From assembly GCA_040285855.1 (NCBI GenBank), contig JAUFOQ010000016.1, positions 2,418,001 to 2,482,000 on the forward strand: DNA of 64,000 nt, written 5' to 3'. Position 1 is the stretch's first letter. Each line of letters opens with the position of its first letter. This DNA is from Eukaryota sp. GEM-RC1 (lineage: Eukaryota). Shown here piece by piece: positions 1-64,000 of the stretch. The translations under genes and the position numbers were made by a program. The notes below the pieces were generated by a model. That model was not told the origin of the DNA. It was given only the letters and a program-made list of their open reading frames with translations, and did no database searches.

Positions 1-25
1 TCACTTTTTCACTTTCACAATTTCA

Positions 26-1459
26 ATGTCTGTTTGTGAAGGTTGTGAACAAGGTAAATCTGAATGCTTTTGTCTAGATTGTCAGCTTTCATTCTGCAAT
101 GACTGCATGGCGTTACATGATAAAATCCCAAGAAACCTGGAAACATCGTCGCGGATCTCCCTCCTCTATTCCTGAATGCCCCGATCCCAAACACAAAGGC
201 AAAAGCCTCGAATACTTTTGTCTAACATGTGTCAAAGTAATCTGCGTTGATTGCGTGTTTGTCCCTATTTAACTTCTTCTTATCATAGTGTGTTGGGGGA
301 TGTTCTCGCCATCATCAATCTATCATCAAGACCACTGAAATGGTCCAACGTGTCCGATCAAATCTGTCCAAGTTTGACGAGGAAGTTTCCGCAAGACTCC
401 AAACTAAAGAGTCAAAGGCCCGTAAGGAGGTACTTATTGCGTCCATTGAGTCTTCGATCGTTTATCTTGAAGATTGTCTCTCCTCTACTCTGTCTGCTTC
501 TGGTTCGTACAATGAAAGAGCCTTAAACAGAGTGCTTGAATCCTCCTTCTCTCCCCCTTGAACAACTGAACAAAACAAAACTTGAAAATATGTTAAAAGA
601 GACTTTTGATTATTTAAGTGAGCTTGCAGACATTTTGAACACTAACTTTTCCTTTGTTGACTCCTTGATTCAACAAACTGATATCACCGCTGAAACAATT
701 AATGTCCCTAATGTTTCTAATTCACCTAATTTTAGCTTATCCTATGCCCAGACTGTGGTAGACACTTGCGAGAAGGCAACTGTTGATTCTTTACAGAAGC
801 AAGTTTCAGATCTTACGTTGGAAAAGCAAGAACTTCAAAAAGAAAAGGAAGAACTTCTACTCAAAACTAAATCTACTGCTACTCTTGCCAACGATATCCT
901 CGCTACCCTCTCTACTGATGAACCTAGTGAGCCTACAACTAGTGAAGCTGTTAAAGAAAAGGAGTTGTCAATCATTCCTTATGGTGCTAGATTTACATCA
1001 ATCAATATGGGCTCTAATGTTACTCTTTCTGAAGGTGACTCTGTTGTTACAATGAATGGCTCTGGGCATACTAACTCCTTTGTTCCTGTTCACTATAATT
1101 CTAACAATGGGAATTGCACTATTGTTTTTACTCGATTGGATGGTAATGGAGATAACCATGTTGCCTATGGATGGTTTAGGACATCAGACATTACATCTGG
1201 CAATACTATGGGGAGTAATTATTGTTGTCATTATGCGGGATCTGTTTATAACAATGGTAGTAGTCAGGGAAGTTGTGGATCTCCATCTAATCCCGGTGAT
1301 TCAGTAATTGTTTCTATTTACAACAATACTGTCTATATCAAGTGTTCAAACAACTCCACAGTGCGCAGTTTTTCTGTGCCAAATGAATCCAGTATCGGAT
1401 ATCGTTATCATTTTGGAGTTGTGCTTTATGCCAATAATTCACAAGTTCATGTGAAATAG
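26..1459 (+). CDS. B-box x2 / coiled-coil / SPRY-like protein (RING-less TRIM-like); one intron (255-288), two frame breaks (~135, ~555)
   Basis: ATG 26 gives MSVCEGCEQGKSECFCLDCQLSFCNDCMALH (B-box 1). After a +1 shift comes CPDPKHKGKSLEYFCLTCVKVICVDC (B-box 2). The 34-nt GT-AG intron joins in frame to ORF 340-561. ORF 536-1459 has a coiled coil (LQKQVSDLTLEKQELQKEKEEL) and a beta-rich SPRY-like C-terminus. Confidence 0.7.
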
Positions 1460-2002
1460 TCTCTTAGCTTAATTTCAGTTTCATTTCAGTTTTGCAGACG
1501 CAATATATAAACCAGTCAAATGAGTCTTATTCATAGAACTTTGTTCATGACATTAGTCCAGAATTCAATACAGTCTATATGTTCAGAATAAATCCGAATG
1601 TACAGTTTGATGCACTGTATTGTTGTTCTATGTGGTACTTTCAGTTAGTATAAAATGCATTAAGTAAAACTGACTTTTAATATGAATACAGTGACACTTG
1701 TTTACTAATTGACTGTTATCGCCTCTCCTTTTTCTATCTCACTCATTGTTGTAGATACAAAATCCCCAATTTCTTAACAGGCGTTCTGTTTCTGCTGGGT
1801 AAATCAGAATTCCGCGCATTTTACACTGGTATCACTTCTACAAATTTAATTATCGCTCAACGATTTCCAATCAAATGGAATGAAGACCTTTGGTTATCTG
1901 TGTGAAACTTCCAGCTTATGACTACTAGTACTGTAGTATTGTAGTAGCTGGAGTAACAACAACGTGTCATTGTAAGTTTTATTGAAGGCTATTAGTTGCA
2001 AT

Positions 2003-2089
2003 CAGGCTTGTAAAAAACGTTGACAAGAATTAAAAACGTCGTTTTTTTCAAAATACGTTTGAAACGTTTTTTATCAATCGACAAGCCTG
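2003..2089. mobile_element. Tiny TIR element (hAT-like MITE)
   Basis: TIR CAGGCTTGT...ACAAGCCTG. The flanks GTTGCAAT/GTTCCAGT resemble a decayed 8-bp TSD. The same left end recurs at 45603. Confidence 0.55.
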
Positions 2090-2093
2090 GTTC

Positions 2094-2166
2094 CAGTGAA
2101 CTCTAACACGTAACACACGTGTTAACACGTGTTAGTTTCGATTTTTGAACGTGTTAGCGTTCACTG
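2094..2166. mobile_element. Tiny TIR element (hAT-like MITE)
   Basis: CAGTGAACTCTAACACG...CGTGTTAGCGTTCACTG with internal TAACACG repeats. The same end recurs at 45761. Confidence 0.6.
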
Positions 2167-2837
2167 ATTAGTTGCATCAACCACAGTCGGACTTAATGTT
2201 CTATAAATGTCAAAAAAGTTTCACAATGTATTTCTTTCAGTAATGTTCAGATTTTGAGTCAGGGCATTTTAAACTAGAATTCGATATCATTAAAGCAACT
2301 TTCATTGCCATTGAAACTGACAGAAGCCCTGAAAAGATTAAAAATATTGTGAACGCTCAATGTTTTCTTTGACCGAGCCGAGTCGAATTTTAACTCTAGA
2401 CATTCGAAATGTTTTAAAAGGTGTCTTTGCAATTTCTTAAGAGCAAATTTCAAAGTAGTGACACATCGTTCTGGGATTACATATATCCCAATTTTGTGTT
2501 CAAACAGTATGATTATAGAATGTTGACTATAGTAATAACATGTTGAATTTATGATGTGCAACAAATGTCAATTTCCAAACAATGATCATTCATCTTGAAA
2601 GAAAACTTTCTGAACCCTTTTTCCATGTTTCTAGAACTTGACAATTTGGTATGAGACACACTGTTGGTGCAAATAATGAATCTATTACAATATAGGACAC
2701 GGGAATTATTCTGTATATTTCTTTGAAGTACTACATGTAGCACTATTCTATTCTAAGAAAGATTGAACCAAAAAATCAGTGAGTTACAATAGTAATCAAA
2801 ATGAACGATTTATTAGACACAAAATTTTATACATAAA

Positions 2838-5800
2838 CTATGACATTTCAAACATAAACGGTAGTAAAAACTTCCGTGGGTGAACAAACGAATCTTTCAA
2901 AATTTGGTTAAATACAGGTTCACTTTTCCAATTTTGAGGAACTAAAAACAGAGTTGCAAATATATTCACCACAACCAACACAAAGATTAAAGCACCCACA
3001 AGCATAAAGTCAAAGTTACGCAGCACATACCACGGGAAGAATACAAACACCACAACAACAACAGTAACTGTAAGTTGACCAAAGCATCCTGCTAAATAAG
3101 AAAGATAAACAGGAACTCCAAGAGCCAATTGATAAAGATTGAAGGCCACCATAAGAGGCAAGTACACGAAGAAGTAAATCACTTGCCCAATCAAAGAAAA
3201 AATGATTTGGAAACCCCACCCTAACACCAGTGACAGAACTTGAAGGAAAGACTTTCCTGTAGAGACCACCATTGAAGAAACAATGATCCAAGCCAGACCA
3301 GTAAGTTGACCCCAAGATTGATCAAAAACTTCCTCCATTCTGAAAAAATGAAGAATTAGGGCTGGGAAACCAAGAAGAACATATGGAACCGTAGTTATAG
3401 GGAAGAATAAATAAGACAGAACTACAATTAAAATATGAGAAGAGAAATAGAAGATGTTCATTAGGATAACAATAATGGCCAAAATTGCTAAACCAAATTC
3501 TGACTGTCGTGAATTTTGAAAGCAGTTTTGGACAATAGATTTAGCTTTAAAGGCCAAGCCAAAAGTACAGATAAAGAAAGCAATGGTGAAAATGAAGCTC
3601 ATGAATGCAATCACTAGCTGCATCACAATCAAAATGACCACGGAAATGGAAATAAAGAAAACACGTTCCATAGAGTAAAAAGTCAGATGAAATCGGAAAT
3701 ATTCAAGACAAAATCGGTAATATCGATTAAAGAAATGGCCAAAAATAAATGGCTTCGAATTGATTAATAAATTCATTGCAACAGTAGTAATTAAGGTTAA
3801 CAAAAGTGAAACAACTTTTAGTGGAATCAAAACGATATCAACAAACTTACACAACGAATCCCACAAATGAAAGTGAATTGATCGTTCTAGTCCCAATTCC
3901 AAAATTTTAGCAACATTTGAATCAATAATATACGGAGAAACTCCATTACCAACAGAATCAGCGTGAACAAATGTAAATTTAGTGAAAACATCGTAGCTAT
4001 TAAGATTGCAACGTGGACAAAATGAAATCGGAATGGGATCATAAATGAATAATTTAAAAATTTCAGTAGTATGACAATGGCCCCTCTTTATCTCAGGTTT
4101 ATACTGTACAAAGAAAGCCTTCAGAATGCTTAACAACTGGTTCCAGCTTAAGAACACTGGTAAAGTCAAAAGACACTCAACAAATAGTATCACGTCATAG
4201 AAAATCCTGGAGAACCCGTAAATAATAATTTTGTAGATTCTAGAGACAGAATAGTCAATAAAAGCGGTATCTTTGGTAGACAACAGTGAACAAGTAGTGG
4301 ATATATCAGTAAACACCTTTGAGATCTGAATTCCAGCGGAGAAGCTCCTCCAGGTGACCAAGACAATCAGTCCAAAAGGTAAATGCAATAGATCACACAG
4401 AGTCAACCCAAATAATCTAAAAATAGACTTTCTTCGATCATATCCGCTCATTTCAGTAGAGATCAAACGAGTGAAAAAGAAAGGCCATCGAGTAACAGAC
4501 ACTAAACCCACAATAACAACTGGAAAATCCATCAAACAATAACTAAACTCAAGTAAAGCAAGTTTATGTTCAGATGTTCCTCGTTCATAAGTCTTGACTG
4601 CCTTGAACAAGAAAGGCCATCTCCAAGGGAAGATACAACAGAAGACGAAGGGGGGAATGGCGACAATGTCCATGAACATGTATGAGACTTGTTTCCAGAC
4701 CAATACTCTTCTAGAACTGGCTGACATTGCGAACTTATCGTCATAAAGACCTCGTTTAACAGTTACAGGGATTCTCCAAAGACACAGAGGGAAGAGAAGG
4801 TAAACATGAGGGAGATCTAGCATTGCCTCATAAAACTGTCTGATTACTGGACTGTGGATTCCTTGTCTTAGAGTAGTAGCTTTGATATCTCTAATCAAAG
4901 GCATTATTCTCCACGGAGCCACGACACAAGTAAGGATCAGAGTGAACAACATTGGGAGATCAAGTAGAAGCAATCCAAACTGTTTTGCTATCAGTACTTT
5001 ACGCTCACCCTCAGTCATTTCACCTTCCTCTAAGAAGATCTCACGGACAAGAACTCCACGCCAACAAGAAAGTTTTAGAGGGATGGAGAAGAAAAAGATA
5101 ATGATGTCAGTAAACCATAGAAAAGCTTCGTGGTAAACACAAGAATGGAATCTTGAGGTAAACTTGACAGATCGTTCATCAGAATCAATTTGTTCTACTG
5201 CACACTTTCCTTCAGCAATGGCTAGAACCATTTCAGGCCATCTCCAGCGAGTAATAAACACTAGAGCTATGAGGAAAAAGGCGGGGAGATCCAAGAAGAA
5301 ATAATAGAGCTCAAGGAGGATTGCTAATCTGGCCTTCATCGAGGTCGGAGCTTCAGTCACTCTTTCAAACAGAGCTTTCCTTCTCCAAGAGAGAATTGCA
5401 GGAAGCCCAAGGATGATGAAGGGGAGATCTAGGATTGAAGAAAATGATTGCTTCAAACTAGGGAGGTGCCATCCGAGCCAACCCCCAAAGTAACGTGCGC
5501 TATCACCGTGAGTTTCCGCAGCAGTCTTGAAGACTATAGGTAGGCGATAAACAGTCAAAGTCACGAACAATAAAGACGGGAAGGAGAGAATGTCAATGAA
5601 CAAATGGAAAAAGTGAGAGATAACAAATGAGTAACGTTGTTTGGCCGCCACGTAACTGCATAAGGAAGGTTGGTCTGAATCAAGCTCTCGATAATCACTG
5701 GTGAGCTCATTTTGATGATATTTGGACTGAGTGGGAACAAACAACTGATAGAGAAGAGAGAATGACCTCCACGTGACACAAACAAGAGCTCCCATCGCAA

Positions 5801-7301
5801 TAATTGGAATTTCCATGAATATAGTAAATATTTGCTTCCACACAACAGTGTTCCAACGAGTGACATTTCGTTTTAGAATTAACACAGTAGTAGTAATTCT
5901 ATAAACAGTAGGAATAATGACAATACATCCACAAACAGCAGTGATGACATCAAAAAAGACAGTGAAAAAGTTAATAATGACAAAACCACCAAATGTCTGT
6001 TCCGCATCAGAAAGGTCAGTCAATGACGTGGAAAATTGAAACTTTTCACGACAAATCTTCCATTGATTGAAAACACTGAGACTCTTCCACGTAAGCAAAC
6101 AAAACACAGTCAGTGGAAATATTAAAATATCAGCTACAAGATAGAAAAACCCATGAACCATTGCCGCGTGGAAACAGTCTGATTTGTTGGAAATCCGTAG
6201 CAACCGAGGGAATCTATAAATAGTAACCAAATTTAAAACAGTAAAGGGGAAAACCAAAATATCCAAAATTAGATTAATAAAGAACGTAAAAGCGAGACCC
6301 CGTCTAAACAAAGCAATAGGTGTATTCTTTGGAATCTCTTTAAAGAAACAGTTACTAATAAAAGAAGGAGATCGCCATGAGAAAAGTACCGGAATTGATA
6401 CTATAATGGCGGGAAGATCCAACCAACCTTCAATAGAACTGGCGACAAAGACTTTAACAAACAGATCAAAGAAGGGCTCGTCATCAAGTTCCTGTTTCAG
6501 ACTGGAGGCTGACTGAAGAAGAATGGGAATCCTATGAGGGGCAATCACGTGACTAATACAAGAAAAGACGATTAAACCAATTCCTACCAACACCTGAACA
6601 ACAAGACCGACAAGCATCAAGAAGAAGTCAAAGAAGGAGCCCTCCTTGTGAACCTCGAAGAGACCAAAGAAGAGAGAGACATTGAACTTAAGTACAGTGA
6701 TGAAGAGCAGGAAGACCAGGGGGATACAGAGGAAGACCAAGGGAAACTCGACCAAGGTAAGAAGGACATCGCTACGCCAATGTTTGTTGGAAGGGGAAAC
6801 ATTGAGACGTTGAACAAGAGCACGGAGACGAAGGAGAAGAAATGTATTGACAAGAATTAAGATGAGCATAAAGGGATCGGAAAGGGCAAGGAACAGACCG
6901 AGATAAGCGTCCGAGGTTGAGGGTTCACTTTCTGACTGTTCTTTGTTGAACAAGGAAGTGATCCACTTTTGGCAAAAACAGCGGCCGAGAAAAGGAGAAG
7001 CTAGTGGTAGAACGATAAGACTCACACCAAGCGAAGTACCAGCTATACTAGGTATAAAGATGTAAACACTAGCAGCAAGCAATACGGGGGAGAAAAACCC
7101 AACGATACAGCACATAGCGATCAGAAAACGAACAAGTATCTTAGGAACATTGGATGGTTCCACGCTGTCTACATCTTTTAACTTTGGAAGAAGACAATAG
7201 GACACGAGTAAAGAGGGGAGTGCGAGGACGAAAAAAACCCCTCGGATGAGATAGGCTATAGCCACGAAGAGATACAGAATCCATGGAGTGTTATTTGCCA
7301 T
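2838..7301 (-). CDS. 1487-aa polytopic membrane protein built of ~18 hydrophobic D-[LI]-P...[WY]R repeats
   Basis: Uninterrupted ORF with recurring units such as LDLPAIIVSIPVLFSWRSP, LDLPFIILGLPAILSWRR and LDLPMLFTLILTCVVAPWRI. Confidence 0.9.
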   Translation of the reverse strand: MANNTPWILYLFVAIAYLIRGVFFVLALPSLLVSYCLLPKLKDVDSVEPSNVPKILVRFLIAMCCIVGFFSPVLLAASVYIFIPSIAGTSLGVSLIVLPLASPFLGRCFCQKWITSLFNKEQSESEPSTSDAYLGLFLALSDPFMLILILVNTFLLLRLRALVQRLNVSPSNKHWRSDVLLTLVEFPLVFLCIPLVFLLFITVLKFNVSLFFGLFEVHKEGSFFDFFLMLVGLVVQVLVGIGLIVFSCISHVIAPHRIPILLQSASSLKQELDDEPFFDLFVKVFVASSIEGWLDLPAIIVSIPVLFSWRSPSFISNCFFKEIPKNTPIALFRRGLAFTFFINLILDILVFPFTVLNLVTIYRFPRLLRISNKSDCFHAAMVHGFFYLVADILIFPLTVFCLLTWKSLSVFNQWKICREKFQFSTSLTDLSDAEQTFGGFVIINFFTVFFDVITAVCGCIVIIPTVYRITTTVLILKRNVTRWNTVVWKQIFTIFMEIPIIAMGALVCVTWRSFSLLYQLFVPTQSKYHQNELTSDYRELDSDQPSLCSYVAAKQRYSFVISHFFHLFIDILSFPSLLFVTLTVYRLPIVFKTAAETHGDSARYFGGWLGWHLPSLKQSFSSILDLPFIILGLPAILSWRRKALFERVTEAPTSMKARLAILLELYYFFLDLPAFFLIALVFITRWRWPEMVLAIAEGKCAVEQIDSDERSVKFTSRFHSCVYHEAFLWFTDIIIFFFSIPLKLSCWRGVLVREIFLEEGEMTEGERKVLIAKQFGLLLLDLPMLFTLILTCVVAPWRIMPLIRDIKATTLRQGIHSPVIRQFYEAMLDLPHVYLLFPLCLWRIPVTVKRGLYDDKFAMSASSRRVLVWKQVSYMFMDIVAIPPFVFCCIFPWRWPFLFKAVKTYERGTSEHKLALLEFSYCLMDFPVVIVGLVSVTRWPFFFTRLISTEMSGYDRRKSIFRLFGLTLCDLLHLPFGLIVLVTWRSFSAGIQISKVFTDISTTCSLLSTKDTAFIDYSVSRIYKIIIYGFSRIFYDVILFVECLLTLPVFLSWNQLLSILKAFFVQYKPEIKRGHCHTTEIFKLFIYDPIPISFCPRCNLNSYDVFTKFTFVHADSVGNGVSPYIIDSNVAKILELGLERSIHFHLWDSLCKFVDIVLIPLKVVSLLLTLITTVAMNLLINSKPFIFGHFFNRYYRFCLEYFRFHLTFYSMERVFFISISVVILIVMQLVIAFMSFIFTIAFFICTFGLAFKAKSIVQNCFQNSRQSEFGLAILAIIVILMNIFYFSSHILIVVLSYLFFPITTVPYVLLGFPALILHFFRMEEVFDQSWGQLTGLAWIIVSSMVVSTGKSFLQVLSLVLGWGFQIIFSLIGQVIYFFVYLPLMVAFNLYQLALGVPVYLSYLAGCFGQLTVTVVVVVFVFFPWYVLRNFDFMLVGALIFVLVVVNIFATLFLVPQNWKSEPVFNQILKDSFVHPRKFLLPFMFEMS

Positions 7302-7330
7302 TGAGTGAATTGATTTTCTACTGATACAGT

Positions 7331-8205
7331 TAGTGTTGCACCTGGGCTCAGCCCTTTACAATTCAGCCCGCCTGTGCTAAGCCCTTTTGTTTCAGCCCGC
7401 CCAAGCAAATCACTAGCCAGCCCAGCCCAGCCCGTAATTTCGTCAGCCCAGCTCAGCCCAGCCCCCAGCCCAAACAAGTAAACATCGATATAGTATTGTC
7501 TAACTTTTTAGCTTATGGTTATTAAGTTCTTTATATTTGCAATCAGAATAATTAATTTATTCATAATGTCTGGTTGTAATATCAAAAATAATACACGTAA
7601 ATGTATAAACTAAATTAATCTACTCCACTTTCTTCACCATCATCAAGTTCTATTTTTAGAGACTTCATTTCTTGTAAAAATTGTTCAAACTCCACTTTCA
7701 TCCAGAATCTCAAGCTCAATATCACTCTCAAAGACTCAGTGGAGAGCTTTTTTCGACTTTAAAGAAGCAGCAGAAGCAGGAGGTGGGGTGTCATCTATTA
7801 TTGTTACGATGTCTTGGCGAGAGGGCATTACAAAAAAAGCAAGATTGTGAATAGACTGAAAGAAGATGAATTAGAGTTCATGCAATCTACACTGAGGAAC
7901 ATCACAACAAACAAATTGATTCGTGTAATTAGTAGTTTATTCACAATAGTATCTTTTAACTATTACAATGACTGTTGGTCAATGGCATAACGATCCTTAC
8001 AACATTGATACTGATTTCTACTGTTGACAAATGTTGCAATAAAAAATTAGAGTTGTAAATGGGCTAAAGGGCTGAGCCCGGTGAATTGTCAAGCCGCCCG
8101 GGCTTAAGCCACAAACTCTCAAGCCCAGTCCAGATTGTACTGCAGCCCGCCAGGCTGGGCGGCTGGGCTGGGCTGCGGGCTGGGGCTGAAATTGGTGCAA
8201 CACTA
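7331..8205 (-). mobile_element. Non-autonomous hAT-type element (internal-deletion derivative)
   Basis: 12-bp TIR TAGTGTTGCACC/GGTGCAACACTA, perfect 8-bp TSD GATACAGT (7323-7330, 8206-8213) and CAGCC/GGCTG subterminal repeats. Minus strand 7615-7828 encodes a short N-terminus joined out of frame to RKKLSTESLRVILSLRFW (hAT C-terminal-like). Confidence 0.9.
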
Positions 8206-8990
8206 GATACAGTGAAATACGTTAATTTATGGTCCAATCAATCACAAGCACAATGTACAAGATTGGCTAACTGAACTGCAAAATTGGAAGAGACACCGTC
8301 TTGACTGACTTCATATTCATTTACGTCATTTAATACTCGGAGACAGATGTCATCTAGACTGTAGTTTTGATTGAAATAAGTTCCAAATTACTCTGGTTTA
8401 GTTTAGTAAGGGCAGAGCGTTTGATATATTTTTTGCAATCTCCTAATAAATGTAGATGGATCAAATATGTTCCATCCATTCAACCCGATGACAGTCATTT
8501 CACTCAACGAATAAGTTTGTGTAATTCTAGTTCAAACTATTGTACTTCTAATCAACAGAACTTACCAATTGAAGATCGAAGTCAATGTGCCACTAAACTG
8601 AAAAGTGACAGTTATCCACACACAATGATAAAGGTACAATGAATCATTTTCAATGATGCTCAGTATTAGTACATGAAGAGTTTCAGGAATAGGTTGGTGT
8701 GCTATTTGTAAATCACATATCTGGTTCAAACAGTTTTTTGCTATTCGTGACTAGTATTTATGACTTTGGGTTTTATGTTTTGCTTTGGACGCAGAATATC
8801 GTCGTACATTACTAAGCCGCAAGGTCATAAGATAATTTGTATCAATCCGATGTCTTACGTGTCGTAATATTATCGCACTGTCATTTATAATAGTACTTAG
8901 GAACAGCTGAAAGCTTCAGCCTAAAACCAAAAGTCTAAATCGAAAGTTTCAACATTAACCTTTCTCCCATTGGTGCAAAATTTATGCCAA

Positions 8991-11900
8991 ATGTCTACTG
9001 ACAGCGCTCCACTCTTACAGAAGTCTACTTCAAAACAGACAAAGAGGAAGAGCAAGAAGGCTATACCGTTGAAAGCATCTTCTGTATATGCACCTTCTGT
9101 CGTCTCTGGATCTCATATCAATCAATCCTGTCTAAAAGAAGAAGATTTTCCCATCGCAGTAACATCTCTAAGGCTTTCTTACACGAAGTTCTCTCTATTT
9201 ATTCTGCTATCAATCATTACCCTTGGTGTCCTCCCTTTATTATGTCACTGGTTTGTCCGAATGAAAAGTCTCCTTCAGTATTCTTATGCAACTCCTGAAA
9301 CTGCTTCTCACGTACTGATTTTGGATTATGAAGACAAATACCATCTATTACCAGTGTCAACCACTCCCTCTGATGTCCCGTTCTTCTGCTTCCGATACGT
9401 TAGATTCGTCCTTGCTCCTGTATCCATCAGATCTCAGCTTTCATTCACTTGTCACTTGGATAATTGGACTCCTATTGAGTTCATCCCTGCTATTCCCTCC
9501 TCAGTGATTGTAGATCGGTACTCCGCTGGCATCACCTCTTCTTCTCTACCACTCTTCTCCTCTCTCTTTGGTCTCAATGAACTAGACATCCCCATTGGTT
9601 CCTTCTTCAAGCTTCTCATCACTGAATCCCTCAATCCTTTCTACATCTTCCAAGCTGCTTCTGTGATCCTATGGTGGTTCTCCGATTACCAAGTCTATGC
9701 CACGTGTATCCTTGTCATCTCTCTCTTCTCAGTCTCCCTCTCTGTCATTGAAGTCCGAAGAAACCGTAGAAAGCTCTCTGAAATGGCTCGCTTTTCCTCT
9801 GATGTTACAGTTCTGCGTGGTGAAACTTACTCTACCATCGACTCCTCACTTCTCCTCCCTGGTGATATCATCTCCATTCCAACCACCTCCACCTCTCTTA
9901 TCCCCTGCGATTGCGTTCTTCTCTCTGGTTCTTGTCTCGTCAATGAAGCTGCAATGACTGGTGAGTCCAACCCTGTTCCTAAGTCCTCTCTCACCCCTTC
10001 CTCAGCTGTCTTTGCTCCTGGAACTGACCGAAGACACACCCTCTTCTGTGGAAGTACTGTTGTTAGAGCTAAGCCTGTTCATCACGATGCCAAGGTCAAG
10101 GCTCTCGTCATGAGGACTGGATTCTACTCAGCCAAAGGATGTCTTGTCAGAAACATTCTCTTCCCTCGCAGTACCGGTCTTCAGTTCTATGCTGACTCAC
10201 TTAAGTTCATTGGGGTGTTCTCAATCTTTGCTCTTGGTGGAGCTGCTTACTCTGTCTATATCGCTTACACTAACAACTTCCCCCCTATTTGAAGTCGTGA
10301 TTAGATCTCTTGACGTCATCACAATCATTGTACCTCCTGCTCTCCCCTGCAGCGATGTCAGTTGGTACTTCATTTGCCTTGTTACGGTTAAAGAAGAAGA
10401 ACATCAACTGTATTTCTCCTACTAGAATCAATGTGGCAGGTATCACGTCATATGTTTTCTTTGATAAGACTGGGACTCTAACAGAAGAAGGTCTCGATGT
10501 GCACAGTTGTTACGATTCTGATCTCAATCAACATTTTGACCTTGCATCACGTCAGATTCCGACCCTGCTACGTGCTTCTTTTGGAGTTGCCCATTCCCTG
10601 TCCTCTGATGACGATGGTAGACTTCTAGGAGATCCTCTAGACGCTACTATGGTAAATGCTGCTAGGTGGGATATCGAGGAGATTGTTGGAGATGTGAGCT
10701 CAGTGGCAAACCCAATCATTTGCAGACCAAAGTATACTTTTGAGGAAGATTTCTTTGTCAATAATAATCTTAAGGGATTGTCAGTATTACGGAGATTTGA
10801 TTTCTCATCAAGTTTACAGAGAATGTCGGTGATTGCTTTTGATCCTCAATCAAGACAGTTTTTCTCAATCATAAAAGGTGCCCCAGAAGCTGTTGTTTCT
10901 TTATGCTTGGAGGACACGATTCCTAAAGACCTGAGCTCTATTATTGATGGACTTTCCACTCAAGGAAAGAGGGTTTTGGCAATTGGAGGTAGAATATTGG
11001 GATCTATGTCAGTCAATCGAGCGTACAAGGCAAGTCGCTCAAAAATCGAAAAAGATTTTGAATTTCTGGGCCTGATTGTTTTCACTAATCGTGTTCGTCA
11101 TGATTCTCCTACAGTGATTGCTGAACTTCTCGCTGCGAATATCAAAACTGCAATGGTTACTGGTGATCACATTGCCACTGGCATTGCTGTGTCAAGAGAA
11201 GTTGGTATCGTCCCACAAGCCTCTGTGGCTCTTATTGTTGATACTTTGAAGGAGAAGCTTGTGTTTAGTTTGAATGGTGCTGTAGAAAGCCTTTCGTTGT
11301 TTAAAAATGATGAGACTGCTGACGTTTACGCTTCGTTGAAGTCAAGATACCCCTCTTTTAAACAAGGAATCTTTACTAATGAGTATGACGTCATTAGATT
11401 TGTTGATGACGTCATCAAGTCGACGAAAATGTCGAAAAGGCAACGCAAAAATCTCTACAAATATAAATTCTGCAATAATGAGCTTACTCTTGGCGCTACT
11501 GGCAAAGGATTCCGCCTTTTGGAATCCGGTCACGCCTGTCAAGATCCATGCCCTTCTACTAAATGCAAATCCAACTGTTTGTTCTGTCTTTGGCTTTCTC
11601 AATGCAAAGTCTTTGGTAGAATGACGCCTAATGATAAGGCAGATCTGATGACGTATTTTGGAACGTTATCTTCCTTTGTAGGCGATGGGTGTAATGATTG
11701 TGGAGCTCTAAGAGCAGCTGGAGTCGGGGTTTCCCTATCAGAGGCAGAGGCTTCTATTGCCGCACCTTTTACTTCCTCTGAACCTTCTGTTGCTTGTTCT
11801 GTTGAGACAATGAAGCAAGGCCGAGCATCTTTAGTTACCTCTATTCAGGCCTTTAAGTTCATGGCAATGTACTCAATCATTCAGTTTTGTTCTGTTCTTA

Positions 11901-12484
11901 TTCTATATAGAATTGGCTCTAATCTGGGTGATCTACAGTTTCTCTACATTGACATGTTCCTCATCCTTCCCCTAGCGGTAACAATGGCAAGAGGATCACC
12001 TTCAGCCACACTGGCAAAGAGCAAAGTTCCTGCTGCCTTGGTGTCATTGAGAGTGATGTTGTCTCTCTTTGTTCATATAACTGTTGTTATTTTCAGTCAG
12101 ATTTTCATGCAGTATTTCTTAGCTCAACAAGATTGGTATGAACCTTTGACTCCTGATCCAGGTGATCATAACATTGCTTGTCAAGAGAACACTGTTGGGT
12201 TTTTGTTTTCTAACTTACAGTATGTTACGATGGCGCTCGTGTTGACTACTTCGAAACCACACAAAAAATCAAATTTTACTAATATTTCGTTTGTTGTGTT
12301 TGTTATCGTTGTGTTCTCTGGTGGTGTTTTTGTAGTTTTGAAACATTCAATTCTTTCGGATTATTTGGAATTGGTTCCTGATATACCTTTTTCCTTTAGA
12401 GTTAATATCTTAGTTTTTGCTGGTATTACCGCTCTTTTTGGTTTTATTTTTGAACGTCTTGTTGTTGAGAGACTTGCGGCTTAG
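8991..12484 (+). CDS. P5B-type P-type ATPase (ATP13A/Ypk9-like); two +1 frame breaks in C runs (10280-10285, 10344-10347)
   Basis: TGES, PPALP (in the bridging frame; P5B signature), DKTGTLT, KGAPE, TGD and GDGxND motifs, plus membrane helices. Confidence 0.92.
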
Positions 12485-12599
12485 TTTTTTAGTCACTTTA
12501 TTTTCAATAAATTAATTTTTATTACTGTGGATATTTTTTGGTTGATTGAATTGAAAGAATTCACGTATTTTCTGTACAGTGTACTTCAAAAAAACAACC

Positions 12600-13050
12600 T
12601 ACGAAATAATAAGAGATGTTCTTGTCCTGGTTTTGCATTACAAAATTTTGATCTCACTGATACCTTTTCTGACAGTGATGGATAACCTAGACGTTGGTTA
12701 AATTGTAAAGAAGAAGTTTTGGATTTCACCACTGTGGATCCATGAACTATTAAATATTCTGTAGTAGTATAATAGTGGATGAACAATTTTCACCTTTGGA
12801 AAATGCTGAAGATAAGAAATGTCTTCGTTATTGTGATTATATTTCTAAATCAAATTCACAAGGACATAATGCTTTGGTGCTTCAACCATATGGTATTTCA
12901 ATTTATGGGAATTTGGGTTCTGCAGCTAAAACGTTTTTCTCATCTTTTAATCAATTGTGTTGTGAATTTGGCAAGAAGTTTAACATTAGTTTTTGAAAGG
13001 ATCGTCTTGTTTTTCTATATTTCGTTCAATGTTTCAGTATTTCGGGGGTT
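12600..13050 (+). mobile_element. Decayed 3' fragment of RLE-type non-LTR retroelement
   Basis: LDFTTVDP, LENAEDKK and ISIYGNLG match the copies at 21.7, 25.7, 43 and 54.8 kb; contains stops. Confidence 0.55.
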
Positions 13051-13233
13051 CAAGACCATGTCATTGAATTGTATTGTTAATTTTGTTTACGTCTTTAGAT
13101 TTTATGGATCTTTAAGAGATGAAACATTGTTTTTACATATACTACTAGTAGTACTGTACTTAAACTGTTTTTGTGAAAGATTCTCAGTGAATTTCGCCTC
13201 TTTGCTCTGCTGTAGTTTTCTAGTTCCATACTG

Positions 13234-14135
13234 ATGATACAAACACAACTATCTCATCAGTCAACGATCTCATCTATATGTGCCCTTTCTGACTTCCTTT
13301 GCATAACTGATGAATACTCTACTTCTGTATACTCTCTATCGTCACTCTCTCCAAAGTCCAAACCCATGTCATCAGTTATTGTAGGCAGTCCTACCACTTC
13401 AAGCTGTTTCTCATCATCCAGCATCTCTCCTCTTTCAGTTTCCACTATGTCAATCGACTGTGTTTACAGAACAGTCTCACTAACTGAAGACTCTGACGGA
13501 TCGATTACTCTGACCCCAACGATTCTTTTCGATTTCGCTCGCAACAAATCTCTAGTCACTCATTTCTCTGCACTCCACACTTCTCACACTAATATAACCG
13601 CATTTGCTTCCGATGCTGGTATTCCCTACCTTTTGACATGAATTCCAATGCTTGCCTCTCCACTCCTTCATCATCATACCTTTCCCCTGCTAATTGTATC
13701 AAATTCGCTCCTAAACTGGACGCTATTCTTCTCCAGGGCCATTCTGATGGTTTCCTCTCTCTTTACGACTCCCGAGTAGAAGAAGTCGTTCTATCTACCT
13801 CTCTCTATGATTCTGTCTGCTCAGTTGATTGGTTCAATTCTAACACATTTGTTTGCTCTGATAACTCTGGCGCCGTGTCTTGCTTCGATATTCGTTCAAT
13901 GCACGAACCCACAGCAGCCGTGTTTCTACATGATGGATATTCTAAAGTTTTTAAATTTGGTTCTCATTCAATTGGGTCAATGGGAAGAGATTCCAATCTT
14001 GTACTGAGTAATTCTTCGTTAACTTCTGAGTTTTCTAATAGTTTTGAAAGTATGGATTGCTTTGGTGATTGTACCGCTTCCGGTAATTCAATCTTTGTTT
14101 CATTTCTGGACGTTTGCAATTGTTTGGAAATTTAA
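13234..14135 (+). CDS. WD40-repeat protein; one frame break at ~13635
   Basis: GHSDGFLSLYDSR, VCSVDWFN and SDNSGAVSCFDIR. The two ORFs abut at a T run. Confidence 0.7.
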
Positions 14136-14398
14136 AGAAAATTAACTAATTAAGTTTTGTTGTTTTTGCTCGGAGTTCACGTTAAGAATATTTGTATTTT
14201 GTGTTCTCTGAAAGATTTTGTTTGATTTTGTCGATGATTCGTATCACTTTTCAGTGTTCATAAATTATAACCATTGCTTCATTTTTCAAACTTTGCTCTT
14301 GAATAAATCAATGAAAAATAAATTTATTTGAAAAATTACATCGGAAAAATACATAAATGAGCTACCAAAAACAACCACAATTTTAAGATTTCCTAAAA

Positions 14399-15896
14399 TT
14401 ATGCTAAATACTCCTCATTTTCAACCACACTCTGATCACGTCTCTCCTTCAAAGTCTTCCTAAGCAAAACTCCTCTTTCATCCTTTTTACTAAGAGACTT
14501 GACGATCTTGGCTGCACCAGAAGAAACATCTGCAGAGTCTAGATTGGTTAAAAGACCAAAGAAGAGATCTTCAACGTTATTCAGTCCAAAAATGAGCTCA
14601 CGTCCCTTGGATAGTGATACAAACTGTTTTAGAACTTGTATGGCTTTCAAATGGATTCTGGAATCGCTTTCTGACAATAATTCAACAATGCGATTAAAGA
14701 CTTGTACATTTGCTAATCGTTCAAGAATCTTTTCTTCAGCAGTCATAAGAGAAAACGCACAAAGAGACGAATAAACAACATCCGACGATGAGCTCATCAA
14801 ACAATCAATCAAATCTGATAGATGACCTGATTGCAGAAACTCAAGTGGAAATCCTGGTAAAACCAATGCCAACTGACCTAACAACCTTGCAGATCCTTCC
14901 TGAACAGCAGCAAAGTCTGAAGACAAGTACTGTCCAATCAAAGCTGCCAACTTCCGTATCCTTTTCCACTTTTCCACCACCATCTCTCCTTGAAGTTTGG
15001 TGATATTAGCCAGGATACACAGGGAGTAGTCTTGAATAGCTCTTACGGAACACTCGAGACACTCCAAGAACATTTCCAGGACAGTTTCACTTGAGCTAAT
15101 GATTGATGAGGCACATCCATCGTCCCTAGAAAGGTTACGTAAGCACCAAATGCAGAGTTCTTGTACCACTTCATTATGCGATGGACTTTCAATGGGCTCG
15201 CTCTTACACCAGGGAAGTATGGCCTTGATAACACCAGCTCCCCTCATTGCTTGGATAACAGAGTCATTGAGAGTGGCAGAGAGATTGACGAAGGCGCCGG
15301 CAATCTGAGTGGCTAGCATATCACAGTGTTTGTTGATAGGTTCGAAGAAGGTGTCTTCAGAGGATTCCTTGTTTTTTTCATTATGGAGGTTGGAGAACAT
15401 GGTAACAAGAGTATCGAGGATGTCCCTGCGATGTTCAATGAACATTATGCGGTTGGTATCGGTTTGGAGACAGTTGCGTAGAGCGCGGACAACTTCGATG
15501 TGGACAATGGTATCATCACCAGTGAGAAGCTTGCAGAAGGGGAGGAAGATTGAAAGAGATGTTTTTCAAAGACTGAAGTTAGTAGGGAGAAAGAACCAAC
15601 CCAGGTTGTAGCACAAATCACAAAGACGGCCAATGTATTCTCGTGGTCCAGACCAGACTTCAGTTCGAGTGCATGGTGCACAGCAGAGACGGCCGCAAAT
15701 ACGACAATGGTGACGACGTTTGAGCACTGTGAATTCAGTATCACAGAAGGTACAGGTTGATCGAGAATCGTCAGAAACCCATGTTTTTTTTATCACAGGG
15801 AACTATGGGCTTTTTTGATATAGAGACGCAGAAGTCGACACCAAAGTTATAAATAAGGTCTTTTTCCTTGTCAGTATTGAAGACTTGAGGTCGCAT
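14399..15896 (-). CDS. FYVE zinc finger + armadillo-repeat protein; intron 15573-15600, two frame breaks
   Basis: WVSDD...CTFC...RRHHCRICG...C..C...RLCDLC (FYVE) followed by ARM-like repeats (VVQELCIWCLRNLS, VQEGSARLLGQLA). The intron carries a TACTAAC branch point. Confidence 0.85.
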
Positions 15897-16459
15897 TAAG
15901 AAAATGAAGGACCAGATGGGAAAAGTGACCACTACAATACCTTCCTCATTTGTCCACCTCAAATTGCGCTTGAGCAAACAACAAAGTCTTTCAACTTTAC
16001 TGTTGACAACATCACTGTCATAAAGATAATGAAAAAAACTAACAAGTGTTTGCAACTCCAAATCAGAGCTAGTAACCAATATTGAATAGGAACTGTTCAC
16101 TGTATGAGTTCGATGTAGCAGTCTTCTACTGGTGTACACACTGTGTAGCTTACCAATTTTGAGTCATTTAGATTTTATACAAAAGCCCTTTTTCTGAACA
16201 CTGGGAAGACAAGGATAGATTGTATGACTCAATACATATGGTAGGTATAATATGAGCGACGAAAGTGGTTTTATCGTTACGAAATTGATCTGTATTTTTG
16301 CGATCCATCAGTTTCAACAGCTGGATTAATTTATAAGAGGGACGTCTTTGAACTCACGGCTAAAGACTTACAGTATATAATGAAAAACTAGATCATCGAT
16401 AAGAAGGTCAAAATAAATCTGTAATTGGGTTTCTTAAACCTCCAAAAGCTGCTTTTAAT

Positions 16460-17514
16460 ATGAACGCACGCCTTATTAATGTAAATCATCCAGACCAGTG
16501 TACTGCTGAAGCACTTCAACCTGCTATTCAGAGTATCCAAAACGGTCGTCTAGTCTGTTGTCCTACCGAAACAGTCTATGGCCTTTGTGCTAATGCATTT
16601 GATGGTAATGCAGTCACTTCCATCTTTAGAGCAAAAGGAAGGCCCTCAGACAACCCTCTTATTGTCCACATCTCCTCATATGACATGCTTTTCTCTGTTG
16701 TTTCTAGTATACCTCCATATGCCAAACTTCTCATGGATAAACTTTGGCCAGGTCCTATCTCCTTTGTTCTCCCTGCACTTCCATCTCTTCCCCCTGCTGT
16801 AACAGCTGGACTTCCCACAGTCGCTGTAAGAATGCCTTCTCATCCTGTAATGCTCGCTTTAATCACTCACTCCAACACACCTCTAGCTGCTCCTTCAGCT
16901 AACATATCAGGTAGACCTTCTCCAACTACTGCCTTACATTGTGTTGAAGATCTGAGTGATAAGGTTGACGTGATTCTAGACGGAGGATCAAGCTCAGTGG
17001 GATTGGAAAGTACAGTTGTTGACGTGTGTGGAGATCATCCGATCATTTTGAGACCAGGAGTGATTGGATATGAAGAGCTCAATTCAATACTGAATCTTCC
17101 TAATCCGAAGGAGTTTGATTCATCCCCACTACTTCCTGATACACAGCCCAAATGTCCAGGGATGAAACACAGACATTACGCACCTATTGGAGATGTTCAG
17201 CTATTCACCAATGTAAGGGAAATTGAACGAGAAGAGGGAAAAAGGACGGCAGTCATTGGAATTGATGAGCTATCTTTTGGTTCAACGATGTTTTGACTTT
17301 AGATTCGTCTTATCAAGGTGATTTTGTAGAAGCTGATTATATTTATGTTAATGTTGGCAAGTCTTTTGATAATTATGCAGCAAATCTATATTCTAGTTTG
17401 CGGCTTTGTGATTATTTGAAAATTTCAAAAATATTTATTCAAATATTTGATGATGATACCGCAGTGAAAAAAGCATTGCTCAATCGGATACAAAAAGCGG
17501 CATCAAAAGTTTAA
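16460..17514 (+). CDS. SUA5: Threonylcarbamoyl-AMP synthase Sua5; putative 23-nt intron 17280-17302
   Basis: PTETVYGL, KGRPSDNPLIVH, APSANISGRPSPT and PGMKHRHYAP. The C-terminal SUA5 domain (AANLYSSLR...ALLNRIQKAA) joins in frame by GT-AG removal. Confidence 0.93.
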
Positions 17515-17578
17515 CCAAATCACATTCAAATAAATTATAGTTTGAAAAAATATAAATCACAACAATATTTCTTGTTTC

Positions 17579-18979
17579 TTAATCGTCATTTGCATCATCT
17601 TCTTCATTTTCATCATCAGTATTGATATCATCATCATTTAAAACACCATGAACAACTTCTTGCCAACTTCCGTGACTATCTAAAAGTGTTAAACCAGCAT
17701 CTTTTAGTTTTGATTCATCTTCTGGAGAAATATTTGGACATGATGATACACAGACATAACTCAACGACTTGTGGTTACAGAGAGGCTCAATAACCTGAGT
17801 AGTGATACGTGAGCACCTTCCAAAGCGGAAATGTCTTAAATCTTCTAATTTTTTCAAGGCAGTGAGAACAACAGAATCTGAGATTTTGGAACATCCAGAT
17901 ACAATTAAACTTTGAAGTTGAATGAACTTCTCAATGAATTCAATTAATGGTTTGGAAGTAACAGCACCACAAGGACCAATTGAAAAATGTTTTAAATTAG
18001 TAATTTTTGACTTGGTAAGCTCTATTAACGATTCGTCAGTGATATTAGTACATCCATAGAGATCAAGAGAACTTAAGAAGGGGCAATTGATTGACAACTC
18101 GAAAATCACGGTATCATCAAGTTCTGGAATTTCACCAAAATCCACATTTTTTAAATTTTTGCAACTTCTAGCAGCGTCTATTAAAGAAGTAGTTGTTAAA
18201 CCAGAACATTTTCCAACATAAAGAGTAGACAAATCTGGTGTACTTGTCACAAGCTTGGTTAAAGCGTCATCTGACACATTCACCAATCCACTGATATCTA
18301 AATATTTTAAAAATTCACAAATTGTTCCAATATCATGAATACCACCACTACTTATCTTAGTGCAATCAGTTAACAGACACTTTCTTAATTGAGGACAACC
18401 ACGACACAAATGAGTGACGCTATGATCAGTTAATGACGAAATGCCTCTAAAATCAGCATATCGAATGTCATTGCAGTTTTGAGAGATACAAATGATTCCA
18501 ACATCTGTGAGGTTGATACAGCCACGGAGGAGAAGACACTGGAGGTCACGGAGGGACTCGTAGTTGGCAATGAGCTCAAGGGCAGCGTCAGTAACCCTAG
18601 TGCAGTAGGAGAGGTCTAGAAAGCGAATGCGGGAAGAGTAAGATTCAAAGCCCATAAGACCAGAGAAAGTCAACTTGGATGAGTAGGGAATGTGGATGTG
18701 GAGAAGGTGAGGGCAGAAATGAAGAAGGAAACGGAAGTGGCGATCGGTGATGCCAACTTTGGGACCATAGAAATGAGTTAGAGATGGACAGAGTTCAGCA
18801 ATAGCATAAATTATATCTGGATGATATTCTTGGAGATGAATAGTTTTCAGGTTTTGTAGAACAGAGTAGATAGCCTGGCAGAAATTGGAAGAGACTGTGC
18901 GATGTTCAATTAAGCACCTTAGAGATACCCATGGAGATATCCACTCTAAGGTTTCCAAGTCCAATTTAGAGACAGGCAT
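17579..18979 (-). CDS. AMN1/FBXL-type cysteine-containing LRR protein
   Basis: Repeats of LxxLDLxxCxxITDxxL (e.g. LDLSYCTRVTDAAL, LDLYGCTNITDESL). Confidence 0.88.
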   Translation of the reverse strand: MPVSKLDLETLEWISPWVSLRCLIEHRTVSSNFCQAIYSVLQNLKTIHLQEYHPDIIYAIAELCPSLTHFYGPKVGITDRHFRFLLHFCPHLLHIHIPYSSKLTFSGLMGFESYSSRIRFLDLSYCTRVTDAALELIANYESLRDLQCLLLRGCINLTDVGIICISQNCNDIRYADFRGISSLTDHSVTHLCRGCPQLRKCLLTDCTKISSGGIHDIGTICEFLKYLDISGLVNVSDDALTKLVTSTPDLSTLYVGKCSGLTTTSLIDAARSCKNLKNVDFGEIPELDDTVIFELSINCPFLSSLDLYGCTNITDESLIELTKSKITNLKHFSIGPCGAVTSKPLIEFIEKFIQLQSLIVSGCSKISDSVVLTALKKLEDLRHFRFGRCSRITTQVIEPLCNHKSLSYVCVSSCPNISPEDESKLKDAGLTLLDSHGSWQEVVHGVLNDDDINTDDENEEDDANDD

Positions 18980-19020
18980 TGTCGAAGAGAAATTGAATCA
19001 CACAAAAAATGACTTGACCC

Positions 19021-19229
19021 TGTTACCACTAAGCTAATAGCGCTATTAGCTTAGTGGTAACAAAAGGTTTGCTGGTGCCCTTCGTCGGGTCTTTCTTACG
19101 CTACCAGCTTAGCAGTACCTCCAGGAAATAGCTCACCTCTGTGTGGTCCATGTTTTAGGACATACTATTACTTGTTCGACCTCACCCGGACTCGAACCTT
19201 CGACCTTCGAAGAGCAGCAAACCTTTTGT
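19021..19229. repeat. Perfect 42-bp palindrome plus 15-bp inverted repeat enclosing a Pol III B-box-like motif
   Basis: 19021-19062 is self-complementary. ACAAAAGGTTTGCTG (19060-19074) is inverted at 19215-19229. GGTTCGAGTCC lies on the minus strand at 19188-19198. Confidence 0.8.
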
Positions 19230-19901
19230 AATTTAACCACAATGTACATGTAGTGATAATGACTGCTATATGCACACTTTAGCTACACTGATTGAGAAGG
19301 CAGCTATTTAATCAAACTTACTAACATTAGGTATTAAGAAAGTGTTCATATAATATTTTCGATTGCACCGTGTAAAGTAACAGTAATTGAGGAGATAGTA
19401 CATCTATTACATTGCTACTCATGATTCACCTTTAAGAGGCAGTTTAGGATAGATATAGATAGGGTCATACTTTTGATTCAAATGATCAAAAGGAAGTCTT
19501 TCTTCTAAATAGTTTTTAGGATCTGCTTTCGACAAAAACGCATGTTAAATAAGTTGAAATTGAACTGTATAACAGAAGTATGTAATACCCAAATAATTAG
19601 TATTATTCAGAATTTCAAAGAATCATGATTTAGTATCACATGTTCCAAAACCCAAATTATAACTGTATGATTTGTTTATGTACAATGTAGTTTACTGTAG
19701 TATGTAGTATATAGTACATATGAGTTAATCTTCTTGAGCCAAAACATCTTGATTTCAGAAGTTGATACTGCGGTCTTTTGTGTTTCAGTTAGGATTCGGT
19801 GGTAGTTGAAATAAGATCGAACAATTGCAAATTGATACAAAACACTTAACAACAAAAGCAAAAGAAGTTTATTTCCCTTGCAAATAGATACATATTCTCA
19901 T

Positions 19902-21289
19902 TTAAATCCAAGGACGTTTCTCGTGAGAAGTAACAATAACGTCACAAAGATCAGTATCAACATGAATCTGCTTACCAACATCAGCAATGACGATTACAGT
20001 TCCAGAGAGCTTGATTCCTTCTCCAAATGATACAGCACCACTGACAGTCAAGTGACAGAGCTCAGAGATATCAGGAATTACTGGAACACTCTGAATGAAC
20101 TGGTCAACGGTAACAAAGTTAGAACCAAGTCTAACAGGAGGTGCAAGGTCATTGAAAGACCACCATTTAGCAGACGGATTCTTAGTCAATTTTCCATTGT
20201 CAGGAATGAAAAGGTTTGACTTCATCAAAAACAAATCATTGGTCTTCTTCACTGGTAAGAAACGATCTCTTCCCACCACAACAGCACCAGCATTCTTAAA
20301 AGAACCAATAGCACTTCCAACTGCTTGTTCAAGCTGCAACACAGGTCGATCATTCAACTTCTTTGGGTTTATAATGACATCCATGTGGAGCTCAGAAGAC
20401 TCCAACAACTGGGTAACAGCAGGTAAACTAAACCAGATATTGTTAGTGTTGAAGAAGGGGAATTTAGCAATAGATGTGAATTCGTGCATGTGATCTTGGG
20501 GGACTTGTGCAGTCTCCAACAGAGTTATTCTATTCTCATACTGAATAACACACCCTCCTTTGATATCAGCAGCAGTCTTAGTAGTCTGTTCTGCCACGTA
20601 ATCATGACCAAGAGTCATGTACTTGAGGATAGAACTATCTAGAGTAGCACCGAGGTTATCAATGTTGGAGAGGAAGACAATGTCACGGCCTTCGAGTTGA
20701 AGACTTTCTAATAGTCCACTTCTTTTGAGAGTTCTGAAAACATCACCATGACTAAGATTAGAATTGAGACAAACACATACCCTGGGGGATACCATTCTTC
20801 AGGATGGTCCTTGGAGGTGGCAACAGGTTCCCAAGTGGTTTTATCCAAACGAGGGAATTGTGATTGAATACAAGTAAGGACACGAACATTTGAGGATGCG
20901 TTGGATAGAGCTTCTTTGGTTTGATGATCAGTGTTGAAAGAGTTCATCAATACCAATGGTACTTCACAATCGTATTCGTTATTGAGGTAGTTGAGTTGAT
21001 CGACGACAAGATCGAGGAATGTTTTACCATTCTGGACCTCAATCAGAGATTTTGGGCCTGAACATCCCATTGATGTTCCCAAACCACCGTTGAGCTTGAG
21101 CACCACAACACGTTTGAGAAGAGAAGTGACTTCATGGCGAGAAGGGTGAGACAGTGTTTTATAATCGACGAGACGCCCATGCTGAGAGGTGAGAGGATGG
21201 ACTTTGCTCCAATCTAGAGGTTGCAAATTCTTGGCGGATGCAATAATAGCTTCAAACTCAGCGCGTGTATCGGGTTCTAAAAGATTCAT
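19902..21289 (-). CDS. UGP1: UTP-glucose-1-phosphate uridylyltransferase; intron 20752-20780
   Basis: KLNGGLGTSMGCSGPKS, LMNSFNT, SNIDNLGA, FNTNNIW and RFLPVK. Removing the 29-nt GTATGT...AG intron restores WYPPGHGD. Confidence 0.95.
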
Positions 21290-21669
21290 AGTAAGAAGTC
21301 AGAAAAAGTGTTTGAAAAGAAGAAGTGGTGAAAAAGACTTGACATGACAGGACTCAACAGGTGAGACAGATTGACAATTTGATTGACTTTACAACTGTTG
21401 AGTAGATTTGTGTCAAGTGACAGGAGCGATTTTGCAGCAGTTTGCTCACTTAGTTTAGCTTTACTTCTCACAACTGTTCAACAAAGATTGAAAACTAATT
21501 ATACCTGTTCCTTATCAAAAGCGGAAAAATCATCTGAAGAATTCAATGATGAAAATGTAGCAAGATATAAATTAGAATCGGAAAAGACTCTGATTCTAAT
21601 CATAGTTGGGAAATACACTTTTTGCATTTCATCAAAAAGTTTATCAATGAAGGGCACAAAATACATATC

Positions 21670-22900
21670 ATAACAAAAGCTATGAAACACTAGACACCGA
21701 AAATTCATGGTCAAAAGTACCATAGTTTTTTTTACAACTTTGTGAAAATTGATTTAAAAAACGTAGGCATCGAACGGAACAAAGAAAAAATCAAACGGTT
21801 ATGCCAAATTGATATGTTAAATTTCTTATTCTGAGACTTACACCTACTAGTAAATCCAAAATCAGTTAAAAACTTAGAAGCCATTTCACCAATACTACCA
21901 AAAATAGAAATAGCAAATGAACAAATGCCAAATTTTGAATACAAATTTTGATTGAGTTTAGCAACATCTTTGGAGTACAAATCAATTTTACGTTTTTCAG
22001 CTGTTTTTAGGTGATTGAAACCTTTTGAAATTAAGCCATTGACAAAAGTTTGAGCACATGGATCCACTGTTGTAACATCAAGGATAATTTGACTAGAATC
22101 AATAAAAGGACCCTGTAAGTCACCTCGACGAGAATTATTACTTAAATCAAGACCCAACTTACTAAATACAGGTTCAACTTTGGTATGAAATCCTAGAGCT
22201 ATAAACATTTCAAATGTAACATCTCTGACAGCATTATGAAGAACTAAACGACATTGAATAAATACTTAATTACACTTCTAATAGTTGCAATGCGACGTTG
22301 ACTACAGAATTGTCTAGCACTTTTGCAGGAAACAAACCGAACCGCAATCGCATATGTAATTTCCAAGCCTCATCAGACAAATGCAAACCAAAAGGACGTG
22401 GTTGTTGAGTGATCAAACAGGTTGAATTCTTAATATCATTTAAGAAAGCAGCAAAAACGGGATTATTAATTTTAGTAATACTAAAACGATTTTCAAAATC
22501 CAGGTTTTCAAATGCCTTCAAAAGCTTATTTTGAAGTTTTAACCCACACAAAGGGAGAGACAATGGAGATTTTTCAGGAATCGTTGGCACAAGAAGCAAA
22601 ACAGTTGATCCAAATATCTGACTCCAAATTGTCAATAACTGAGACTAACGAATTTAGCCAATGAGTAGAATGAATGAGATAATTATTAAACAAAAACAGT
22701 ATCTGGATTTAAATTCAAATAGAAAATTCTTCATTCCACCAATAAACACACTTTTAGTTGAGTATAAAGCTCGTGAAAAGCCCACACCGTCAAAGTTAGC
22801 CACTGAAAAAGCGTGGTAAGGGAATTTCGAGTCATCAACCTCTACAAGATCACTTAAGAACTTAGTTCTCAAAACAATATATTTTCTGGCTAAATCATTA
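21670..22900 (-). mobile_element. Decayed RLE-type non-LTR retroelement 3' portion
   Basis: Fragmented ORFs with MRLRFGL, HNAVRD, RRGDL...IILDVTTVDP...AEKRK and SIFGSIG (PD-(D/E)xK-like endonuclease region). Confidence 0.65.
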
Positions 22901-24378
22901 GTACGTTAAGGATTGATTGAGCGCAAAACGTGATTGATGTTGGACGCAAAACACGTCGTCAAAAGGCAAAAAGAAATATGCTTACCAATTTTCAGCTCAC
23001 CAATCGGTTTAAGCTTTACGGAATATTTTTCAGATGCCTTATTCAACCTAAAATCCAACTTCTTTTTGTAGTTTTTTGTATTCTATTTTTTGAGCTTGTG
23101 TATTTGATGTTGTCAAATCACTTTGTCCACAATGACTTCTTCATCTACTGTGCACTAATGCTTCAAAATTGTGTTCTAAATACGTTTGCCGTTGAATGAG
23201 CATCACAAGATGAACGGTTGTTTTTCAAACAATCATATGATTTTCTGAATTATGTTTTGGATTCAGCTTTGTATTTTTCTGATAAAGACTATATACGGTT
23301 GATGTTTACTTTAATAATGCTCGCCTGGGCATTTTGTCATTATTGCATTGCAGTATGGCATGTTGATTCGCTATTGCAGTTATTGTAAGACAATTGTTGA
23401 AACCGTTCCCTTCATTTTCTCAGAACCGTCCTTCGGTTCAGCGATCAAAGCGTTTTCAACAAATTGGCGCTAAGAGTTTCAGAAAACTGAAGTATGGAGT
23501 GCTTTTGTCTACCACACTCCTATGCATCATTGGGATATTTAAGTAGGTAAAATGATTGCTCATCCGAAACGAGCTTTGTAGTCAATTAAACTAATTCGAT
23601 GGACTACATGTAGAATTTATTGAAAGATAAAGGTATAACTGAAGATACAAAGTTTGGGATTAAAACATAGTGCAATACAGTATTACTGTAATAAATACAT
23701 GGTACAATAAAACTCAATTATTGTTTTGAAAAATCCCTGGTTCGACGTTACACAACTCAAATAAGATCGAAAATTTATTAAATGAAAAATGTACTTTCTG
23801 GAAGAAACAGTGATAACATAAGGCCGAAAGATATAGCAAACCCCAGACCACTAGTAGTGCACAGATATTTCTAAATTCTATCAACAATTGTTTCTTGTTT
23901 ATGAGACTGGATGATGCTCCTTGACATTGTCTCTCTCATCGTCATTTCTAATCATTTCATTTTGTCAAAATATTCAGCGCCATTGTTAGAAAAAATTTAG
24001 ATCTGAAGCTGGTGAACGTTTGAGATGAAGAACACTTTTCCCAAGTCAATGAGGAGTTTCAGTCCGATATTGCCCATGATTCTGAAGTTTTGCGATAGGT
24101 GAACAATTAGTGGATGCCCAAAAAAGAATCATTCGTAAAATGTTCCCTAATCAATCGTGATTATTTGGGTCAAACAACTACGTCACGAGTTGAGTCCGGT
24201 CATAGACTTAAAGATAAATCAGTGTCAGTTTGGACAAAACGGGGCCATGATAGCCAAGTTTTTTGAAAAGCAGTTGGAAAAGATGCTATTGAATTCTATT
24301 CGTTCTATTGAACCGAGCAAGAAATAGAAACTGAAGAAAGTAGCATCATGGCTGTTTGAAGGAGTCCATGGGAAGTGG

Positions 24379-24866
24379 TCACAGGGAGTTCTGAAGAAGA
24401 CCGTAGAAGTACTCAGAATAGTTGAACGAGTTCCTGATCAGACTTGATACTTGCTTGAACAAGAATGACAGGTATACCGTATTGTAAGATCTTGCAGCTA
24501 TTGTTGAGAGAACGGCGACTCTCACAGCAGCAATGTTGGATCCACTGGAAGTCCAGAGGAAGACCAAGAGAATCTGAATATGGAACCAGACAGAACCTTG
24601 TTGAACAAGGCAAGATTCATCGACAACGATGTGAAATTCACATTGTGAATACAAACATGATGGAAATTCCTTCGATCATTAAAACATAGAACTACCAGCT
24701 CTAAGTACAGTATTAGGAGATCCGTAACAAAATTACAAATGTTACAAATTAGTTCATGAAGGACATCAACAGCGGAAAGGTAAACAGGATTAACTAGAGC
24801 ATCTTCTGTAAGAAAAGTTCTTGGTAAATCCTCACTTGAAGATGACGTGGAGATATCAGAATGCAA
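24379..24866 (-). pseudogene. Degenerate coding remnant with a CxxC motif (possible RING-like start)
   Basis: HELICNICNF in ORF 24522-24866 and several overlapping short ORFs; no coherent full gene. Confidence 0.25.
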
Positions 24867-25699
24867 TTGAGGAATGTAAATTCAATGGCGGTGAAGGAAA
24901 AAGTGAATATCAACAGAGGAACGTCTAGTTTACGATAATATTTGGAGAGGAAATCAACCAAGATAAAAACTGAACAAAACAGACAATGCTTCTTGTTCTT
25001 ATTTGACATGTGAATCTTAAACACTTGCGGAGGGATTCAGTTTGTGAGTCCACACAAAGGCAACATCAATGGTGAAATTAGAACTTCTGTAGTAAACATC
25101 AAAAAGCGGTATCCTCATTCAACTTCCGAAAAAAAAACATCACTGAGATGTGACCATCCTTCAATAAAATCATGGAAAGAAGGAGCAAACACACAAGACA
25201 GTCTTTAAATACGTTGACTTGTCAAAAGTTGGGTTTGTCAGGGGCATACGGAAAGTTAACTTTTTTTAAAGTTCGTGGAGTACGATCTTGTTAAAGGAAT
25301 TTGATCCATGGTCTTTCCGGTACGTTGATCCCACGGATAGTTAAAGGTTATAAGAATTATGTAAAGAAACAGCTTGCGGAGTGAAACCCTTCTGATCAAA
25401 GTGATGTAAGATGCAGGACGAAAAAGAAGAAAGAATTGATCCTGCTTTATTACCACTGGACACATATCTCTCCTCCTCAACTGTTATAGATATCATTATG
25501 AGATCTTTTTTCTGATTCTGATGCTACCTGTAAAAAATCTGAGTTATCTCAAAGTTTAGTGTTGGACATCAATTTATGAGTATACATATAGAAAGGATAA
25601 ATGACTTTGTACGGTACTCAAAGGCAACCTTCCTGCGGAAGTATGAATTTACAAGAGCATACAAATAATACTAAGATTTAATCCAAACGACTTCATCCC

Positions 25700-26260
25700 T
25701 ATCAGGTAAATGATTACATTTGTCAACATTAACCTTCACACCAAACTTGTACAACTTCTCAACTAATCGAGAGAAATAGAAAGGCATATTCAGATACATT
25801 GTACGCTTCTTTTTCCTTACACAGTTCTTCGAAACCCTTGAGAAATTGACTGATCGATCCAAAAAGAGAAACATCAAAAGGTTGAAGTACAAATTTGTAA
25901 TATGAGTTTCTATTTAATTCTTCTACTTGAGTGTCATACTTGGAATGTTTGACCTTCTCAACAGCTGCTAACGGATTAACAAAAGAATCTAATATCCTAC
26001 TAACACGAGATTTGTTAGAACCATCTACTGTGGTCAAATGCATTAATGATCGACTCGATTTAAGTCACGGAGTATGGAGATCCCCTCTTTTTGATCTGAA
26101 AATTTCTTTGCGGGAACGTGATTCAAAACTGGTTCAACTTTGGAGTGCAAGCCACGTGCTTTAAACATGGAAGAACAAGAATCACGCACCCAATCATGAA
26201 TAACTGAACGTAGATGGTAAAAATAAGGACAATTAATTAAATGACGAAAAACACCATTAG
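25700..26260 (-). mobile_element. Decayed RLE-type non-LTR retroelement fragment
   Basis: FRHLINCP, SVIHDWVRD, RSGDL, LTTVD, PLAAVEKVK and VSLFGSIS. Confidence 0.6.
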
Positions 26261-27058
26261 CAAGTAGGAACGATATACAAAAGTTGTATGTTTTTCAACC
26301 ATTAATATTCAATTCTGTTATCGACTGCATTTACTAGTAGTTGCTTCTGTGATTTCCGTGACCGTACTGATATATGAGACACCCTCCTTTCTATTGATAA
26401 CGAAAAACAGATGCCATTAACAATGCATGCATTGGGGTCTATCTTGATATTGATGACAATTGTGACAATCACCACTTCATATCTTAAGTTACTAAGATTG
26501 TGAGATCTTGAGATACTTTTGATGGTTTCACAACGTAACTCTTGATTTCCTGTGGAATGAAACTACGTTATACAACTGTTTCTGAATTGATGAATACCAT
26601 TGAACCAAAGTAGTGTTTTTTTGTAATCGAGTTCTAAGATATTCACAATTGTTGTTTAGTGTCATTTTATTTTACCCGCAATCCATATGCCAGTAACGTT
26701 GATACTTAAGCACGGTGATTGGATTTTAAGGCATTTACTTAAAACAAATATGACTATCGATAGATGGAGTACAATATAATTTGTTATCTGACTATCACCT
26801 TATGGGTGAGCTTTTTGATCTGATCCAGATCGAGAATCACAATTCATCACATTGTATTTTTATACAGTACTGACTTATATTAGTACATACCAAACAGTAT
26901 TTGTCAGTACTGTATCAAAATACATCTAGAATGTATAAATCATCTGCATTGTACATTTATTCTCACTTCTAGACAATGCCAATAAAGAGAGAGTGATTTC
27001 TCAAAGACTCAAGTAACGACACAATACAAGATGTTGCAACGAGATTCTTTTGTTGAGT

Positions 27059-28725
27059 TCAAATGCAAATGGCCAGAAAACTGTCTATTATATTGTGCAA
27101 GCTATAAATGCTACGTCGTAGAATCAAAAGATTCTCATCCGTTTCCAAAATTAAGCCTTTCAGTATTTCAGCAAAATCGGCAACTTTTGAATCAGGCAAT
27201 ATATTTTGATGAGTCAATGTCACTTGTGTTGGATTGTCTGGGGTTTCCTCATGATACGCCTGTACTTTTACAATACCATCCTCAACTAGTATTTCCATGT
27301 GCAGGTAGACACTCTTTCTATTGGGTATGGGGAAGCATAGAGCACCTAAATAGTGGTTGTTGCGAATATCATCGTCGTTACCTTCATAAAAGGGGAAAAT
27401 AGCTTCAGCTTGGTGTGGAATACTAGTCTTAAATCGATAATCGAACCTATTAGAATGTACCGGTAGATTTCGTGGTAACAGTACATCCATGCTGAAATCA
27501 CTCAAACCAATACCAATGTCTAACGACAATGCCTCGGCAACCTGTGTAAGATGATAGCATGCAGCACCCTTGGCAACGTTCAAATCTCCATCAGAGTCGA
27601 AATGAGCATGGGGGATAATGAATGATTCATCTTCAGTTCTGTTGAACACACGACGAATGCGATCAACTACTGCTGGAATCTTACTACTGCCCCCGATAAG
27701 CAAACATTTGGATATTTCCAATCCAGCTTTGGTAACGTCATTAATGATGACATCAAGTTTTTGAAAGTGATGTTCACAACCTTTCTCAAACCTGCTTCTA
27801 GTGTAAGGGATTTTCTGTGATATTGTGCGGTAATCAACAGAAATGTCTGCTGAATCCACGTTTGAAAGTCTAATCTTGTGGTCCTCACAAAGAGTGTAAA
27901 GGTGTGATCTTAATCCTGGATGATTGAGCCAGTCATCACCATGTTCTTTTGCTATTTTCTTCAAACAGTATCTCACAATGACCTCTGTTAGGTCCTGTCC
28001 TCCTAAATATTGGTCACCATCACTTCGTAATACGGTAATTCCATTTCCATATACGTTTACCACACTCACATCTAGTGTACCTCCTCCAAAATCAATTACT
28101 AGAAAAAGATCAGACATGTTCTTCAATTTGTCCAACTGTTGGGTTGAGTGTAGGAAATTGAGCACAGCAGCCTGTGGTTCTGCGATCATTGCAACAACAT
28201 GAATTCCTGCAATTCTAGCCGCATTACGTGTAGCCATCTTTTGGGCAGTGTTGAAATGACAGGGCACAGTAATTACGGCTTTGGAAACGTTAGAGCTTAA
28301 GCGTTTTCGAGCATCAGAGAGAAGTCTATGAAAAACACAGGAAGCAATGAGTTCTGGCATAAATGATTCTCCAGAAGGGGCTAAGAACTGGATGGCATCA
28401 TTATAGAAAGGCCCCATGGAATGTCCCCGCATCTTGAAACCATATAACTGAAGATAGTTTTGCACCATAGGGTCGTGAAACGATCGTCCTAAGAATCTTT
28501 TGTGTCGTAGAATGTGGATTCAGGGTGACGATGAAGACGTTCTTTGGCCAGTCTTCCCACAAGAACTTTTGGGTTTCCATCAGGGTCGTATCGAATTACT
28601 GAAGGAGTAGCACACTGGTCGCTAAATTCTGAAGATATTGGTTCCAGTGTATTTAGATGTGGTCGATACACTGCAACAGAGGAGAAGGTAGTACCAAAGT
28701 CAATACCAAGAACGTAATCTTCCAT
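27059..28725 (-). CDS. Divergent Hsp70-family protein; one frame break at ~28500
   Basis: GIDFGTTFS, TPSVI, AVITVPCHF, AEPQAA, IDFGGGTLDVS, LGGQDL and LIGGSSKIP. Adding one A restores DTKRFLGRSFHDP. Confidence 0.88.
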
Positions 28726-29153
28726 AGAGATAGATTTTTGAAACAAAAAATTGAGTCAATTTTTAACATCATTTACAGCTGAAGTCTACAGTTGGTTTGT
28801 AACAGACATCATTTCAATAATTTATTTATATTGCTTCAGTAAATAGAAGGAATAACATGGAAAATTCCAAAATTCAATTCTAATCCGGAACTCGGTATAA
28901 CGTTACCTTTTCCATCTCCAACATTATGTACAACACTTTTTCCGGTGACACACGGGTGTACATACACATATATTACTATTGCTATGAGCCAGACCTTATA
29001 CAGATACAATTTTTCCACACAGCAACAGAATTCCAAAACCAGATTGTGTTGAATGAATCGTTCAATAATAACAATAAACCTAACACACACAATTGAACAA
29101 TACATTAAAACCAACATCCACTCACAAAATGGTGAATGAATCAAAGTTGAACA

Positions 29154-29921
29154 CTAAAATGGCATTCTTGAAACCCAAACCAGTTCATCTGCAGATACAT
29201 AGGGACACTCGCCTCGGACTGGTAAACACTCCACTGGAACACCAACATTGTCCTTAATATTATCTTCATCTTCTTGCAAGCTCAACATCTTCCACTCAGA
29301 ACTCTCATCTGCCTTTAACGAGTGAGCCACCACGGTACCATCAGCATGACTCTGCTTGATACATGAACCTTTCATTCTCTGTTTTAACGAACTTCTAGAG
29401 TAACAAGCTTTAGGACGAAGAGTAGAACTGATTGACTCCGATATTGCCAATACCTCTTCACTGGAGAGGAAGATGAACAAGGGATTAACGGATGTAGTTA
29501 GAGTAGGGTCTTTTGGAATTCTAAAAGGAGGATAACGTACCCGAGGTCTAAAGTGATCACGTGTGGATAAGAATCGTAAGAAAGGAACAAGGCGTAAACC
29601 AGATGACAAGGACAATATATTGGGTAGGTCCATGTGAGAATTCCTGCTGAGGCCTGGGGTGGCAGCGTTTGACAACATAGCCATCAGTGGAAAAGTTAGT
29701 CCAGATAAGAAAAGGTTAGAAAACTGCCATAGAAGGTGGCTTTTCTTTGAGGATACCAAGCGATCCTCGAATGGACGATGGTCTATGGGTAATCGGGAAG
29801 ACTGTGCGGCCCCTTGAGGCCATGGAACAACAGGAGAAGAGTAGTTATGCCATGAATCAGCTACAGTGTAAGCTCCTGTGGAAGAAGGTAAGGCTCTTCG
29901 TTTGAACAGAAAACGAAGCAT
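29154..29921 (-). CDS. Hypothetical protein, 255 aa
   Basis: ATG-initiated open frame with coding-like composition, divergent from DBP2; no family recognised. Confidence 0.55.
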   Translation of the reverse strand: MLRFLFKRRALPSSTGAYTVADSWHNYSSPVVPWPQGAAQSSRLPIDHRPFEDRLVSSKKSHLLWQFSNLFLSGLTFPLMAMLSNAATPGLSRNSHMDLPNILSLSSGLRLVPFLRFLSTRDHFRPRVRYPPFRIPKDPTLTTSVNPLFIFLSSEEVLAISESISSTLRPKACYSRSSLKQRMKGSCIKQSHADGTVVAHSLKADESSEWKMLSLQEDEDNIKDNVGVPVECLPVRGECPYVSADELVWVSRMPF

Positions 29922-29982
29922 GTGTCAATGGTCCTAACCCAATGCAAGGATAGAAACCTACAGTTGTAAGTCTATAAGATGA

Positions 29983-31869
<1,887 letters not shown>

Positions 31870-32734
31870 CTTTTGACTTTTTGAATGGAAAAATATATCA
31901 TTTATACGAGTTTAAGCGACAGAATTTAAAATTTCATTTTATTTATATTACATGTAATCAAATCTCCCTGAGGATAATTATGCCGCATTTATTCATCGTC
32001 AATTTTAGAATTCACTCAGTTGTATGTACAATAGTGAAATGCTTTCATCTAAGTAACTATGAAATAAATAACCCCTAAGAGTGGAAATGTTGACTACACA
32101 GTCCATTAATACAAGTACATGTAACATCATCCATCTACAACATTGCTGTTACTACTGTTAACTGACTCTCAAAATTGAAGTGGACTTCCAAACATTGCCA
32201 AGAATTGACTGCAAAAATTGATTGGTTACTTAATTGGCCATTAATAGCGTCTATTGTGACATTACTATACTCATTTATATTGAAAACAGAATACTAGTAC
32301 AATTATAATGTATAAAAAATTCTACAAAATCTCAAGACTGACAGATTAGCATCCAATACAATCGTAAACATATTTGCAACTTGAACAAATTTGACATTAG
32401 ACGTTTATTCCTAAAATTTGATTGACTGAAAACAGATATCTTGACTGACCAAGCAGGACATTAAATGTAAATGATAGCAAAAAGTGTTTTATTTTCAACT
32501 ACAAATTATAGCCTAATATTTTTCGTCCAAAGTTTTAAAGTATATTTATGATAGATGAATACCATTAATTGAATGAAGCACCACAAATATAAATGAATGT
32601 CAGTAACCGAAGGTTTGATCCTTCTTTAAATACAGATAAAGGTGAAGTCTTCACGAAAGAAACAAAATGTTGTTGATTACAAACAACCAGAGCAAAGGAG
32701 CTGAAAAATGTCACAATTATTTATTATTACACTT

Positions 32735-34896
32735 CTACTCCTGAGAAATAGAGCAAATAATCTCCATATTGTCGGAATAATTATCCAAAAACAACTGGGC
32801 GGAATTCTTGTTACATTCTTTCTTGGTCTTGCCAGTTGATCCATCAAAAACATGCTGCTTACCATTAGCAAAAGTGAATATGACATTCCCATGAAATCGT
32901 TCTGATGACGTCATATGAGAAGCAGACATGGAGTCGATACACTCATACGAAACAGTTCTAATCCACGGAACAGCATCAACAGTTTCCTTAATAACAGAGA
33001 CAGGATTCTTATTACCAACCAAGACCCCGGGAAATTGCATCTTAGGCATAAAACGTCTATAAGGTGCTGCAACGGACTCTCGAGATCCCGTTTGGGCATC
33101 AGACCAGGAATCCCTCCCATTCCACAGTGAGAGGTGGAAGGAGAGGGATTCCTGGTCTGAAGCTCTAAATTACGGAGACCGCTGAGAACTTCACGTTGTT
33201 GTGGGAGTGGGATGATGTCATCATCAGAAGACTCAGAAGTAGGTAAATCTCCCACTGTACTAGCCACAACATACTGCTCAACACCATAGTGAAGAGCACT
33301 GGCACGTATCTGAGCTCTGGCCACGTATTCCTCCTGCCTATTTGCCAAGATAAGGGCAACATATCGCCCAGAGGCTGCCCTTACCCGACCACAGGCTTGA
33401 ATAAAGGAAGTTCCGTGGGGTTTAACGAAGGTATTAATGACTAGAGAAACAGAGGGGACGTCTATACCCTCTTCTAGAATTGAAGTACCAACTAAAACGT
33501 GTAGATCTCCTCTACGAAGCTTTTCAAGCTTAGCACTAATCATTTGCTCAGCAAAAGAGCTCAGACTACCACCCATCACGTAATCAATATTTAGACCCTC
33601 AAGATCAGAATGATGTGATAGAGCGATTGAGAGTGCCTGGGCTCCGAATCTACTTCCCACGAGAACAATGCAAGAGACAGAATCTGTTGATTCCTTCTGT
33701 TCCTTTAACAACTCTATAATGGTGGAAGAACATAACAAATCCCAGCCAGGAGTTCCTTGATTTTCAGTTTCAGAGGATAAGCTACAGGTTGCGGCAAGGA
33801 CAGGAGCCAGGATTGACTTCATGTCAAGCATCTTTCTACGATCTTGATCATCTTTGCTTCCAGTTTCTATAATAAAGTCCATGCTTTTATTTTGAGCAAT
33901 GATTTCATAGAACGTTGGCTTGATTTCGTTACAAAAGAACGATAATCGTCTCTTTTCTTAATATCAGAAGGATTAAGAAATGACTCACAGGCCAGAGCTT
34001 TCATTTCTTCCAACTTACTACAAAGTTGGATCAGAGGTCTGGTGACGTCATGCGACACGACATTACACCTAGCAACAAGCTCATCCAGGGAGAGGTTAGA
34101 AGTGTGGGAGATCGACTTATCAATATATCCAACATTAGAGTTGATGAGGGATTGAAGTGTAGTTAGAGAGAGATCAATCAGGGAAAAGAGAGAACTACTG
34201 GGAAGCAGTTGAGGATTAACAGCCACCATCTCTGCCTCAGGGGGGATTGGAAAGGCTTTCGTAAGTTTCAGCGTGTAGTACAGGGACGACCAGTTCAGCC
34301 TGGATATTGTTCAGGAACTCGAGGATAGAAGATATTGGATCCCCCTTAACTTCCACTACTGAGGCAGTCAGACCAAGGAGATTTAGTTCGTGGTATTCAT
34401 TGGACTTTAGCCAATGATCGAAGATCAATTGAGCATGGGGAGACTTAGAATCGGCATGTGCGTGATGAATTTCATCCACTACCAGAAGAGAGAAGTGGCG
34501 TGCAAATTCTGGGAAGGGAATGAACTTCAGAACATTGTTGACTAGCCATCCGGGTGTCACAAATACAGCATCATAAGACGAGAATTCTGAGAGAGAATTG
34601 GGCTTTGTAGAGCTACCATAGAACCGCGCAACATTGGAAAGCTTCGTCTGTTTAACAAATGAAAGCCGATGTTGATCGAGTAGTGCGCGCTTAGGCGCAA
34701 CAAAGAGTGAGGGAAGATCTGTGAGATGTTTGGACAGGATCATTCGCATAAACGCGCATAGAGTCTTACCAGAGTTCGTCCTCATATTGATCACAGAAAC
34801 CGACCAATTGAGACTCTCTTCGAAGACTTCTTCTTGGTAAGGTCTTGGTGTGATATCATCAAGATATGAAAGGACGATGTTGCGAATTTCCTCCAT
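32735..34896 (-). CDS. Dicer/RIG-I-like DExH helicase with C-terminal dsRBD-like domain; three frame breaks
   Basis: PRPYQEE, MRTNSGKT, TPG, VVDEIHH, GLTAS, GTSILEEGIDVPSVSLVI and FIQACGRVR. C-terminal NPVSVIKE...GSTGKTKKECNKNSAQ resembles a dsRBD. Confidence 0.78.
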
Positions 34897-35909
34897 TGGT
34901 TATTAAAGTGGGTGACGAAGTATCAAGAATTTGCAGACATTTAGTTTTAAATTCAATCAAACTCCAAATTTTGGATGATTGTTCGATAGTGGACTGTAAT
35001 GTACGTAGTTATCCAATTGATTTATACTAAGACATATCTGATACAATTTCGACTCCTTAGTTAAATCAAATCTCGTAAAAACGGACGCTAAAAACAATGT
35101 TAAACTGTTTAGATCTCAGATCGTAATGATCGCAAACCATCAGATGAATTAGGTCGACGAAAAATCGTTCTAGCAGTCCCTGGTCTACATTCAAGTTACA
35201 CAAAGGAACTTGAAGTAACAGCAAACATTTGAACCCACTGTTATGTGGTTGGCCGGGAAGAACAAGGAACAGTGATCAAATGAGGAGCCAATCTGCGATC
35301 TCTTATGCATTTATCGAATATCGGATGATGAATTTGATTTATCGAGTAACTGGCTGAAAGGAGAAGACGAAGACATCATGCATTTGTACAGTCCGACAAA
35401 TGAAATGGCAAATTATGGTCAGCCAAATCAAGCTCAGAGATCTTGAGCAACACGAGATGTTGGAACAAACACATTCAGTAACATCAGAGCGAGCGTGTAT
35501 GAGGACAACACGTATAACTCGTATAGTACAATTATCACAAGTGAGATTTCATACATCAGTCCTTAACAGACTATGATCAATGGCACCCATAAGTATCTCA
35601 AAAGCGCAGCAAAAGCAAAAGGCGAACAAATCCAATTAAATATCTTGACCTTCGCCAGACATAAAAATTGATTCCCTTAATCGACAACTCTCGGTCCAAT
35701 TCTGCTTAAGTTTCACTACAATCTAGGTGGACCATTGACATCTGTATTTGAAAAAATCAGACTGTTTCCTAGTTCTATTTATTGTTCTAGTTCTCTAGTT
35801 CGTGAAACAGCAATTGACCAAAAATACCATTCATACATCAACAGATCTCTCTTTTCTGCTCTTTGACTTCCACTCTTCTTTAATCCGATCTATATCTCGG
35901 TTGTTGTTG

Positions 35910-37223
35910 ATGATTATTAATACAAATGATGTCCCACTCCTCAGTATCAACTCTGATATGTACTCTTTTCACACATGTGAAACCAAGGAACAATCGTCTT
36001 CGCCGCGGACCATTTTTAATATCATTAAAGGTTTTCTTGCGTCTGGGGCGTTGACCCTTCCTTTGGCTTTTAAAGAAGCTGGTTATGTTAGTGCTCTGGT
36101 TCTTTTCCTGGAGCTTTTGTATGTTGTTTTTGGCTCTCACTTTAGTTAATATGTCTTTATTGTATGATGTTACTTCTAGAATGTAGGATGAAGCGCCCTC
36201 TCTGCCCAACTTATTGTGATCTCGTACGTAATGCTTTTGGGGAAACTGGCTTTGCGATCGCTAATATAGCTCTGGTTTCTTTTCAGGTTTCTTGCACTAT
36301 TGCCTATGTTGTTTTGGCTTCTCACAATTTATCTTTGGTTTATGCCAAATTGTCACAACAGGAATGGTGTTACATTCTGATCATTCCAGTAGGACTCCTC
36401 TGCTTGCTCAAGTCGCCTAAAGGTCTCGCACCTTTCTCTCTCCTGGCGAACCTTAGTTTACTATGCGTTATTGTCTTTGTTAGCTGGTTCTCCGGTTCTG
36501 AATTACTCAAGAAAGGCATTTCTTCCGAAGTTGTTGCTTTTAATCGTGACACATTTCTTAGTTCGATAGGCATCTTCATCTTTAGCTTTGAGGGTTTGTT
36601 TTCTGGTAATATCTTACATTAGGCGTTACTCTTGTTCTCCCGTTGTTCAATACCATGAAATCACAGCACCAATTTAAACCGATATTTGCGACAACTCTGT
36701 CCATTCTTTGCACTATTTATGTCTTCTATGCTGTGGGAGCTTATTTTGCATTTGGAAATACCATTGATGGAATCATTACTAAGTTAATTCCTCTCACATA
36801 TGGTATATTCTCTGATGCTTTTGTAGCAGTAGCTTTAGTTATATCATATCCATTGATGATGTTGCCTGTTTTTGAACTCATTGAAAAAAGAAAGTTTCTC
36901 TTAATGATGCTCTGATGGGTTCTCCTTCTTTTGGTAGTAGCTTTGTTCGAATTTTAACAAGAATGTGTATTGTTGGAGGTACTTTTGTAGTTGCTCTTGT
37001 TGGTCTGGATTATGTTGGTGAGATTACCTCTCTTGCGGGTGCTACTTTTGGTTCATTGCTGTGCTTTATTCTGCCGCCAGCTATTCATCTTAAGCTGTTC
37101 AGGCATCGATGTAGTTGTTTTAGAAATATTATTCACTATATTCTGATCATTTTTGGAGTGGCGGTTACAATTTTTGTAACTACTGATAATATTGAACATA
37201 TTTTGGAACGAATTCTTCCATAG
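35910..37223 (+). CDS. Amino-acid transporter (Aa_trans/SLC36-38-like), copy A; introns 36119-36145 and 36594-36622
   Basis: FNIIKGFLASGALTLPLAFKEAG, FSFEG|VTLVLP, GAYFAFG and SLAGATFGSLLCFILPPAIH; multiple TM helices. Confidence 0.88.
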
Positions 37224-37463
37224 ATTTTTTTGCATTGTTCATACAGTTTCTGCGTGTTGTTTTTAAATTGACTTCTTTCCAATCAAAAACAGGATCACTG
37301 AGTTTTAGCAACATAACATTTGGGCAAATTATAAATGAGACCAAAGATTTACTACAGTCTAACCCTCGATTTAGTGCCACTATTGGCAGACCTTATGTCG
37401 AAGGAAGACTGTATCGAAAGTAGTAAAACAAATTGATTTTTATTTACACTGCGAGACGCATCT

Positions 37464-38778
37464 CTATGGAAGAATTCGTTCCAAAATGTGTTCGATATTA
37501 TCAGTAGTTACAAAAATAGTAATCGCCACTCCAAAGAAGATCAGGAAAAAGTGAAGAAAATTTCTAAAAGCACTACAACGACGCCTGAACAGCTTAAGAT
37601 GAATAGCTGGCGGCAGAATAAAGCACAGCAATGAACCAAAAGTGGCACCCGCAAGTGAGCAAATCTCCCCAACATAATCCAGAGCAACAAGAGCAGCTAC
37701 AAAAGTACCTCCAACAATACTCATTCGTGTTAAAATCATAACAAAGTTACTACCAAAAGAAGGAGATCCCATCAGAGCATCATTAAGAGAAACTTTCTTT
37801 TTTCGATGAGTTCAAAAACAGGAAACATCATCAACGGATAAGTAATAACCAGAGCTACTGCTACAAAAGCATCAGAGAATATACCATATGTGAGGGGAAT
37901 TAGCTTGGTAACGATCCCATCAATGGTATTTCCAATGCAAAATATGCTCCAAGAGCATAGAAGACATAAATAGTGCAAAGAATGGACAAAGTCGTTGCAA
38001 ATATCGGTTTAAATCGATGTTGACCTTGCATGGTATTGAACAACGGGAGAACAAGAGTAACGCCTAATGTCAGATAAAATCAGAGAACAAACCCTCAAAA
38101 CTGAAGATGAAGATGCCTATCGAACTGAGAAACGTGTCACTTTTAAAAGCAACAACTTCGGAAGAGATACCGTTGTTGAGTAATTCAGAACCGGAGAACC
38201 AGCTAACAAAGACAATAACGCAGAGTAAACTAAGGTTCGCCAGGAGAGAGAAAGGTGCGAGACCTTTAGGCGACTTGAGCAAGCAGAGGAGTCCTATCGG
38301 GGCCATCAGAATGTAACACCACTCCTGTTGTGACAATTTGGAATAAACCAAAGATAAATTGTGAGAAGCCAGAACAATATAGGCTATGGTACAACAAACC
38401 TGAAAAGAAACCAGAGCTATATTAGCGATCGCAAAGCCAGTTTCCCCAAAAGCGTTACGTACGAGATCACAGTAGGTTGGACAGAGAGGACGTTTTAGCC
38501 TACATTCTAGAAGTAACATCATACAATAGAGACAGATTACCTACAATGAGATGCAACCAGCAACATACAAATGCTGCAGGAAACAGAATCAGAGCACCTA
38601 TATAACCAGCTTCTTTAAAAGCAAGAGGCAACGTTAGAGCCCCAGAACCGAGAAAACTTTTGATAATGTTGAAAATGGTACGTGATGAAGAAGATTGTTC
38701 CTTGGATTCACATGTGTGAAAAGAATACATGTCAGAGTTGATACTGAGAAGTGGAACATCTGTTGCAGTAGTAAGCAT
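37464..38778 (-). CDS. Amino-acid transporter, copy B (inverted paralogue); introns 38541-38568 and 38064-38092
   Basis: Near-identical protein to copy A with the same intron positions. Confidence 0.88.
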
Positions 38779-38954
38779 TACGACAATTGTGGAGAGACTT
38801 GGAAATTGAAGTGTTGCTGTGGTCGATCAAAATACCGAAAACACGCCTTTTGATCTCTGTTTCGTATTGAAATAGGGAGTTTTCATTCAGTCAGTCAATA
38901 ATCACCAAGTTGTATTAGAACTGTGGTGTTGAACATGTATTTTTGGTGTCTAGT

Positions 38955-39036
38955 TAGGGTTGCACCCGACGTCACTGTCACTGTGACGTGACGCGACGAA
39001 TCCGTCAGGGCGGCGTCACGGAACAGTTCGTGACGT
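38955..39036. mobile_element. Isolated hAT-like terminal fragment
   Basis: TAGGGTTGCACC resembles the 7331 TIR and is followed by GTCAC/GTGAC subterminal repeats; no partner end found. Confidence 0.4.
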
Positions 39037-40084
39037 ATCTTGTGCTTAGAGCTCTTTTCATCTTTAGTTTGAATCTAACTCGTATTTGTCTTGGACCGTT
39101 TGTTCTTATGTATTAGAGAGTGTTATACAATGATATTTACAAACACAAAATTAAAACTTTGTTAAATTAACGAGGGGGTTCGACACATAATATCTTGATG
39201 TAAGCTGTAATTCAGTGCATTTCTTAAAAGGCGTAAATTGTGATGAAGAAACATCAAATCATCCACTCTTTCAGTAATCAAACAACTTCCTCAGAATTGA
39301 TTGTGAAAGTTAATGACATAAATAACGCCCCCAATTTCTATGGAAGTCGATCACACAACTTCCAGTTTAATTATTTGATTAGTGATTTTACACTACTGTC
39401 AATTTAATGTTTGGTAGAGATAGATATGAAGTGTCGTTGACACGAATACGTTTAGACAAAAATAGATTTGTTCCCCAAAAAACATGCCTAAGTGGCGACG
39501 TCACCGCAGTTGACGACTGTTCTATCGGACAACGCAGTACACAATTGTAGAAATCTTGTACTGTATGTGGAACCAATAAGATAGAAACCGTAGTGTAAAC
39601 ACAGCGTACATCAATTTTCAATATTTGCTGCGAAATTTGTTGGTTGCACGGGCAACAAAATCTGCAAATTAGTTTTCGTAATGGTCAAGTAACATAAAAT
39701 AGTTTTCGTAATTCTCAAGTTGCGGTTTATTATGAAACCATAAAATGTAAAAAGAAATTTCAAAATTAACTTACTCATAAATATATTTCGAGACAGCCCT
39801 ACATGTTAATCAATTATCATCTTGTCCAACTTCAATTTGGAGGGATAAAACAATTAGTAAACACCAAATTGTAGGTTCTCCCTTGGTATTCAATAGCGTT
39901 CCATCAAGAATACATTAAAATATAATTTACAGAAACGAACATTAAATATAGTGTATTGACATAACAACATCAAATTTACATTCAATATACAGAGAATCCG
40001 AACAAAAATTCAACAATACTTTTGTTGAAAAGTGAAGGACACTCCAAATGTATGAAAAAGACTACTGTCGTTGACTACCGCTTA

Positions 40085-40366
40085 CTATCGTTGAGTAAAC
40101 TCAGAAAAGGACCTCGAGTATATAGACTTCATTGGAGAAGTTTCCAATCGATCGATTCTGCTCTTGGGAGACCCAGTCCTCTCCAGCCAGTGTTTGAACT
40201 CTGACAGTTTATCAGGTTCTCCTTCAGCAACTCCTTTCACAGATTGACTGTTAGTATTGGAGCAGAAACCAGTCAAACCCAAACGTTTAGCTTGTTGGAC
40301 AGTATAACGACGGAAAAAGACACCTTGAACTCGTCCGAAAACTTCAAACGAAAATTGGTGGAGCAT
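40085..40366 (-). CDS. ACYP: Acylphosphatase
   Basis: FEVFGRVQGVFFR, GLTGFCSN, VKGVAEG and GSPKSRID. Confidence 0.93.
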   Translation of the reverse strand: MLHQFSFEVFGRVQGVFFRRYTVQQAKRLGLTGFCSNTNSQSVKGVAEGEPDKLSEFKHWLERTGSPKSRIDRLETSPMKSIYSRSFSEFTQR

Positions 40367-41106
40367 GTCCGTCAGGTCAAAAAGGATGTCTGTAACGTTT
40401 CCCTCTTTAGAAACAGAATCTTTTTATAGTTTCTTCCTTTTCGACATCATCCCTGAAACTGATGTAATTTGTACATCCTTCATTCTTGTCTACTTCAAAC
40501 ATATTCCTCCCACATTCGTTGTTCTACATCAATAGGTTTTCTTTGAAACAATTTTCAATTGGTCTTGATTTGTTTAATTACCAGCTACGGCATTCTTAGC
40601 CAACCTCAACTCACGTCACGTTGTTAGCGCTATTGTGACATGTTAATCAGTGGACTACTAATACCCTGACCGAACTCTACACTGTAATTTCTACCAGACG
40701 CCTTAACGGCGAATGGTGTTGATATAATGATTTTGAGTTGGAGCTTTTGAATAGTAGTATTTAGTAGTTTTCAGCATGAAGTTATATTGCATCTGGGTAA
40801 TCACTGGAATCTAATTTGTGATGATTTGGCTATAACTCGATTCAGTTCCGTAAATTTGTATTTATGTTCAAATAGCATTTAACAAGAGGCAATCAAAACA
40901 GAATTGTAGAATTGTTAATTTGAAAACTATTTTTGAGCACGGCATAATTTAAGAAACACGTTGTGAAAAACATTTATACTGTACGATAAAGAAGATCTCT
41001 CAGTATGGTTAGGGTCTATTTCACCATTCCAAAAGTGTATTTTTGAAAGGGACTTTTATTTCTTACATACTTAAAAAACCCCCCTAAGTTCTTATCTTCA
41101 TCACTC

Positions 41107-42342
41107 ATGACCAATTTCTCAAAGATTGGCGTTGATAAATGGCTTTGCTCTACCTTGACTGAAATCGGCTTCAAAATTCCTACCGCAGTACAAGCTGCTT
41201 GTATCCCTCCTGCTTTGTCTGGTAAGGATGTCATGGGAGTTGCTCAAACAGGAAGTGGTAAAACCGGTGCTTTTGCCATTCCCATCCTTAACAAACTTGT
41301 ACAAGATCCATATGGCATTTCCACTGTCGTTCTCACTCCTACTCGAGAACTCGCCATCCAGATTGTTCAACAGTTCGATGCTTTCACTGGTGGTTTCTTT
41401 CCTCTCCGCATTTCTCTAGTAGTAGGAGGTCTCTCAATACAAGATCAGACTACTAAGCTTATGTCTCGTCCTCACGTTGTTGTTGCTACCCCAGGGAGGT
41501 TATCCTGGGTGATAGCTAACAGCCCAGGTATTAAGAACTGTTTTAACAAGACTCAGTTTCTTGTTCTAGATGAAGCTGATCGAATGATCGATTCACAGTT
41601 TGCTGATGATTTAGCTATAATTCTCGATGCCATTCCTCAGAATCGACAAGATTTCTACTTTACAGCCACCAACACTGAAGCTTTAGAAGAGACTAAGAAT
41701 TCAATAGAAGATCTTTTCTACTGGGAACAAGATGAGCGACTTTCCTTACCCAAAGGACTTTCGAACGAATATGTTCTTATTCCAGCGATTACTAAAGAAT
41801 CTTGGCTCATTTGTCTGCTGAATTCCCTTGACTTTTCCACGTGTATAGTGTTTTGTTCTGCGTGCGAAATATCTGAAGTCGTTGCTGGGCTTTTAAATCA
41901 TTTTGAAATGTCGGCAGTTTCTTTACATTCGCAATTACCTCAAAGAAAACGAATGGCGTCACTAGATTCCTTTAGAAATCAAAAAGTAAATGTTTTAGTG
42001 ACAACTGATGTGTCATCAAGAGGTTTAGATATAGACTCGGTTGACTTGGTGATTAATTTTGATGTTCCCAGATTGGCAATTGATTACGTGCACAGGGCAG
42101 GTAGAACAGCTCGGATTGGTCGAGTTGGTCGGTGTTTAACTCTCGTATCCCAGTTTGAGATTGAGTTGCTTAAAGCAGCAGAGAAGTTTATCGGAGAGGA
42201 GTTTAGTCCGTTGAAAGAAGAAAAGGAAGTTGAGGGACGGGCATTGAAGATGTTGGATAAGGTTTCATCTGCGAAAAGAGAAGTTAAGATGAATATGGAA
42301 GAGTATAACTTTGGAGAAAAAAAGGAGAAGGAGGCAAGTTAA
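41107..42342 (+). CDS. DBP8: DEAD-box RNA helicase DBP8/DDX49-like
   Basis: PTAVQAACIP, AQTGSGKT, LVQDPYGI, PTRELA, DEAD, RGLDI and YVHRAGRTAR. Confidence 0.88.
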   Translation: MTNFSKIGVDKWLCSTLTEIGFKIPTAVQAACIPPALSGKDVMGVAQTGSGKTGAFAIPILNKLVQDPYGISTVVLTPTRELAIQIVQQFDAFTGGFFPLRISLVVGGLSIQDQTTKLMSRPHVVVATPGRLSWVIANSPGIKNCFNKTQFLVLDEADRMIDSQFADDLAIILDAIPQNRQDFYFTATNTEALEETKNSIEDLFYWEQDERLSLPKGLSNEYVLIPAITKESWLICLLNSLDFSTCIVFCSACEISEVVAGLLNHFEMSAVSLHSQLPQRKRMASLDSFRNQKVNVLVTTDVSSRGLDIDSVDLVINFDVPRLAIDYVHRAGRTARIGRVGRCLTLVSQFEIELLKAAEKFIGEEFSPLKEEKEVEGRALKMLDKVSSAKREVKMNMEEYNFGEKKEKEAS

Positions 42343-43029
42343 TGGGGACCAATCAAAGAGGAGCAGGTAGGTTAGATTTAGTTTGATTAGTTTATTGATT
42401 ATTGCTACTTTAAGTAGATTGTTTAATTGAGGTTTTGGTTCGGTTTAGTCTGGGAAAAGGCGGTTTGTTGCTGTTTTGAATTTAAGATGTTCATTTTTCT
42501 GTGATTTTTTACTTCTAAAATTATTTACAATTTATTCAATGGATCGACAAGCTTTCGATTGTTGCAAGCACTACTTGTGTTACATTCATATTAGGAATCC
42601 ATAAGGATTTTATGGATTCCATTGACTCAAAGCATTCATATAACGGAAAGGGGAGTTGTTTAGACGAGTCTGTGCTATGTATTTTAACAATATTGATCAA
42701 TTCCATATGTAATTGTTGGATTTTATATAGATGGTATGGCTCATACTGTTGATAACGAGTCTCGTTGGAGGTTATCCTAGTTTTTACTAAAATTAGAGCT
42801 TTTATCATAATCGTTTTTCCACTTGAAGTTGCACCACGTGTCAACGTCGGTTGAAAAGGACAGTAGTTACCCGGTTTAACTTAAGCTATGATACAGGAAG
42901 TCACAAATCTTCTCTCCGTAATAGTCGCCTAAAGAAATAAGACTTAAAGGAATAGACTTGAAAACAGAAAATACCAATCTGTTAGTCCAATAACTTTGGA
43001 CTAGTATTTATAGCAATATATTAAATAAC

Positions 43030-44510
43030 ACGTCCTTTTGGTTTGCATTTGTCTGATGAGGCTTGAAAATTAAATATGCTATTACGTTTAGGTTTGTTCC
43101 CTGCAGAATTGCTGGACAATTCTGAATGTGTTTGCAGTCATCGTCGCATTGCAACTTTTAGACATGTAATTAATTGCCCAAATATATTCAATTTCGTTCA
43201 GTTCTTCTTAATGCTGTCAAAGACGTTACATTTGAAATGTTTAAAGCTCATGATTTCATGCCAAAGTTGAACCTTTATTTAGTTAGTTGCAGGGCTGTTA
43301 AAAAATGATTTAAATAAATTACTGCACTCTGAATAAAGCAAAATCAATAATTGCCGTATTTTAGTACACTAGAATAAATAATTGCCGTATTTGCAATACA
43401 AAAATACATAATGGCAATGATTTAAATAATTTTTATTGTTTCACAACATGATAAAGATGCACTGAACTGTTTTTCAATCACTCACTTGAGCCTTTTCCTG
43501 TGGATTTCGTTGTACATAAGTAGTAATGGGAATATCACCGTTTGCAGCAGCCATTTCAGAGACATAGTTTTTGTTGTGTTTATTGATGTGGGACATAAAG
43601 TTAGCATATCCTTTGTTCTTAAGAATAGACACACTTATATTGGGGCATCTCTGACAAGTTTAAGAGACTTTACCCTCATGAAGATCAGAAGGTTGTTGTT
43701 CAGTTTTCCGGAAGTAAAACAAGATAGTGGAGGAGATATAACTGATTCGGTGATTTTGCTGTTAACTTCACTTTATCCACTAATAAATTTACGGCATGTA
43801 TACTTATGGTAAATCAGTAATTAAACTAATGGTTAAAACAAAATAGACACAGATTAGTACCAATAATTTAAATAATTTGTAGATCAGCAATAAATGATTG
43901 CCGTACTTCAACTAGCAAAATCAATAATTGCCGTATGTTACCTGAGAACAATAAAATATTTTTGCAATAATTTATTGCCGTTATTTAAATGTTTTTATTT
44001 TTTCACAGCCCTGGTTAGTTGGGTCTTGATTTAATTAATAATTCTCGTCGAGGTGACTTACATGGTCCTCCTATTGAGTCTAGTCAAATCATCCTTGATG
44101 TTACAACAGTAGATCCATGTGCTCAAACTTATGTTAATGGCTTGAATTTAAAAGGTTTCAACCACCTTTCAAGCCGAAAAACGTATAATCGATTTGTATT
44201 CCAAAGATGTCGCTAAACGCAATCAAAAATTTGTATTTGTTCCATTTCCTATTTCTATTTTTGGTAGTAATATTGAAATGGCTTCTCAGTTTTTAACTAT
44301 TTTTGGATCTATGTGTAAGTCTCAGAATAAGAGGTTTAACTTATGAATTTGGCATAACCGTTTGATTTCTTCTTTGTTCCGTTCAATGTCCAAGTTTTTT
44401 AAATCAATTATCACAAAGTTGTATAAGAACTGTGGTACTGTTGACCAGGATTTTTCTGTGTCTAGTGCTTCGTAGCTGTTATTATGATATGTATTTTTGT
44501 GCCCTTCAAT
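43030..44510 (+). mobile_element. Decayed RLE-type non-LTR retroelement, interrupted by a hAT element
   Basis: CVCSH...HVINC zinc knuckle and RRGDL...DVTTVDP. Closely matches the reverse complement of ~21670-22400. AATAAA near 44508. Confidence 0.75.
43290..44013 (-). mobile_element. Non-autonomous hAT-type element with BED-finger remnant
   Basis: TIR CAGGGCTGT...ACAGCCCTG, perfect 8-bp TSD GTTAGTTG and ATTGCCGT subterminal repeats. Minus strand encodes CQRC...FMSHINKH. Confidence 0.88.
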
Positions 44511-44691
44511 AAAGTGTGTTGTTTTAAGTAAATTACAGTATGTCTAAAATTTCATTGATCTTCATCTTCATGATTTAGTGCCGAATGAAAAAAAGCTTAA
44601 AAAACACTAATTTACAAAATACACTATACTATACCAAGTGTTAAGGACTGAACTGAACTGGCTTATGATTTGATTGATGAGACGAAAAGAG

Positions 44692-44742
44692 TTGAGCTCA
44701 GGCGGGCTAATTTGTGAAGGGCTGAGCCCATGTGGAACACTA
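44692..44742 (-). mobile_element. Terminal fragment related to the 7331-8205 hAT family
   Basis: Its reverse complement TAGTGTTCCACATGGGCTCAGCCCTTCACAAATTAGCCCGCCTG aligns with 7331-7375. Confidence 0.7.
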
Positions 44743-44803
44743 ATCAGCTGGATAGAAGTCTCTAATGATCAAAGAAATCTGACCTCAACATTTTCCTACT
44801 GAA

Positions 44804-45534
44804 ATGAATCAATCAAGAATTGCTCATTTCCTCTATCAGCTGCCAGTTTGTAGCATCATGACGTTCTCTTTTACTTCAGAATTATCCAGTCCCTCTTTCT
44901 CAAACCCTAGAAGAGGGAAAACTCAGTGACGACCTGAACAAGCTTGTACAAAACCTTGAAACAACAACAGGACAAAAGTTGAGTTCTTCTAAGAACTTTC
45001 TATTCCTTGCAGTCAACCTGAGTACTAGTGCTTCTCCTTGCAGTCACATTGGTGTGTCGTTCTTTGCATCTTCGTCTCACATTGGTTTTCAACATTGGTT
45101 TCAACGATGACGTTGCTCAAAATTTTGCCCAAATGATTGATCCTGTATTTGTATATCAATGTTACTGTCTCTTCATTGAGACATATTCCTCTGTAGTATT
45201 CGGAGTTTCTCATCAGGTCTTGGCCGACATTGTTAAAGAGAAAGGACTCGCTCAATTAGAACAGTTGGACTTAGCACAATTGAAAATGTTGATCAGTTGC
45301 TATCAAAACCTCCTCCAATCTTTGAACCATGTCATTCCTCAAGATCCAAGAGAACAACTATCACTTTATGTACAGAAAGTCTCTGAAAAGCTTCCAACTG
45401 ACCCCATTCATTTGAAAGTTCAAAGTCTTCTCCTCAGTGATATAGAACAACCAGCTATCACGATGGATCCTTCCACAAAAGCCTTTGTTCCTTGTGAACA
45501 TGGGTTTGACGAAGCTGGCTGCATATTCCCCTGA
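44804..45534 (+). pseudogene. Truncated or frameshifted paralogue of the PPDK-like N-terminus of the 60.2-kb gene
   Basis: LETTTGQKL, NIGFNDD, DPVFVYQCY...SSVVFGVS, HVIPQDPREQL and PAITMDPSTKAFVPCEH align with ORFs 60211-61166. It ends shortly before a TIR at 45603. Confidence 0.65.
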
Positions 45535-45602
45535 GAATGATGAAATCTACTGGTAGAATGTTGATTAAACAGTTTAAGATAAACACACTTTAAAGTTTAA
45601 AC

Positions 45603-46545
45603 CAGGCTTGTAAAAAACGTTGCTCCAAAATAAAAAACTTTAAACCATAATACGGAAAACACCGAGCGTGTTTTAAGACGGTGTTGAGTGTGAAAGTGTT
45701 CTAGAGCTCCTCATAAATAAATAAAATTTATATGTATATTTGTTTTTCACACTTTTTCACCAGTGAACGCTAACACGTAACACGGCCTGACAAAAAAATT
45801 TCACGATCATGCAAATAAAACAAAATAGAACAAGTTATAAAAACACGGGGTTTTTGATCAATCAGTGAAATAAATGCATTCATTTGCAGAATTTAATAAC
45901 TAACAGACAAATAAATAAATAAGTAAATATAAATAAATAGTCGAAAAGAAGACTTCATTGATCTATATAGTACATGAGTTAATTTATTGCTCAAGGTTGT
46001 TGATTGACTTGAGACATGATGTATGAAGAACTCAAGCACAGCCAACAATCAAAGTTGCGACATTTTTGCTCAAACTTGGCCACTTCAATGTCGAACTTAA
46101 CCGATGCAGACGAGCCTTTACCTGTGTTCTAAGCCGATCCCACAACTATATTCGGGCATATGATCAGTGAACGATTCTCATGGTCGTTTACGATGCTGAA
46201 TATTGAACTAATGTTGAAGATCCACAGGTGGTGGCGACACCGTCAGAGCAATTATACGAAGCAGAAAGTCAACTATCCTTTTCGACAAGAAAGGGATGAT
46301 CAAATGGATTATGTATTTATTGATAGTGACTGAGATTAGATGTACTACATCTGTACTGTAATAAAATATTTTGTTTTAGTTTGGGTTTTATTTTGTTTTA
46401 ATTATATTTATTTCACATTTATTTTCGGTACTTTTTGATGTTCAAATTATATTAAATTATCTGATGAGAGGGCCTGAAGTGTTCTGAACCTGTTGTATTT
46501 TTAAGGGTGATTTGCGGTGTTTTTCATTGTTGTTTTCGTCAAGCT
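45603..46545. mobile_element. Decayed TIR-element region
   Basis: Left ends nearly identical to the 2003 and 2094 MITEs at 45603 and 45761. The right end is only weakly suggested (TTTTCGTCAAGCT). Confidence 0.4.
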
Positions 46546-47665
46546 ATTGTATGAGAATAGTTGCTATGAAAATGATCATTTCAGGAAATATAATTAGAAA
46601 TACTTTGACCCTTTGAAAATGCTGAAACCTTTAAATATGATGAAAAAATAACCACTCTTAATTCAAAAAGGCACAACAAAATTGTATTCCAATAGTATGC
46701 TATTTCTATGTATGGGAATTTTGGTTCTCATACCAAGGGCTTTTTTGAATAATTTTGAATAATTTTGTCTAGATAAGGGAAGAATTCTACAGATCGTTTT
46801 GGTGGAATAGACTTGCGTTCTCGTTATTCAGGTCGATGTGCTGCTATTTTGACGAGATTTTGGCCAAGTTATATGGGAGATACTATTTAGATTTGGAGAG
46901 CCCTTGTAGTACTTTTTATTTAGTTTGTGTTTTTGTTATTGTTTTAGATAAGGTGTTTGACCATAAAGCCCCCTTTTTTTAGAAATAGTAATTTTTCCAA
47001 ACAACTGTTATTCTGGATCACCTTTTCCCAATGAGTGAAAGTACACAGGGTTATCAGATTCAGAGTAATGCCACATCCATCTTAGAAATAGTTTTGACCA
47101 ATCATTTGACTTCGCACACTGTTGATTAGTCTTTTGATTTGATCCAAACTTCTACTTATTGTTCTGTGATCGCAAACAAAAACCAGAGTGACTACAGTGG
47201 CTTTTTAAGACGAATATAGTACAGAACCGAACAAATCAACCAAAGTTTGTATGACATACTACAATGTAGTAATTCAATCAGTTCAGTTAGTCATTCTATT
47301 TGAACTAACTTAGCTAATAATTCACACTTTTTATGAACTGAACTATTAAATACCATAACTCCTGTTTGAACTACAATATTTCATGTAACTATAGTAATTT
47401 GATTGTTCTCCCTCAAGCTAGTGATTGATTTCAATTTGTGTTGATGTCTTCTTTCGATTGAATACTAGTAATTCAACACGAATCGCTCATATACTTGAAC
47501 AATGACTTCAGTATCAGCGTTTCCTATTTAACAGTATCTTTATCAGTATTCTTCAAATTTTAAATTTCCACATCAAGATCTTCACAATTCTTAGTTGAAT
47601 TCAAGGTGAGAGTAAGAGACAAAATGTTAAAAAATTAAAAAAGTTATAGGAAGGAAACTCGTTCA

Positions 47666-49309
47666 TTAAAAAACCTCCGAAACTCCTAATACTTTAATTT
47701 TGCTGTTGACTTTTAACACCTCTGACAATGCACTAATTCCTTCATCTGAAATAGAATTTCCACCCAGATGAATACCTTTCAATGTAGTATTAATTTTCAA
47801 AGCATCTGCCAACACTCTAGCACCTTTGTTTCCAATGATATTTCCCCTTAAATTAATACTTGTAAGTCTGGTATTAACTTTCAAAGCATCTGCCAATTCT
47901 ACAGCACCTTCATCTGAAAGGCAATTTCCAGTCAAATTTAGACTCGTCACTGTATCATTGACTTTTAAAACCTCCGCTAATGCTCTAGCTCCTTCAGCTT
48001 GGATATAGTTGTCTGACAGATCAATAAATGTCAGACTGTCATTAAATTTTAATGCTTCTGACAAAGCCCTTGCTCCTTCAGCTTTAATAGAATTTCCACT
48101 CAAACCAATACTCGTCACTGTATTATTGACTTTCAAAGCCTGCGCCAATGGTCTGGCTCCTTCAGCTTGGATAAAGTTGTCTGACAGATTAATAAAGGTG
48201 ATGGTGTCATTAAATTTGAATGCATCTGACAATGCTTCAACACTTTCATCTCCAATAGAGTTTGCTCCCAAGTTTAGACTGGTTAGGGTAATATTAACTT
48301 TCAACGCATCTGCCAATGCTCTAGCACTTTCAGATCCAAAAGAGTTGCTGTGCAAATCAATGTGCGTTAGAGTAGTATTAACTTTTAACGCATCTGCCAG
48401 ACATCTAGCACCTTCATCTCTAATTGTATTTCCACCCAAATTCAAACTGGTCAAAGTAGTATTAACTTTTAACGCATCTGCTAAAGCTCTAGCACCTTCA
48501 GCTCCAATGGAGTTTCCACCTAGATGTATACTTGAAATAGTAGTATTAACTTTCAACGCATCTGCTAAAGCTCTCGTACCTTCGTCGCCAATAGAGTTGT
48601 ACCAAAGAGTAACAACAGAAACTAAATTATTTACTTTTAATGCATCTGCCAAAGCCCTTGCTCCATCAGCTCTAATAAAGGGTTTCATATAAATACTTGT
48701 AACTGTAGTAATGTTATTTAACATATTAAAAAATGACATTGAAATGGAAGAATCAACATTCACATCAATTTTTTTTAAGACGTGGAAAGAACAAAGAAGA
48801 CTTGTTCAGAAACTCCAAGTCATTGTGATCCCCTAATGTCAATTCCAGTCCTGAAATTACATTAGAATACTGGTGAAATTCTTCAACTTTAAAGGTCCCG
48901 TCAATGTACAAGAAAACAGACTCTATCTTTGCTCCAAAGAAAGAAGCTAATGAACAGAGTTGAGGAAGATCTTTAGGAAAAACAGGAAACATGTTTGTTT
49001 CAAAACACTCTTTACTGCTAGAAGAGCAGATTCCAAGAAATATTGGCTCAGTAACCCTACTTTATTAAAGAACTTAGGTAGATCTCGTTTCAACCTAAGA
49101 AAAGCCCGCCGAGGTTCAGCATGAGTTACTTCAAGAGAAGATTTACAAACACGTTTCAGTAAGTGAATATGAATGAGAATCAACAAGGACTGTTGAAATC
49201 GTAGGCTCCGAGAAGGCTTGTTTTTTCCTTGGAGCGAAGAAGTCAAAGGGAGAAGTTCATGTAGATCAAAACTAGGTTTAGAAGAGGATGAACTAGCATT
49301 CAAAGACAC
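47666..49309 (-). CDS. RI-like/NLRC3-type LRR protein (28-aa repeats); two frame breaks, start uncertain
   Basis: About 11-12 repeats of NSIGxEGARALADALKVNTTLTSLNL. The upstream ORFs 48765-48992 and 48947-49309 abut it. Confidence 0.85.
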
Positions 49310-49550
49310 ATCAGAGGGAGGTCGATATTCTCCGTGTTGTGTACGTATAGTGGAAGCATTGGATTGTGTGTAATTACTGGAACAAAAGGACGATCACCAT
49401 GTTGGACGGAAGATACAATAGGAGGATTTTTTTGAGAAATGGGGTTCATTAAGAGCAGACTACAACAAGTTGTAGTAAGTTGTATGTAGTACGTAGGATT
49501 GAGCTAGTGAGGGCCATTCGAATTTTTTCGAAACTGCTGTCTGTCCTTTA

Positions 49551-52107
49551 ATGACAGTTAAACCCTCTGATGGGATCACCAGTCCTTCAATGAGTCTGTG
49601 TGAGTTTTGCGAAGTTGATGGTCCCAAAGTTATCGAGTATTTCTCTTCAGACTTCACCACCAAACCTGTTGGTATCGATAACTTTGCTATCAGCGTACTC
49701 TCAGTTGATCTCACGCAACGTAAGGAAATTACGTCACTGGAAGATCTTCTCGCAAATGACCACCACTCTGTTGTTGCTGTTCCTGATCTTAAATGCCATG
49801 CCTTTGTATATAACTTTCACTTGTATGATGTAAATGCCCGAGGAAACGTCCGGCCTTTAGTTCTTTCTCTTTTCCACCCTTCCTCGTCAGTTCTCATGCT
49901 TCATCATCGTGACTTACTTAAACATCTTGTCTTTCTATCCTCATGTTTGCGGTTCGCTTGTTCTATAACTGTTATTTCTGACATTTTACGATCTTGCTTT
50001 GACCTTCTTTATACCCTCACTCTGGAGCTTTTGGAGAAGGATCCTGCAGAGGTTGTTTCAAGTTTGTTCTATAAACATTTGCGTAAAAGGATTCTGTCCA
50101 ACCAGAGTCTCGCCATGCTAAATTTCACTATCGGCAAGGCTCTATACTCGCAGTTCTCGAGGTTTTCTATTCTTAAAGTACCTCTACCAACGATTGATGA
50201 CATTTACACTGCAATCAAATTCATTGACCGACTAGTGTCCCTCAGTGAATCCAGAGTCCCCGTCGTTTCATCCACGGATCCCAACGACTTCTCTGCCTAC
50301 TTCTCCTTCTCCTCGTCGTTCTTCTCTCTCGACAACCCTGAACCAGTCCCCGTGGATGTCCTCATCACGAAACCTCTCTCCACTGGTCTCTCCCCCATCT
50401 CATCTGTCTGCTCTCTCTGCTACCCCTATCTCTTCACCTCCAACAACCAACCACTACTCCTCGGACCTGTCCATCCTGTCCGACTCATGGAACTTCTCAT
50501 GCCCTTTGACTTCGCCTTCCAAGACCTCTCTGACTCAAACTCTCTCGATTACTTCCTCATTGGCAACATTGTCCAATCCCCAGTACCTTCAGCTTCCATA
50601 GACCGATGCCCTCCCATCCCCCCTCCTCCTCGCCTAGAACACTTCTCCAAAGAAGCCATCAGTCCTAGTACGTTGGACGACGGAGTTGTAGATGGTATTA
50701 TATCAGCTGATAACTGCTCGGACTTATCCAACGATACCTTTCACTCTTGCTCCTCTCCTATTGATTCTCCTTATGATTCTCACACGTTCTTGACTATACC
50801 ACGGATCAATTCAGATTTTAGTATATCTCATTACAAAACCCCGCCAGATTCTCAGAATGGCGAGGTATCGATTGGAAGATGAAGATGAACAAGCTCCATG
50901 CAGTGGGTCAGAAATACCACGTTTACTTGCCTTTTCCGCTGCTGACTTTTCAAGACCAAAGAATCTCTTACTAAAGTCTTGTTATCAGGTCTATCGTAAA
51001 CATCCTCTTTCTGACACGTTTTCATTGGCTAAAGTTTCTTATAAAATAACGGACTCATTACGACCACTGCCTGGACTCTTCGATGCAGGTAAAAAATGTC
51101 GAAAATATTTCCAAAATTTTAAATTATTCGGTCATGCAGTATATTCTCTTTTAATCGGGCGTCCCTTAGTTCTCCTCTCCTCTCGACCTTACCTAGACCT
51201 TGCCTTCGACATCTCCAATGCCCTCCTGATCTTCTCGTACTTCCCACCAAACTCTTCCATCAGATTCTGTCCAGGACATACCCAAGCAAGACTATATCTA
51301 TCATCCAGAGACTTAGCTCCAATCTCTATCGTTCCCCCTTCTTCTGTTGTTCTGCCCCCGTCACGTGATGTTAAAGGTCAGACACGTGATCGATCACAAT
51401 CACTGTCACATTTGATTGAACCTTCTGCAAACGGTCCGGTGTTTATTTCTGATTTTGCTTCAATAATGTATATCGATCGTCTAGCAACATCAGCGAGTCC
51501 AACATTATCGCAAAAACAACCATTAAAACCAAAAGCCAAAGCTCAACCCCAATGGACTGCTGAACTTCCACTATACAGAGGATCTCAATACTTGGTCAAA
51601 AACACACCTAAACACGTTGAGAATAAATTGCCCTGTCTACTGGATTCCTTAAGAGATTCGTCATTTCTTTTCCAATCAGATGCCGCATTTATTACTTTCG
51701 TACATAGTGAGCTTCGACACTTCACTGCAAAAGCCTACACATTCCTGACCCTCTTTAAAGCTACTCTCATCATTCCCCCAATAGTTTCCCCTACAAAGAG
51801 AAGCCAGCCCTCTAGTCCCAAGAGTCCGACTGGCATCAAGGGTTTGTTCAGAAGGAAAAGCTTCATTAAGGAGTTTCGACATGAAGGTATGGAAGGTGTT
51901 GAAGTGTTAACACCTTCTGCAGACGAAATCTCTTTTCATCATTATGCTAATGTCGTTGATGAGATACTATCAGTGCTCAATGTACCTGTGAGTGGAAGTG
52001 ATCGTAATATCTTGTTGAACTTTGCGCTGAGGTTGTCTTTAAACAGTTCGTGTTTGAGACTGGATAAGTTTCTACACGCAGAGTTTTTTACATCAATGCA
52101 TCGATAA
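49551..52107 (+). CDS. SMCR8: SMCR8/folliculin-family longin-DENN protein; frame break at ~50835-50842
   Basis: LCEFCEVDGPK, FAISVLSVD, FHLYDVNARGNVRPL and HAVYSLLIGRPLVL. Confidence 0.72.
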
Positions 52108-52909
52108 TTTTAACAAAATGTTGTGTGTTTTGGGTTGATTGAATCCATTGACTTTTTAATTATTTTAAATAATTGATTTATTGACTAAGATGATGTCATG
52201 CAATTCAACAATACAGTGTACTAATATCAATTTTTTTCAAATTTAATATTTTCCGACAATAGATTCTGTTGAATAGATTTTTCAAACAACGAACACCGTA
52301 CCAAAAACAATGGGTTTTCCAATAATATATATAGCATCCTTTTGGTTTGATTCCAAGCTGGATGAATGAGCAGTGTTTGTGGACAAAGACAGACACCTAT
52401 CGTCGAAATCACGTCATGGAAAAGAACTGGAACAAGTTGCCGTTGCATCATGCATCAGTCAATGAATTCATAAGGGTACAGAAAGAAACAGTCTTGTAAT
52501 AAGACATGACGAATCTTGTTCTCAGACTCTTTACCCTTACCAGTCAGTAGTTGAGGCTACATGGAGTAGATGAGGATCGTAAAGGGATGTATATATCAAA
52601 AATGTTAGAGGTCCACAACTGAAGAGAGAGAACCATTCGTAGGAAATCGGAATGAGCTCTGCAACATTCACATGACTCATGAAATGCTGTGGAAGCGGAC
52701 TTGATGCAAGATCGAATGAAATGTTAATTGTACGGTTCTAGAGACCACAAAAGCATTGTAGAAACAAATAAGAGCCCAGTAGACTCGATATGACGAGCCA
52801 GAAAGCCAATAAAGAGCAAATAGTAGACGGGAAGGAGATTAAGGTCCAAGAACGAGTTGATTCTAAAATCGGTGATTTCGGCAACTTCAGCCGTCATTAT
52901 TTTCTCTAC

Positions 52910-53531
52910 ATGAACATGAACCAAATGCAAAACGGACCATGTGTTATCCAATCCAGACTCCAAGGAAATTGGGTTATGGGTGTTGACAAAGCTCAACGTG
53001 GCGGTAAAGTTGTTGTCCAACAAATGCGCCAGGGCGATCCTTCTCAACAATGGATCGTGTCTCCTGATGGTACCATCAGAAGCGCTGCCTCTAATCATGT
53101 AATTGATGTTGAAGGTGGTAAGATCCAAGATCCTGGTGCTGGACTCTGTCTTTGGGATGCCAAGGACTCTGGGAAAAACTCTAACCAAGTCTTCCAGATC
53201 AACCAAAATGGAATGATCTGTATCCAAGCTAATCCCAACATGGTTATTGATGGTGTGTATTCATTGTTAATTTATCAAAGTTCCTCAAGGTCGCGCAGAG
53301 AATAACAAACCTCTTGCTACTTGGAATGCCAAGAACCCTCCATCTGAAAATCAGACTTGGAGCCTCCAACCAGCTCAAGGTAGTCATCAACAAGGTTACC
53401 AACAACAACCCGGAATGCATCAGCAAGGTGGTATGCAACAAGGTGGTATGCCGCATCAGCAATACCAACAGCAACCCGGAATGCAGCAGCAAGGTGGTAT
53501 GCCGCAGCAGCAATACCAACAATGGCAATAG
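52910..53531 (+). CDS. Ricin-B (beta-trefoil) lectin with Q/G/M-rich tail; intron 53253-53280
   Basis: Three QxW-type repeats (SQQW, NQVF, NQTW after splicing), VIDVEGG and LCLWDAK. Tail QQPGMQQQGGMPQQQYQQWQ*. Confidence 0.82.
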
Positions 53532-54769
53532 ATGTTTCGCTATTTCATAATATTTGTATCTAAAAACACACTGTACATGACTGCTTTTATCTCTTAATTG
53601 ACAATGGTGTTCCGAAATCGATACTGATCAACATCACAATCACATGCGGCGGTCCTCCTATCTTGGATTATAACCTTGAAGCCTCACTAACCCTGGAACA
53701 GGTTCAACGTCATGTGTACCACACAGTATGTGAACAGCAGAAGTTACATATGACACGTGTCATTTCGTACTGCTACGATTAAACACTAACGACGTTACGA
53801 GCTTACATTACGTACGTGAGTGCGCGTTTTGCGGATCATAAAACGCCCCCTAGAGCTAACAATGGGCTTTCGATAAATATTTAGGTCACTTTGGATGTAA
53901 TGTAATGAATTCATTTAACCTATCCAAAACAATGTGTTTTGCACAAGTTTTAGACGTGAAACAGTTCGAAGGATGTACTGTATGTCCACGGAGGGTTGTC
54001 ACTTATGATTCTCTCATAAAAATGATCAATAGTGGTATGATGTTACGATAAAGAAAACCTGTTTAATATTCTCACTACTGTAACACTTACCGTAAATAAT
54101 TTCCGTATTTTTACAGTTACCCTTTTTTTACGGATACCGAGTATGATACCGTACGGAATTTGACGGTAGTGTGCGGTAAATAGTGTACGGAACGCTATTT
54201 GTTATACATCACTGCTTTTCTCAATAAACGTTCCACCGCCTAACAAAAATACACAATAACACTACTTAGTCATTTTTCTGTTAAACCACTGTACTGTTAA
54301 TAAATGCGAAGCAAATAGAGTTCCTATCATGTCTTCCGATTGAAACACACCATTCATGGAAGCTGACATTCTGTCTGACTAACTTTCTTGAATAAACAAA
54401 ACATATCAACGAGCATGAAAAAATTGAGTATTCAAATTTACTTTTTGGGTTGACACAACCACGTAACAAACAACAAACATATAAATGAAGTCTATTAAAA
54501 CACAAACTAATAACTCATTATCTAACTCCAGTACATGCTACAAAGCGATATTTAACTACTGTTTCAATGGGATCGGTTGATCCGCTTCAAATACTTCATA
54601 AACACACTGAAAGAAACACTTTTATTGATCTCCAAGCATTATGAAAATTCTGTTCATCATTGGTGATCAAATCTGGAACACCGAATATATAGATATACTT
54701 TAATATTGTTTATAAACGTAGTACAATAATAAAAACAAAAATTTGACATCATCAAAAACAACAGCAGCC

Positions 54770-55350
54770 AGTATCAAATCAAATCATACAACAGCTTTGT
54801 CCTCATAAAAGGAACTCACAGCTGATAAAGCCCAGGAGATGATTAGGGGAATTGTTTTAAAAACAGCAACAATGATACGATTCAACCATAACATTTGATC
54901 AGAGCGTTTGTTCATCCTATTTGTTCCGATTTTTCCGAAATTGTTTAAAAAATTCAATGCATTTTTTCCTAAAAGGTCATAGATTGAAACAGTAAAAGAT
55001 CATAATTCGTATTCAACGTGTTTTACGTGGTTTAGAGCCATCAATGGCTTGTTGTACTGATCCTGTTTGGCTTGTTCAGAAATGACTAAGGGCGAAGTCA
55101 GAGTAAGCATTCTTTAAAGATGTCTTTTTACAAACATCCACAGACACTACATCGACAACTCACAATTTGTCTGAAAAGGGACAATAACATCTGCTCTCCG
55201 TTTACCAAAACATTGGTTCATATTATTATTTTTTGAAATATAAATTTGTATGGATATAATGAAATAAATAGCCTAAAACTCAATATTATCAAAGCAAGAT
55301 TCCTTAGAATCGAACCTTGTTGAAGCTTTGTCTTCATAATGCACATTGAC
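54770..55350 (-). mobile_element. Decayed RLE-type non-LTR retroelement fragment
   Basis: FGKRRADVIVPF, VVDVVSVDVC and SPLVISEQAK, with stops. Confidence 0.5.
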
Positions 55351-55437
55351 GGATAATTAAGCTCTCTAAGTCATTATGAGAACTGATTAATGTGATATAC
55401 CACTACATGCAGTAACTATACAAAATGGGTTTATTTA

Positions 55438-55920
55438 TAGGGGTGGACAAGACTCGAGTCGGACTCGAGACGGACACAGCAATCGTAAGTCTGAGTGTGA
55501 GTCCGACTCACCGTATCTGAGTCTGAGTCTGAGCTTGAGTCTCACGTCATAAACATTCATTATTACAAACATTCTTTATTTAGTAAGATACGGGGTTCGT
55601 GAAACGATTTACTAAAATCATCATCTCTGAAGTGTTAAAATTTCTGGCGACTTACAGAGGATTACATTGAGTTATGTAGGATAGTTAAATTGTCGATGAA
55701 AGCAAAGTGACACTCTAAAATATCATCAAGTCTATTATGAAACAATATGATTTAATATTGTTAAGATAATTTAATGTGAAACACCTGAGTCTGAGTCTGA
55801 GTCGGACTCGGGGGTTGTGAGTCTGAGCCTGAGGCGGATTAAAGGTTATGAGTCTGAACCTGAGCCTCAGTCTTAACCCAGCTTGAGTCTAAACTTGAGT
55901 CGTGTTTTTGTACACCCCTA
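55438..55920. mobile_element. hAT-type MITE
   Basis: TIR TAGGGGTG(G/T)ACAA, perfect 8-bp TSD TTTATTTA and CTGAGT subterminal arrays. Confidence 0.9.
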
Positions 55921-56183
55921 TTTATTTACACCAAATGGATTAAGACCGTTTACATAAGGTTAATTTTGCAAATGTATGTTTTCGTAGGAAGTTACCTTTT
56001 GGGTACCGAATATAGTTCACTTCTAAGGTACTTGTACAGTTACAAAGTCTGTATAATTCCAATATCAACATCTTTTCCCTTCTCATGTATCATCATAAAC
56101 TTATTCAGCCACTGTTTTTGTAGTTAATCAAAACAGAATTACATTGGAACACCCACATTTGTATTATATTGATAGACTTTACA

Positions 56184-57122
56184 CTAATAAATGCCAGCAC
56201 CTTCTAAAACCGGTAGATCCAACTGTGTACGATCAGATGATTTTAATTTTTGAATATCAACAAAATCCTGAAATTTCAAAAGATTGGGATACAACTTCTT
56301 AACAGACTCTAAATCAGGTTTAATTTTCTCTTGACGTAGAAATTTGTAGAGTTTTTGAAACTCTTCGTTTGAAATATCCGAATCAGGACACTGTACAAAA
56401 GGAACAGATAGCATTTCTGCCATTTCTAAGCACTTAATAGATTCAGCACAAAGTTCTAAGAAGAAACCAGTCTGTTCCAGTATTGACGGTCTATATGCAA
56501 CGTCAGCAAGTACACGTCCAAAGTCCACAAGGGAAACTACCGGTAACGTAGTTTCAGGATGCAAAGGAAGACAGAGTTGATGCTTTATCCGTAGTCTGGT
56601 TTCAATTTCAGGGGTATTGATCAAATTCTCGTAGAAGAAAGTGGATCGAACAATTGAAATATTCTCAAATTGTTGACGTCGCCTGTTCAGTTCTTCTTCT
56701 ATCAAACACTTACTTCTGAGGTGGGGAACTTCATCACGTTCACAGCCAGCAAACGAGGCATAAATGATAATCCTAACCGAAAGGTTTGCCGCTTCATCAA
56801 GAATCATTCTGGCGTATTCCACTTCCTTTTCACTGGCTGAAATGTAATCTGGGCCAAAGTCTGCAGTGTTTTGAATAAGAATAAGCGTATCACTGTCTCC
56901 AATTGCATCGGAAACAGATTCTCTATGAGTGGGATCTCCAATGAAGATCTGAAACTTGTGATGTTGTTGCAGTTTGAGCCTCCTCAGGGCAGAAGACTGG
57001 TGTTTTGAGAATGCTCTAATGGTATGAGCTTCACTGAATAGATCATGTGTCAACACAGCTGAGGTAGTGGCAATTCCTATCTTAGTGTCTGCGCCAAAGA
57101 CAACAATTCGACGGTTGGACAT
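56184..57122 (-). CDS. NmrA-like atypical SDR (NAD(P)-binding Rossmann fold)
   Basis: IVVFGADTKIG, VPHLRSKCLIEE, RSTFFYEN and VSLVDFG. Confidence 0.85.
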   Translation of the reverse strand: MSNRRIVVFGADTKIGIATTSAVLTHDLFSEAHTIRAFSKHQSSALRRLKLQQHHKFQIFIGDPTHRESVSDAIGDSDTLILIQNTADFGPDYISASEKEVEYARMILDEAANLSVRIIIYASFAGCERDEVPHLRSKCLIEEELNRRRQQFENISIVRSTFFYENLINTPEIETRLRIKHQLCLPLHPETTLPVVSLVDFGRVLADVAYRPSILEQTGFFLELCAESIKCLEMAEMLSVPFVQCPDSDISNEEFQKLYKFLRQEKIKPDLESVKKLYPNLLKFQDFVDIQKLKSSDRTQLDLPVLEGAGIY

Positions 57123-57192
57123 AGTAGGAAATACTGTAGATGTTCTGATTAACAGAACACCAATTGGAACAAACTCTCTTTAATCCAACTTT

Positions 57193-59589
57193 ATGTTTTC
57201 CAATCTTCGAATTGGGGTTGTTCGACCCATCCAGTTTAAGAAGGATCATTACATCCAAACTATTGAAGCTAACGGAGGTACTGTGGCCATTCTTCCTGAG
57301 GATGATCCTCATTTCTGTATTAGTTCTACGTCAGGGAACGCCCGCAAAGCAAAGCTTTTCAAACATGCAGCCAGTTCTAAGCTACCCATTGTATCTGAAG
57401 ATTACTTTGCTGATTGTCTTAAGCAAAAGGTACTACTTCCCACTGATGAATACGCTATTGAAAACACCAAACCTGTCGCCTTGTCTTTTACCTCTTCTAC
57501 ACCCCAACAACCAGCTGATCAAATAGATGATGCTTCTCCCACGAAACCCTCCTCCCCTCAACCCCAAGTTGAAGAGGAAGTTGAACCCCAAGTTGAAGAG
57601 GAAGTTCCGTTTGTTCCCCTTATTCTACTCACTCCTCTCGCTAAGAACTCTATTTCTACCGATGAACTCAACTTTCTCCAATCCAAAGCCAAACTCTCCA
57701 CTCGTTACTCTGAATCTCCTGCATGTGTCATTTCCACCCAACAGGATGCCCAACGGTCTCGACCTCTTGCAATGATCACAAAAGCCACTTCCAACATGAT
57801 TCCCATAGTCTCAACCAAGTACGTCACTGACTCAATGGCGGCCAATCAACTCTTAGTCATCTTTGATGGTGATTATGACCTCTTTCCTAAATCAGCTCTG
57901 TTCCAACAACCTCCTAAAAAGAAGTCACGAACTCTCTCGCCTCTTCTGTACGAATCTATTCCCGATGAGGTCATGCAACTCGACAAGGAGGCCACCGAGA
58001 CCAGTATCTCCACTCTAGCAAAGTCCCTCTTATCACCACCAGTTTCCCCAAGAAGATCCAAGACGAAGAAGATGAAAAAGATTGATGTTAAACCTGAACT
58101 TGAATTTACGCGTAGTGTTCCTAATTGTACTGTCTATGTTGATGATGAGTTGAACTACTGGACAACCTCCCTGAATCAAACAAACGTTGCTCAAAACAAT
58201 AATAAGTTTTATATTATCCAACTCTTGGTTGCTTCTGATGGTAAGTTCTTCTTGGCTTGTAAATGGGGCAGGGTGGGAGCTAAGTCTCCACAAAAAAGTT
58301 TAAAACAGTTTAGTGATTTGGGACAAGTGAAGTCTGCGTTTAATAGTCAGTTTCAGAAGAAGACTGGGAATGCTTGGATGAGCCCTTTTGTTCCCAAATT
58401 AGGCAAGTATGCAATCGTTGAGGTTGATTACACACGTTCTGATGATGAGGAAGATGTTCAACCAGCTGAAACTGTCGATCAATCAGAAACGTCATCACCC
58501 AAATCATCTGGGCCCTTGATTAAACTTCCCACCGCGCTGGATAGTTTCATCAAGTTCATATTTGATTCCAACTTCTACCGTGAAGCCCAGGAACAAATGG
58601 GTTATAGTTCTGATAAACTTCCTTTAGGCAAATTGTCTGCCAGTCAAATCAAGAAAGCCTATCAGATTTTATCAACTATCCAAGACGTGATTAATGCCAA
58701 GGCTTCTGGAGATATCCAAGAACTTACCTCCCAGTATTATACTACGATTCCTACTAATTTTGGAATGAAGAAGCCCCCGTTGATTAGATCTGATGATCAT
58801 ATTGGTACACTAATTAAAAATTTAGCAGATTTGGCCGATATGTCGATTGCACAGCGACTGGCTTCTGCTGCTGACAAGATCTTATCTGTCACTGCTAATG
58901 TTGATAAGTCTGTTTTGCAGTACCGTCAGCTCAACACTGGATTGCTTCGAATTGATTCAACTGATCACGTTTACGGTTTAATCAATCAATACGTGACAAC
59001 TAATCATGGACCCACTCACAACGACTATCATTTGACCCTCATTGATTGCTTTAAAATTGATAGACCAGCTGAACGACAACGTTATGATGCATGTCCCATC
59101 AAGAATAAAGTTCTGCTTTTCCATGGTAGTAGAGTTACCAACGCTCCAGGCATCCTCAGTAATGGCCTGAAGATCGCTCCTCCAGAAGCTCCTGCAACTG
59201 GTTACATGTTTGGAAAAGGTGTTTATCTAGCCAACATGTCTTCAAAATCTGCTAACTATTGTTGCCCTGTCCAAGGAGAGCATGGTTCTGAAGGAACTCT
59301 GTACTTGGTTGAAGCTAAACTTGGATCCCCTGCAGTTCTTAGTGATGCAATGTACATGGAAGAACCTCTGCCTGACTCTGATAGTACTTGGGGTCAAGGA
59401 CGCGTGGTTCCTGATGAGTCAAGCTTTGTTTATTATGATGACGTTCTGGTACCAATTGGAGCACCAGTGAGTCCTGAGAAGAAGAAGCATTTGGTATTGA
59501 ATTATGATGAGTTCATTGTTTATGATACAGATCAAGTGCTGCTGAGATATGTTGTTAGAGTTAAGTTTGATAAAAGAAAGAGGCGGTAG
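57193..59589 (+). CDS. Poly(ADP-ribose) polymerase: 2 BRCT-like, WGR, regulatory and catalytic domains
   Basis: LPIVSEDY and IPIVSTKY (BRCT-like), NNNKFYIIQL and WGRVG (WGR), LPLGKLS and YYTTIP (regulatory), LLFHGSR, GYMFGKGVYLA and YDEFIVY (H-Y-E triad intact). Confidence 0.95.
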   Translation: MFSNLRIGVVRPIQFKKDHYIQTIEANGGTVAILPEDDPHFCISSTSGNARKAKLFKHAASSKLPIVSEDYFADCLKQKVLLPTDEYAIENTKPVALSFTSSTPQQPADQIDDASPTKPSSPQPQVEEEVEPQVEEEVPFVPLILLTPLAKNSISTDELNFLQSKAKLSTRYSESPACVISTQQDAQRSRPLAMITKATSNMIPIVSTKYVTDSMAANQLLVIFDGDYDLFPKSALFQQPPKKKSRTLSPLLYESIPDEVMQLDKEATETSISTLAKSLLSPPVSPRRSKTKKMKKIDVKPELEFTRSVPNCTVYVDDELNYWTTSLNQTNVAQNNNKFYIIQLLVASDGKFFLACKWGRVGAKSPQKSLKQFSDLGQVKSAFNSQFQKKTGNAWMSPFVPKLGKYAIVEVDYTRSDDEEDVQPAETVDQSETSSPKSSGPLIKLPTALDSFIKFIFDSNFYREAQEQMGYSSDKLPLGKLSASQIKKAYQILSTIQDVINAKASGDIQELTSQYYTTIPTNFGMKKPPLIRSDDHIGTLIKNLADLADMSIAQRLASAADKILSVTANVDKSVLQYRQLNTGLLRIDSTDHVYGLINQYVTTNHGPTHNDYHLTLIDCFKIDRPAERQRYDACPIKNKVLLFHGSRVTNAPGILSNGLKIAPPEAPATGYMFGKGVYLANMSSKSANYCCPVQGEHGSEGTLYLVEAKLGSPAVLSDAMYMEEPLPDSDSTWGQGRVVPDESSFVYYDDVLVPIGAPVSPEKKKHLVLNYDEFIVYDTDQVLLRYVVRVKFDKRKRR

Positions 59590-60185
59590 ATAGTTTTAAT
59601 TCATTTATTTATTTGTATGTTAAATTATAGTATGTAACCCTTTATTGATTTAAATTCCAGTATGTAGGTAGTATAAGTTACAGTCAATGTGCGCAAAATC
59701 TTTGGCACGTACGCTACGGATCTGTACGTACGGATTTATTGTATCCGTACCGATGTCATTTGATTTTATAAAAACATATTTATGAATGATAAAAATGGAT
59801 ATACAATTACTATTTTCTGAGTGGAGGTTCCTTTCACTTGTCAAACGAAGTACTAGTGCAAATTGCTTCTGCAGCATCTGATTGTTTATACATCCAATCT
59901 GTGGGTTTTTGGGCCCTTTATCATAGTAGCAGTATCGTAGTAGTATCATAGACGCTACTACTATTATTGATTTCGAGCGATTGCAGAGCTTCGTCTGTAA
60001 AGCGTCATTTTGGGGAAGTTGTGGTCAGCAAATGACGTATCCTAAATGTGTATATGTGTGACAATCACGATATTGATACACATAGCATTTGGTGGATATC
60101 AATTACGAAGAAGATTTACGTGAGACAGACTTGCAGAAAGTAGTGAGCTATTTGAGGAAAGAAGGATCATGAAGATTTGCTCTGC

Positions 60186-63100
60186 ATGAGCCAGTCATAC
60201 CCTTCTAGTTTTGATATCACATGTGATCATCAAGTTTGTCCCTGTGCGTTCCTTTTCATTCCAGTGTTTATCGTTTCCTCTGTCACATCCTGCGACTGGT
60301 TTCTCCAATAATCCTTTCCTTCGTTATTTCCGCGATCTTGAGTTGACAACAGGACTGCAATTCTTTACCTCTCAACATCTTCACTTTCTTGTAGTACAAC
60401 AGGGACATAGTTCCGCCAGCAATACTGCAGTTGGTATGTAGTTTTGAACCTCGATCTAACATTAGTTCTAAACATTGGTCTCAACGATGTTCTTGTGGAA
60501 AAGCTCTCTGAAGCTACTGATCCTGTTTTCTCCTTCCACTGCTACCATGTCTTCCTTCAGACCTTTTCTTCTGTAGTATTCGGCGTTAGTCCTCAGGTTC
60601 TGTCCACTGTTCTTGAATACATTGGATTTCGAGAAGCCATGAACCAGAAACTTGACCTTCCCAAAATGAAAAAGTTGTTCAATAACTATCACCAACGTCT
60701 TCAATCCTTGGGTCACGTGATTCCTCAAGATCCATGGGAACAGCTGTCACTTGTTGTCCAGAAACTCTCTGAACGATCTCCAACTCAATCTCTTCTTCTC
60801 AAAGTACAAGTCCTTCTTATCAGTGATATACATGCACCAGCTATCACCATTGATCCTTCAAGTAAATCCTTTGTCACTTGTGAACACGACTTTGATCAAC
60901 ATCCTGCTCTTCGTCAGTTGAGTCTCAATTACAGTGATGCTTCTCATTATCTGGATAAGTTTGTCAGTGGCTTGAATCATCTCACAAAGGTTGGCGCTAA
61001 TTCCGATTCAAGCTCTAAGCTGGCTCAGCTACGAGCTTCACGTCTGTCAAATTCTCCATTGAACTCTAGTAGAAACCGACCCAAAGTCAAACCTAGATCT
61101 AATAGATCGTCTCCTTCTAAGGCTCCTAAAGAAATCAAACGTGGTCACACGATTCCTTCCAATTGAACCTGCAGATCCAGAAGGCCATCACCCTTTCCTT
61201 AACGACTTCCTTCTCAATTCCTCCCTCCAAAGCTCTACTTCCAGGTCATCTGCTACTCCAAAGACTGGTACACTTAGTGCTTACTGTCGACTTAAACCCA
61301 CTGATGCTGAGACTGTTTATATAGACACACCAACTGATAACTCTGTCTCTATTTGTATTTCTAAGAGTTCTGCTCAAGGTACCCCAGTTAATGGTCCTAA
61401 GTGGCTATTCCCTTTTTCTTCTATTCTTACTAAAGAAAACATACAAGTTTATGAGGAAGTTGCAGCTCCTGCTGTTGGAGACCTTTTCAACAACGTTTCT
61501 TCTACCTTATTTACCTATGGTGGAGTAGCTAGTGGTAAGACTTATACTTTCTTTGGTTCTCCCACGTGTGTTTCACAAGAGACTATTGGTCTGATTCCTT
61601 TGTCACTTCATTCTATCTTTCATCGTCTTGTTGACGACCAGGAAGTATTGATCTCTTTTCTGGGATTGAAAGATGATGCGGTTTATGACCTTATGCAAAC
61701 GTCATTCGATGAACATGGCAAGAAGTCACCTACATTACTGAATTCTGCTGTTATTTCCAGTGTTTGTAACAACGCCAAGATCACGTCAATTCCAGGACTT
61801 TCCCAGAATAAAGTGTCAACCTTACGTGAAGCTCTAGAATTACTTTCTAATGGAAGTGATTTAAGGCAATGGGAACGATCAAAGTCCAATCTAGAATCAA
61901 CAAGATCCCATTTCATTCTCTCAATTCAGTTGATCTCGAAAACACAAGAAACTAATAGTAAGTTATGTTTTGTTGATCTAGCAGCTCCAATTCAGAATGC
62001 CGATCTACCAGACAAACAGAGTCCAATGTTTAAGCAATGTACCAAGCTTAACAAATCTCTTTTCTTTTTAGAAGGTGTGTTATCTGCTGTAACTAGTGGT
62101 AAGCCACACGTTCCTTATAGAAACTGTTTGTTAACTTCAGTTCTTCGATTTAACATGTCTTATTCCCCTAAATTAATCATGATTGCTTGTCTTTCTCTTG
62201 ATCCTGACGATGCATCTGAATCTCTTGCTACGTGTTTGTTTTTCCGTAGAATAGGGGTCTTCAAGAGGCTTGGTCAACAAGAAGCTAAGATGAAGAAGGA
62301 AAAGCTTTTGAATGATAGTCCCTTTGTAACTCCCAGTGGCTCCCTCTCTCCTCCCATGGCTGAACATCACGTGGAGGTACTTGAACAATCTGAAGAGAAA
62401 GAGGATTCTGAGAAGTCTGAAGAAGATGAAGTTGTTATTGATAAATCTCTTTCTTCTGAAATCAAAATGGACTTGACTTCCACTAGTGATTCAACTAGTG
62501 AAGAATCTGTAGTGGAATCGGATATTAACACTGATATTGTTATTGAAACTGTTATAGCTTCTCCTGTTGAAGTCACTAACCAATCATCTGACTCTGATCA
62601 ACTTGTTCATGATGTGATGTCCTATTCAAAGGTTGATAGTACAGAAATGAAAGATGTAGTGTTAGAGTTTAAAGAAGATCCTGAACCTAGATCACCATGT
62701 AGTACTAAAGTAAAGAACAACTGGAATTTGATTGGAATCAAAAGTAATATTATTATTGGTTTATTTTGCTTCATTCTTGGATGTTTAGCTTTTCTGCTAT
62801 TCCTTTTCTTACGGTCATCAACTCCTCCCACTTTCATTGTATCAGGTATAGTTACTAGCGATTCAGTTCCTCTTTCAGGTGTTATTGTTTTTGGTGAAGG
62901 TATTAATGGTGTTTACAGTGATGATGATGGATTATTTCTGTTTGAATTGGAAAATGGAGAATATGAGTTCAACTTCCAATTATGTGGCTATGATCCAAAG
63001 TCAATCAGTGTGACAGTGTCTGATAGTGATAAGTTTGTTGAGGTTTCCCTGGTTCTTACGGTGTTTACACTGGAACTAAATGTCTATGACGATATCACTT

Positions 63101-64000
63101 CCGATGCAGTTCCCAATCCTAGTGTTAAACTCATCAATCAAAATTTGATTGTTAATGGAAATGAGGAAGGTGGGATTCTCTTACTTGATTTAATTCCTGG
63201 TGACTATGACCTAACTGTGATGCATTCTGATTACTATCATCGAAATCTATCAGTTGAAATCTCGCATGATGTGGTAAAATTGATTGCTGTTACACGTCAT
63301 GGATTTACCGTTACTGACAATACTATATCTGGTTACGATGCTTCATTTGGTCCAAACGTCACCATTCCTCCCAGTATTAATGGTGTCGTGATCACTAGAA
63401 TTGGTAATTCTGCATTTGCATCCAAGGGACTAGTTGAAGTTGTAATTTCTGATAATGTTAATACTATTAGTATCACTGCTTTTCAAAATAATAATATTGA
63501 AAGTCTAATTATTGGCCAGTCTGTAACAGATATTGGTTTTTCAGCGTTTAAATCTAACTCTCTTTCTAATCTTGTCATTCCAAACAGTGTCAGTTGGATT
63601 AATGCATTTGCGTTTCAGGACAATCAATTAGTTAACGTCGAATTTGGTAATTCTGTAGACCAAATTTTACGTGGTGCGTTTGAAGGCAACCTGCTAACTT
63701 CCATAGTGTTTCCGGATTCTCTTGTTAGAATCCGTATGGAATCATTTCAAAATAACAAGTTAGTAAATGTTACCTTTGGGGCTGGGTTATTACTTATTGA
63801 TGACAGTGCTTTTTACATCAATGAACTTGTTGAAGTCGTAATTCCTGATAATGTTACCGCAATTGGTGGATATGCTTTTAGACATAATAATATAGAAACT
63901 GTAATTATTGGTCGATCTGTAACAACTATTGGTAATTATGCTTTTCATGATAATAATTTAGAAACTCTAATTATTGGTCAATCTGTAACAACTATTGGTA
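60186..64000 (+). CDS. Chimeric type-II membrane protein: PPDK-like module + divergent kinesin motor + TM + 2 beta-sandwich (carboxypeptidase-regulatory-like) domains + BspA-type LRRs; runs off the window end
   Basis: No stop in the frame 61177-64000. Kinesin motifs: CRLKP, YGGVASGKTYT, NLESTRSH, FVDLA, LNKSL, HVPYRN. TM IIIGLFCFILGCLAFLLFLFL at 62749-62811. LRRs such as VIPDNVTAIGGYAFRHNNIETV. Introns 60434-60465 and 61144-61174 link the upstream exons in frame; the start at 60186 needs one frame break and is uncertain. Confidence 0.82.

What the first reader, a model, noticed from the sequence alone, without database searches (positions are those of the whole stretch)
61177..64000. Kinesin motor domain, transmembrane helix and extracellular BspA LRRs in one reading frame
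Seen: one stop-free frame, absent from the ORF track because it runs off the window. It encodes a kinesin motor domain (~61267-62260), an acidic S/E/D-rich linker, a 21-aa hydrophobic helix (62749-62811) preceded by lysines, two ~75-aa beta-sandwich units (VSGIVTSDSVPLSGVIV...SDDDGLF...GEYEF; VYDDITSDAVPNPSVKL...PGDYDLTV) and at least 9 BspA/TpLRR repeats with N-x-S/T sequons. Established: BspA LRRs are surface ligand-binding or adhesion domains of bacteria, Trichomonas and Entamoeba, and kinesins are normally soluble, binding membranes through adaptors. Inference: a type-II surface protein wiring an external LRR binding domain directly to microtubules (adhesion, prey capture, surface motility or cortex anchoring). 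I know of no described protein with this architecture.
Basis: partly seen in the sequence, partly recalled or inferred. Interest (0 to 1): 0.92.

Follow-up and report, generated by a model that had tools for sequence, protein, structure and literature searches.

The report
Membrane-spanning kinesin family in Skoliomonas
A soda-lake protist lineage encodes microtubule-motor (kinesin) domains joined to a predicted membrane-spanning helix, carrying a glycan-synthase-like enzyme in three species and a bacterial-type adhesion domain in one, and these likely act as fixed anchors tying cell-surface proteins to microtubules, although the copy seen here has a break upstream of its motor and its expression is untested.

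Summary
The frame is real: 953 open codons with kinesin motor, acidic linker, one hydrophobic helix, CarboxypepD-like units and 9 BspA repeats. It is not a one-off. Two named Skoliomonas GEM-RC proteins share the motor-to-helix junction, one complete at 1694 aa. Three Skoliomonas species hold an older form of the same motor fused to helix, H-type lectins and a GT2 glycan-synthase-like domain, a microtubule analogue of fungal myosin-chitin synthases. All 10 family motors replace the switch II glycine (DLAA; 255 of 255 scored ordinary kinesins keep G) and lack a neck coil, so a static tether is more likely than a walking motor. Constraint among BspA-type copies is not significant (p=0.19), and no reads were available. 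Verdict: a new kind of membrane-integral kinesin; the GT2 form is secure as a gene family, the BspA form probably functional in at least one copy.

The parts
60186..60233 (+). Predicted first exon with the ATG
   Evidence: Only 1 of 3 ATGs in 60100-60260 gives an open spliced frame
60234..60264 (+). Predicted intron 1, 31 nt, GTTTGT...CAG
   Evidence: Sequence; restores frame; fits the local intron pattern
60265..60433 (+). Exon 2, start of the PPDK-like module
   Evidence: tblastn match to P0130 aa 31-91
60434..60465 (+). Predicted intron 2, 32 nt, GTATGT...TAG
   Evidence: Same position as the 11-aa insert that separates isoforms P0123 and P0003 of a named paralogue
60466..61166 (+). Exon 3: degenerate fragment of the N-terminal domain of pyruvate phosphate dikinase, then a basic S/R/K/P linker homologous to the N-terminal linker of GT2-type motors; this frame ends at TGA 61164-61166
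   Evidence: phmmer to PPDK chains E 8e-6; TIGR01828 partial hits on P0130, P0003, P0398, far below the whole-protein cut-off; linker alignment to P0251 and P0131
61130..61174 (+). Break between the upstream frame and the motor frame: a one-base shift, or a non-consensus 31/34-nt GT-AG intron ending at 61174
   Evidence: Candidate introns listed; donor sites GTCACA or GTGGTC do not fit GT[AT]TGT; spacing against P0251 favours a shift
61267..62262 (+). Kinesin-9-derived motor domain with altered P-loop (GGVASGKT, 61519-61542), switch I (NLESTRSH, 61888-61911) and switch II (DLAAPI, 61975-61992)
62263..62616 (+). Short helix then disordered acidic linker; no neck linker or long coiled coil; homology to the GT2-type gene ends near 62600
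   Evidence: pLDDT under 50 from model residue 359; neck comparison; alignment to P0131 ends at aa 475
62617..62826 (+). Juxtamembrane segment (begins at a Met where the named model P0002 starts) and the single hydrophobic helix 62749-62811
   Evidence: 62 of 70 identical to the start of P0002; hydropathy 3.05
62827..63300 (+). Two CarboxypepD-like beta-sandwich stalk units
   Evidence: Pfam PF13715 and PF13620 on the first; second 42-45 of 77-78 identical to the last unit of P0130, P0002, P0003
63301..64000 (+). BspA-type cap and at least nine 22-aa leucine-rich repeats, running off the window
   Evidence: PF13306 137 bits; repeat count

Best explanation
The frame is one copy of a chimeric gene in which a kinesin-9-derived motor domain with an altered switch II is joined through an acidic linker to a predicted membrane helix, stalk units and BspA repeats, and the intact product likely works as a non-walking anchor that holds a bacteria- or surface-binding ectodomain over microtubules. 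Shown by sequence: the parts, their order, the recurrence of the junction in P0130 and P0398, the nesting of this motor inside a family whose other members carry helix, lectins and GT2 in three species, and a motor-less relative (P0003) with the same PPDK-like start, helix, stalk and BspA repeats. Inferred history: the motor-plus-linker cassette of a GT2-type gene entered the cytoplasmic part of a P0003-type surface protein, and the chimera was then duplicated (loss of the motor from P0003 is the alternative order). Inferred mechanism: the helix acts as a type II signal-anchor; the monomeric head keeps its microtubule-binding face, holds nucleotide weakly and stays in a strongly bound state, so the protein or its delivery vesicle is captured on cortical, groove or cytopharynx microtubules, as myosin-17 does for chitin synthase on actin; BspA repeats at the end of a variable-length stalk bind prey or substrate. 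This particular copy needs a one-base correction or an unusual intron to be translated from its ATG, so the functional copy may be P0130 rather than this one.
For: Junction is intron-free DNA in the window and collinear in P0130 and P0398: motor 309 and 311 of 332 identical, linker 105 and 108 of 117, helix region 55 of 70 and 45 of 57. P0130 is a complete 1694-aa model ending like motor-less P0003. 8 of the 8 family members that extend past the linker have a helix scoring 2.2 or more, with basic residues before it; 3 of 260 ordinary kinesin hits have any such segment. Quick tree: 10 family motors form one clade (SH-aLRT 100), the 4 BspA/CPD-type copies nest beside the GEM-RC GT2-type pair (91), sister is a canonical Skoliomonas kinesin-9 (95). 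Switch II is DLAA in 10 of 10 family motors against DLAG in 255 of 255 scored others, 5 of 260 lacking the motif; the same G234A change in kinesin-1 releases ADP rapidly without microtubules (bioRxiv 10.1101/2024.09.19.613825, passages). The HxPYRN microtubule-binding motif is kept in 9 of the 9 members that reach it. Window versus GT2-type P0131: 22 of 120 conserved columns differ against 89 of 220 variable ones, p=2e-5. In P0130 and P0398 the Met at the junction is Ile, so there is no separate start at that codon. Homopolymer frame breaks also appear in a P5-ATPase and a helicase gene in this window, so breaks here need not mean pseudogene (read by eye). Precedent for a tethering motor domain: Mcs1 (PMC3252574, abstract).
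Against: The motor frame has no Met before aa 173 and its link to the upstream exons is broken; there is no base run longer than 3 at the break, so an assembly slip is not obvious. No protein identical to this frame came up among models of 517-2250 aa, although 5 of 8 other window ORFs tested are in the collection. Of the four motor-bearing BspA/CPD-type copies only P0130 is unbroken: P0250 ends just after the motor, P0398 inside the stalk. Among these copies, variation is not significantly depleted at family-invariant columns (6 of 84 versus 29 of 258, p=0.19); pairwise tests gave p=0.24, 0.13 and 0.005, and some changes hit near-invariant kinesin columns. The BspA form was seen in one species only, whose published genome is 48% repetitive (PMC11316075, section 6). 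Tagged trichomonad BspA proteins were found mostly in ER and Golgi (PMC6701047, passages), and GEM-RC cells were not seen to attach to slides (PMC11603281, passages). ATPase loss, microtubule binding, topology and ligand are all untested.
Confidence: 0.55

Rival explanations
1. The BspA chimeras are by-products of segmental shuffling in a repeat-rich genome: a motor cassette landed in frame in a surface-protein gene, was copied several times and is decaying; only the motor-lectin-GT2 genes and the motor-less BspA genes work.
For: Three of four motor-bearing copies are broken or truncated; no significant constraint within the clade; single-species range; the PPDK-like module also occurs alone at 44804-45531, showing that these blocks move.
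Against: P0130 is open over 1694 aa; in a neutral simulation of the motor-to-helix DNA the chance of no stop was 0.067 for the 50 differences to P0130 and 0.014 for a rough 80 differences over three copies, indels ignored; window versus P0398 does show constraint (2 of 120 versus 20 of 222, p=0.005); truncated models are also common among GT2-type genes (P0133, P0251, P0252) and breaks occur in housekeeping genes here.
Confidence: 0.3
2. The motor is divergent but still hydrolyses ATP and moves, and clusters of the protein drag bound bacteria along groove or cytopharynx microtubules as a built-in conveyor.
For: P-loop GKT, most of switch I and the fold are kept; clustering in a membrane could replace dimerisation (inference); prey is taken up along the cytopharynx (PMC11603281, passages).
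Against: Switch II G and E are both replaced in this copy, G in 10 of 10 family members; the neck linker and coiled coil seen in P0254, P0135 and P0146 are absent; a roughly 100-residue disordered linker would transmit force poorly (inference).
Confidence: 0.1
3. Two separate genes, or a misjoin: a motor gene followed in frame by a TM-CarboxypepD-BspA gene with its own start at 62617.
For: Homology switches from the GT2-type gene to P0002 within about 5 codons of a Met at which the named model P0002 begins; no reads could be laid.
Against: No stop or frame change between motor and helix; the same junction in P0130 and P0398, where that Met is Ile; the named paralogues rest on a long-read assembly at 119x. 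These may share one assembly with the window, so they exclude a one-off misjoin, not a systematic one.
Confidence: 0.05

Closest known systems
Myosin-motor chitin synthases (fungal classes V and VII: Mcs1, CsmA/CsmB; independent fusions in lophotrochozoans)
   Same: N-terminal cytoskeletal motor domain in one chain with an integral-membrane protein; the motor tethers rather than carries (PMC3252574 abstract); classes differ in ATP-binding motifs (PMC12653383 passages); arose more than once (PMC3942024 passages). The GT2-type relatives of the window gene copy this logic.
   Different: Motor is a kinesin, track would be microtubules; the GT2 is not a Pfam chitin synthase and has QRVKSW in place of QRRRW; H-type lectins lie between the helices; the window form has no enzyme at all, only an adhesin-type ectodomain.
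Kinesin-9 (KIF6/KIF9, Chlamydomonas KLP1)
   Same: Best sequence hits in the PDB are KIF9-type, best named non-family hits are KIF6, and the family branches inside the kinesin-9 group.
   Different: Long stem (2.05 changes per column), DLAA switch II, no neck or coiled coil, acidic linker and membrane helix.
BspA-like proteins of trichomonads and bacteria
   Same: PF13306 repeats, proposed to bind bacteria or host cells (PMC6701047 and PMC12612818, passages); partial matches to HupY/LrrG adhesin model below cut-off.
   Different: Trichomonad BspA have N-terminal LRRs and a C-terminal helix with a short tail; here the helix precedes the LRRs and the cytoplasmic side holds about 850 residues with a motor and a PPDK-like fragment.
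Non-motile kinesin-like scaffolds (Costal2/KIF7, Smy1, Vik1/Cik1, KIF26; recalled, no call)
   Same: Motor fold retained with impaired chemistry, used as a microtubule-linked tether.
   Different: Those are soluble; none is recalled to span a membrane.

Membership tests
Kinesin superfamily (motor fold) | Kinesin motor domain by profile and fold | tested here: met
   PF00225 171 bits; model and Foldseek
Motile kinesin | P-loop GxxxxGK[TS] | tested here: met
   GGVASGKT; the usual QT is replaced
Motile kinesin | Switch I NxxSSRSH | tested here: inconclusive
   NLESTRSH, same ST as canonical P0254 NDASTRSH; more altered in P0132, P0134, P0252
Motile kinesin | Switch II DLAGSE | tested here: not met
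   DLAAPI; DLAA in 10 of 10 family motors, G in 255 of 255 scored others
Motile kinesin | Neck linker and dimerising coiled coil | tested here: not met
   One 19-residue helix then disorder; no KN-xxxx-N neck as in P0254, P0135, P0146
Motile kinesin | Microtubule-stimulated ATPase and movement | not testable with these tools
   Needs biochemistry
Kinesin-9 | Motor branches within the kinesin-9 clade | tested here: inconclusive
   Quick tree only: sister to P0254 at SH-aLRT 95, within a 36-row group at 99; the long stem could mislead and the careful search did not finish
BspA-like surface protein | Tandem PF13306 repeats | tested here: met
   137 bits, 9 repeats
BspA-like surface protein | Exposure at the cell surface and ligand binding | not testable with these tools
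   Topology inferred from one helix and the basic residues before it; no DeepTMHMM on hand
Myosin-motor chitin synthase | Myosin head PF00063 | tested here: not met
   No such hit in P0001 or P0130-P0134
Myosin-motor chitin synthase | Chitin synthase catalytic domain | tested here: not met
   Absent from the window protein and P0130; relatives hit PF13641 just below or above cut-off (15.5-33.4 bits, cut-off 27), not Chitin_synth_2
Processive GT2 glycan synthase (relatives P0131-P0134 only) | DxD, QxxEY, ED and QxxRW motifs with flanking helices | tested here: inconclusive
   MDDD, QDMEY, GED in 4 of 4; QRVKS(W) departs from QxxRW and P0133 ends before W (motifs from PMC12653383); Atlas features 0.97, 10 of 10 best family hits in one clan; single-sequence fold failed and no PDB sequence hit
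Pyruvate phosphate dikinase | Full three-domain enzyme | tested here: not met
   Only profile positions about 62-209 of 865 match, 45-67 bits against a cut-off of 843

The most novel reading that the evidence does not exclude
Skoliomonads evolved a modular platform of membrane-spanning kinesins: a rigor-like kinesin-9 head that pins whatever is fused to it onto the microtubule cortex, first a lectin-bearing glycan synthase that lays down coat or cyst-wall polymer along microtubules, then, in one species, a bacterial-type BspA adhesin that makes a one-chain link from prey or substrate to the cytoskeleton.
Probability: 0.4. Interest if true: 0.9.

Novelty: categorically new. Interest (0 to 1): 0.8.

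Why it matters
Kinesins are taken to reach membranes through adaptors or lipid-binding tails. Here a kinesin head is part of an integral membrane protein, conserved in three species, and has been re-used with a second ectodomain. The GT2 form would be the microtubule counterpart of myosin-chitin synthases, a convergent single-chain solution to guiding wall or coat synthesis by the cytoskeleton, and a candidate for the double-walled, plugged cysts reported in one of these species. The BspA form would be a receptor wired to microtubules with no adaptor. The family also offers a natural, lineage-wide switch II G-to-A motor with which to test what a hydrolysis-impaired head does in a cell. The organisms are in culture, so the tests are practical.

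Tried and rejected
No whole genome is held for the window, so paralogue DNA, dN/dS and the 3' end of this copy could not be examined. Sequencing runs: none was listed, no evidence either way; no reads were laid. Metagenome scan with the family alignment: 119 relatives, 79 loci kept, all ordinary kinesins at 23-41% identity; 1 of 79 had a DLAA string, not followed up. GT2 part of P0132: no PDB sequence hit at E 10, single-sequence AlphaFold model unusable, pLDDT 45, word search for shorter homologues gave 6 hits, all Skoliomonas, so its origin is open. Atlas search with P0001: no usable hit. Careful tree did not finish in two runs; the quick tree is used, 2 of 54 rows dropped for short motor matches. 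First intron scan with a branch-point pattern was too strict and missed the known introns; first gene model had mis-set coordinates (corrected in 28). Sequon argument rejected: no enrichment. Base composition gives no sharp junction: GC3 0.28-0.29 in motor and linker, 0.26-0.27 in helix and stalk, 0.20 in LRRs. Bacterial origin of the ectodomain is suggested by named hits (Salinibacterium, Paenibacillus, Halanaerobiales) but no tree was built. Earlier findings: three look-ups, nothing shown. A 2006 kinesin phylogeny that I recall may mention predicted membrane segments in some protist kinesins was not held; this is unverified recall.
Full report
Observation. The window is from a compact, intron-poor eukaryote: neighbours include PARP, DEAD helicases, Hsp70, a P5-ATPase and UDP-glucose pyrophosphorylase. 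The frame at 61141-63999 is open for 953 codons to the window end; 200 shuffles gave at most 180. Its translation P0001 scores above cut-off for Kinesin, CarboxypepD-like and LRR_5, has one strongly hydrophobic segment at 62749-62811 preceded by basic residues and nine 22-aa repeats.

Relatives. A search with P0001 aa 30-941 (lengths 517-1647; 361 hits, 120 listed) gave two named Eukaryota sp. GEM-RC1 proteins first, then mostly unnamed and bacterial LRR proteins; 0 of the 120 align to the motor. GEM-RC, TZLM1-RC and TZLM3-RCL are Skoliomonas isolates, free-living anaerobic metamonads of soda lakes (PMC11316075, passages and section 6; PMC11603281, passages). P0002 begins at the window's aa 481 and has helix plus stalk units; P0003 has a PPDK-like start, helix, stalk and BspA repeats, no motor, and five annotated isoform accessions. 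A search with motor plus linker among longer proteins (161 hits, 120 listed) gave five hits at 273-888 bits and then a drop to 111: P0130 (1694 aa, 91% identical, kinesin + CarboxypepD + LRR_5) and four proteins from three species with kinesin + two H-type lectin domains + GT2-like domain and 4-6 helices. The exhaustive search of 1.84 billion representatives added three GEM-RC models (P0250, P0251, P0252) and again dropped, from 273 to 178 bits; cluster look-up added P0398. Within these searches the family is confined to Skoliomonas, and the BspA form to GEM-RC; 241 of the 361 hits were not listed.

Anatomy and history. Homology to the GT2-type gene P0131 runs through motor and linker and stops at aa 475; from aa 481 the sequence is 62 of 70 identical to P0002. 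So the helix comes from the surface-protein family, not from the GT2 gene. Upstream, two short introns join three exons that encode a fragment of the PPDK N-terminal domain, as in P0130, P0398 and P0003, followed by a linker like that of P0251 and P0131. The simplest reading is that the motor cassette of a GT2-type gene entered a P0003-type gene between its PPDK-like module and its juxtamembrane segment; loss of the motor from P0003 is the alternative. The quick tree fits: the 10 family motors are one clade (100), the four BspA/CPD-type copies (100) sit beside the GEM-RC GT2-type pair (91), and the sister is a canonical Skoliomonas kinesin-9 (95) at the end of a long stem (the careful search did not finish).

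The break. The motor frame has no Met before aa 173. Joining it to exon 3 needs a one-base shift or an intron. The nearest GT-AG candidates start GTCACA or GTGGTC, whereas the 6 introns I could place by homology or frame all start GT[AT]TGT (3 of the 8 junctions inspected showed an intron). By my count, P0251 has 14 residues across this gap, the shift reading 15 and the 31-nt intron reading 5. A shift is therefore more likely. It may be an assembly slip: a P5-ATPase and a helicase gene in this window change frame at six-base C runs (by eye), and P0250 ends in an A-rich run; but no run longer than three lies at this break. No model identical to this frame appeared at 517-2250 aa, while 5 of 8 other window ORFs tested are in the collection.

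The motor. The fold is intact and the HxPYRN motif is kept. Switch II reads DLAA in 10 of 10 family members, against DLAG in 255 of 255 scored ordinary kinesins. In kinesin-1 the same G234A change causes rapid ADP release without microtubules (bioRxiv 10.1101/2024.09.19.613825, passages); that it and loss of the following Glu impair hydrolysis is recalled, not read here. The neck linker and coiled coil of P0254, P0135 and P0146 are missing. I infer a monomeric, strongly bound, non-stepping head.

Is the chimera under selection? Against P0131 the motor is constrained (22 of 120 conserved versus 89 of 220 variable columns, p=2e-5), but that may predate the fusion. Among BspA-type copies the pooled test is not significant (6 of 84 versus 29 of 258, p=0.19); one of three pairs is (p=0.005). 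A neutral simulation gives 0.067 for no stop over the 50 differences to P0130. One of four motor-bearing copies is unbroken. The evidence leans to function but does not settle it.

The older form. P0131-P0134 carry MDDD, QDMEY, HGA, GED and QRVKS(W), close to the processive GT2 motifs listed in PMC12653383 (passages), and the Atlas places this part with GT2, chitin- and hyaluronan-synthase-like clusters at 0.97. A motor-less lectin-GT2 model also exists (P0405). Predicted layout: motor inside, lectins outside between helices 1 and 2, catalytic domain inside. This mirrors myosin-chitin synthases, whose motor tethers vesicles and does not move them (PMC3252574, abstract), a fusion that arose more than once with myosins (PMC3942024, passages). 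One isolate makes double-walled plugged cysts; a role there is a guess.

Literature. Ten searches; those on novelty were (listings) and found no kinesin-TM-ectodomain or kinesin-GT2 protein. The genome paper's main text has no occurrence of kinesin, BspA or leucine-rich (its supplements were not searched). The survey of 1624 kinesins (PMC2867816, passages; supplement search, one file cut when stored) has no Glyco, lectin or chitin architecture; it does list KISc-MFS_1, KISc-CorA, KISc-Ion_trans, KISc-LRR_RI and a poplar LRR-kinase-KISc model, so isolated membrane-domain fusions occur in gene sets. Subscription papers are mostly not held.

Verdict. Observation confirmed, interpretation partly supported. 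A membrane-integral family of kinesin-9-derived heads is well supported as a gene family in three species. The BspA form is a derived, single-species branch; a static microtubule anchor for an adhesin ectodomain is the most likely function (0.55), decay of shuffled copies the main rival (0.3), an active conveyor 0.1, two genes or misjoin 0.05. Interest 0.8.

Noticed in passing
window 44804-45531 (+): A second, stand-alone copy of the PPDK-like exon module, 73% identical to the start of P0003 and 69% identical in DNA to 60431-60895; it ends in a stop with no helix after it, and its second intron looks damaged.
   Followed up: partly
P0131-P0134, P0252, P0405 (named Skoliomonas proteins): Kinesin + H-type lectin + GT2 synthase-like proteins in three species, and a motor-less lectin-GT2 model; deserves its own study.
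   Followed up: partly
window 10255-10345 (+) and 34190-34270 (-): P5-ATPase and a helicase gene each change frame at a six-base C run, likely uncorrected homopolymer errors; the Hsp70 5' region near 28440-28560 also seems to change frame.
   Followed up: partly
window 35910-37224 and 37463-38778: Inverted duplication of 1317 nt at 89% identity holding two amino-acid transporter genes.
   Followed up: no
window 21648-22400 and 43029-44508: Dispersed repeat in opposite orientation, 83-85% identical over 517 and 262 nt; nature unknown.
   Followed up: no
window 2838-7301 (-): 1487-aa ORF with no Pfam hit at E 0.01, present in the protein collection as a singleton.
   Followed up: no
window 47666-48763 (-): LRR_6 protein with an 84-nt repeat period.
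   Followed up: no
window 52790-53305 (+): Small ORF with a ricin-B-type beta-trefoil lectin domain.
   Followed up: no
window 60234-60264, 60434-60465, 20780 (-), 36594 (+), 38092 (-), 44846 (+): Introns here are 29-34 nt and start GT[AT]TGT.
   Followed up: yes
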